Positions 1 to 64,000 of a stretch of DNA of 64,000 nt are shown here, piece after piece (within the stretch, counting starts at the first letter, position 1; each line of letters begins with the position of its first letter). The position numbers were made by a program, and so were the translations under genes. The DNA comes from Eledone cirrhosa (Eukaryota), in NCBI GenBank assembly GCA_964016885.1, contig OZ024743.1:30690001-30754000 (forward strand). Reading direction: 5' to 3'. A model generated the notes under the pieces. It did no database searches and was not told where the DNA came from. It saw only the letters and a program-made list of their open reading frames with translations.

Positions 1-470
1 TCATTGATGTTGGTTAACTGGAAAGTCCGTTGGAATGAATATCAAGCCACTACCTGCAGCCTCAGATATTCAGGACGTATCGGAGGGTTCTTGCTGTTCC
101 CAGCAAGCATGCCTTTGAAGCGTTCCAAAAAGCGTGAAGGGGCCGATTTTCTTTAACCATCCCCGGAAACTTTTGGAGATAGTCCCCAGTGCGCCTATGA
201 CAATCGGGATCACTTTGACTTCATGGCAGTTCCAAATCCTTTTCACCTCCCACTTTAAGTCCTGGTATCATTTGATTTTGTCCCTCTCCTTCTCTTGCAC
301 TCTCGTGTCGAATAGGCAGGCCACATCCACAATCAGGCACGATCTTTTTTCTTTGTCCACAACCACCAGGTCAGGTCTATTGTGTTCCAGTTTCTTGTCC
401 ATCTGTATCCTAAAATTGCACAGCACATTCACCTGATCGTTTTCTATCACCGCCTCCGGCTTATGCTCAT
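1..470 (-). mobile_element. R4/Dong-clade LINE, 5'-truncated 3' fragment (RLE endonuclease C-terminus + 3'UTR)
   Basis: Reverse complement closely matches 41440-41918; peptide NRPDLVVVD...VDVAC is the PD-(D/E)xK RLE motif; the truncation point abuts a TAA/TTA tract. Confidence 0.9.
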
Positions 471-495
471 TATTATTATTATTATTATTATTATT
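470..495. repeat. (TTA)n microsatellite between head-to-head R4 and Tx1
   Basis: Direct reading. Confidence 0.95.
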
Positions 496-707
496 GGCGA
501 CTTATGTAGTAAATCGTATCATCGTGAGCTCCGCAAAGGTTTGTTATTTTCAGTTGTTTAAAATTGCCCTTCATGGAAAATGTTATTGTTAACTCTATAT
601 AAGTGCACATACAATGTTATCTGAAAAGTACACCCAAAAAGATTGGGGCCTTGAGCCCAAAATTTAAACTTTTATAATTATCAAACAAACATTTTTTTTG
701 AAAAATC

Positions 708-2596
708 ATGGCTGACTCAGAGTCACTACTTTCTCACAAACTAACACCTCACACCGACATATCCATTGTAAATATTACTACGTTTGCCAAGACTAAAAAT
801 ATATGCAGTAGCAATATTTTAAATTTGTCTCAGGCAGACATTCATTTCCCGCCATTACCAATGACTGCAGGTGTTAAAGACGCCACCACCACCAACACTG
901 CGACAACCACCACCCCCACCACCACCGCGACAACAGAAACAAAAGAAACAAATTAATTAACTCGTGATATCGAAATGAATTCAGCCAATATGAACTCTTC
1001 CACACCGAACACCACTGACGCCACCGCCACCACACCTGAAACTGAAATTAAAAAATAACAAAAATAACGATAACAAGAACAGCAACAATGTCAATAAGAA
1101 CGCCACCCTGAGTTTTGCCAGAGTAGCAAAAAATGCGAAGCATTTCAGGTAACTCAGGAGGAATTAGAAGAAGCCAAAATAATTGTAAAGAAAGATGGGT
1201 ACAGGGTTAACCCCCCCCCTACACCTAATAAGATGGAGCAACATCGCCTATGCACCGTGTCTTATCGGACAATCAACATAAAATCGCGCCGAGTGGAACG
1301 GGCATACGTGTCCCAAATCCAAAAAAGCTTTGGGACATGTGTGGGCAAAAAAAACCCACATCGGACGTCGGCAGAAGTATGGAACCGTGGACCTGTTCTT
1401 TGAAACACCAGAGGAGGCTAGAGAACACTCCATGGCCCACACTCGTCCCAAGCTATTGTGGCCAGAGGCTCGTAAAGTTCAGGGTCACCCACGTTCCACC
1501 GGCCATCGCAATTCCCTGGCTAATAGCTGCTGTCCTCGCCGGCATCGAGACCAACACCAAGATAATCGAAATAGCGAAAGAAAAGCAGGAGAACTGGTCC
1601 GGATCGGGGATGGAGCTCCTGATCCAAGCGGACCAAAAAAGCATTGAGGAGATCCCAGAGGTAATCGACCTCACTAACGGCAGCCATCTCACCGTAATAG
1701 TCGAGGGCAGAAGGCCTAGGTTCGTCGATTGTGGTGAAGGAACCCACCTAAGGGCTTTCTACACTCAGGATAAAAGTGTGAAGCCACCTCTCCTACCCAC
1801 CCCAGTGACCTAACCACCAACACCACCAGAACAGGAGAGGCAGCAACAACCTCAGCAACAGTAGCAAAACCAACACCACCACCACACAACGCTTCAGAAC
1901 TAGCACCAGCGCCTACACCATCCACCACGCCACAACCAAAACTAACGCCTGTGGAGGATTTTCTCCACCCCGGCCTACCACAACTGGAAACAGATTGTGA
2001 CGACAAGGAGTGGGAAACGGTATCAGGAAAAAAGAACAAAGAAACCAGCAAAGAAAAAATTCTCTTCCTTCCCCCTCCAAAAAAAAAATACAGAGGGAAA
2101 CAAATAAACTATCAAACAAAAAAGTTATGACAGATAATGCACCATCCACACCAGCGTCATCAACCCCATCACCCAAAACACCAACACCATCACCATCATT
2201 AACCCCAACACTACCATCACCTACTCCACAAAAGTCACCAAAAAGCGAAACAGAAACAAACCCACAACAAGCACAAACAAAACAAAACAACCAACACGAT
2301 ACACACTACACAGCATTAAATTTGAACAACAACCAATTATTACACTACATCCAACAAAACACCAGCTTCACATAAAAAGACTACACAACAACCCAAAAGT
2401 TCACACCGCCTCCACACATACAAATCACTCGCATCACACAGAAAACGTACATGACACTAAAACAAAAATTGCCCAAAGACATCGGAGACTTCCGACAAGC
2501 ACTCTTCAGGAGGATTTATAGGGACATCTTTCCTGAGAGGCCACAAGCAGTGAATAGGATGGAGAAACCGTCCTTCCTCTACGAGGAGTAAGGTAA
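708..2596 (+). pseudogene. Tx1 ORF1, frameshifted, degenerate zinc knuckle
   Basis: Fragments align with ORF1 of the 28283-34149 copy (PSYCGQ, THV, EG.RP..C...THLRAF); Thr/Pro-rich linkers. Confidence 0.8.
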
Positions 2597-2632
2597 GTGG
2601 TCTTTCCCATCTTTTCCACTCCATTTCACAAC

Positions 2633-5600
2633 AAGACCTCACTCAGAATAGGCAGCATAAATGCGCGTGACTTGGACGTCATGGCAGCAGGGCTACCTGC
2701 TCACCGACCTCAGGTCACTAAACATAGATGTAGTGGACATCAGCGAAACCAGAATCTCCGAAACGCGGGCCTTCGCACCGATATTCGGCGGCTACGATGT
2801 GTACGCATCTCCCAGCCGTCCGGGATCGGGGGGAGGAGTTTCTGTGCTTTTCGGAGAGGTTTGGATCTCGCCATACGGGCCATCTTCCTGGACACAGAAG
2901 GTAAGTTGGTGGTGCTAGACGTGACCAGCGGAGACGGGCAAGTTTTCAGGCTAGTGGCCGTCTATGGCCCAACAGGAACAGGGCAGCCTTATTTCTTCCG
3001 GCGTCTGGAGACCTTTCTTGGAACGGCCCGCTCTTTAGTGTTAGTTGGCGACTGGAACGGGATCTTAGATGCACGCTGGTATTGTGTGGGATTAGCGGAT
3101 AAGGGAGGAGGGTGCAAGAGCCTCACCAACCTGCTCAGGCGTTTTGAACTGTCTGACAGGTACCGATTGGATTTCAAGAATCTGCCAATGTGGACTTGGA
3201 CAAATCGCATAAGGTCATCCAGATCATATCTAGATAGAGTATTTTGTAGAGAAATAGATAGGTCTAGCATAGGCTGTCCACGATTCAAGATAGTCAGCTA
3301 CACGGACCACACATTCGTGATCTGTGCGCTTGACTGACATAGGCTTCATAGACGAGGACCCGGCTACTGGAAGCTAAGCGCGTCCTTACCAGCGCCCAAG
3401 GCCTACAGAGACCGGATTAGTGAACTAGTTAAGCGGGCGTTGACGGGGGCCATCGTCAACAACGAGTGGGGGTTTGCTCTGAAAATAGCAATTAGAATAG
3501 AGTCCATTAGGTTTATTAAGGCTTTAGCAATAGAGGAAAATAGAGTAGAGGGAGAATTAGTTAGAAAATTAGACGAGGCGCTTAGCAAAGGCATCGCGAC
3601 CGACGTACTTGCACGAAATTGGCGCTTGACCAATTTTTCAAAACAAAGCACGAAGGCTGCGTTGTCAGAGCGAGGGTGCGTGCTCTCAGACACGAGGGGA
3701 CGAAAGCCGTTCAATGGGCCCGGGTGGCAGAGGCGCGTCGTGGCACAAAGCCACGATCCGGTCTTTGGTAGACCACGACGGGCGCATGCTACTCGATCCC
3801 GGGCAAATGTGTGAAGCTTTTCAGCGACACTTCAGTCAGTTGTTCGGGGGCAGTGGCGGGCCGGATCGAGGGATGAACTTTAGTGTCAACCTCGACGGAC
3901 TGCCGCGGCTCTCGGCACTGAGGCGGAGTGTTTCTAAAAGCCTATAACAGCCGCTGAAGTACGGGAGGCAATGGCTAGCTGCACAAGGGGTAAATCGCCT
4001 GCTTTGGATGGTCTGCCCTATGAACTTTACGTACAGATGCCAGACTTGTTCGGAGGCCTCTTGGCGGACGTCTACTGCAACTGGCAACAAAACGGGAGAA
4101 TGATCAGCTCTGTGAGCCGAGGAGCTATGGCGCTGCTGAGAAAGGAGCCGAACAAGGGGGATAACATAGATCATTTTAGGCCCATAACTCTGCTAAACAC
4201 AGAGTTCAAGAGTTTGGCCAAGGTGCTAGCAAAGAGGTTGGCGCTTGTCGTTGGTGGTCTAGTGTGAGAGGCGCAGACATGCGCTATTCCCACAGATCCA
4301 TCCATGACAACCTCCACCTCATGCGATACATCGTAGAGAGGGTAGCTAGGGAACCTTGCACGGGTGGGTCGTTGATCAATTTAGATCAGTCGAAAGCTTT
4401 CGATAGGTTCGACTATCATTACCTAGTGATGGTCCTGAGGGCGGCTGGCTTCAGAGGCTGGATCGCTGCAATGCACAGCGACATCTGCTCTGTGGTGAGA
4501 GTGAACGGTCACCTTTCGGAACCGTTCAACATCATGCGCTCGGTTCACCAAGGATGTCCCCTCCCGTCCCTCTTGTACGTATTGATTCTCGAGCCATTAC
4601 TGCACAAACTGGATACGTTGAGGGGTGTCCGCGCGAACTAGGATGCGGAAGATCCGTGTCAGCATATGGGGACGATGTCACCGTAGTGGTGTCGATCGCC
4701 AAACACATCGAGGCGCTCGGCACTACACTAAGAGAATACAAAGCGGTGACAGGATCAATGATCAAACAGGAAAAGTCAGTGGGCCTGCAGCTCGGCACCT
4801 GGTGAGGCATGTCCATGCCGTCCAACAGCGTCGTCGGGCGCTGGACGGATGGACCGGTTAAATTGCTAGGGGTCTGGTTCGGTCCAGACGGACAAAAACT
4901 GGGACGACGTGACGAGCAGGGTGGCTTCTCTCACCCAGAAATGGGCCGAGAGAAAGCTATCCCTGAAAGGTCGAGCGTAGGTGGCTAACGCGTATATCGC
5001 GTCCGTCATCTACTACCGCCTGACCGTCGTACCTTATCCTAAGCCCCGCCTGACTTCGGTGATCGACGCTGATCAGGTGTGCTCGCCGTTTGCTAGACAC
5101 GTCTATCCCCAGCTCGTCTCCTTGACGGAGCTGCAGTCCTGGGTCAAGCAAAGACCAAGAGGGAGCGCTTGGAGACTGGAGTGTCTTCAGGCGTTCACAG
5201 CCCCCGACCAATCGGGCAATGTGATCCGTGGAAACTCCAACTTGGCGTTCTATAGAGGATTATTGGAGGGGAAGAGCGACGACGTACTTGGGGAAACTCT
5301 AGGCGTCGACGAAATCAACTAGCCAATCTCTTTGGAAGAACTTTCGGGCGGGGGCCTATGGACAACTTACAGAAATCTCTGGGCTGGTAGTGCTACAGAG
5401 GAGCTTGGCCAGTTCGGCATAAACTCTACAGGCATGGAGGTGCCGTCAATCGGGCATGTCCGAGATGCGTGCAGGGCGACGAAACCGTCCTGCACTGACT
5501 TGTGGGTTTATGTCGAACACCTGCTGTCGCGTGTAGGACGGATCCGGCTATCATCTGAGTCCATCGTGAGGATTGCCCCGCCCTCCTCGTTTAGCCGGGA

Positions 5601-5847
5601 AGTGCAGGCAGTTTTTATCTGTCTGGTGGCCATGGCGAAAGAGATAGTATGGTGGACACGTTTGAAAGGGCTGAAGACGAGCACTTACCTCTTCGGTGAT
5701 GCTCTGATTGACTTTTTCAAATTTCATTTGAAAAGGAAAATCAGGGTAGTAAGAGAAGTGCTCTCTTCCCAGCATTTTGTTGAAAGATGTGTGAGAGAGG
5801 CAAGAATGGACCGAGTTAATGGGCCTACTCTGAGTATGTGTCTGTAA
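2633..5847 (+). pseudogene. Tx1 ORF2 (APE endonuclease + RT), disrupted
   Basis: APE motifs SINAR, VGDWN, YLDR, TDH; RT motifs KSPALDG, FRPITLLN, LDQSKAFD, QGCPL, AYGDD; start ATG appears mutated to AAG at 2633; internal deletion near 5055. Confidence 0.92.
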
Positions 5848-6254
5848 ATTAAAGGTGGAAAACTGGGAGAGAGCACTTGCCCTGGTGGTCAGGGTCACTG
5901 TGGCTTTTTTATGGGCTTTCTCCACGAATGTCCCTCGGAAATCTACCCCCATTGGGGAATTCTTTCATTGTTCTATTATTACATCCTCTGTTTCTTGTTT
6001 TTTACACGCAGAAATGCCCATTTGTACCGTCCTGTATTGTCTTGTACTGTCCTTAATGTCTACTTTATGTAAATCCTTGTGGTTAATAAAGAAAGCATTA
6101 TTATTATATTTATTATTTTTATGTTTATTCTAAATTTTGCTGTCTTGTATCGCTGTCAACTTAATAATATATTTTTTAATTTTTTGATTTTCTTAATCCT
6201 TATTTTTATTTGCTTCTTTTTATGTGACGGCCTACTATGATTATTTATCCTTAT

Positions 6255-6455
6255 TTGTGTGTGTGTGCATATGCATCCTTTTATATGTGAGTAGGTATGC
6301 ATGAGTGTATATATGTGAGTATGTATGTATGTGTGTGCATCTACGTATGTATATGTATGTGTGTATATATATGTAAAAATATATATACGTATATATACAC
6401 ACATACATATACATACATACATATACACACGCATACATATACATTCATACGTATG

Positions 6456-6488
<33 letters not shown>

Positions 6489-6503
6489 GTATATATATAT
6501 ATA
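6255..6503. repeat. Compound (TG)/(TA)/(CA) microsatellite
   Basis: Direct reading. Confidence 0.9.
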
Positions 6504-7819
6504 TGATCAGGTTAGAAAAATGGTCGCACATGCAATAGGGGCTAGTATCAAAACTACCCTAAAGGGTCACATATTTAAGTTCAATGAGAAAATCTACACC
6601 CAAAATGAGGGACCAGCCATCGGCGTCAGCATAGCTGGTGATGTTGCCAACCTTTTCATGGTATGGTGGGAAAGGAGACTTAAAGATCTCCTTAATGAAA
6701 GCTCCATAGATCTCATCATGTACTCTCGTTATGTAGACGATATCAATATAGTTATAAGAACACCCCCACTAGAGAGCACTAACAAGTTTGATTTAGAACG
6801 TAGCACGATGGAAAGCATCTAGCAGATAGCTAATTCCATACACCAGAGTATAACTGTAACTATAGACTTCCCCTCCAAACACCCTAACAATAGACTACCT
6901 GTATTAGACACAGAACTCTGGATTAACACTATAGACGAGAGAGCCAAATTCTCCACTCACACTATGCTAAACCCATGGCCTCTTGGTACGAGTGATGAAG
7001 AATGTGTCCAGCATGTGCGACCCAACAGAAATGGAAGGACACATCCAACACTTCATCAACCGTATGCAGTTCTCTGGCTACAACAAAAGAGACAGAGTCA
7101 GAGTATACGAAGGAGCCATGGAAAAGTATAAGACCCTCATAGAACTGGACATGAAAGGAATTTGCCCACTATACAGGAGCAAATCATGGAATAGCTTAGA
7201 TAGGGCTAGACATAAGATAGGTAAGGCCACATCATGGTACGACAACCAGAGATATCAGAGTGTCATGTTTGTGGACGCCACCCCTGGAGGGAAATTAGCT
7301 AACCAGTGTAGAAAGGCCCTGAGAAAGACCCACTTAAAAATAAAGGTGGTAGAAAAGCCAGGAACCACCATAAAATCCCTGATCAGCAAAACCTACCCTT
7401 TTAAGAAAACCCACTGTACCAATAGGAAATGTATCATATGTAAGGTGAACCCCCGGATAAACTGTAAAACTAGAAACGTAGTCTATAGCATAAGATGTAC
7501 AGAGGGTACTTGCAGAAACATGACAACAACATACATAGGTGAGACAGCTCGTAGCATAGGTGAAAGGATAGACCAACACTGGGGGGAACTAAAAGGACGA
7601 AAAAACGGGTCAGTACTATACGAACATGCTAGACAACAACATGACGGTAACATAGACAACATAGAAATTAGAATAATATCTAAACATAGGAATGACCCAG
7701 CAGATAGGCAAATCAGAGAGGCCAGTGAAATAGAAATTAGAAGACCAAAGCTAAACAGAAAGAATGAGTGGAACAACAACAACACCCAAACAAACAACAC
7801 TGACCTAAGAGAAGTATAA
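6504..7819 (+). pseudogene. PLE RT / GIY-YIG endonuclease, stop + frameshift
   Basis: ORFs 6325-6822 (C-terminal part) and 6983-7819. Confidence 0.85.
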
Positions 7820-8081
7820 ATAAGTAAATAAAATTAAATAAAATAAGATAAATAAATACATACACAAGCACATAAACACACACTAGTCACCCAGCAGACA
7901 CAACACTATACGCACTAGTCACACATCACACTATACACACACGCAAACGCATGCGCAAAGAAGACAAAATAAAATAAGATAAACAAACAAGCAAATAAAT
8001 AAATAAATATATAGACAGACTGAATAAAAAAAAAAGGCGTAGACATACAACACAACAGGAGGAACAATGAATATAACACCA

Positions 8082-8109
8082 CTGACGATGTTGCAGATGT
8101 GCAACGAAA
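8082..8109 (+). ncRNA. Partial hammerhead-like core in PLE pLTR
   Basis: CTGACGA-t-GTTGCA gatg TGCAAC-GAAA; stems I and III not resolvable. Confidence 0.4.
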
Positions 8110-8323
8110 GATTTATGTAAATTATGTAAACTATATATATGTGTTTGTGTATATATTGTATCTGTATTATTTTTGACCGTCAGTCAGTCAATGGCAACAT
8201 TGAGGACCGAGTAAGTTAGACCGCAGATATAAAAGACAGCGAGAAGCGAAAACCAACCAAACAGTGAGTGTGTTCTGTTATTAATTCTGGCAATATTACG
8301 CAAATATGACCCTCCCCAAATAT

Positions 8324-8442
<119 letters not shown>

Positions 8443-8866
8443 AAAGTGGGTGTATATATATATATATGTGTGTTGGTGTTTTTATGTATGGATATATATG
8501 TATGTGTGTGTATATCTGTCTCTGTGTATATATATGTGTATATATGCGTGTATATATGTATGTAAATATTTATATATATGTGTATATGTGAGTGTGTGTG
8601 TGCGTGTGTGTGTGTGTGTACGTGTGTGTTGTTATATATTCTTATTTATTATTCTCCCCAACCCCTTGTTTTTTCTCCAGCCTCACTTTCATATCTGTTA
8701 TATTTTTTTTTTCAAATCCACTGTCAATAAAGACACCAGGATTTTTCATTCTGATGAATGAAAGCAATTTTGGTTGCTTTCAAGAAACCACTGGTAAATG
8801 AAATAATTATGTTATGTTGTTTATTATATAAATAAATAAATAAATAAATATCTATATATCTATCTA

Positions 8867-8918
<52 letters not shown>

Positions 8919-9461
8919 AAAGAATAGAGGTGTAACACACAAGTTATGATATATTGGTAAACGGAATAGAAAATGCTGACAAATTGTTCACAGTGAAAAA
9001 TAGTTTAATTAGGAAGAAGTGAGAATTAGTAATAGTATTGGTTAGTATTCAGTTTTGGTTTTAAGTTTTACCGGTTGCGCATTTCTAATGCTTTTCAAAA
9101 ATAATTCTGAGATAGAACGTCCGTGATGTTTGCTCTGATCTGATTAGTTTTGGGAATTCTACCTGTTGTTATGTTAAAAAAGTGGCACCAGCGGTATTAA
9201 AAAAAGTTTTGCGCCAATCCGTGTTGCAAAACTTCTTGTGGTCGAAACAATTTTGATTGGTCGGTAGAGGTCATGTGAATGTTAAAAATTGGTTTTGCGC
9301 CAAATGTAGGTTTGTGTCGGCTGACTGAGAAATAAGTCTTTCACAACAAATATCTGTGTGTGTGTGTAGTAGTAGTAAAGAGGTTCGTTGATGTGATAAT
9401 GGTCAACAGGGATGTGTGTGCGACCCGCAGCCTGTTGACAGTTCAAATGCCTATTAATACA

Positions 9462-9504
<43 letters not shown>

Positions 9505-9854
9505 CAGAGTAATTCGTGGTAGAGGGTTGGTCAGTAGGAATGTGTCTGGAAGTGTGTGGGGGATATTTTAACATGTTAAAATATATTTTTTCAGCTTTTG
9601 TCTTATACGGAGAAGCGTGTGTGTGTGTGTGTATGTCTCTTTGTATGTTAATGTACGCGTATGTAAGTGTGTGTGTATATATGTGTGTGTGTGTGAGAGA
9701 GAATGTGTCTGTGTGTGTAGGTGGACCAGTATTTATTTCTGGTAAAATGGTGTACATTATTCGATTTTTTCAGTAAAATCGATTCTCTCAATAGAACATC
9801 AAAAACCTTAATAATAAAAGGTGTGAAATGATATATAGTATTGGCATAATACCA

Positions 9855-10120
9855 AGGTGCGTGTGAGTGTGTCCAGATTGTACCTACTGCAAGGAGGATC
9901 CATTAGGCCTTGCCGTATTGGAATACCTGTGCACAAATATGTATCTGGAGTGTGTCCAAAAATTGTATACCTGTGCACAAATTGTACACATGTATCTGGA
10001 GTGTGTCCAGAAATTGTATACCTGTGCACAAACATGTATCTGGAGTGTGTCCAGATTGTACGTACTGCAAGGGGAATTCATTAGGCCTTGCCGTATTGGA
10101 ATACCTGTGCACAAATATGT
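9855..10120. repeat. Minisatellite / nested direct repeats in PLE 3'UTR
   Basis: Unit tgtatctggagtgtgtcca..aattgtatacctgtgcacaaa occurs about 3 times; 9866-9940 is repeated at 10045-10120. Confidence 0.85.
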
Positions 10121-10348
10121 ATGTGCCCATCAGTGTGCAATGCATGTGTGCGTATATGTATGTGTGTGTGTCGGCACGTTTATATCTATAGACATCAAAA
10201 GGTATGCAAATTTGTGGAGATTTGTGTTGCACCATAGAACATGTGTGTTTACGTATGTCATTGTGTTTATATGTGGGTAGAGATGTATGATGATGGAGGT
10301 ATGTATGTTGACGTGTGTATGTTGTGGGTTCGTCTTAGGGAGAAGTGT

Positions 10349-12070
10349 TTAGACGGGGTCCGTATTTGTTAATAAAGTAAGATTCCTTGCTGATACGCTG
10401 GGTGTGGGTGGCATTATCTTTAAATTTGTAGAGGGAAAGATTCTGAAGTTGGGATGATTTTGGGCGGCACAGGTATCAATGTGTTCACTTAGTAGTATTT
10501 TCCTGTATTCCCGTATTTTAATTTGGGATCTATGGACAGTCATGCGTTGGCGGAGGCTGTTTTTGGTCTGGCCTATGTATTGTTCTCGACAACCTGAGCA
10601 AGTTAATACATATATTAGATTTTCTGATGCGCATGTAAAATTGTGTTTTACTATAAAACGTTGTCCTTTTTTGAAATAGAATTCCGAAACCTCTATTAGG
10701 TTTATGCAAATGCCACAGTTGGGTCTACCGCATTTTTTTACTGTGGGTTTCGTTGTTGTGGTTGGCAGTACTTTGGCATGTGTTAGGATGTTTTTCATTG
10801 ACTTAGATTGTCTTTTGCTCTTTATAATATCGTGTGTTCGTAGGATTTGGTTGATTCTATGGTCCTTTTTCAACACAGGCATGTTCTGGCGGATGGTGTC
10901 AAAGGCCTCATTGTTGAGGGGGTTGCGTGTGGAGATGTATGGAAGAGCTTTTATTTTCGGTTGATTTACTTTAGGGTGTCTAAGGTCCTGGGTACTGAGT
11001 TTTAGCGCCCGTTGGATTCCATTGTCAATTAGTGATGCAGGATAGTCCCTGCCTATGAGTGTGTCCTTTAGTTCTTGTAGCCGTAAGTAGCAGGTGTTTT
11101 TATTAGAGACTATAGTACAGATTCTCTTGGCTAAGTTGTAGGGAATATTAATGTTAACGTGTCTAGGGTGGCAAGAGTTGAAAGGAAGATATTGCTTGGA
11201 GTCTGTGGGCTTGTAGTATATGTCTGTTTCTATTGTTTGTTATGGATCTTAATGAGGATGTCGCGGAAGGGGATTTGCTGATGGCTGTATTCCATCGTGA
11301 AGTTAATATTCGTGTTGAGCCCATTTATAATGGTGTGAAATTCTTTAAGTTTCTCGATGTTTTCGTGCCAAAGGATGAAGCAGTCATCTTGATATCGCTT
11401 CAAGTTCCTTTCTATGTGTAAGTGGAGAGTGTTTCCAAATTTGTTTAGGGCTTTATTGTAGAGGGTGATTTCCAGGTATCCCATGACTAGGTTGGCATAA
11501 GTGGGGGCTGTTTTCGTTCCCATAGCGGCCCCAGATTTCTGCCTGTAGGGTTTGTTATTGAAAACGAAGTAATTGTTCTCCAAGATAAATTTGAGTCCCT
11601 CTATCACGAATTCTTTTTTGATGCGCTGTGGGAGTTCATTGTGGTAATTATCCAGCCAGAATTGGATAGCTTCTATTCCTAGGTTGTGGGGGATGTTGGA
11701 GTATAGGTGGACTACATCGAACGTCACTAGTAGGGTTTGTTCAGAAAGTGGCATATTAGGGTGGTGATTGAGCATATCTAGGTCGTCCCTTATATAGCTT
11801 ATGATGTGTTTGAGAAAAGGCTTGAGAAGGGTATCAATGAAGTTGCTAAGGCGGTGGGTTTCGCAAGCGGGGCCTGCTATTATAGGTCTTAATTTGAGAT
11901 CATTGGGTGAGGGGACATTGATGACTATGTTTGTGGCTTCCGTGCATGCCTTACTTATTAATTCGCTTTTATGTACTTTATGGATACCGTAGAAAAGGCT
12001 GGATTTACTTGTGAAGTCTGTGATGAAGCTGAATTCCTTGTTAGTGAGTCCTTCTTTGTATTGGTTGATC
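10349..12070 (-). pseudogene. PLE RT + GIY-YIG endonuclease, disrupted
   Basis: ORFs 11230-11775 and 10349-10882. Confidence 0.88.
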
Positions 12071-12454
12071 AGACCTTGTATTGGTTGATCAGACTTATTT
12101 CTCAGTCAGCCGACACAAACCTAGACTTGGCGCAAAATCAATTTTTTACATTCACATGACCTATACCGACCAATCAAAATTGTTTTGACCACAAGAATTT
12201 TTGCAACATGAATTGGCGCAAAACTTATTTTAATACCGCTGGAGCCATTTTTTAACATAAAAACAGGTAGAATTTCCAAGACTAATCAGATCAGAGCAAA
12301 CATCACAGACGGTCTATCTCAAAATTATTTTTGAAAAGCATTAGAAATGCGCAACCGGTATAACTTAAAAACAATACTATTACTAAGTTTTGCTTATTCC
12401 TAATTAAACTATTTTTCACTGGCAAAAATTTGTCAGCATTTTCTTTTCCTTTTA

Positions 12455-12527
<73 letters not shown>

Positions 12528-12830
12528 GTACTATGACTTTCACGTAGGTATTTTCATCTTTATTTTAATCCGGAGCTCATTATCTAATATATATCTTTGC
12601 AATCAATGGAGTGTAATTATTAAGTATATTTGTCATCTGTAGGAAGCTGAGTATACACAAGCTCGTATAAACCCATATAAAAAACTTCGCGAACTCTCGG
12701 TCTGTCTCTGTCGCCATCTCTCTCTCTCTATATCTCTCTATCTATCTATCTATCTATCTATCCATCTCTATCTATCTATCTATATATATATATATATATA
12801 TATGTATATCGGTGTTTCTCTGTTTCTCTG

Positions 12831-12861
<31 letters not shown>

Positions 12862-12956
12862 AAATATAAATTAGCGACAATCGTATTTCGGCTTTGGAAT
12901 TAGCGAAAAACAACTTCCGAGAAGGTTTCTGGATCACAGACGATAATAAACATAAA

Positions 12957-13010
<54 letters not shown>

Positions 13011-13015
<5 letters not shown>

Positions 13016-13463
13016 ATACTTGGGGAGGGTCGGATTTGTGAAATATTGCCAGAATTAATAACAGAACACACTCACTGTTTGGTTGGTTTACGCTTTTCGC
13101 GTCTGTGTCTTTTATATCGGTAATCTAATTTATTCGGTCCTCAATGTTGCCATTGACTGACCAACGGTAAAAAATAATACAGATACAATACAGACACAAA
13201 CACATATATATAGTTTATCAAAGTTCTTTCTTTGCACATATGCAATATTGTCAGCGGTGCTATTGTTTCCTCCCTTTGCATTGCATTTTCTACGCCATCT
13301 TTATTTAGTTTGTTTATATACTTATTTATTTGTCTATTTTTTTTGTCTTCTTTGCGCATGCGTTTGCGTGTGTGTATACAAATATGGCCCTTCCCAAGTA
13401 TAACAATATTTGTTTCGACACACGATTTCATATCAAAAACCTCGCAAAACTAATTCATCGCCG

Positions 13464-13465
<2 letters not shown>
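13011..13465 (-). mobile_element. Solo Naiad-like pLTR with short inverted end
   Basis: 13011-13375 is similar to the reverse complement of 7930-8328; 13378-13410 repeats the pLTR end in + orientation; (TA)n flanks. Confidence 0.75.
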
Positions 13466-13535
<70 letters not shown>

Positions 13536-13597
13536 ATGTGATAAATATATATATAAATAAATATATAAAAATACACACACATATATATATACATATA

Positions 13598-13632
<35 letters not shown>

Positions 13633-13745
13633 CTCGCTGTCTCTCTGCTTTTTTATGTATATATACATATATATATATATATACATATATATGTTTATGT
13701 GATAAATATATATATAAATAAATATATAATTACGCACACACACAA

Positions 13746-13845
<100 letters not shown>

Positions 13846-13949
13846 AACAATATATCCCTACACGCAAAGAGCGTCTAGGGACACATGTATTGTCCAACCA
13901 TATGCCAATGTGGTTCAATGGCAGGTTAATAAATTAATGAGCCAGAACA

Positions 13950-14280
13950 TATATAATGAAGGTTTAGCAAATAAGGAAAAGTTTCAAAATAAATTTTAAA
14001 AGATTCACTGTACTCACTATGGTTACCTTTACTGAATCGGTTTTGAGTCTCAAAAATAAATGGACAGTCCTTGCGGCCTTCCATTGAACAGATAAACTCT
14101 CGTCAGAAGGGTCTTTTCACTTGGAGAATCTAGAATTCTCGTATTCAAATTACGAATTGGCGCTATTCAAAATTGTTCCCGAGATGAGAATGAATGATTA
14201 CCGATTCGGTAAATGTAACCATAGTGGGTACACTGAATCTTTTAAAATTTATTTTGAAACTTTTTCTTCTTTGCTAAACC

Positions 14281-14287
<7 letters not shown>
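13950..14287. mobile_element. Fold-back non-coding element (probable PLE pLTR derivative)
   Basis: 13955-14040 is inverted at 14200-14287; ends in (TA)n. Confidence 0.7.
14026..14110 (-). ncRNA. Type I hammerhead ribozyme with extended stem II (G12>A in this copy)
   Basis: Minus strand: CCUU CUGACGA GAGU[47 nt incl. AUGGA..CC GCAA GG..UCCAU]ACUC AAAA CCGAUUCAG UA AAGG; the other arm gives a perfect stem III ACCGA-U-UCGGU. Confidence 0.65.
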
Positions 14288-14311
<24 letters not shown>

Positions 14312-14949
14312 GGTTTATGTTTATTATCGTCTGGGACCCAGAAACCTTTGGTAATAGGGTATTTATATATATATGTTTATGTGTGCATATAGATGTAGTA
14401 TGTGGGTGTGTGTACGCGTAGAAATGTGCGTGTCATTTCGTACTTTGTTATCCTGGCACAATAACTTAAGTTATGAACATATTATAATATGGTTGTGTTT
14501 GGAAATCAAATCGTGATTTGTTATCCTCACTATCGGAAGTACAATGTAGGAGCACTATAGTAAACTGATATATGCATTTCTGTATATACTTTTACGGTTT
14601 TCAGCTAATTATACATGACAGTCACAGTAATGTTAGACAGATGTCCCAAAGGGACAATATAACTATTCGTTGGGGTTTCAATATAAAGAGTTCTATTACT
14701 GTAAATGTTAACTGAAACTCCAATATTCGTATTGCTTAATATAATTCCTGAAAGCCATAATTGCAAATTGGATATGACTGCAAGTCTGATGGTATTTATC
14801 TGAGAAACTGCTTTGAAATATCCTAATATATTTGAGAGGAAATGTTAACTGCATCATCCGAATAACCAAACAAATGCCCTTCAAATAAAATGTTACAATT
14901 CAACCAGTGATCTCACATCGTAGAAAGATACCTTTCGATCACGCATAAT

Positions 14950-15250
14950 TATCCGATTTGAACTGAGAAATTTCCCCTCCGTGGCATAAGTCTGGGCAAT
15001 GTCGTTTGCGGAAGACGAGGAGTGCTCAGCGTTACCAGTCTCCCGCCCCACGCCAGGAATGTTTTCCAAAGGAAAGGCAATGGCCGATACAGCTCGGTAT
15101 CAGTGGTGGTGTCGCAACTCATTTCTACAGCAGAGTAAACTAGAGTAACCTGAAATAAAGTGACTTGCTCAAGGACACAATGCCTCACCCGGTTCGCGAA
15201 ACTTACAAACTTACAATTGCTATACCAACTCTCTAACCACTAGGCCATGT
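14950..15250 (-). mobile_element. tRNA-derived SINE (second family), decayed
   Basis: Minus strand reads catggcctagtggttag (A box) ... ttgtgtccttgagcaagtcactttatttc, a typical SINE body. Confidence 0.65.
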
Positions 15251-16046
15251 CACGTCGGCCATATCTTATCTTCCTGATATATTACATGATGGAGGCTGTA
15301 AAGAAAGTGTGATCGCGATTCTGTGCAAAATACTTAAGGTTTGCAACACAACAACAGCAACAAGAACAAATACTTTTTGAATGGTTTATTCGGCATTGAA
15401 ACACAGATACCCCAAACAGAGTTGGACATTAGTACTTAAACCACCAGCCCCATTTGCGTTTATACCACTTATATTTTTCGTATTCGCATGAGTTGTGTTA
15501 TTAGCAGATTTTAAAGCACCTACTCTGTCCAAGGTAATAGGACATGATCATCCCAAGAAGCTGTTTTGCAAAATCCAGCCCATCTAGGCTCAGTAGCCTA
15601 ATCCCGTTTACATTACACCATATAATTTTTTTAAAAGACTAGGTGGTCGTTACCAGAACATAGTGGATGAGTTAAATATTCGGACAGAAATTATACATCT
15701 TTAAATGACAGCCAAAAACACAACTAAAATATTCAATAACATCACATAGTACTAGATCGGTTAACTAGATCGATATTTAAGTAGAGATTAGAAGGATACA
15801 CAATTTAGTTTTAAGAGAGGTCCGTGCTTGACCACTATAGAGATATTTCCATTCATTTATATATTTATAGTAGTACATTAGAGATGTATAGGCATATATG
15901 TAAGAAAAGATCTAATTTGTCCTCTGCAGTCGATGGTAGTAGAAACAAATTTCTAGCATCAGAGTGAACTCAATTACGATATTAAAGAGAAAGATCAAGA
16001 ATAAAATGTTGGCCGCATGTATGACTATCACAAATAAACAACAACA

Positions 16047-16150
16047 ATAATTGTTTGTACGTTTGGCACAGGGCCAGCAATTACCCATTGCATTACTGGT
16101 ACTTTATTTTATCGACCCCGCAAGGTTAAAAGGCAAAGTTAACCTCAGTG
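16047..16150 (-). mobile_element. tRNA-derived SINE (OK-like), 3' fragment
   Basis: Matches the reverse complement of 43985-44085. Confidence 0.8.
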
Positions 16151-16684
16151 CAACAATAATGAATACCAAAAGGAAAACAATGTGTATCGTACCCGCATCG
16201 TAACGGTTTCTGATGGTCTATCAGTTATGTACTCACAAGTTGTAACTGTGCATTCTTAAGCTGTCTTGTATCCCGTAGCTATTTCGTAAGGACATTGAAA
16301 CATCGACCACAGCAGGTATTAATTTAATACATGCAACATCAAATACCCTACGCAGATAGTATCACAAAATAATAGCAGTTTCATAGTGGGTCTGTTGTAT
16401 GATGTGATCTTGAAGTTGGGAAGGCACTATGGGAAATGTTGGTTTAAAAGCAACAAACAAATTTCATTCAGACCTCAAATTGAGATCTCAATACTAAGAG
16501 AATAATACATAAAATAGTACATTGCAATTGTATTAGCATACAGGGAAAATCGGCGTCGTCTCAATACACACGGTGATGCAAGACGTTACTACCTTACATA
16601 TAGAAATACACGCCCATGCACACACAAACTCCCCCCCCCATTTCTCTCTCTCTCTCTCTCTCACATTCCTTTTGTATATATATG

Positions 16685-16748
<64 letters not shown>

Positions 16749-17230
16749 TAATTGGTGTGGGATGCTTAAAGGTGTCCGTATGCGGTAGGCCGTTTGAGCA
16801 CTCGATACTCTTATAGAGCAGAGTATAATATCACTCAAGAAACGGAGAATCAGTGGTGCGATGAATAAGATTTATTAGACATATTACAATCGTTTCTCTG
16901 GTAACCAGCTCGAGCCACGATCGATGCATTGATCAAACCTGACTCTGAAATCACAAGAACCTCGGATATGTCTCGATTCTATGAAGCAGAGTTTCCAAAT
17001 GTCCAGTTACAGCCGCTACCTTTGCTCGGCAGCTTAGATCCTGTTGTTTTCACTCTATGAGTGGTCAAGAATTGACACGTCATCGGTATTTTTGGCCACT
17101 CACGGCTGTCGTATATCTGATTCCTTCCAATTGCCACCTGTCAATCAAAGTTGTTCCTTATAGTGAGATTACTACTGTAGTGGGTAAGGGTTTGTATGAT
17201 TGAGCCGGTCGCGTCTTGTCGCAGCCCTGC

Positions 17231-17296
<66 letters not shown>

Positions 17297-18202
17297 ATAT
17301 ATTTTTTTTCACTGTAGACGAGGCTTGACCGACTGGTGCTATACAATACAATCATATCATATAGTGGTATTATACAATACAATCATATCGTGTGGTACTA
17401 TACAATACAGTCATATCATATAGAGCTATATCTGACAACAATCTTATATTAGCCTTGTTTAATGTTCTTGGTGTAAATTTGTAACTAAGTCGTTTTCTTT
17501 TCTAATCCATATTTATATAAAGTTCATTCTCCATCGGACGATCCAATGAGGAAGAGTTACAAAATCAAATATAAATAGCAAGCCCTTTACTTATTATAGT
17601 CGAAATTGATCAGTGCACCTTTCTTGGCTTTGACAAACAATTAGCTTCCGGATATTTTGTATTTCTAATGTATGTATGTCTGTCTTTGTGTATGTGTGTG
17701 TTTATGCGTGTGTGCGTGTTTGTGTGTGTATACCTACACTCTCACACATAAACCTTTTAACATACACATACATAGTCAATTCTTACAAATGTAGATGTGT
17801 GTGTGTATGTGTGTGTCTGTGTGTGTATGCGTGGGTGCGTGTGTGTATATAGTGAGGGAAAATGTTGATGTAATATTTTCTCTTGGGAATTGTCCAATAA
17901 TACTATGACCGGAAAGTGAAAGTGCTTAAAAAGAAGACAATGAAATAGAGAAAGTAATAAATATACCTGTTTAATGTCCCCCCGTTTAGTTTCGATAATG
18001 TTTATAACAAAGGATAGAATGATTTCAAACATAACAGATTTCTAATCTTTTCCACATTGACTTATTACGATGTCATGATAGTAAACACTCGCATACACTC
18101 ACACAGACATACGCACACACACGCACACACACACACACAGAGAGACACATTCACACACACACTTATATAAATATAAATATTTATAAATATAAATATTTAT
18201 AA

Positions 18203-18233
<31 letters not shown>

Positions 18234-18289
18234 CACACGCACGTTCGCAAGCATTCAATGACGAATTGCGTATGGTTACAGATACGGAA

Positions 18290-18321
18290 ACATGCACACT
18301 CACACACATGACCCCCCCCCC

Positions 18322-18365
<44 letters not shown>

Positions 18366-18395
18366 GGGGGGGGGTCATGTGTGTGAGTGTGTGTT
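18290..18395. repeat. Palindrome centred on (AT)n
   Basis: cactcacacacatgaC(n)-(AT)n-G(n)tcatgtgtgtgagtg. Confidence 0.85.
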
Positions 18396-19112
18396 TTTGT
18401 GTGTGTTTCCACAATCTCTGAACTGAATACTATGAAAGCTCCAAATATGTTTCTGAAATCTCCTGGGTATGGTTAGTTTCACTGTATGACTTCTTCATCA
18501 ATAAAATGCAACAATCTATGAAAATAAACAATGATCCTCTTACACATTTATTTCGCAACTAATTCATAAATCCTTTAATTTGTATACAGCTAATGGTGCT
18601 TATAACAAGTAGTAAACATCAATTCATGAGATAAACTGTACTGGGTCCATTAAACAGCTAGAAATATCAGTCAAATATAGCCAAAATTGCATTATACACG
18701 CTTTGAAAATACACATTTTATACTAAAATGCAGGTTTAAATCTAAATATATTACCAGTATATATACCCATAGCTGGAATTTAATTGATATAACTTGCATT
18801 AATGGTGGAAACAAAACTAAACTAACAACAGCAGGAATAACAACAATACTAAGCATCTATACCTATAAGAGCATTATCACTGAGTATCCGCTGGTCTGTC
18901 ATTGTATGTAATAAAATGTATTATCAGTAATAAAATTCATTATGAAAATCTCACTTTACCGAGGCAAGTATATGCTTACAGTTTATATTTCCTAGTAGAC
19001 ATACAATACGAATATCCCAGCAAAAGTGGGTTTAAGCTAGTTGTCTTAAAATTATATGATTTCAGAAATTAGAAACAAGAATACATATTTCATGAAGGAG
19101 TTATATATTTTA

Positions 19113-19240
19113 AATAATTGTTTCTACTTTAGGCACAAGGCCAGCAATAACGCAGTACATTACTGGTGCTTTATTTTATAGACCATGTAAGGATGAAAGC
19201 CAAAGTTAACCTCGGCGGGATTTGAACTCACTGCCAATTC
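19113..19240 (-). mobile_element. tRNA-derived SINE (OK-like), partial
   Basis: Same family as 43897-44085; includes the B box. Confidence 0.8.
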
Positions 19241-19503
19241 AAAATAATGGATCCTAGTTCTTGTTCAAATAAAACTTTGAAGTGCGAAGAAACATAGCTA
19301 TATACAAACATCTCTGTTTGACAAAATCTGTTTACGACGTGTACACGGAGAGGAATATATAATATCAGACGCTTATTCAAACTTCACATTAGAGATGACT
19401 ATATTCTATGAAGAACTACATGAACACAGAATATCATAACTTCATAACTTAAGTTGGTGAAAAGTGTCAATAGGTTTTCCAGACGGAATAAGCCCCCTCC
19501 CCC

Positions 19504-19560
<57 letters not shown>

Positions 19561-19604
19561 CGAAACATAAGTCAGTTGCATGAACTCATAATCCTTTATT
19601 TACT

Positions 19605-21135
19605 GCTAACCGGGACAAGTCCATCGGTTTGCAACTCGGATCGTGGAGAGGCAGACCGATGCCTTCCGATGGCGTCGTCGGACGCTGGACGGAAGGACCG
19701 GTAAAGCTGCTCGGAGTCTGGTTTGGTCGGGACCTCCACGTGGAGAAGAACTGGAACGAAGTGACGGCCAAGGTGTTTGCACTCACCCAGAAGTGGGCCG
19801 AGTGCAAACTATCCTTGAAAGGTCGAGCGGAGGTGGCGAACACTTTTATAGCGTCCACCATCTACTACCACTTGACCGTCGTGCCTTGTCCAGCCAAAAC
19901 GCTCGCCAAAATGGAGCGCGCGCTCTTCCGATTCCTTTGGAAGAGGCGGGCTCCTTTGGTGAGAAGATCCATCTGCTGCCAACACCCTTCTAACGGAGGG
20001 CTGGGGATGCCGTGGTTGACGATGCGCAAACACGCGCTCAGGCTGCGCCATCTCTACGTATTCCTAACCGGACAACCGGTGTGGGCCCCGTTCGTGAGGC
20101 GAGCCTTCCCACGACTCGTCTCGCTGACCGAGCTGCAGTCCTGGGTCAAGCAGAGACCGAGGAAAATGGGCGACTGGCACATCGAATGTGCTCAGGCGCT
20201 CACAGCCCTCTGGCAGGCGGACCCGGCGATCAGTGGAGACTCCACTTCATCATTCTATAGAGGGTTGGTCCGCAGCAAGTGCGACGACGCGCTCGGTGAA
20301 ACTCTAGGCGTAGAGGAAGATGAACTGGCCAGTCTGTTCGGTAGGACCTTCCGCCCGGTACCGATGGACAACTTCCAAAAGTCCCTGGCCTGGCAGTGCT
20401 ACCGAGGAGCTCTACCAGTTCGAGACAAGCTCTACAGACATGGGCGCCCGGGCAGGGACCCTGCAAAAAAGATCTGTCCGAGGTGCGTGCGAGACGAAGA
20501 AACCGTCGCGCACGCATTTATACACTGCCCGGGCGTCACTGACCTGTGGGGCTATGTAGAACGACTATTGTCGCGGGTGGGACCAATCCAGTTGACCACC
20601 GAGTCCATTGTCATGATCAAACCGCCACCCTCCTTCAAAAACGAAGGAGAGGCGGTTTTCCTTTGTGTGATAGCTATGGCGAAAGAGGTTGTATGGTGGA
20701 CAAGGTTGAAAGGGCTGAGGTCAGACACCTTTCTCTCCGGCCAACAACTGATTCTTTTTTTCAAATACCACTTTGGAAGAAGAATCAGGATGGAGAGAGA
20801 GGTGCTGTACCCCAGCAAGTTTTATGAAAGCTGAGTGAAAGTGGCGAGAATGGCCTGAGTGAGTGGGCCTTCTCTCTATATCAGCCTGTAGGTTGAGGAA
20901 AAGGAGGAGGAGAGGAAAGGAGTACAAGCTCTTCGTACTCCTGGAGATGAGGGTTGCACATTTTTTTTCGGGGGTATGTGTTACCCATATAAACTGTCTC
21001 CCTCTATTGGGGAATATCGACTAACTTTTAAATTCCATCTGTGATAACATTTTACACGTTTTTATTGTATGTAAACTTCCCCCTTTGTATTTGTCCCCTT
21101 CTTTTGTGCCCCTGTGGCTAATAAAGAAATATATA
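19605..21135 (+). mobile_element. Tx1 LINE subfamily B, 5'-truncated
   Basis: 401-aa ORF2 C-terminus (GGLGMP, CPRC..ET..H...C); 3'UTR ends CCCTGTGGCTAATAAAGAAA(TA)n; 3'UTR near-identical to the reverse complement of 53342-53600. Confidence 0.9.
19629..20834 (+). pseudogene. Tx1 ORF2 C-terminal part
   Basis: ORF track; premature TGA near the end. Confidence 0.88.
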
Positions 21136-21349
21136 TATATTTCGATGATAGCCATTGAATATATATATAGCAAAATGAGATCAGGGAATATCTGATAAAT
21201 TATGTTAATTATACGCACACCGACACGCACACACACACACGCGCGCGCGCGCGGACACACTCACACGCACACACTCACACACACTCACACGCACACACAC
21301 ACTCAATACACACACATACACACAAATAATATATATATATAGAGAGATA

Positions 21350-21445
21350 TATTTATTTATTTACCACAGGGGCGTACAAATATCGGATATTACAAGACGC
21401 GACGGCGGGGGTTTTACATGAAATCTTTGACAATAATAATGAATA
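21350..21445 (-). mobile_element. Very short Tx1 3' tail fragment
   Basis: Minus strand ...CCCCTGTGGTAAATAAATAAATATAT resembles the other Tx1 termini. Confidence 0.55.
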
Positions 21446-21479
21446 ACAAGATCGATAGATAGATAGATAGGAAGATAGA

Positions 21480-22050
21480 TATGTTTCTTTTATTTGCCAC
21501 CAGGGCATCAAAAGTGGGACAAGTACAATGGGGGGAGTTTACAAAACAAGGCGTCCTCAATAAGGAGGAGGCAATGACAATATATAAAAATAAAATAAAA
21601 TATAACAAAAAATAAAATTTATAACATAGTCCTCAATAGAGAGGAGGCGCCTTGGGGGGTCGCACACCCCCCCGAAAAAAGTGTGCAACCCCTCTCCTCA
21701 GGAGCGCAGAGAAGGGGTGCTCCCTTGGTCTTTCATCTTCCTCACCTATAGTCTGATGTAGAGTGAAGGCCCATTCACACGGGCCATTCTCGCCACTTTC
21801 ACCCATCTTTCATAGAAACGGCTGGGGTGCAGCACCTCTCTCTCCATCCTGATCCTTCTTCCGAAATGATATCGGAAGAAACGGACCAGTTGTTGGCCAG
21901 AGAGAAAGGTGTCTGACCTCAGTCCTTTCAGACGCGTCCACCATACAACCTCTTTCGCCATGGCTATTACGCACAGAAACACCGCCTCTCCTTCGTTTTT
22001 GAAGAGGGGAGGCGGCTTGATCGTTACAATAGACTCGGTGGTCAACCGAG
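21480..22050 (-). mobile_element. Tx1 LINE subfamily C, short 3' fragment
   Basis: Near-identical to the reverse complement of 52670-53235; TAGA-type repeats on both flanks. Confidence 0.9.
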
Positions 22051-22406
22051 GAAGATAGATATATAGATAGATAGATAGAGAGAGAGATAGAGAGATAGAG
22101 TGAGAGAAAGAGGGATAGAAAGATAGATGGATAGAGAGAGAGAGAATGTGAGAGCGAGAGAGAATATATATATATATATATAATTGAGGCACAAAGCTAG
22201 TAAATATGAAACACATCAACATTAATTAAATCAACATCAGTTCTTGACTAGTATTCAATTTTCATCGACCCCAAAATAATGGAATGCAAATTATAATTCA
22301 GGCGGCATATGAAGTCCGAATGTAAAAAGCCAAAATAAAAATGACGCAATGGCATGTTACATGACGCTCAAAATATTTTCTCAATCCATAGCCGTCTCCT
22401 TATATG

Positions 22407-22470
<64 letters not shown>

Positions 22471-22539
22471 TTTATCCCGAGTTCAATCGGGGGCAACCAC
22501 AGTAAGTAAGATACACAATACAAAGTAGAGTATAAATAT

Positions 22540-22650
22540 TTAATATAGAAAGGCTTCTACAGGACTAGAACTGTTTCTTTCAGGAGAAATCATCGGGAGA
22601 TTTCTCCCGAATGAAACAGTTCTAGTCCTGTAGAAACCTTTCTATATTAA
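22540..22650. repeat. Palindrome containing truncated hammerhead-like motif (PLE pLTR-like)
   Basis: Arms of about 50 bp; minus arm reads CCGAUGA-UUUC uccu GAAA-GAAAC aguucua GUC; 22655-22700 is related to the reverse complement of 26180-26240. Confidence 0.7.
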
Positions 22651-22911
22651 ACAGAGACAGTTAAAGAAAGACGACTGGGAGAAAAGGGGGGATATTAACT
22701 TCAAAGTATATACATAATAGACTGTTTCTAGTAAATAGAATGGTGGTCACTAATTTCCTAATAACTCTTAGTGAGAAATATTCCAATGGCTAGTTGTCCA
22801 TTCATCTATGAAAGCTGTCCTCTCTTCTATTTAAAGTCAGTGGTTGTCCGATTCTTTAAATCAGTAATCTTTCTCCTCAATTCATCTCATAGGAGTTGTT
22901 TCTGAATAACC

Positions 22912-22963
<52 letters not shown>

Positions 22964-23264
22964 GAAAATCTGAAGGCAAGGTAAAGTTCCAATCATTTTA
23001 ATCACGACACATGTTTCAATAAGAGATAGATCGATCGTAAAGCCATGATCAATTATCATTGATCTCATCAGGTGAAAATGAATTGTCTTCAAATGCTTGA
23101 TATGAGGGAGAAAATGTTCACTCACAGAGTTTATTCCCTCATATGAAGATCCAGTAGTCAGAAATACGGTGACTGCTATCAGCTTCAGTTAGGGTCATAA
23201 AACTGTCAAATCTCCATAGCTGCAAAAGACGCTGGACATTAATCAGATCTGTAGAAATACAGTC

Positions 23265-23497
23265 GGTCACAGTTAATGTGAGTGGGTACACACACACTCA
23301 ACACCCATACACACCGGCTCGAGGTCAAAGAAAAATAAAAAATATATATATACACATATCAACACAGCATCAAACCAGTAGAACTATAGAAGGTCACAAT
23401 TAGTGTGAGTGGGTACACACACACTACCACACACACCGAAGCGATGTCATAGAAAAAAAAAACAAATATAAGAATAAGAATATACCAACACAGCATT
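23265..23497. repeat. Tandem duplication of about 125 bp
   Basis: ggtcaca.tta.tgtgagtgggtacacacacact...atat.caacacagcat occurs twice. Confidence 0.8.
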
Positions 23498-23588
23498 CAC
23501 CGAAAGTTCGTTTACAAAACAGCAAATGCTACATTGGTCAAATCTCAGTTTGACGATGTAAATTGGAAATATTGGGTTAACCGCAGCT

Positions 23589-23623
<35 letters not shown>

Positions 23624-24479
23624 GCAAGTAAGTTCAGTTCAGTGTTCTGTTATACATGAATAAATTGAATTGTTACATCCGTATCTTCAAATGTATGTTA
23701 TGGTATATATATATCCGTATCGTCCGAAAAAGAGTATGTCCGGTGTATACACATCCATCTGAAGAGCAAGCAATCAGCTCATATCGAACTCAGTATGTAC
23801 CGCTGTCCACTTGAGAGCCTGAGTCACCAAAACCGTTTGTGCAAGCAACCGCAATGTAGGCCAGCAAGGGGTTCCGTGTAGGGTTGGGTATTTGGGTTAA
23901 TGTGTAAGTGCGATGGCTGGTCAAATGGGCCCTTGGGCTTTTAATATAGGTGTTTGAGTGGTGGAGGTGTGTTATCGAACACAAAAGGTAAAGTAAATAA
24001 CAAAGGATAGCAAAACCCAGAGCATGTGTGTAGGATTATTAATGGTGTGTAAGTATTAATGTTCAATCTGTAACTGTGAGCACTCTATGGTTAGATGATC
24101 ACGGATCAAATGCTAGTGTAGTGTTCAATCGCAGGAACGTGACCAGTCGCAACTATGCGAACTCAATGTCTAACGAAAATACTAACATGGGGTCTGAGCA
24201 CCGTAACGCCAGCGGAAACTCTAATTGTAACCTTAATGGTAAAACAACCGTTGAACGTAATATGGAACGAGGGTCGATTAAAGGGAATAGGGATAGGTGT
24301 AGCAGACCCATAGTGAATGTAATCCCGGTTATCGAGGGTAATCCCCATGGCTGCACGGCCCGGGGACTTGGGACGATTCAGAACACAATTGTGACACCCC
24401 AGGATACCATCGACCCACAGAAATTTCCAGTTATAATAGACCAGTAGCTACTAAAGAGACAGGTATCACGAATATAGTT

Positions 24480-25915
24480 AGTAAGAACAAGAGGTATCGT
24501 ACCAGAAAAATCCTGTGGTATAACTTCCCTTACTCCACTGGCCTGACCACTAGTATAGCTAAACTTTTCTTTAGGGCCTTAGATAAATGCTTCTCTAGAT
24601 CACATAGACACTATAACATATTCAATAGGAATACCATCAAGCTGTCCTACTCCACAACTAGTAACATAGCTCAGAATATAGCTAAAATGAATTATAGTAG
24701 ACTTAGGACAGCCCAAGCGGGAAGTAGTATTGGCAGTAATAATGGCAGCTCTATGGAGGAACGGACTCATACACGTGAGGCGAGTCGGGTCTCCCCAACC
24801 CCAGGGAACTTACCCATAGAGCAGACAGGATTTGAGACCCGACCTCAAATGTACCGCGGTTCATCTGGAACTACCCAGCTCGATAACAAAAAATGTAACT
24901 GCAGGAGCACCACCACCTGCCCCATGGCTGGGAAATGCCTCACCAAAAACATAGTCTACGACTGTAAGTTACCCACTCCTGATAGAACCTTCAGGTATGT
25001 TGGGGAAACTGCCACTGAATTTAAGGATAGATGGTATAATCAGAACTTTACCTTTAATATATTAGATAAAAAAATAGCACGGCGCTTTCTGAACTAGTCT
25101 GGAAGCTTAAACATCAGAATATAGAGCACTCCTTATCCTGGTCCATAATTTGCTCAGCCCAACCTTATAACGGCAGCACTGCCGTTTGCAATTTATGTGT
25201 AGCTGAAACCTTTAATATTATTAGAGGCAGCCCCCTATTAATTAATAGGAGAGCTGATACTTTCAGCAATTGCCAACATAGAACCTCGAGAACCTTCCGC
25301 AGGATTTTTGGAAAGTAACCTACCACTAACTCGTCCCTCTCTACTTTAGCCATATAATTCACTCAATAAACAGACAGTCACACACTCAGGTAGTTAAACG
25401 GCTAAGACTGTTTTCACAGTTATTAACGGTACATATAAATATGTGTGTGTGTGTATGCTTGTGTACACAAGCATACAGACACACACATATTTATATGTGC
25501 GTGGTTTTGTATACCCATGGTAAGGTTTTGCGTATGCTTGTGTATGTACGTATCTGTTTGCGTGTATGTATTTATTTGTTCCTATTACTTCTGTATTGTA
25601 TTTATTTACTTTGTTCTTAACTCTGTAGCGGAGATTCATTTGGTCTCCTAGTTTTTGCCAGCGAACGTTACCACGAACCAAAGTATCGTCTTCCTGTCTT
25701 CCTCCGGTTGCAACGTTTTTTTAAATATCCAGTTCTGCGTTTACAGATTGACTTTGTTAGTTTCAGAAGATCCCGTTAAGGGTGAAAGCAGCGATTCTTT
25801 GCTTAAACTTTAATTTGTTATTTTAATAAATATTTGCTCTACGGTTCTTATATATTTGATATATATTTTCCTTATCGAGCCCTCTTTGGATTTTAGTCTT
25901 CAATTTTATTATTAT
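24480..25915 (+). mobile_element. Penelope-like element 3' part (Nematis-like), GIY-YIG + pLTR
   Basis: ILWYNFPYS...IFNRNTIKLSYS, CNCRSTTTCPMAGKCL..NIVY...YVGET..FKDRW; pLTR homologous to 63293-63995; ends at a TTA/TA tract. Clade is inferred. Confidence 0.8.
25759..25809 (+). ncRNA. Hammerhead-like motif with CAGAAGA core
   Basis: AGUUU CAGAAGA U CCC guuaa GGG U GAAA GCA..UGC UU AAACU; same motif at 63403-63453 (-). Confidence 0.5.
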
Positions 25916-25970
<55 letters not shown>

Positions 25971-26006
25971 TATAGAAGTGGCAACACAACAGTTAGTTCA
26001 CCATAC

Positions 26007-26044
26007 CGAGTACAATTGTTTCACCATAGCGGATCTTCAGCTCG
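26007..26044 (-). ncRNA. Minimal type I hammerhead ribozyme, intact core
   Basis: CGAG CUGAAGA U CC gcuau GG U GAAA C AAUU G UA CUCG: palindromic loop III, GUA cleavage triplet. Confidence 0.8.
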
Positions 26045-26094
26045 TACTGGTCATTGTTATACGGAAAAGCTGATCCGTATAACCATGACCAGTA

Positions 26095-26132
26095 CGAGCT
26101 GAAGATCCGATAAGGTGAAACAATTATTCTCG
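26095..26132 (+). ncRNA. Minimal hammerhead, degenerate copy
   Basis: CGAG CUGAAGA UCC gauaa GGU GAAA CAAUU AUU CUCG; stem III C-G pair lost. Confidence 0.6.
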
Positions 26133-26587
26133 GTATGGTGAACTAACTGTTGTGTTACCACTTCTAGTTATCTCCTTCCATGGACTGTTAATATCCCTCC
26201 TTTTCTCCCAGTCTGGACGGGCTCTCTTTTACTGTCTCTATTCCCATTTTTTTTTATATTTGTCACTCATATTTCATTACACATTGCGGAGCGAATAGTA
26301 TGCGTGACGTCATGGTGTCTGTTGTTCTCCAACATGCATGTTTTCTTTCAATTGCTGTTTCTCAAACTCTGGTTAATATGAACGTATTCCTGTCTTTTTC
26401 TGTCCTTTTCTCGCGGCTCACCAGCAACTTTGCATTTTTACAAGCGATATGTGCGACATAGTTGAATGACCGTTCATAGATATCAATTACTTCGAAGTGG
26501 GCATCATAGATATAATCAGAATACTGGAACGTAATTATCAAGACAATAGCCTACGACAATTACGCAGTATTGTTGTAACAGTACACT

Positions 26588-26621
<34 letters not shown>

Positions 26622-26626
26622 GCATG

Positions 26627-27017
26627 TAGATAAATCTACCAAAATATACGGTAGTGTCCAATCCGAATGAAGAACTCAATGTAATCCAGATATCATGAAA
26701 AGAGAAGATGTATTCAAAATTCTTTTTTTTTCGATGAAAAACGCAGGAAAACAGAGTCAAGATAAATTAATAATAATAATGAATAAAAACAAAGAAACAG
26801 TTCCATATATTAAAAAATTCATCATTTTACGATCGTTTCTAGGATATATATGTGTGTGTTGGTATGTATATCGTTTAGATCTATGTAAATTTTTTACAAA
26901 CTCTCAGAGGGAATATACATGCCTACACATATATATCCTAGAAAGGATCGTAAAATGATGATTTTTTTAATATAAGGAACTGTTTCTTTGTTTTTATTCA
27001 TTATTTTTATTAATTTA
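26627..27017. mobile_element. Fold-back non-coding element in (TA)n, same family as 62110-62525
   Basis: 26765-26860 is inverted at 26915-27015; contains a GAAAC-GATC-GTA hammerhead-like 3' half. Confidence 0.75.
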
Positions 27018-27039
27018 TATATATACATATATATACATT

Positions 27040-27672
27040 ATCTGAAATCGTGTGTTGAAACCGATATTGTTATACTTTGGGAGGGTCATGTTGCCAATAA
27101 GAATCACACGCACCAGCTGCTTTCACTTCAATTTATTATAATAAATTTATAAATTTAGGAATTTATAAATTTCCGGTTGGTTGGTTGGGTCCACAACCAG
27201 ATGGTTGTTTATATATTGTCAACGTTCTTTCATCACACATTATGTGACCTCTTCAGTGACTGGTGATTCTTTTATTTGTTTTTTGTGCCTCTCCTTTGTT
27301 CTGTCCTACGCCATCTTGTTTTTGTGTGTGTGTTGTGTGCTTAGTTTGCGCATGTGTTACATCCGGGTGTCTGTTTGTGTTTATATTTGTTTATTTATTT
27401 GTTTATTTACATGTTACTGGTTGGTTGTTTGTTCTATGTGCGTGTGTGTTTTCATTTTGTCCTTAATTGTAAGTTGTTATGTTGCTGTTCTACTCATGTT
27501 TTCTATTTAATTTTGGTTGGAGTTCATTTATGTTTATTGCCTCTATGATTTGTCTAAACATTGCGTCTTTTCTGTGTGTAAATTCTATTTTTATTTCTAT
27601 GTTCTCCAATTTACCCTTATGTTCTATTTTAGCATGTTGGTAGAGTACAGATGATTCTTTACTATCTTGAAG
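27040..27672 (-). mobile_element. Naiad-like PLE 3' fragment
   Basis: Near-identical to the reverse complement of 46550-47185. Confidence 0.85.
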
Positions 27673-27925
27673 AAATACTGGATAAACGAGAAATTAATGC
27701 AAATATGCCACTAAGAAATATAGAAGGCACGGAAAAAAGGTACAGCGGTCGGAGAAGGGTGGCAAGTATCCGAAGTCTAACACCTCTGCTATAAAAAGCG
27801 GAGTCAGCCAAATCTATCATTGAATAGTGGAGGGGGAGGGGGTGCTGAAGCTATAAGGGACCGAGGGGCTACCTCGGGTGGGCGAGAAAAAGACGACGAC
27901 AAAGAAAAGGAACTTGGGTAGAAGG

Positions 27926-28242
<317 letters not shown>

Positions 28243-28245
28243 ATA

Positions 28246-28276
<31 letters not shown>

Positions 28277-28428
28277 ATATAATGATTTCTTTATTTACCA
28301 CAATGGTTTACATAAAGTAGACATTAAGGACAGTGCAGGACAATACAGTACGGTACAAATTGGCATGTCTGCGTGTAAAAAACAAAAACAGAGGATGTAA
28401 CAAAAAAATAACAATGAAAAAGGCCCAT

Positions 28429-31400
28429 TCACTCGGGCCATCTTGCTTCTCTCACCAGTCTTTCAACAAAATGCTGGGAAGAGAGCACTTCCCTCTCTAC
28501 TCTGATTTTCCTTTTCAAATGAAATTTGAAAAAGTCAATCAGAACATCACCGAAGAGGTAAGTGCTCGTCTTCAGCCCTTTCAAACGTGTCCACCATACT
28601 ATCTCTTTTGCCATGGCCACCAGACAGATAAAAACTGCCTGCCCTTCCCGGCTAAAGGAGGAGGGCGGGGCAATCCTCACGATGGACTCAGATGATAGCC
28701 GGATCCGTCCTACACGCGACAGCAGGTGTTCGACATAAACACACAAGTCAGCAAATTTTCGGACGCTGGACGAGTGCGTGCAGGACGGTTTCGTCGCCCT
28801 GCGCGCATCTCGGACATGCCCGCCTGACGGCACCTCCATGCCTGTAGAGTTTATCCCGAACTGGCAAGGCTCCTCGGTAGCACTGCCAGGCCAGAGAGTT
28901 CTGGAAGTTGTCCATAGGCTCTGGTTCGAAAGTTCTTCCGAAGAGATTGGCTAGTTGATTTTCGTCGACGCCTAGAATTTCCCCAAGTACACGTCGCTCT
29001 TCCCCTCCACTAATCCTCGCTAGAACGCCGAGGTGGAGTTTCCACCGATCACATTGCCCGATTGGTCGAGGGCTGTGAGCACCTGAAGCCATTCCAGTCT
29101 CCAGGCGCTCCCTCACGGTCTTCACTTGACCCAGGACTGCAGCTCCGTCAAGGAGACGAGCTGGGGAAATATGTGTCTAGCAAACGGCGACCACACCTGA
29201 TCACCGTCGAGGAAGAGGTGGAGATGTCGTAGCCTGAGCGCGTGTCTGCGCATCATCAGCCACGGCATTCCCAGCCCTCCACGTAGCGGGTGTTGACAGC
29301 AGATGGACCGCCTAACCATCGGAGCGCGTCCCTTCCACAAAAAGCGAAAGAGCGAAAGAGCAAAAGCTCCAGCGCAGTCAGGCGGGGCTTAGGACAAGGT
29401 ACGACGGTCAGGCGGTAGCAGATGACAGACGCGATGTACGCGTTAGCCACCTCCGCTCGACCTTTCAGGGATAGCTTCATCTCCGCCCATTTCTGGGTGA
29501 GAGAAGCCACCCTGCTCGTCACCTCGTCCCAGTTTTTGTCCGTCTGGAGGTCAGGACCGAACCACACCCCTAGCAGTTTAACCGGTCCGTCCGTCCAGCG
29601 TCTGACGACGCTGTTGGACGGCATGGGCCTGCCTCTCCAGGTGCCGAGCTGCAGGCCCACTGACTTTTCCTGGTTGATCATTGCTCCTGTCACCGCTTCG
29701 TATTGTCGTAGTGTAGTGCCAATCGCCTCGATGTGTTCGGCGTTCGACACCACTACGTTGACATCGTCCGCATATGATGACACGGATCTTCCGCATCCTA
29801 GTTCGCGCGGGACGCCCCTCAACGTCTCCAGTTTGTGCAGTAAGGGCTCGAGAGTCAATACGTATAAGAGGGACGAGAGGGGACATCCTTCGCGGACCGA
29901 GCGCATGATGTTGAACGGTTCCGAAAGGTTACCGTTCACTCACACCACAGAGCAGATGTCGCTGTGCATGGCAGCGATCCAGCCTCTGAAGACGGGCCCA
30001 ATAACAGCCGCCCTCAGGACTGCCGCTAGGTAACGATGGTCGACTCTATCGAAAGCTTTCGACTGATCTAAATTGATCAAGGACCCACCCGTGCCAGGTT
30101 CCTTAGCTACCCTCTCTACGATGTATCGCATGAGGTAGAGGTTGTCGTGGATGGATCTGTCGGGAATGGCGCATGTCTGTGCCTCTCCCACCAGACCACC
30201 AACGACAAGCGCCAACTTCTTTGCTAGCACCTTGGCCAAAATCTTGAACTCTGTGTTTAGCAGAGTTATGGGCCTGAAATTATCTCTGTTATCCACCTTG
30301 TTCGGATCCGTTCTCAGCAGTGCCACCGCTCCTCGGCTCACAGAACTGGGAATTCTCCCGTTCTGTTGCCAGTTGCAGTAGACGTCCGCCAAGAGGCCTC
30401 CGAACAAGTCTGGCATCTGTACGTAAAGTTCATAGGGCTGACCATCCAAACCAGGCGATTTACCCCTTGTGCAGCCAGTCATTGCCTTCCTTGCTTCAGC
30501 GGCTATAATCGGCTTTTCGCAACACTCCGCCTCAGTGGCCGAGAACCGCGGTAGTCCGTCGAGGTAGACACTAAAGTCCATTCCTCGACCCGGCCCACCG
30601 CTGCCCCCGAACAGCTGAGTGAAGTGTCGCTGAAAAGCTTCACACATTTTCCCGGGATCGAGTAGCATGCGCCCGTCGTGGTCCACCAAAGACCGGGTCG
30701 TGGATTTGTTGCCACGACGCGCCTCCGCCACTCCAGCCCATTGAACGGCTTTCGTCCCCTCGTGTCTGAGAGCACGCACCCTAGCTCTGACTACGCAGCC
30801 TTCGTGCTTTGCATTGAAGAATTGGTCAAGGGCCAATTTCGCCGCAAGCACGTCGGTCGCAATGCCTTTGCTAGCGCCTCGTCTAATTTTCTAACTAGTT
30901 CTCCCTCTGCTCTATTTTTCTCTATTGCTAAAGCCTTACTAAAGCTAATGGATTCTATTCTAATCGCTCTTTTCAGAGCAACCACCACTTGTGGTTGACG
31001 ATGGCCCCCGTCAACGCCCGCTTAACTAGTTCGCTAATCCGGTCTCTGTAGGCCTTGCGCGCTGGTAAGGACGCGTTTAGCTTCCAGTAGCCGGGTCCTC
31101 GTCTATGAAGCCTATCTAAGTCAAGCACACACATCACGAATTTGTGGTCCCTGTAGCTGACTATCTTGAATTGTGGACAGCCTATGCTAAACCTATATAT
31201 TTCCCTACAAAATACTCTATCTAGATATGATCTGGATGACCCTATACGATTTGTCCAAGTCCACATTGGCAGATTCTTGAAATCCAATCGGTACCTGTCA
31301 GACAGTTCAAAACGCCTGAGCAGGTTGGTGAGGCTCTTGCACCATCCACCCCTATCCGCTAATCCCACACAGTCCCAGCGTGCATCTAAGATCCCGTTCC

Positions 31401-31824
31401 AGTCGCCCACTAACACTAAAGAGCGGGACGTTCCAAGAAAGGTCTCCAGACGCCGGAAGAAATCAGGCCGCCCTGCTCCTGTCGGGGCATAGACGGCCAC
31501 TAGCCTGAAAGCTTGCCCGCCTCCGCTGGTCACGTCCAGCACCACCAACTTACCCTCTGGGTCCAGGAAGATGACCCGTATGGCGAGATCCAAACCTCTC
31601 CGAAAAAGCACAGCAACTCTTCCCCCCGATCCAGGACGGCTGGGAGATGCGTACACATCGTAGCTGCCGAAGATCGGTGCGAAGGCCCGTGCTTCGGAGA
31701 TTCTGGTTTCGCTGATGGCCACTACATCTATGTTTAGTGACCTGAGGTCGTTGAGCAGGTGACCCTGCTTCCATGACGACACCAAGCCACGCGCATTTAT
31801 GCTGGCTATTCTGAGTGAGATCAT
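28429..31824 (-). pseudogene. Tx1 ORF2 (APE-RT-Cys), several frameshifts
   Basis: MISLRIASINARG, GDWN, YLDR, DH; KSPGLDG, FRPITLLN, KAFDRVDH, EGCPLS, SYADD; CPRC..ET..H. Confidence 0.93.
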
Positions 31825-31859
31825 GTTTAAAATAGAATGGAAAAGATGGGAAAGACCAC

Positions 31860-33933
31860 TTACCGTACTTTTCGTAGAGGAGGGATGGTTTTTCCATCCC
31901 TTTTCACTTGATCGTCTGGTGAAGGGACCTTTGAATCGTCCCTTCGGCTGGTTGTCGGCTCTTCTTTGAGTATGTCCGAATATTCTCTTCGATTGAGAGT
32001 CCCTCCTAGGTCTCTGAAATCACCAACTGCGTTGGGGAATTTCGTTTTAATGTTTGTGTATTGTTTCTGAGCTGTTTTTAGCAGTCTTATGTTAGTTGGC
32101 GTTTTGATTGGTGCTGGTATTATGTAGTCGTGTTGTGAAATGTATGTGTGTTTAATTATGTAAGTCATTAGTTTCTTGTTGCGTGTATTTATTGTCGTGC
32201 ATTTGTTTTTCTGGGCTTGGGGTGTGGTTCTGCTATTTTCTTGTTGTTGTTGCTGGGTGTGTGTGTTTTGTTGTTGTGTTTGCGATGTTGGTGCTTGTGG
32301 GGGTGGTGTTGAAAGTGTTGTTGTTGTTGGCGGTGGGGTTGTCGTCGGTGGTGATGGTGATGCTAGTGTGGGTGGTGATGGTGTTGGTAGTGTTGCTGCT
32401 GTGAGTCTCTTTGCAGTAGCCTTTACCCTTTTGTCATTTCTTTCCCCCCTTTTCGAAGGCGACGATGCGCTGCTTCTGCGTTTGTGCTTTCTTACGACCT
32501 TTTGCCATCCCTCTCCTACCTCACACTCCATGTCTGATTCTGTGAGGTCGGGGAGGGGTACCAGCTCCACTCTTTCACTTGTTGTTGGTGATGTTTGCAC
32601 TAGAGTCTCTGTTGCAGCTGCATTTGGTATTGCTGTTGTTGTTGTTAATACTTCCACTGCTGCTGCTGTTTTTGATTTCCGTGGCGTGGGTATGGGTGCC
32701 ACGGACCTATCGTTCCTGGTTGCCGCTTGTCCTGTTGCTGGTAGCCGTGGAACCTGTTTCGGAAGGAGGGGGGGGGTTCTCTTTTCTCAGGGTCTTCTCG
32801 TTGCAGAAGGCCCTGAGGTGAGTCTTCGATCCACAGCGAATGCATTTCGGGCGTTTGCCCTCAACACTTATGGGCAATTGAGTGCCGTTATCGAAGTCTA
32901 TCACATCCGGGATAGCTTCGATGCACTCCTGGTTGGTTTGGATTAACATCTCAATGGAGGTGCCAACCCAATCTTCTCTTACTTTTTTCTGTACTTGCAT
33001 TACAGTTGTTTTGTCCTCGATTCCGTCGAGGACAGATGCGGGCAGCCAAGAAGGGGCCATCCCGGGATGGACGTGGGTCAGTTTGACCCTCACAATCTTT
33101 TGCCCGCAGTAGGAGGGCACCAACAACATTTCCTCGCTCCTTAGGGTCACTAAGGATTGATCCTTTGCCTCCTGGAGTGTGGCAAAAAGTACGTCTACGG
33201 TGGCATATTTCTTGCCTCGGGTGATGTGCGTTTTCCGCTGCCACACAGACCCCAAGGCTTTTTGTATTTGAGCCTCTGTGGCTCTTTCAACACTACGGGA
33301 TTTTGTACTTACTGTACGGTACGTGACCGTACAGTGCTGTTGGGTTTCGAAAAATGTTTCCGCTGCCTTGCAGATTGCTCGGTGTCCGATTTTTGTCACC
33401 GTCTTCTTCGCTTCCTCAAATTCCTCATTTGTTATGAGGTTCGTTTCCAGGTTCTTTGCGATACCTGCAAACGAGATTGGTTTTTCTTTGCTGCTGTTGT
33501 TGTTGTCGTCGTCAGAGCTGCTGTTACTTTTGCTGTTGCTGCAGGTACTACGACTACTGCCGCGGCCGCTGTTGCTGTGGTTGTTGTTGTTGTTGCTGCT
33601 GCTAATGCTGTTGTTGTTTATGCTGCTGCTGATGCTGTTGCGGCTGCTACTGTTGTTTTGATTGTCAATGTTGCTGTTGTTATTACGGCTGCTACTGCTA
33701 TTATTCCTGACGTCAGACGAATGAAATGGGTTTTCGTATTTCCCGGAAACCTATTTCGTCGTTGTTGTCGTCGTGGAGAAATATTGCACGCTTTGCACGA
33801 GACTTTTCTTTTCTGTCGTCGCTTGCGAAAGAGAAGGGAGGGAGAGAGACACATTTAAAGAAGTAGTGACGATTGAGGAAGAAGAAGACGGAATGAGTGG
33901 GAGTGACCTATGAAAATTATTTTTCGTAGCCAT
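31860..33933 (-). pseudogene. Tx1 ORF1 with CX2CX4HX4C zinc knuckle
   Basis: CIRCGSKTHLRAFC; ATG at 33933; stop about 35 nt before the ORF2 ATG. Confidence 0.85.
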
Positions 33934-34148
33934 GTTGTTTTTTTGTTTAAAATAAATATTGGGCACAAAACCCCAATAAGCAGTTATTTAACCCCGAAGG
34001 CCCAAATAAGGGACAGAAAGCCCCCTCTCACGAGGAGGAGGGTGTTTTTGTCTACAAGTTGGTTAAAGTTTTAAACAATTTACAATTGTTATAGCGTTCA
34101 AAATTTACAATATCTTACAGAGCCGAGCCTCCGTCAACCATAGCATTC

Positions 34149-34149
<1 letters not shown>

Positions 34150-34185
<36 letters not shown>

Positions 34186-34204
34186 TTAATAATAATAATA
34201 ATAA
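34150..34204. repeat. (TAA)n tract between head-to-head Tx1 and R4
   Basis: Direct reading. Confidence 0.95.
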
Positions 34205-37200
34205 ATGATAAAGAAATGAATGAGAATGAACTTGCCAACTTGAAGGATGAAATTATGATCGAATGGATGAAAATGAAAGAATCTGACATGGGGCACCGAG
34301 ACACCCTCCCTAAGATCCAGAACTCCAAACAGAACCAAAAGATAATACACAAGACTAACATAATTCTCAAAAACATTATCATCACAAACAAACTAAACAT
34401 TACTGATTTAAATCATCTCTATTATGCATCGGCTAAAGTCACCACTCACTTATGTGGAGTAAAGACGAAAAAACAAAGGAATTCCCACAAGAAATCTACT
34501 TGGCAAGAGAACATCAATCGCCAAATAAACCTTCTCCGATCTGACATTGAAATTTTAACAAACTATAAAGTAGGTGAACATGTTAAACAAACTAAACTTA
34601 GAAAATTGAAAAAAAAGTACAGTATAAAATCAACATGTGACATAGACATGCTGATAGAAATAATCAAGCAAAAAGTGTCGGCCAAAGCTGCTCGTATAAG
34701 GCGCTTTGCAAAACGATCTAGATTCTATAAGGACAATAATATGTTCAAAAACAACCAAAGAAACTTCTACAGAAAAATTGGTAAGTCAACAATAACTGCT
34801 AAATCAATACCACCCAAGGAGGAAGTGCAAGAATTCTGGGAAAAGATATGGACCGAAGAAAAAGTTCATAACATACATGCCCCATGGATAGATAGACAAA
34901 TAAAAGATACAGCTCACCTTGAGCAACAAACATGGGAAAATATAACAGTTGAACAGTTGCGCTTGGCTCTAACAAAAACCAGCAAATGGAAATCCCCAGG
35001 AAAAGACAAAATACAAAACTGTTGGATAAATGCCTTCACAGAGTCTCATGAGCTGTTAGCCCAACTTTACAATGAAATAGTTAAGGAGCTAGAAAAGATA
35101 CCATCATGGCTAGTTAACGGCATTACATTCCTGCTTCCGAAGAATGATGAGACAAACAATACCAAAAATTACAGACCGATAACTTGCTTGACAACAATAT
35201 ATAAAATGTTATCATCAGTCCTAACTGAATACACATATGACCACCTGATAACAAATGACCTATTTCCCATTGAGCAGAAAGGGTGTAATAGAGGCTCATA
35301 TGGCTGTAAGGATCAGCTTCTGGTTAACAAAATGATACTGGATACATAATAGACACAAAAAGCTATCGATTGCTTGGATAGATTATAAAAAAGCATTCGA
35401 TAGTTTGCCACACAGTTGGATTGAAAAATGTTTAGAGATTTTCAAAATATCCCCCGTTGTCAGGAGGTTTTTGTCATTCAGTATGAAGACATGGAAAACG
35501 ACACTCCTTTTGAATAGTGAAACAAAATCACTGGAAGCTGGAGAAGTTAATATTAATTGTGGAATTTTTCAGGGTGACTCTTTATCACCGCTTTTATTCT
35601 GCATCGAACTTATACCATTAAGTAAAATGCTCAATGAAACAAAACATGGATATAAAGTCTATGACAAAACCATTAATCACCTGTTCTACATGGTACATGG
35701 ATGACCTGAAACTATTTGCAAAAAATGATGAACAATTGCAAGGGCTATTATCCACTGTGAAGCAGTTCAGTGATGACATTAAAATGGAGTTTGGACTAGA
35801 TAAATGCGCTAAAGCAACGTTCACCAGAGGAAAGCTGCTGAAGAGTTCAGACATTAATCTTGATCGGGGGAACGTGATAAGAGAACTTGATCAAGAAAAA
35901 ACTTACAAATATCTAGCACTCGACAATGAGGGAAAGGATAAGGAAGGAATGTTACCGCAGAGTAAGAGCAATCTTAAGAACGGAATTGAATGCAAGGAAT
36001 AGGATCGATGCCATAAACATGCTTGCCATACCAGTAGTAACCTACAGTAACAATGTCATCAACTTGTCAAGCACAGAGATCCGTAGGCTTGACACAAAAA
36101 TTCGAAAATTCTTAACCATGGACAGAATGCATCACCCTAAGGCAGATATAGATAGAATATATCTCCCTAGGAAAGAAGGAGGACGAGGGTTAATCCAGTT
36201 AGACATTACGTTGAAAACTGCAACAATTGGATTATCTACATATCTAAGGGAATCACATGATTGGATGATCAAACTCGTTTTGAAACACGAAAGCATCAAA
36301 AGATCATATTCCATTACAAAAGATGCACAAAGATAGAGTAATGGACTACAAATTTCAGAAGTCCCATTTACTGCTGAAATGGAAAACACAGAAAAAGCAA
36401 AGCAGGTAAAAGTAACTGCAAAGAAAGAACTGCTAGAGAAACTGGCTAAGAAATGGCAAGAAATGCCTCTGTATGGAAAATACCCAGATCGAGCTAACAA
36501 TCCTGATGTTGACAAAACTTTAACCCATCAGTGGTTGGCATCCTTTGGACTGAAATCGGAGACTGAATGACTGATTATATCGGCACAATATCAGTGTCTG
36601 CCAACAAAAAATTACCAAGCCAACATAATCAAAAATGGGTGCAGCCCATTATGCCGTGTATGCAAAAAACAACCAGAGACCATTGGCCATATAATTTCAA
36701 CGTGCAGTACTATAGCTCGAACCGAATACCTAAACAGGCATGACAGAGCTGCACAATACATACATTGGATAATGTGTAAGCATTTTGACCTGCCCCATCA
36801 AAAGAATTGGTGGGAGCATCAACCACCTCCCATACTTGAAAAAGATCACATCTCAATCTTGTGGAACTTTAGCATCCAAACAGACCGAAAAATAGATGCA
36901 AATAGACCTGATATAATATTGAAGGACTTTCAAAAGAGGGTATGCCTGCTAATTGATATGTCTGTTCCAATAGACAAGAATGTATCTATAAAAACATTTG
37001 AAAAATTGAGCAAGTATAAGGACCTGGAGATAGAAATTGGAAAAATGTGGAGATTGAGAACTAAAACAATACCAGTGGTTGTAGACGCTCTGGGAATGAT
37101 ACCTAAGGGGTCTAATGACTACTTATCGCAAATCCCAGGAAACCCGCCTATAGGAGAAATACAAAAGAAAGTACTAATGGGAACTGCCCATATACTAAGG

Positions 37201-37380
37201 AACATTCTGTCAATATATGTACATCACAAGTCTAAACACTAAAGATGCATGTGTGAATATGTATGTTCTTTCTTGAACATGGCGGACCTTGTTGTCTCTT
37301 GAGGTCACTGGTTGTGACTTGGTGATAACTCATATGAACATAAAGCAAGATAAATGCAACTGTAATAATAATAATAATAA
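34205..37380 (+). mobile_element. R4/Dong LINE, 5'-truncated, disrupted RT-RLE ORF (34216-37242)
   Basis: WKSPGKD, NYRPITCL, EQKGC, GIFQGDSLSPL, YMDD (broken by a 7-bp duplication), CCHC region, RHD, NRPDII..D; ends in (TAA)n. Confidence 0.92.
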
Positions 37381-37384
37381 TTAA

Positions 37385-38240
37385 AGGAAGAAGACGCACG
37401 AGGTGGTGGAAGGTCATGAAATCGCTCCCGTAAGTTTTGAATTTTTAACATATTTAAATCATTTGTGAAATAACAACTCTTAGTACAAATGCTACGTAAA
37501 GCATCCGGCTTGAGCCCCAAAAAATTCGGACCCAAAATATATTGTTATAAGGCTCAAATATTCAAATATTCAACTTTGTATTGTACATTGTATAGTCCAA
37601 AAAGAAAATGGCTATAAATGGAAGAATAACCCCCCCCCCCCTCCTCTGTCTACACTATATAGAACAGCCAAACAACACCAATCTCACCAACACCAGAAAC
37701 TAGATACACCACCTACCCCATTACCTCTCTGTGTACACTAAACACAACAGCCAGATAACGGCAATTTTACCACCACCACCACTCACTACTGCCATCATTA
37801 CCACCACTATCCCATCACCGCCGCCACCACTCCTACATTGCTACCACCGCTACAACACCATCACTACAGTAATACGATCACATCACCACCACTGCCTCGG
37901 TATCGACATCACCACCACCACTGTCTCAGTATCGCTACCGCCGCTACTGTCTCCTACTTACCCTGCTAGCTGCTGCCACCACATTATAGAATTCCTACTA
38001 CTAAAAAAGAGGAAGGCATCAAAATATATAGATAGACTCAAAAGAAAAAAGGAAAAACAAACAACAAGACCAAAGCAGCACAGAAACAACAGCAAAAAAC
38101 GAGAAAAACAAACAGGGAAAAAAAAAAAAAACAAGAAAAAAAAAAGAAAACGTAAAGGAAATAATAATGAAGAGAGAAACAAGCGGACGGACAGAGAAGA
38201 GGGGGAAAAACTAAGTCAGACATTCGAACACTACATTACA
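37385..38240 (+). mobile_element. Probable 5' end (UTR + ORF1 start) of another Tx1-like element
   Basis: Composition and motif (ttgagccc.aaaa, ...aaATGGCT at 37608, Thr/Pro-rich ACC tract) resemble 497-1100. Confidence 0.4.
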
Positions 38241-38269
38241 ATGAAACTTATACTTATTCATTTTGGGGG

Positions 38270-41200
38270 TCTTTTCTGCCTGTGTGTTTGTTTGTTTATT
38301 TGTGTTCGTCTACAGCGTGGTGATAATGCCACACAAGTGCCGAGTGGAGCGGCGCAAAGACCGGCGACGGTGAATCCACAGATGGCTATGTAACCATACA
38401 ATCGCCAATCCTCGATAAGAGTGTTTAAATATCGAACCTAAACAGTTCGAATAACGGTGAAATGGAGACTAGAACGTCATGTGACATACTCTCACCCAAC
38501 AGGTGCTCCCTGGCTCAGCAGCAGGAACCTGACTGTCAACCAAATACTGCTGATGTTGGAGGAAGAAGAAGAAGGAAAAGGGGCCAGAACCAACTGGACG
38601 AAAGAATTGAATAGAACTGTTATGCAATGTTACCTGAAAAGTAACTCCAAGGAGAGGGGCTATAGTAGACGGATGCATAACATCTGGAACGAGATTGGTC
38701 TATTTAAATTAGATGAACAAAAATTGGCCGGGCAGGCTCGGGTAATAAGAACTAATGGGTGGATAAGCGAGCTGGAACTGGAGGAACTGAGCAGAGAGAA
38801 TAGCTTGGAGATGGAGGGTGTAGTATGCCAGACAAACGAGCCAGTGGGAAATGAAGGTGAAGAGGTCGACAGAACGGAGGAACCACCCGAAGCAGACAAT
38901 GATCTGAATACTGAGATAAATAATACCTGGAACAGAGATACGGCCACTGAGGAGATGAATGCTGACGGGCTAGGACAAGATTCGGTTGACATCCTAAATT
39001 TAGTGGTAGATGAACTGAACAATGATAGTGGGAGACCTATGAACCTAAGATTTGTAGACAGGAAAAAGTTAAAAGAAACAACAGCTAAGGTAAACAAAGT
39101 CATCTCATACCTTGAGGCGAGGAGCCTTCACCAGTGCAACAATATCCTCAAAGCAAAAGCAAATACGGTGAGGAAACTACTTGGTATAAAAGCGAGAGGA
39201 AACAACAGACAAGAAAGAGCAGAGCCTTGGTGGAAGAAACGACTGAGTGGTCAAATCAAGGAAATGAGAAATGACATAGGAAAGCTTGAGTCACTACTGA
39301 ATGGGACACTAAAAAACATAGGCACTAAAAATAGACTGGAAATAAAGTACAAAACTAGGAGGAAAAAGCTAAATATTATCATAGAGGAACTGAAGCCACG
39401 CATTGTAGCAAAGAGTGCAAAAATCAGGCGATACGAGAACAGAGTCAGTCAGTATAAACAGAACCGCATGTTCGACAACAACCAGAAGATGTTGTTTGGA
39501 CAGCTTGAGGGGAAAGAAAGAGGCAACGACTTGATCCCTGGGGCGGAACAAACTAAAACATTCTGGAGAGGAAAATGGGAGCAGGATGTTAGACATAATG
39601 ACCAGGCAGGGTGGATTGAGACAGTACAGAGGGAGATCGGTGAGCAGGCACACCAACAAACTGATTTGAGTATCACAGTTGAAACTCTTAAGGGGCAGGC
39701 CAAAAAACTAACCAACTGGAAATCACCAGGCCCAGATGGTGTGCAGGGGCATTGGATTACAAATTTAACATCCCTCCACCCGAAGCTGACGGCCATGTTC
39801 AATGACTGCTTGGTGTCGGGTGAGGTGCCAGAGTGGTTGACAAAATGTACCACAGTTCTGATAATGAAAGACCGAATCAAGGTTGATGATGTTACCAACT
39901 ATAGACCCATCACATGTCTGTCCGTAATGTGGAAACTGTTGACGAGCATTGTGTCTGCGGAAATCTACCATCACCTCCACACAAACAACTTGTTACCGGA
40001 CGAACAGAAAGGATGCCGAAAGAAGTCACGTGGTACAAAGGACCAGTTACTTATTGATAAGATGGTAATGGGGAATTGCAGGAGGAGACACACTGATCTT
40101 GCCATGGGATGGGTAGACTACAAAAAGGCATTTGACATGGTGCCTCATTCTTGGATCACCAAAAGCCTGGAGATCTTCAAAGTGGCAGATAACATCAGAC
40201 AGTTGCTGGGCAGGAGCATGGGGTCCTGGGAGACAGAGTTGACATCAACTGGAGAATCCTTGAGAAGCGTGAAGATCAAGAGAGGTATCTTCCAGGGAGA
40301 TAGCCTGTCCCCTCTGTTGTTTGTCCTTGCCTTGATGCCCTTGACCATTATGCTGCGAAAAGTGAGAGCAGGATACAAGTTGGGAAAGGTAGAGCTTACC
40401 ATCAATCACCCCCTCTTCATGAACGATCTCAAGCTCTTCGGGAAGAGTGAGAAGGAGTTGGATGTGCTTGTTGACACTGTCCGTATTTTCAGCAGTGATA
40501 TATGTATGCAGTTTGGTATTAGTAAATGTGGAGTCATTGTGATGAGGAAGGGTAGGTTGAGCAGAAGTAACGGAATCCAGATACCAACAGGTGAGATGAT
40601 AAAGGAAATTGACTCTGAGGAAGGATACAAGTATTTGGGCGATCTGGAGGCTGATGGCATAAAGAACAAAAAAATGAAGGAATTGTTAAGAACTGAATAC
40701 ATTCGGAGAGTAAGGAGCGTATTGAAGTCACATCTGAACAGCAGAAATGACATAAACGCAGTAAATTCCCGAGCTGTGTCTATTATTAGGTACAGTGCGG
40801 GAATTCTGAGATGGAATGTTGCTGAACAAAAAGAAATGGATAGGAAGACTAGGAAGCTATTGACTATCCACAACATGTTCCACAAGAGGAGTGATGTCGA
40901 TAGACTCTACCTAAGGACATCTGAGGGTGAAAGAGGTCTTATCAGCATAGAGGACTGTGTTCGAATGGAGAAAAACAACCTATACAAATACGTGACCTAT
41001 AGTAAGGAGCCAATGCTCAGAACTGTACTGAAGGAGGGGACAGTAGGCCAGGGGATGTCCAAGGAGGAAATAACATCAAGGAGAAAGAGCAGCCTTCAGG
41101 GAAAATCCCTTCATAGTACCTTCTTTGAGAAAACTGAATTTAGAGATCCACAGACATGGAACTGGTTGAGAAGAGGAGACCTCAAAAAGGCTACAGAAGG

Positions 41201-41956
41201 AATGCTAATGGCTGCGCAGGAGCAGGCCCTCAAAACGAAGTGGTTGAAGCACCATATTTACAGGGAGGAGGCTATCCCACTGTGCAGGATCTGTGGAGAG
41301 AGAGAGGAGATTGTGACTCACATTGTATCCGAGTGTAAACACCTAGCCCAGACCCACTATAAGGGCTGGAGACATGATGTGATGGGCAGGGTGATCCACT
41401 GGCACCTGTGCAAAGTAAACAATTTACCACATTCTGAGAAATGGTATGAGCATAGGCCAGAGGCGTTGATGGAGAACGATCAGGTGAAGGTGCTGTTGGA
41501 TTTTAGGATACAGACGGACAAGAAACTGGAACACAATAGACCTAACCTGGTGGTTGTGGACAAAAAAAAAAGATCGTGTCTGATTGTGGATGTAGCCTGC
41601 TCATTCGACACGAGAGTGCAAGAGAAGGAGAGGGAGAAAATTAACCGATACCAGGACCTAAAGTGGGAGGTGAAAAGGATTTGGAACTGCCATGAAGTCA
41701 AAGTGATCCCGATTGTCATAGGCGCACTGGGGACTATCACCAAAAGTTTCCAAGGATGGTTAAAGAAAATCGGCCCCTTCACGCTTTTTGGAACGCTTCA
41801 AAAGGCATGCTTGCTGGGAACAGCAAGTACCATCCGATACGTCCTGAATATCTGAGGCTGCAGGTAGTGGCTTGATATTCATTCCAACGGACTTTCCAGT
41901 TAACCAACACCAATGACTGAGATTCAAGGAATAACAACAATAATAATAATAATAAT
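38270..41956 (+). mobile_element. R4/Dong LINE, near full length
   Basis: Single RT-RLE ORF, short 3'UTR, (TAA)n tail. Confidence 0.93.
38457..41855 (+). CDS. R4/Dong RT + CCHC + RLE polyprotein (open, catalytic Asp residues mutated)
   Basis: WKSPGPDG, NYRPITCL, DYKKAFD, GIFQGDSLSPL, FMND (for YMDD), CRIC..E...HIVSEC, RHD, RPNL (for RPDL); true start uncertain. Confidence 0.9.
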   Translation: MKWRLERHVTYSHPTGAPWLSSRNLTVNQILLMLEEEEEGKGARTNWTKELNRTVMQCYLKSNSKERGYSRRMHNIWNEIGLFKLDEQKLAGQARVIRTNGWISELELEELSRENSLEMEGVVCQTNEPVGNEGEEVDRTEEPPEADNDLNTEINNTWNRDTATEEMNADGLGQDSVDILNLVVDELNNDSGRPMNLRFVDRKKLKETTAKVNKVISYLEARSLHQCNNILKAKANTVRKLLGIKARGNNRQERAEPWWKKRLSGQIKEMRNDIGKLESLLNGTLKNIGTKNRLEIKYKTRRKKLNIIIEELKPRIVAKSAKIRRYENRVSQYKQNRMFDNNQKMLFGQLEGKERGNDLIPGAEQTKTFWRGKWEQDVRHNDQAGWIETVQREIGEQAHQQTDLSITVETLKGQAKKLTNWKSPGPDGVQGHWITNLTSLHPKLTAMFNDCLVSGEVPEWLTKCTTVLIMKDRIKVDDVTNYRPITCLSVMWKLLTSIVSAEIYHHLHTNNLLPDEQKGCRKKSRGTKDQLLIDKMVMGNCRRRHTDLAMGWVDYKKAFDMVPHSWITKSLEIFKVADNIRQLLGRSMGSWETELTSTGESLRSVKIKRGIFQGDSLSPLLFVLALMPLTIMLRKVRAGYKLGKVELTINHPLFMNDLKLFGKSEKELDVLVDTVRIFSSDICMQFGISKCGVIVMRKGRLSRSNGIQIPTGEMIKEIDSEEGYKYLGDLEADGIKNKKMKELLRTEYIRRVRSVLKSHLNSRNDINAVNSRAVSIIRYSAGILRWNVAEQKEMDRKTRKLLTIHNMFHKRSDVDRLYLRTSEGERGLISIEDCVRMEKNNLYKYVTYSKEPMLRTVLKEGTVGQGMSKEEITSRRKSSLQGKSLHSTFFEKTEFRDPQTWNWLRRGDLKKATEGMLMAAQEQALKTKWLKHHIYREEAIPLCRICGEREEIVTHIVSECKHLAQTHYKGWRHDVMGRVIHWHLCKVNNLPHSEKWYEHRPEALMENDQVKVLLDFRIQTDKKLEHNRPNLVVVDKKKRSCLIVDVACSFDTRVQEKEREKINRYQDLKWEVKRIWNCHEVKVIPIVIGALGTITKSFQGWLKKIGPFTLFGTLQKACLLGTASTIRYVLNI

Positions 41957-42064
41957 TGTCACAAGTGTAGTGTTTGTACCAGAGTTTTCATGTCGCAGGC
42001 TGGACTAAAAAGTCACTCGTTCAGCGCATCGGTAGGGTTTCTCGAAAACGAGTTGGCAGCCACC

Positions 42065-42131
<67 letters not shown>

Positions 42132-42344
42132 CACATATATATATATATATATAAAAAAAAAAATTAAGAAAAATAACAGACCTATATTGCGCAGAAATGC
42201 TATATATATATATATGAATGTATATATATGTGTATCTTGCAATACACTGTATGCTTAATTAAAAGCATTTCGAAGACCTTACGCTATTGTTTTAGAGTAG
42301 TGACAGTCTCACTTACTTCAATTTTCTGCAAATAGAGGAGATAA

Positions 42345-42389
42345 AGCTGACAGAGCTATGTTTCGCACTTGTTGGTGCTTATCAAAGCT
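42345..42389 (-). ncRNA. Hammerhead ribozyme, U3-A8 core variant
   Basis: AGCU UUGAUAA GCAC caacaa GUGC GAAA CAUAGCUCUG UC AGCU; GUC triplet. Confidence 0.75.
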
Positions 42390-42652
42390 AACTAATCCGC
42401 GTGTTTGCTGAAAATTGTGAATGTTTGATTCTTATAGAATTCCCGTAATAATCAGGAACTGATTATACAGAGCGGTCAAGCAGAAATGGAAAATTAGAAT
42501 TGGTGCTCTGAAATAGCGATATATATATGAATGTATATATATAGTGTAATTTGCAATACACTGTATGCTTAATTAAAAGCATTTCGAAGACCTTACGCTA
42601 TTGTTTAGAGTAGTGACTGTCTCACAATTTTCAGCAGACAGGCGGAGTAGTT

Positions 42653-42697
42653 AGCTTTGATAAGCACCACAAAGTACGAAACAGAGCTCTCTCAGCT
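42653..42697 (+). ncRNA. Hammerhead ribozyme, U3-A8 variant, second copy
   Basis: AGCU UUGAUAA GCAC cacaaa GUAC GAAA CAGAGCUCUC UC AGCU; two mismatches relative to the consensus. Confidence 0.65.
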
Positions 42698-42877
42698 TTA
42701 TCTCCCCTATTTGCTAAAAATTGAAGTAAATGAGACTGTCACTACTCTAAAACAATAGCGTAAGGTCTTTGAAATGCTTTTAATTAATCATACAGTGTAT
42801 TGCAAAATACACTATATTTACATTCAGTTATATATCGCTATTTCAGAGCACCAATTCTAATTTTTATATATATATAT

Positions 42878-43140
42878 AATTGCAGGTTTGAAGAATTATT
42901 AGATAAAATATACCCAATCTTTCCTCACCCTAGACCGTAGAAATCAACTAGATAAATAATCATCTAAACGGAGCTATAAGTTTAAAATGTAACTTCGAAG
43001 AAATAATAGATAAATGATACAGACTATTCTCCGCGAGGAACAGTCAGATACAATTTATCCAGTCTTTCCTCTTAGCCCGTAGAAATTAACTAAACAAGTA
43101 ATCAATTAAACGGAGCTATGTCTAAAATATAAGTTAGAAG
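42878..43140. repeat. Dispersed/tandem repeat of about 120 bp, also at 44200-44370
   Basis: ...ttagataaaatatacccaa.ctttc...gtagaaatcaactagataaataatcat.taaacggagcta recurs. Confidence 0.75.
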
Positions 43141-43479
43141 AAAAAATGCATATAAACTTTAGCAAAATTCCACTAGTCCCGACTATCGATAATTTCTCTC
43201 GAACTTTGTGGATATGTCCGATCTTGGTATTATTTATGAGGTTTAGAGCTTATCAAGAGACTCCCTCAAGTTTGGACTAAGATTTCTACAGTGATCGCCG
43301 CCAGAAATGAATTCAAAATGGCTAAAAATCATCACGTGGCTAGCGGTCAAAGTAGAGGGTTGTGAATGGTGGCCAGGTGGCAGCTAGGTTGGCTGCTAGA
43401 AAGAGCAGTTAGATACAGCCTAGTGTTTACTCTACCGAACGGGAGTATATAATAAATTCATAGAGATATATGCAATAAT

Positions 43480-43670
43480 AATTGTTCCTACTTTTGGCAC
43501 AAGGCCAGCAATCATACCACTTTATTACTGGTACTTTATTTTATCGACCCTGTAAGGATGAAAGCAAAGTTAACCTCGGCGGGATTTGAACTCAGATCAT
43601 AAAGGATCGTAACGCTTTTGCTGTAAAGCATGGCGTCCGACCCTCTACTGATACTGCCAATCTACCGCCC
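43480..43670 (-). mobile_element. tRNA-derived SINE (OK-like)
   Basis: Family match, A and B boxes. Confidence 0.88.
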
Positions 43671-43697
43671 TTATATATAATAATATATATGTAATAA

Positions 43698-43848
43698 TAA
43701 CTGTTTCTACTTTAGGCACAAGACCAGCAATTACCCAGTGCATTACTGGTACTTTATTTTATCGACCCCGTAAGGATGAAAGGCAAAGTAATCCTCGACG
43801 GGATTTGAACTCAGACCGTAAAGGGACGTAACTATGCTGGAAAGCATT
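43698..43848 (-). mobile_element. tRNA-derived SINE (OK-like), 5'-truncated
   Basis: Family match. Confidence 0.85.
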
Positions 43849-43896
43849 ATTATTACATATTATATATGTAATAATAATGATACTATTTATACTTAC

Positions 43897-44085
43897 AATG
43901 GTGACCTGGCAGAATGGTTAGAGGGTCTGACGCCATGCTTTGCACAATAGAGTTACGGCCCTTTCCATTCTGAGTTCAAATCCCGCCGAGGTTAACTTTG
44001 CCTTTCATCCTTACGGGGTCGATAAAATAAAGTACCAGTAATGCACTGGTTAATTGCTGGCCTTGTGCCTAAAGTAGAAACAATT
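43897..44085 (+). mobile_element. tRNA-derived SINE (OK-like), full length
   Basis: A box TGGCAGAATGG, B box GAGTTCAAATCC, core cctttcatccttacggggtcgataaaat, tail ccttgtgcctaaagtagaaacaatt. Confidence 0.9.
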
Positions 44086-44392
44086 AAATTATTTGAACAT
44101 AACTTTGATACATGTGTAATTTATATAGGGATATATGTATATATTTAGACATATATTTAGACATAGTCACAGATACCTATATGAGTGTGGCTACCTTTTA
44201 CGGTGTGGGTCAATGAAAAATTTAATTAAGCAAATAGTTATTAATCAGAGCTATATATACAATTGCAAGTTTGAAAAATTATTAGATAAAATATACCCAA
44301 ACTTTCTTCGCCCTCGTCTGTAGAAATCAACTAGATAAATAATCATTTAAACGGAGCTAAGTCTAAAATATAAGTATATATACATATATACA

Positions 44393-46235
44393 TACTTTAC
44401 TCTTTTACATCTTTTACCAGTTCCAGCCATCCGACTGAGGCCATGCTGGGGTACCGTCCTTGTTGCTACACATTTCATCTCTGGCCTGTATTGGTTGGCC
44501 ACTGGTGAACGAGGGAGTTCGTTGCTGCTGCCCTTAGGTTTCCCTCGTGCCATGCTGTGGGCTCATCCGGGATCCTGGATAGCAAGGTGTCGAGATGTTG
44601 CTTGAAGTCATCCACATCCACAACAGGCAAATCTCTCACATCCCTCAGTAACTTGTTGAAGAGTTGAGGGCCCTTGAACCCCAGGCTATTGCAATATCTG
44701 CTCCATATTATAGATGTGAAAGACGGGACCTTTTGCACCGGACAGTGACGTCCCGTTCGGCGGTTGGTTCAGCTCCCAATGCCAAAGTTTGGTCCTAGTC
44801 CCTCCAGGATTTTCCACATGTAGATCACTGCGTATCTATCCCGTTTTCGTTCCAAGCAGTAGAGGTGCAGTTCTTTTAGCCTCTCCCTGTAGCTTATCTC
44901 CTTCCTCGTCGCAATCCTCTTAGTGTAGATTCGCTGGATTGCCTCAAGCTACGTGGTTAGTTTGACACTATAGGGTGACCACAACTGGGAGCAATAGTCC
45001 AGGCGGCTTAGAACAAATATCTTCCATAGTGTCAACATGCTGTCTCGGTCTCTTGCCCGGAAAGTCCTCAAGATCCAGTCAGCGTGTCGTCTGCACATTG
45101 TCGCCACTTTCATGATGTGTGAGGAAAAAGATGCATTATCACTCATGTCTATAGCCAGGTCTCGTATCGATTTCGACACGGGATATCGGTCCCTCCTGGT
45201 CCGGCGTAACTATGTTGTACTGTATTTGTGTTTGCAGGTTTGTATTGTAGGGCTTGGAATTTGCCAGCATTAAACTGCATGTTGTTGTGTTCCACCCATT
45301 TGTATATGGCATCCAGATATTGTTGTAAAAGGGCAGCGTCAGCCGAGTTTTTGATTGTCTGTGCTACCTTTGTGTCATCAGCATAGCTAGTGAGGGATGT
45401 TGTTGTATGTACTACAGAGCGAATGTATGAGAGAGCCACCAAAAACACTAGTGGTCCCAGGACTGTGCCTTGGGGCACCCACTTGTTATTGATGTTTCAT
45501 TTGAGAGGGCCCCGTTTTCTGCGACTGTCTGACATTTGTCTTTTAAGAAGTCGTACAGCCACTCACCTACTTTTCCAGTTATGCCGAGTCCGTGTAGTTT
45601 GTTACATATCAAAGGGCTTCGCAAAGTCAAGATATATCACGTCCACATGTGAGCTCTCTAGCAGTTGTTTCAATACCCAGTCGTAGTGATGTAGTAGCTG
45701 TGTAAGGCAGATTCTTCCTGGGCGAAAGCCATGTTGCGTGCTAGTCAGGCGTTTATCTTCCTGGAGGAAAGTGATCAGTTTCTTTCTGATGATTCACTCT
45801 ATGACTTGACTGATTCGTGACGTAGGGAGATGGCCTTTAGCTTTTGGCCTCCACTCTGCTACCTCCTTTATGGATAGCGCATATTGTGCCTTCTTTAAAC
45901 TCACTTGGTAGTATACCGCTAACCAAGGAGATTCTGAAGAGCGTCTTCGGTGAAGTTGCTAAGGCCCGCTTACATGTTTTTAAGAGGACTGCTGGGAATT
46001 CATCAGGTGCAGCAGCTGGGTCTGTTCTAATTTCATCTATGGCGTATAACACATCCACCTCCGTTATGTATATGTGGTTGATGGTCGCCATTTCTTCATG
46101 TAGTGTTGTGGCATCAAATAACTGGCTTTGTCATTTGCATATGCCCCAGTGGACATGTGAACACACTTTTGTACTGTTCGTTCAGTATTTCACTTATCTC
46201 TTGGGGAATATCAGTTAATGAACCGTCTGTTTGGA
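44393..46235 (-). mobile_element. CR1-group LINE, 5'-truncated RT relic
   Basis: PQGTVLGP, YADDTK, NNMQFNAGKF, SRLDYCSQLWSP; 3' end cggtaccccagcatggcc...(gtaaaaga)n. Confidence 0.88.
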
Positions 46236-46239
46236 AGAG

Positions 46240-47212
46240 TTGCCCTAGAGGTGAATTAGCTTACACATTTAGAAGGGCCCTAGATAAACATAAACTCAAT
46301 ATTAAGATAGTAGAAAGACCAGGTACCTCCATAAAAATCACTTATTTGCAAGACATACCCTTTTCAAAGACCTCCCTGTATAGATAAGAAATGTATAATC
46401 TGTAAATTAAGCCCCCATATTAACTGCAAAACTAGAAATGTAGTATATAACATAAGATCTACTGAAGGACAATGTAGAGACAAAAATATAGTGTACATAG
46501 GTGAGAGACTCGTAGTATAGGGGAACGGATAAATGAACACTGGCGAGACCTTCAAGATAGTAAAGAATCATCTGTACTCTACCAACATGCTAAAATAGAA
46601 CATAAGGGTAAATTGGAGAACATAGAAATAAAAATAGAATTTACACACAGAAAAGACGCAATGTTTAGACAAATCATAGAGGCAATAAACATAAATGAAC
46701 TCCAACCAAAATTAAATAGAAAACATGAGTAGAACAGCAACATCACAACTTACAATTAAGGACAAAATGAAAACACACACGCACATAGAACAAACAACCA
46801 ACCAGTAACATATAAATAAACAAATAAATAAACAAATATAAACACACACAGACACCCGGATGTAACACATGCGCAAACTAAGCACACAACACACACACAA
46901 AAACAAGATGGCGTAGGACAGAACAAAGGAGAGGCACAAAAAACAAAGAAAAGAATCACCAGTCACTGAAGAGGTCACATAATGTGTGATGAAAGAACGT
47001 TGACAATATATAAACAACCATCTGGTTGTGTAACCAACCAACCAACCGGAAATTTATAAATTCCTAAATTTATAAATTTATTATAATAAATTGAAGTGAA
47101 AGTAACTGGTGCGTGTGTTTATTATTGGCAACATGACCCTCCCAAAGTATAACAATATCGGTTTCAACACACGTTTTCAGATAAAGAATCTTGCTAAACA
47201 AATTCAGAAACG

Positions 47213-47215
<3 letters not shown>
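46240..47215 (+). mobile_element. Naiad-like PLE 3' part (GIY-YIG + pLTR)
   Basis: KIVERPG, KKCIICK...NCKTRNVVY...YIGE, homologous to 7280-7770; CTGAAGA-stem-GAAA at 46966-46994; ends in (TA)n. Confidence 0.85.
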
Positions 47216-47262
<47 letters not shown>

Positions 47263-47319
47263 GTGTGTGTACACAAATATATATATATATATAACGTATA
47301 CACACACTCACACACACAC

Positions 47320-47353
<34 letters not shown>

Positions 47354-47478
47354 GCTTACTGGTCGGCGAAGGGAATACGTATGACTGGTACCATATCAAT
47401 GGATATTTACATCTCATGAATTGTTGTCTGAACAGAACACGTAAGGCAGTTGTTATACATAAAACCGTCTTTCTTGTT

Positions 47479-47525
<47 letters not shown>

Positions 47526-48257
47526 AATATATATATGTATGTATATATGTATAAATATATAGAGAGAGACTGAGATGTGTCTGTGCACGCGCGTGTGTGT
47601 ATGTAAGTGTCTGTGTCTGTGTTTGTACGAACGTGTAAATGTACATTTATATCTGTATATTTAAATGCTGTATGTGTAGAAGTGTACGACGGAAAATAAA
47701 CGGTATTTCTCTCGCTGGTCTTAGTTAATTAACGGAATCTCTATTTCACCATAAAATCATATTAATTATATTTCATATTATCTTTTAATTGATAAATACA
47801 TCACAAGCATATAATCATAAAGCTGCAAATTTTGTTTATGATAATTTTCATGAAATGTTCTCTCAATTTAACCATCGACTCTTCGTTCCATTTCCAAAAG
47901 GTTTTTATTTTCCAGTGTGAATATCACCAATATCAGCCAGCACGGAATCTTATAAATTTTCTTTCTTATATTATTTACTATTACTCACTAAAATATGTAC
48001 ATACTTTATGAATTTAACAAAAATCGCTATATTTAGTCGTTATCTATCACTATTTTTATAGTTAGAATTATGAATAGAAGAAATATGTTTGTCGGGTTTC
48101 GACTTCCTGTCAATCTTGTTTGTGTCGGCATTTACATAAAACGTATTCTATTAGTTGTCTTCTATTACATATTGATAATTTGTTGTTTACATTATCCACC
48201 GTGTTGATTTGGGATTGCCGTTTAATTTTTTTGTGGTTTTGACGTATTGTTTTACAG

Positions 48258-48357
48258 GAACCTTGTGGACACTTCAGATATATGATAGAGTATTTTGAAA
48301 TAACACATCAGAATATCTATATGGTCAAACAACAGCGTATGTATAGTTGTCCAACAT
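48258..48357 (+). other. Possible isolated exon
   Basis: ttgttttacag|...|gtaagt; one open frame EPCGHFRYMIEYFEITHQNIYMVKQQRMYSCPT; no recognised homology. Confidence 0.25.
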
Positions 48358-48963
48358 GTAAGTATGGTTTAAAAGATCCTCTAGTAAAACAACATTGGTT
48401 TTATAAAGAATGGGGTGGTCATGCGCGTGGGTGCTTTAGATACCTTTAAAATAGGGTGAAGAAACTTAAAAGATCGAGGAATAAGTTTCAATCAGACGCC
48501 ATGAGGAATTGAACCTAATAGTTTACCTTTTAAAGGTCTCTATTCTATTTAGTTATTTTATATCATTTTCATATTAAATCTTTCTTCTCGCGCTTTTTAA
48601 GATTCTGAGGGTCCTCTATGTATACCCAATGATTATATGTATTGTAGTTTCATTTAATACTAACGGAAATACTGCTCTTTATCTTAACAAAATGTATGTA
48701 TAGCACACGGCATTATAAGTTTGTTACCTTGGGGCTTCTTTTCGAGATGAGTACGACTATAAAAAACAATTCGTTAAAAAGAGAACAATGAATTAAAGTG
48801 AAAATGTTTGCTGGTTTCCTCACATTTATGAAAGAAAATCACGATAACACAGTAAAATGTAATATGAAAACAAAGCACATTTCTAGTTTATTTCTATATT
48901 ATCATATTACATATATAACTCAGACATATATCCACGTATACACATCCACACGCACATACACAC

Positions 48964-49024
<61 letters not shown>

Positions 49025-49562
49025 ATAAGATAATGCTAAAAATACACTGAGTATATTAACATGCACAGCTGGACGATTTCACTTTCACAGGGACGCGCTT
49101 TAGTTCTTAGGATTCCTCACTCTACCAGAGTAGGATATGTATTAGCATGATATTATTGCAACGGATTTGATAGGTTATAAAGCGCTTCTCACAGCCTAAT
49201 TCCGGAACTGGTCACGTAATTGTTCTGCATTATGGTGAGATGTCATTACTGTGAAATAAAATTATATATAACCATATCAAGTGGTAGGCATGACCTATGT
49301 ATTACACATACATTGATATTCATGAATATACTGTCTCATGATCGCGGTGGTTAATAATTGTAACTATATTCCATTTGAGCGAAGCCCACATACACATCTG
49401 TCCGCACATAATAGACATAAGCATCTACCTACCTTCATATATAAATATGTATGTATGTGTATGTCTGGCTGTCTCTCTTTATGTATTTATGTATGTATGT
49501 ATGTAGGTATGTATGCATGTGTGTATGCATGTGTGTATGTATGTATCTATCTATCTATCTCT

Positions 49563-50130
49563 ATGTTGGGCAACTCTTGAGTGATACTGGTAACATGTAA
49601 CCCAGTACAACTTGTCGCATGGTTCTTTCGTCGGTGACTAAACCGGCAACCCCACCAAGTTTACTTTATGGGGAGGGTAATTTTGGAAACCATGCTGGAC
49701 AAAAAACCACACCTGCCAAAGGGCGGAAGAACTCATAAGTATCAACGGTCATCCAAATATGTGTAAATATGTATATACACATTTACATATGTATGTACAT
49801 GACATGTATATATGTATATGGATGTGTGCATGTGTATGTATATGCGCTCGGACATAAAAATAATCGGGCTGGATACCCGATCATGCGTTTAAACCACTGG
49901 CAGTGAAGGATCCCTAACATTTGTCAGGGGATTCTTCTGTAGAGAATGTAACTCAGGAAACTGGGATAACTCCGACATAAAACCTGCGGCTGAGTAGTTA
50001 CCGATGATGTTGATATTTTTTTCTTTTCAGATTTTAGCTGCTGTCGCTCAGAGAGTGGAATTACCTCAGTGCACAGTCTTTCCTCACTTTAAAAAGAATC
50101 TTCACGCACAGGCATTGCACGATAGAATTA
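49563..50130 (+). mobile_element. Unclassified old repeat, possibly an RTE-type 5'UTR
   Basis: GC-richer block split by a TA/TG tract; only a general resemblance. Confidence 0.25.
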
Positions 50131-50195
50131 ATTAATAATTATTAATAATGGTATATCGTGCAATGGCCATACTCGATAACAAGGGGGCGTCCATC

Positions 50196-50196
<1 letters not shown>

Positions 50197-50275
<79 letters not shown>
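50197..50275. repeat. (TCTA)n
   Basis: Direct reading. Confidence 0.97.
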
Positions 50276-50277
<2 letters not shown>

Positions 50278-53235
50278 GACAGAACTCATAGACAGGGACA
50301 CGGTTACTGGAAGCTCAACTTGTCTTTACCGGCAAGTAAGGCTTACAGGGACCGGATTAGCACTTTAGTTAAGGAGCGGTTGACGGGCGCCATCGTCAAC
50401 AGCAAGTGGTGGGGATCTCTCAAAAGAGAGATTAGAGTAGTCTCTATAGAAATAGGAAGGAAAGGGAGTTGGTAGATAGTGTAGAAGAGGCAATTAGAAG
50501 TGGCGACGTGACCAGAGTGCTAGCGTCGAGAACGGCCCTGGGCCAGTTCTTCGACGCGAAACACGAAGGCTGCATCGTCCGAAGCAAAATACGTGCTCTG
50601 GGAAACGAGGGGACCAAAGCTGTTAGCTGGGCCCGCGTGACAGAAGCCAAAAGAGGGAGCAGATCCACTATCCGGTCTTTGTGAGACCAGAATGGACGGG
50701 TGATCCTTGAACCTAAGCAGATGTGCGAGGCTTTTCAAAAGCACTTTGCCGGATTGTTCGTAAGGGGCGGGGGGCCGGTTGGGGATGTGGACTTCGGTCC
50801 ATACCTCGACGGCCTGCCGCGTCTCTCGGGCAGGGAGGCGAAGTCCTGCGAGGAGCCGATTTCAGCCGCTGAGATAGAGGACGTGCTGAGCCAATGCGGC
50901 AAACGCAAATCCCCGGGTCTCGATGGTCTTCCATACGAACTATATCTAGCTATGCCGGACTTGTTCCCCGATCTCCTCGAGGCGGTTTACTGCAACAGAA
51001 CGGGAGAATTCCCTTGCTGTGACCAAGGGCGTAGTCACGCTAGTGAGGAAGGACGAGAACAAGGGGGACGATATAAATAATTTCAGGCCCATAACTCTGC
51101 TAAATACAGATTTACAAATTTTGGCCAAGGTGCTAGCAAAGAGATTGGCGCTTGTCGTGGGCAACCTGGTGGGAGATGCGCAGACATGTGCTATCCCGTC
51201 CAGGTCCATCCACGACAACCTCCACCTCATGCGATACATCATAGAGAGGATTGGGAACGAACCCGGCTTTGGTGGGGCCCTGATCAACTTGGATCAATCT
51301 AAGGAATTCGATAGGGTCGACCATGGTTACCTGGATTCGGTGCTAGCGGCGGCAGGCTTCGGACCCGTTTTCAGAGGCTGGATCAATGCCATGCACAGCA
51401 GCCACATCTGCTCTAGTGTCAAGGTGAACGGCTACCTCTCGGAGCCGTTCGAAATCGCGCGGTCCATCCGACAGGGGTGCCCTCTCTCCTCCCTTCTGTA
51501 TGTAATGACTCTAGAGCCACTGCTGCGGAAGTTGGAGTTGTTGCAGGGCATCCCGTTGGAACCGGGATTGCGGAAAGCGGTGTCAGCCTATGCCGATGAC
51601 GTAACAGTAATGGTGTCGACGGCCTCGGAAATCGGGGCGATCGGCACCTGACTGGAGGAGTACGAAAGGTTTACAGGGGCTAAGCTGAACCGGGACAAGT
51701 CGATCGGTCTGCAACTCGGCACGTGGAGGGGAAGATCGATGCCCTCCGATGGCGTCGTCGGGCGCTGGACGGAGGGCCCGGTGAAGTTGCTCGGGGTCTG
51801 GTTCGGACCAGACCTCCAAGTGGAGAAGAACTGGGGTGAGGTAACGAACAGGGTGTTTGCACTGACCCAGAAGTGGGCCGAGTGCAAACTGTCCCTGAAA
51901 GGTCGGGCGGAGGTGGCGAACACTTATATAGCGTCCGTCATCTACTACCGCCTGACCGTTGTGCCTTGCCCAAGGGAAACGCTCGGCAAAATGGAGCGCG
52001 CACTCTTCCAATTCCTTTGGAAGAAGCGGGCTCCTATGGTGAGGAGATCCATCTGCTGTCAACACCCTTCGAAAGGAGGGCTGGGGATGCCGTGGCTAAT
52101 GATACGTAAACACGCATTAAGACTACGGCACCTCCAGGTATTCCTCTCCGGGCAACCGGTGTGGGCCCCGTTTGTGAGGCGAGCCTTTCCCAGACTCGTC
52201 TCACTCACCGAGTTGCCAATCCTGGGTCAAGCAAAGACCGAGAAAACTGGGCGCCTGGCACACCGAGTGTGCCCAGGCGCTCACGGCTCTCTGGCAGGCG
52301 GACCCGGCTGTCAGTGGAGAATCCACCTCGTCATTCTATAGAGGGCTGGTGGTTAGCAGGTGCGACGACGCCCTCGGAGAAGTCCTAGGCATGGAGGAAG
52401 ACGAACTGGCCAACCTGTTCGGTAGGACATTCAGCCCGGGACCCATGGACAACTTCCAGAGGTCCCTGGCCTGGCAATGCTACAGAAGGTCTCTGCCCGT
52501 TCGAGAAAGGCTCTACAGACACGGGCGCCTGGGTAGGGACCCATCGAAAAAGATCTGTCCCAGATGCGTGTGCGACGAGGAAACCGTTGCACACGCATTG
52601 GTACACTGCTCGGGCATTGCCGATCTGTGGGGATATGTAGAACAACTGCTGTCAAGGGTGGGACCGATCCGGTTGACCACCGAGTCTATTGTAACGATCA
52701 AGCCGCCTCCCTCTTCAAAAACGAAGGAGAGGCGGTGTTTCTGTGCGTAATAGCCATGGCGAAAGAGGTTGTATGGTGGACGCGTCTGAAAGGACTGAGG
52801 TCAGACACCTTTCTCTCTGGCCAACAACTGGTCCGTTTCTTCCGATATCATTTCGGAAGAAGGATCAGGATGGAGAGGGAGGTGCTGCACCCCAGCCGTT
52901 TCTATGAAAGATGGTTGAAAGTGGCGAGAATGGCCCGTGTGAATGGGCCTTCACTCTACATCAGACTATAGGTGAGGAAGATGAAAGACCAAGGGAGCAC
53001 CCCTTCTCTGTGCTCCTGAGGAGAAGGGTTGCACACTTTTTTCGGGGGTGTGTGCGACCCCCCAAGGCGCCTCCTCTCTATTGAGGACTTTGTTATAAAT
53101 TTTTTTTTTGTTATATTTTATTTTATTTTTATATATTGTTATTGCCTCCTCCTTATTGAGGACGCCTTGTTTCGTAAACTCCCCCCATTGTACTTGTCCC
53201 ACTTGTGATGCCCTGGTGGCAAATAAAAGAAACAT
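50276..53235 (+). mobile_element. Tx1 LINE subfamily C, 5'-truncated (RT + Cys domain), disrupted
   Basis: GYWKLN, KSPGLDG, FRPITLLN, RQGCPLS, AYADD, CPRC; starts and ends directly in (TCTA)n. Confidence 0.93.
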
Positions 53236-53261
53236 ATCTATCTATCTATCTATCTAACTAG

Positions 53262-53336
<75 letters not shown>

Positions 53337-53341
53337 GATAT
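53235..53341. repeat. (TCTA)n-AC-(TAGA)n strand-switching microsatellite
   Basis: Direct reading. Confidence 0.95.
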
Positions 53342-53845
53342 ATTTCTTTATTAGCCACAGGGGCACAAAAGAAGGGGACAAATACAAAGGGGGAAGTTTA
53401 CATACAATAAAAACGTGTAAAATGTTATCACAGATGGAATGTAAAAGTTAGTCGATTTTCCCCAATAGAGGGAGACAGTTTATATGGGTAACACATACCC
53501 CCGAAAAAAAATGTGAAACCCTCATCTCCAGGAGTACGAAGAGCTTGTACTCCTTTCCTCTCCTCCTCCTTTTCCTCAACCTACAGGCTGATATAGAGAG
53601 AAGGCCCATTCACTCGGGCCATTCTCGCCACTTTCACCCACCTTTAATAAAACTTGCTGGGGTACAGCACCTCTCTCTCCATCCTGATTCTTCTTCCAAA
53701 GTGGTATTTAAAAAAAAGAATCAGTTGTTGGCCGGAGAGAAAGGTGTCTGACCTCAGCCCTTTCAACCTTGTCCACCATACAACCTCTTTCGCCATAGCT
53801 ATCACACAAAGGAAAACCGCCTCTCCTTCGTTTTTGAAGGTGGGT
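53342..53845 (-). mobile_element. Tx1 LINE subfamily B, short 3' fragment
   Basis: Near-identical to the reverse complement of 20630-21135; (TAGA)n on both flanks. Confidence 0.9.
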
Positions 53846-53847
53846 AT

Positions 53848-53875
53848 ATAGATAGATAGATAGACAGATAGATCT

Positions 53876-53946
<71 letters not shown>
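53848..53946. repeat. (TAGA)n
   Basis: Direct reading. Confidence 0.97.
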
Positions 53947-56134
53947 CGGATTTGCACACGTGTACGCATTATGCATTTTTATTAAGAGAGAAATGTCTAC
54001 TTGATATACGTAAACACATATTTACAAATATTCGTATTGCGTTTTTTTTTACCGATGTAGAAACAAGAGACAGTCTATTTCCTTAAAATCACACATGACA
54101 TACATGAGATTATCTGCAAGTATCTTACTGGTATTTGCAAGTATCTTACTTTTACTTCATTTCTGGCCTGTTAGTATTAATACATAATTAAAATAAATGA
54201 ATATGTCGATGTACATGATATACATAATGGTTTTTTAACGCTTATATAATCATGAGTACGAAGGATTTGCCTTGTTTTCGTGTTGAATAAATCTGAATTT
54301 GCTACTCTACTGACAGCGGTAATGATACTAATTTCCTCTCAATGAAACTGTTAATTAAACTGGAAATTCTACAAATTGAGATTGAGGTCAAAAGTTTGGA
54401 AAGGTGGGTTTTAATAGGAAAAGTAAATTTTGTGTAAAAACTAACTAATCACGACTAATATCCGAAAAGGATGACGCCATCACTACTGACCTCCGACATC
54501 CACTACATATTACATAATTCGCTATTAATGCCCGGTAAAAATAAAAGGCAATCCATAACCACGTGGTAAATATCGTAAATACCTGAACCGGCTTTACACA
54601 TCCTTTTGAGTATACCTAACACGAAAGAGTTTGCAGGATGCTTAAATATGCTAAACCATTTCACGCTATGCTACACAAATATATTTACACATATATGTAT
54701 ATTCGAACGATTTCCATATTCTTTCCCAACGACATTGCTCTATACTAGAGCAATGGTTTAACGGTTCCACATTATGGTGATGGATATATTATATTTTCTA
54801 ACATATTAAACTAATAGCTGACGTCAATGGTACATGTCGTATAATAAACGCAGCAACTAATTGAACCAATGTCGATTGACCACCATTTGATCAACATACC
54901 AAGTTAAAAGATGGGCATGTAGGAATAAGGTTTCATGCTCAACAACTTTTATTCTTTAAGTTCTTTATTGCCGATGTTAACCTTAGAGTCTCTTAACTAA
55001 TCCCCTCTAAATATATACTATATAAATTATCACCTACTATATGTGATCCCTGGCCAATTGCTGCTATAAAATATGAAAAGCACTAGGTCCACTCTGTATA
55101 CAGATGTTCTCGTAGTAAACCGAGCAAAAATAATGGCCGGCCATATATCTCTGCTTAAATGCCAAACTAACATGTTAGTAAGTCACACTGATACATAGGG
55201 CATTTTCTACCACACCACCACTCTTATCAGAAAATATTCAGTAGACGTTCTGATTAACTCAGCTAACGCTGTTCTACTAACACGGAATTTATTGTGTTTT
55301 ATCAATTGGATCGCAAGAAGATTTGGGATGTTCTTGCAGAAAGCATGACGAGGCGTGTGATATCAATTTTTGTATGAAAAATTCAAAGAAACAGTAATGC
55401 ACGAAACAGATATATGACAATCTATCCAACATAGAGAATTTTAACATCAGCAATACCAGTCTAGATCACACCTCTTTGAGTATTTCCATAGGACGGTAAA
55501 TACAGATTCAAAATCACAGGTCTCTGAGGTGTAAGTGATTCTTCCCGATAAAAACCTGTATTGTATGCAATACCATTCTAATAGAATAATGGAAATCAAC
55601 GATATGTTTGCTATATCATATATTTAATTAATTCACTGGCTTCGTTTAACAAATATAATTAAAAATTCCCAGAGTGTGGGCCTTCATTTCTATGACGACA
55701 TGTATTTAAACACATTCGTATGTGTGCGCTTTACAGAAAATAAGTCGGTGTCATAGATTTATATATTTTGTATTCATACACTTTTATATTTCCTTAAGAT
55801 ATTTTCCAATGTGTTCAAGCTTCGAATATGTTGTATCCATAAACCTTTTCGACAATGATGGTAGCGTTTTCGGGATAGAATAATTAGTTTGAAAATTAGT
55901 TCCGAGAAAGTGCAGAATAATTGATAGCCTTGGAAAACTTAATTAGCAAACAACATTGTAAAGTTCGAGTATGGAATTATGAAATAAAATATTTAGAAAA
56001 ACCGATGAAACTAGAGGGCTATCGTGTTCAATATATTATAATGATGTGGAAGGAAGGTTACTCCCAATATCTCACCAAATTTGTATATACACACTCACAA
56101 ACACACACACACACACACATATATGTATATGTCT

Positions 56135-56202
<68 letters not shown>

Positions 56203-56509
56203 CAATATATTGTGGTTTCTTTTTGTGGTTGCATGCATATTTTCCTGGTGAATATCGTAGATATTCAAACAGTAATATTATAGTTTGTCATTTATTTTTC
56301 GGCTATTTCTTTCTTACATTCCCCACCTCTGTTGAAAATAATGCAGCACACTTCTCAATTTTTCATATAAAGAGCACAGCACGAATCGCCAGAGACTAGT
56401 ATTTATTTAATGGATTCGTTCATTATTGGAAATCACAATGTAGTGGGAAGTAATTAAATTCCCGAAGGTATAATCAAAGGTTCTCTGCTAATTCTCCACC
56501 CACATCATT

Positions 56510-56815
56510 TGATGGTGGTGGAGTTCTTGATGATGATGATGATGGAAATAGTAATGATAAAGATGAAGACATTTATAATGATATGTACGATGCTGTTGAT
56601 GATGATGATGTTGATGACAACTTCGAACAAAATATTAATGATGAAAAATGTATTAATGTTTTGGTGATAATGATCATGCTTATCAGAATAATTAAGATGC
56701 TGATAATGATGATAATGGTGATGTTGATGATAATAATATTGATGGAGATTGTCAATGTACCATTATCATCAGCATCCCGCTTGGCATGTTATTTAGGATG
56801 ATTATGATGATTATG
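56510..56815. repeat. Degenerate (GAT)n low-complexity tract
   Basis: Direct reading. Confidence 0.8.
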
Positions 56816-57018
56816 CTAACGAAAATGATGGTCACATTTCTCATGATATTATACATGATGACTCTCCAAATTGAGAAAAAGTAACACGTCATGGTAAGGC
56901 TATAACGAATTATGAATACCTAACAATCAACTATCGAAAATAGAATTGCATCGACAGTATTTGAATTTCCAAGAGAAACTAAATAACACAAGCATGTATG
57001 ATAGATTCTGCAACGCGT

Positions 57019-57083
<65 letters not shown>
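57019..57083. repeat. (CTA)n
   Basis: Direct reading. Confidence 0.95.
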
Positions 57084-57122
57084 ATGATATTATTAATAAT
57101 AATAACCATAATAACAATCAGA

Positions 57123-57298
57123 ATTGTTTCTACATTTGACACAATGCCAGCAATTACCCCAGTGCATTACTGGTGCCTTATTTTATCGACCCTGTAAGGA
57201 TGAAAGGCAAATCTAACATCGGTGGGATTTGAACTCAGAACATAAAGGGCCATAACTCTATGCCGCTAAGCAGTTTGTCAGACGTTCTGCCGATTCTA
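57123..57298 (-). mobile_element. tRNA-derived SINE (OK-like)
   Basis: Family match. Confidence 0.85.
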
Positions 57299-57479
57299 TA
57301 ATAATAATAATGCGGACTAATTATAATAACGCAGTGCAGTGTCGGTTCCCTCAATTTCAAGATCTGAGGGTTCCATTGAGTTGTTTCAAACACGCTCTAG
57401 AGATAATATTAGAAAACATTCCTAGCAGCTGTGGCACATCATCAACATTAAACTCATTTTGTGTGAAATGGAAAAACAT

Positions 57480-58850
57480 TGAAATAGAAATAGCAGCTTA
57501 AATACTGCTGGAGACAATAATGCTAAAGATGTGGTGATCGAAAGTTATCCTCCATGCGTTTGGTCACCATCCAACTTCTGCCAGAACAGAATAGTCGAAG
57601 AAGCTGAATGGAATTTGAGTAGATCTGTCAATGATGGGGGATAGGTTGCAAGAGGTTACAGAAAAAGAATGCATATCTGGAAGGAGAGATATGAGTTAAA
57701 AGTAAAGGAACAAATAACAGGTGACTATTAGCCGAGCATTCTTGCGAATGTTTGGCTAATATTTGTTGAGTTTGAAAAAATAAAAGGAAAGGATATGCCT
57801 GTAGAGTTCACAGAGATGACGATGATCATGAGAGGTTTGAAATCGTGACAAATTAGATGAACGAGAGGGAGCTTTAAAAAATGAAAAAAAAAAAAGAGAA
57901 TAAGGGGATGCTTAACGGAATCATAGAGACAATGAAAGAGGGTAAAATGAACCAACTAAAGGAAATGAAAAAGGCAGATAGAATATCTCAGAATGACATG
58001 ACGGAAAAGTGAACGAGGTACTGAAAAAAATTTGAAAGAAAATATATCTGAACAAAAATTAACTTATTGATGCTACGATTGTGTTTGTTTCAAGAAGAAA
58101 TAGGATTTGTAAATCCATCGAATGGGAAAAACATAAGAACCATGGCGGAAGAGAAGAATTAGAGTATGTATTAACGAAATAAAACATTCCTGTCTTAACG
58201 ACATCACAACTTTCTCCGCTTGGCCTGTTTCCCCCCTTTTGGAACTTTTCCCCCGTTGATGGGCGTTAGCCCGAAATATTGGGATTAAATCTCTACTACG
58301 GTAACCCTTCTACCTTTGTTTTGTTTTCATCTTTGTCTCTCTCAATTTCACTTTCACCTGTTTTTCCTATCTATATTTCACTTCCTACCTCGAGATTTCC
58401 CTTTGCATTGTTGTGGCTTTCTTAAATACGTATTTTTATATATTATCATGTTTTAACATAAAATGCGAAGGGAAGTATAGAAGAACAATAAACATATTGA
58501 AAAGAAGTATAACATATAGAAGAATGGTAAAATTGGTGAATCAAAGCACAGCATGAGAAGATTTGAACGAAGTAAACAACAATACAGAATTAATATAATC
58601 TTTCAGTATAAGAAAAGTGTTTATCAAGAGCTGGGGTGTAAAATTAAAAAGGAAAGAGTGACGCAGGCTGCTGAACAAAGCAGAAAGTGTTTAGTAAAAA
58701 AAATCTGGGACAATATTCGGATGGCTAAAATCCACTATAGCGGTTTTAATGAAGAGAGGTTAAACCCAACTCAGTTTTTGATACAAGAGTTCATGAAATA
58801 CAATTTGCTAACTGCTCAGTTTAAATGTAAAAGCAAACTGTGACATAATT
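57480..58850 (+). pseudogene. Heavily decayed N-terminal part of an R4/Dong ORF
   Basis: EPWRKRR (~58138) and RRFERSKQQYRIN..F (58553) match EPWWKKR and RRYENRVSQYKQNRMF of the 38457 ORF. Confidence 0.6.
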
Positions 58851-58970
58851 GCCTTCCTCTATGTAGAACAATTAAAACCGTTTAAAATAATGATTAAAAA
58901 CATAAATGAGGAAACAAAAGAACACCATGATACTATCACACAGTCAGTCTACTTTAACAGCTAGGTCTGC

Positions 58971-59260
58971 TACACAGACGGGGCACAATCAAACGAGGGA
59001 GTTGGTTGTGGAGCAACTTGAACTTTCAAAAATAAATACAAAGATATGAACTTCAAATTACATTGGCATTACATTATTTTTTATGCAGGGGAATTACATT
59101 ATTGATAGATTCAGCAAAGGAAATTTCCTGAAAAATCGTGTTCTGTTAGTGATAGTCTATCGAACTTAGAAAATCTTCAGTCAAGAAATAGGGGTCGGGT
59201 TAAAGATATTAAGAACGCTCTGCTGAAGATAGATAACGACTTACAAACATGGAGGATATG
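58971..59260 (+). pseudogene. RNase H relic of an I-group/R1-type LINE
   Basis: YTDGAQSNEGVGCGA ... IF.A.EL ... SDSLSNL order matches the RNase HI D-E-D motifs of non-LTR elements. Confidence 0.5.
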
Positions 59261-59749
59261 GAAATCACTCTAATATGTACACATGTTATGAAGAGTACTC
59301 TCTATTCATTAGTACAAAAACCAACACCAACACCAACACAGCACATGCCTACAGCTTACAGATTTGATCTTGGTAAAGCAGCAAAACATGATGATAACAA
59401 AACATGATAATATAAAAAAGGATAATTACAATAATACGAAAGCTGAAGTTAGATAATTAGTCCACAATCACCCATACAAGCACTCAAAGTAGACGAAAGA
59501 GCTAAAATGCATCATAATCAAATGAAAGAGTAAAATAGGAAGGAATGATATAGAAGACTTATACATATAGTTAAAACTGAATTTAATGCTAAAATTAGAA
59601 TAAGTAAACACAAGCTGGCTACATCAGTTATAAACAGCAACTTGAAATTGATAAACTTGAAACCATATGAGTTGAAAATGTAGACAGAAATACCTAGAAA
59701 ATGTCGATGGCGTACTGGAGACAAAACCTTGAATCAAACATAAACAATA

Positions 59750-59858
59750 TTTACCGCCGAGGTTAACTTTGCCTTTCATCCTTACGGGGTCGATAAAATA
59801 AAGTACGAGTAATGTACTTGATAATTGTTGGCCTTGTGCCAAACGTAGAAACAATTAT
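59750..59858 (+). mobile_element. tRNA-derived SINE (OK-like), 3' half
   Basis: Family match. Confidence 0.82.
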
Positions 59859-60779
59859 TTACCTAATCTGTCGTCTTGAGGACGTTATATAACAAAAGAG
59901 AAAACTATAAAATTAAATCATTTTATTTGAAAATAGATAAAGGCTGATACATTTAATGAAGAAACACGGAACAAATAAAAACACTTCTCCATAAACAGGA
60001 AACAATAAATATCAACCTGAAATAATCTACACTGCAACAATATATTTAAAGAGAATTACATTATGTTTTCTGTGCATTAAAGTGTGGACATAAATCCAAC
60101 AACATGAGAATACTCATTCATCATCGTTACCTTAATGATACAGGCTCAGAATGTGTGAAAGAACGCTCTCCCGCGGACCAAACAAAAGGCGCAGGCCCTC
60201 TCATCGTCTCGGCAGTCAGAATGGAATACGCATTGCTTTGCGGCATAGAGAGCGGGAAGAATGCAACACAAATAGATAGAAAAGAAAATTGACATGGAAA
60301 CGAAATTACAAAACATAATGAACGAGACAGAGCAATTCGCTAGAGGTAAATCAAAAATGTCGCTGAACATCAGGATTAAAATAAGAAACGAAAGCATTGA
60401 TTTTCGATGCACAGAATTTGTTTTGCTAAAAACAACCATCAGAAGTTAATAGTGAGACTAGATCCTAACAGTAAATGGAAAATATCAACCAACACAATTG
60501 GACAGCTAACAACTTCGACTCAGACAGCCGAGTCCTTGCAGACGTGATCGAGTTAGCATCTATATCCACTGGACGACATACTAAAACGTCGACATGTAAA
60601 CTAAAAAGAAATGGCATAAATGTGTAACAAATACGGCACACGGCATTAACATCGCCACAATTATCTGTGTTTTGCCAATTTAAATGGTACAAAAGTAAAT
60701 GAAGTCAATGCGTTCATTGAAATTCTGGAAAAATACTCATGCATCCTGATAAAATTTCCACACACTTCTAACCAAAATA

Positions 60780-61900
60780 TTACCTGAGAATGTGAAAGAA
60801 ATGTAAGTATAAAAGGGCCGTAAAACTAATGTCCCATTAGATCCTATTAACGTTTGATTCGAAATTTCACTTTGTCACGTACTAGATAGAGTATAGGCTG
60901 TCGCACACTCAGCACCACACATAACCAGGACAGTGTAGACGTTATGAAGATCTACTTTACAGCAGATGACATAATCATACCTATGTTAGGAATATGGGTG
61001 AGTCCAAGTAACGCCATAAATTTGCTCCAGATGGCCACTTAACTCAGTACGAATGGCAACCCCTACAATTCGCACACTATTCCCATCCTCAGGCTTACAC
61101 TTCAAGAAAATGGTGAAACCCTCTTCCGATTCTGGCAACTGATACTAACCACCCAACCTTGTTTCAGAGTGTGCAGCTATAACAATACGATGCCGAGGCA
61201 ATTTCTCTATCAAGCCTGTTCGAGGTTCAGGATTACGGGGCACGCAACAGTCAAAAGGTGACCTTTATGTTCCAAATAACGACATTTATTATGTACACCC
61301 TTTAAAGTACTTCTGGGAATTTGCCCCGCTAATATAAATCACTGCCAACCACAAGTTGTTGGCATGTTTGTCGACTGAACAGCCTTCGTTTAAGTCAGAT
61401 TTTCTAGAATGTTCCCTTGTGGTGTGGGGGAGCAATGCAGTCGCAAAAAGAGCTTAGCAGAGGCTCAACTCAGATTACTGTGCAGTGACGTTAGGATAAG
61501 ACACGGGCTGTCCATGTGTAGATTTCTGACTATGCTCTTCTAACCAGTCGGGTCTGCATGCCTTGCAACTCGTCCATCATTGTGGGACTTGTGAAGAAAT
61601 ATCTGCACATAAAGATCAGCAAGCTACGTGATAGGGCTACACATATAGAACCCACTCGTATCTATGTGCCCAGTGACAACGCAAGGGAGGATAACAGGAC
61701 AGTTACGAGGGTCGCATGTATTATTGTCATGGAGTTTAATTTCTCCGGTGAGTGTAGCTGTACACACACTGTTTGGTCAATTCAAAGTTAGTGAGGCTAT
61801 TTAAACCATAGTTAGGGATAATAGCCGTTGACACTATCGGGTTCAAAATACATGTGACAGCACTTTTACCTACTGTGTTTCCACGTAACATCCTCGCGAG
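60780..61900 (+). pseudogene. Very decayed Ty3/Gypsy integrase relic
   Basis: Successive fragments LLGI....HCQPQVVGM (cf. YHPQ.NG.VE), LECSLVVWG...KEL (cf. LPLVLLG.R..KEDL), YVPSD, YEG occur in the expected order. Confidence 0.4.
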
Positions 61901-62064
61901 AGTCTGTTTGATGAGCCGGTCTATCCGCCGACTACCCGACTATGAAGTAGATTGTACTGGAATACCTGGCACCAGTAGCTAGTAGAGACGTGATCTGACA
62001 GTATATATACTCACACATATACACACACACAGAGAAAAACTTTTCTATTCCTATAGAATGGTTT

Positions 62065-62109
<45 letters not shown>

Positions 62110-62113
<4 letters not shown>

Positions 62114-62525
62114 GATAAATCTACCAAAAGTTTACGGTAGTGTCCAATCCGTATGAAGAACTCAATGTAATCCGGATATCATGGAAAGAAGAGATGCAAT
62201 GAAAAATCACTTTCGGTGAAAGATAAACGGAATACAGAGTCAAGATAAAATATTAAAAAAATAATGAATAAAACAATGAAACAGTTCCTTATATTAAACA
62301 AAAAAAGTTCATTATTTAACGATCGTTTCTGGGATATATGTGTTCGAATTGGCATGTATATTTAACAGATCTATGTACAATTGTATAATTTTGTACATAG
62401 ATCTGTTAAATATACATGCCAATTATAACACATATATATCCCAGAAACGATCGTTAAATAATGAACTTTTTTTGTTTATTATAAGGAACTGTTTCATTGT
62501 TTTATTCATTATTTTTTTAATATTT
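62110..62525. mobile_element. Fold-back non-coding element in (TA)n, same family as 26627-27017
   Basis: 62248-62380 is inverted at 62390-62525; GAAAC-GATC-GTT motif in both arms. Confidence 0.78.
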
Positions 62526-62547
62526 TATATATATATATATATATATA

Positions 62548-62762
62548 GTAATAATAATAAATTTGAAGACTAAAATCCAAAGAAGGCTCTATAAGGATAA
62601 ATATATATCACATATATAACAACCGTAGAACAAGTATTTATTAAAATAACAGATTAAAGTTTAAACAAAGAATCGCTGCTGTCACCTTTAACGGGATCTT
62701 CTGAAGATCCTGTTAAGGGTGAAAGCAGCGATTCTCTGCTTAAACTTTAATCTGTTATTTTA

Positions 62763-62768
<6 letters not shown>
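62548..62768. mobile_element. Fold-back of the Nematis-like pLTR end
   Basis: 62548-62703 matches the reverse complement of 25764-25918; re-inverts at 62701 (CTGAAGA...GAAAGCAG..CTGCTT). Confidence 0.82.
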
Positions 62769-62857
<89 letters not shown>

Positions 62858-63110
62858 GACATAGATAGATAGATAGATAAAATAATATATATAGCTGTAA
62901 GGACAAGGCTTCCAAAGAGACCCCTTAATTTAAGAATAAATATTGGAAATGTTCGATGCCACTGATATTCCCGAAGGGGACATATCATATGGTTGATAGG
63001 TATCAAGAAGTGAGCAGAATACGGACTATCCGCGAGTAACAGAGCTGCTAGAAGAAACTTCAGGCTCTTCTTTTACTCAATCATGATGGAGAATAGAACA
63101 AAATTATAGA

Positions 63111-63995
<885 letters not shown>

Positions 63996-64000
63996 ATATA

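Follow-up and report, generated by a model that had tools for sequence, protein, structure and literature searches.

Two families of a single LINE lineage in the genome of Eledone cirrhosa, here labelled B and C, sit preferentially, and in one orientation, at the motif C-TATCT, mostly within (TCTA)n microsatellites, and the likely reason is a nick that their APE endonuclease makes in the GATA strand of this target. To judge from the arrangement of the sequences at the insertion sites, the choice of site is probably led by the endonuclease rather than by the tail of the RNA that is copied. The window, by which we mean the whole stretch of 64,000 nucleotides that was analysed, comes from a genome of 3.0 Gb and holds at least six copies of this lineage, which fall into three families, A, B and C.

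A preliminary description of the window had reported three insertions flanked at both ends by (TCTA)n on the element's sense strand and lacking poly(A), and re-reading of coordinates and flanks bore this out. The first is a 5'-truncated family-B LINE (50276-53235, + strand; 96.6% identical to the full-length B copy in L049), which starts at nt 2750 of 5742, directly behind an (ATCT)20 array (50196-50275, +), and covers amino acids about 244-1153 of ORF2, with Pfam RVT_1 and zf-RVT matches. This copy is dead, having frame changes and three stops, with its tblastn matches spread over several frames. Its 3' end carries an AATAAA-like signal and CAT, without poly(A), and is followed by (TATC)5 at 53235-53254. 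An inverted microsatellite of the form (TCTA)5-AAC-(TAGA)n (53236-53341, no strand assigned) serves as the 3' flank of this copy and of the next. The second insertion, a 503-bp 3' stub of family C (53342-53845, − strand; 98.8% to the full-length C copy in L239), has GATA runs on either side (53259-53341 and 53848-53943); the array at its 5' flank (53846-53946, −) reads (TCTA)n in the sense of the element. The B copy and the C stub stand tail to tail and follow the orientation of their respective arrays; the inverted tract between them could form a hairpin. The third insertion, now placed at 21483-22048 (− strand), is a 566-bp 3' stub of family B (98.8% to full-length B) with GATA runs on both sides and an exact 14-bp target-site duplication, whose 3' copy (21469-21482, −) includes a non-periodic part and whose 5' copy (22049-22062, −) borders on a degenerate TCTA/TC array that extends to about 22163. 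Directly behind this copy lies a 3' stub of about 100 bp from a further sister subfamily (21352-21448, −; recognised by eye against L237, without an alignment tool), with a TCTA run (21449-21481, by eye) at its own 5' junction. The 1.5-kb 3' part of a family-C element at 19605-21131 (+; 98.6% to full-length C) had been set apart as an exception, and it is one: it ends in (TA)6, there is a (TA)15 run 47 bases upstream, and TCTA, which was sought at its 5' junction, is absent there. Family A supplies the contrast case, a LINE of near full length (28283-34148, −) with (ATT)n at both ends, and a degraded full-length variant (496-6097, +) with (ATT)9 at its 5' end and an ATT run at its 3' end. The window also contains an RT-only LINE of another kind, present in two copies (34144-37240 and 38442-41852, +), each ending in (AAT)n and with a 1137-aa open frame that is 29% identical to Tx1 RT, as well as fragments of a Penelope-like element with RT and GIY-YIG domains (10349-12105, −).

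By domains, ORF1 knuckle, predicted fold, truncation and duplications, all of them read from sequence, A, B and C are a lineage of L1/Tx1-type LINEs. The Pfam domains of the lineage are Exo_endo_phos, RVT_1 and zf-RVT, and uninterrupted ORF2 frames of 1146-1156 aa are found in natural copies (L031, L047, L048 and L043). Tx1 ORF1 carries a CCHC knuckle, and reading of the upstream ORF1 revealed one of the form CX2CX4HX4C in both B (L031) and A (L321). ORF2 matches human L1 ORF2p over aa 12-863 (E 5.5e-46), while its match to R2 (E 3e-20) covers the RT only. Among the 120 RT matches listed, the nearest named homologue comes from Argonauta hians (66%), and no named Tx1, Kibi or Koshi sequence is present. 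With the endonuclease domain alone as query, one homologue and no relevant PDB sequence were obtained; the predicted fold of the B endonuclease (pLDDT 92.6) has L1-EN as its best match (1vyb, E 2.4e-18).

Across the genome, the flanks of B and C are highly regular at the 3' end. Exact 3'-end patterns occur 1,520 times for B, 6,155 times for C and 6,459 times for A, where the A pattern is the common form, since the form of the window copy matched that copy alone and was replaced. TATCT stands two bases past the end (NN-TATCT) in 1,293 of the 1,520 B ends (85%) and 5,500 of the 6,155 C ends (89%), and behind none of the A ends, counted with a pattern two bases shorter than the one that gave 6,459. 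Among 134 sampled copies, none has poly(A) behind it. Taken by themselves, these regularities would also be expected if a loosely specific endonuclease cut widely and only those sites that pair with an RNA 3' end of UAUCU or (UAUC)n primed reverse transcription, all the more as the read-through RNA of any copy would include the repeat and short annealing of target-like RNA has been proposed for SART1Bm and R1Bm (PMC7265360). At 13 of 104 B/C ends, however, the place of TATCT is taken by TATAT, TATTT, TCTCT or something else, which does not fit such RNA guidance; together with the register of the duplications discussed below, this makes it an unlikely explanation.

The 5' junctions bear on whether the repeats precede the insertions. 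Copies were sampled in order of position from the start of contig C1, to a total of 70 B, 34 C and 30 A, all within the first 150 Mb of this one contig. Four B copies (two open, one interrupted, one unreadable), two C copies (both open) and six A copies (four open, one unresolved chimera, one duplicate) were removed, leaving 66, 32 and 24, respectively. Calls against a single reference misplaced 5' ends where copies were variant or chimeric, and extension with multiple references mended only some of these ends; 13 junctions were reset by hand, among which the starts of L235, L243, L244 and L246 are without a second copy as confirmation. Contigs of three runs crossed none of the junctions. L235 also contains, at 2500-3130, a C-type copy inserted where a long (TCTATA/TCTATG)n hexamer array ends. 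Counting a run of 12 nt with at most one mismatch, no further than 25 nt from the junction, we found sense-strand TCTA at 35/66 B and 20/32 C junctions, together 55 of 98, and antisense TCTA at none of the 98. Random points show such a run in 0.18% of cases (20,000 points in 200 kb), so that the enrichment is about 300-fold and confined to the sense strand. It survives when full-length and tandem copies are dropped, with TCTA at 26 of the 60 truncated, non-tandem copies (B 19/45, C 7/15), and a separate best-hit sample gave 21/30 for B and 16/21 resolved junctions for C. The earlier expectation that a repeat at the 5' flank speaks for targeting, and that flank analysis of B and C against the genomic background would disclose an enrichment, is thereby upheld, also in view of the sister family A, which shows ATT at its 5' junctions and never TCTA (0/24). 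Since 43 of the 98 junctions lack the run, targeting is a strong preference and not an absolute rule. The lack of a run partly tracks age in C (TCTA at 13/13 young vs 7/19 older copies), but not in B (17/29 vs 18/37). B and C also sit, secondarily, at (TA)n and (TC)n: (TC)n flanks four of the 98 copies, and (TA)n flanks only five, although 200 kb of random DNA contain 344 (TA)n arrays as against nine (TCTA)n arrays.

Could the elements insert anywhere and give rise to the TCTA arrays on their own, through synthesis of a tail and slippage thereafter? The seeding of microsatellites by non-LTR elements is known (PMC3812793), and 30 of the 98 B/C copies lie directly behind the 3' end of another copy, in its tail, so that some of the targets are self-made. 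Against seeding as a general explanation stand the 5'-junction runs of the truncated, non-tandem copies and the duplications that reach into unique flank, where the motif must have been present before insertion; moreover, none of nine TCTA arrays drawn from random DNA had an element 3' end within 40 bases (by eye). We regard insertion without targeting as very improbable, and an element-made tail as the source of the TCTA flanks was rejected on the strength of the 5'-junction runs and of the duplications into unique flank. It is still less credible that the pattern merely reflects survival of copies in repeat-rich regions or joins made by the assembler at microsatellites. The genome is indeed rich in microsatellites, but neither process would be expected to yield a 55-to-0 strand bias, opposite repeats in sister families, a base-exact register and true target-site duplications.

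These duplications also bear on the choice between the enzyme and the RNA tail. Non-periodic, unique duplications of at least 8 nt were found in 17 of the 98 copies, as compared with 0.47 expected from mismatched flank pairs; when best-hit copies are included, there are 29, of which 22 measure 12-20 nt. The first letters of the unique duplications are TATCT, immediately adjoining the end of the element. When the start was left free, it fell in 14 of 19 duplications exactly two bases past the terminal GAAA, without an added TATC unit, while the remaining five sit in minisatellites or compound repeats. A long RNA tail annealing to the array would be expected to prime in any register and to add extra units, and in these 14 clean duplications not a single unit was added. 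In addition, a C immediately precedes the duplication in 23 of 29 cases. Sites without a preceding TATC have this C in 12 of 18 cases untrimmed and in 10 of the 13 kept by hand, against a background of 14%; the five sites trimmed were one doubtful match, two sites at the end of an earlier element, one pure repeat and one paralogous repeat, and several of the 13 "non-TATC" contexts are themselves degenerate TATC. The letter that the element has at the position of this C is A in 101 of 104 B/C ends, and the C lies on the non-priming side, outside the primer, so that it cannot be selected by pairing with the end of the element. This conserved C is the main argument for recognition by protein, to which pairing of a few bases is a possible helper. 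As the element end has the same letters as the target, the nick cannot be placed within T-A-T-C-T, and it is possible that 1-5 bases of RNA-DNA pairing form at the nick; a short pairing over one unit would be compatible with such a helper role. As a separate observation, independent-looking insertions are found at identical positions within paralogous repeats or minisatellites in four sets of copies (L213/L216, L172/L208/L214, L075/L188 and L298/L299), and these shared sites have just a short TATCT or ATTAT motif.

Under the reading that we prefer, in which the endonuclease leads the choice of site, the APE endonuclease would nick the GATA strand at C-TATCT and the nick would free a primer. 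The element RNA, ending in ...GAAA-CAT or -TAT, would then be primed precisely at its end, with few paired bases at most, and a second cut about 12-20 nt further on would yield the target-site duplication. Such a duplication leaves the target on both sides of the new copy, and later copies can therefore stack head to tail. Truncation at the 5' end is common, affecting 83 of the 98 sampled B/C copies.

Family A offers a comparison within the lineage. ATT flanks the 5' junction in 14 of 24 A copies and in none of the 98 B/C copies, a signal that is weak once truncated, non-tandem copies alone count (3/13). The A copies (L292-L321) include 6-kb head-to-tail arrays, and two of them have (TTC)n at the 5' junction. 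Many A targets, by eye, are an ATT run that ends another repeat (3' flanks of L304, L305, L310, L296 and L300), and this repeat looks, again by eye, like the 3' terminus (41880-41956, −) of an unrelated LINE that lies at 38442-41956 of the window. From this resemblance, family A may be parasitising the tails of that LINE family. The B endonuclease is 81% identical to that of C and 61-62% identical to that of A, and its loop WANRSGTSR aligns with the T192-S202 hairpin of L1, whose grafting alters nicking profiles (PMC1950540). Among 55 loops, position 4 is Ile in all eight of A type, seven of them flanked by ATT; of the other 47, 46 have Ser and none has Ile. The Ile-loop copies form one clade (support 98/96, in a tree of 23 rows that include three partly out of frame), and since this is one change on the tree, the Ile/Ser contrast counts as one event and not as repeated evidence. 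It is tempting to speculate, although we consider it rather doubtful, that a small endonuclease change, to which Ser/Ile at the hairpin tip may belong, divided the lineage into a TATC and an ATT branch. Four chimeras (L311, L243, L059 and L174) join the 5' part and the 3' end of different subfamilies and, if more such copies are collected, could separate the enzyme from the tail; L311 is A-tailed, has a distinct Ile-loop endonuclease and a 5' end that is not resolvable. A fragment similar to the pol gene of an LTR retrotransposon lies in the flank of L311 (1-1000).

A GATA/TATC target and an ATT-targeting sister family extend the short list of microsatellite-specific LINEs, in a setting where the duplications let the insertion site be read base by base and the contrast between A and B/C makes the question of enzyme or RNA tail testable. 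The TATC preference also accounts for the head-to-tail LINE stacks in the Eledone cirrhosa genome, and it calls for caution with GATA microsatellite markers in this species, which often adjoin or include LINE ends. If the split into TATC and ATT branches is true, it would constitute a natural experiment on how an APE endonuclease changes its microsatellite target, with enzymes that are 61-62% identical, thousands of readable sites and uninterrupted natural frames in both branches.

Several known systems invite comparison. Human L1 makes its nick where a T-tract meets A. No poly(A) stands behind the B and C copies. Waldo, Mino and SART1 belong to the R1 clade and Dong to the R4 clade. Simple repeats are the targets of Waldo (ACAY), Mino (AC) and Dong (TAA) (PMC3812793) and of SART1Bm, which inserts with poly(A) into (TTAGG)n (PMC7265360); B and C likewise target simple repeats, and the TAA of Dong equals the TAA/ATT of family A. 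The mechanism of microsatellite targeting is described as not well understood in a review (PMC3812793). In Octopus vulgaris, 13 recently active L1-Tx1 families have been reported, in a paper whose main text mentions no target specificity and does not contain the word "target" (PMC13282606). Our search of the literature, with Repbase, Dfam and subscription journals outside it, found no GATA/TATC-specific Tx1. The endonuclease has the same fold and catalytic residues as Tx1L of Xenopus and the human L1 endonuclease (1vyb, 2v0r), and its loop has the length of L1's (PMC1950540). If the GATA strand is nicked at its TpA step, a position that is inferred, then 5'-AG lies downstream in 23 of the 29 B/C sites, as it does in the AGTT of Tx1L and the AGCT of a loop graft (PMC1950540), although Tx1L, unlike B and C, targets a DNA transposon. 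The closest parallels in habit are Kibi, at (TC)n, and Koshi, at (TTC)n, in teleost fish, and the crocodilian elements Tx1-1/5/6_Crp, Tx1-1_Gav and Tx1-2/3/5/8_AMi, at (TTCC)n/(TTTC)n (PMC4494074; PMC3812793). Tx1 elements have been classed as target-specific where the motif occurs in >20% of flanks (PMC4494074), and the B/C motif stands in more than half of the 5' flanks sampled. Like these elements, B and C are APE-type non-LTR retrotransposons found preferentially in a microsatellite; they differ in the repeat unit (TATC/GATA, and ATT in family A) and in the host, an octopod, in a comparison made by target and not by phylogeny. Taken together, the habit appears to be a known one of Tx1-type elements, with GATA/TATC as a new target.
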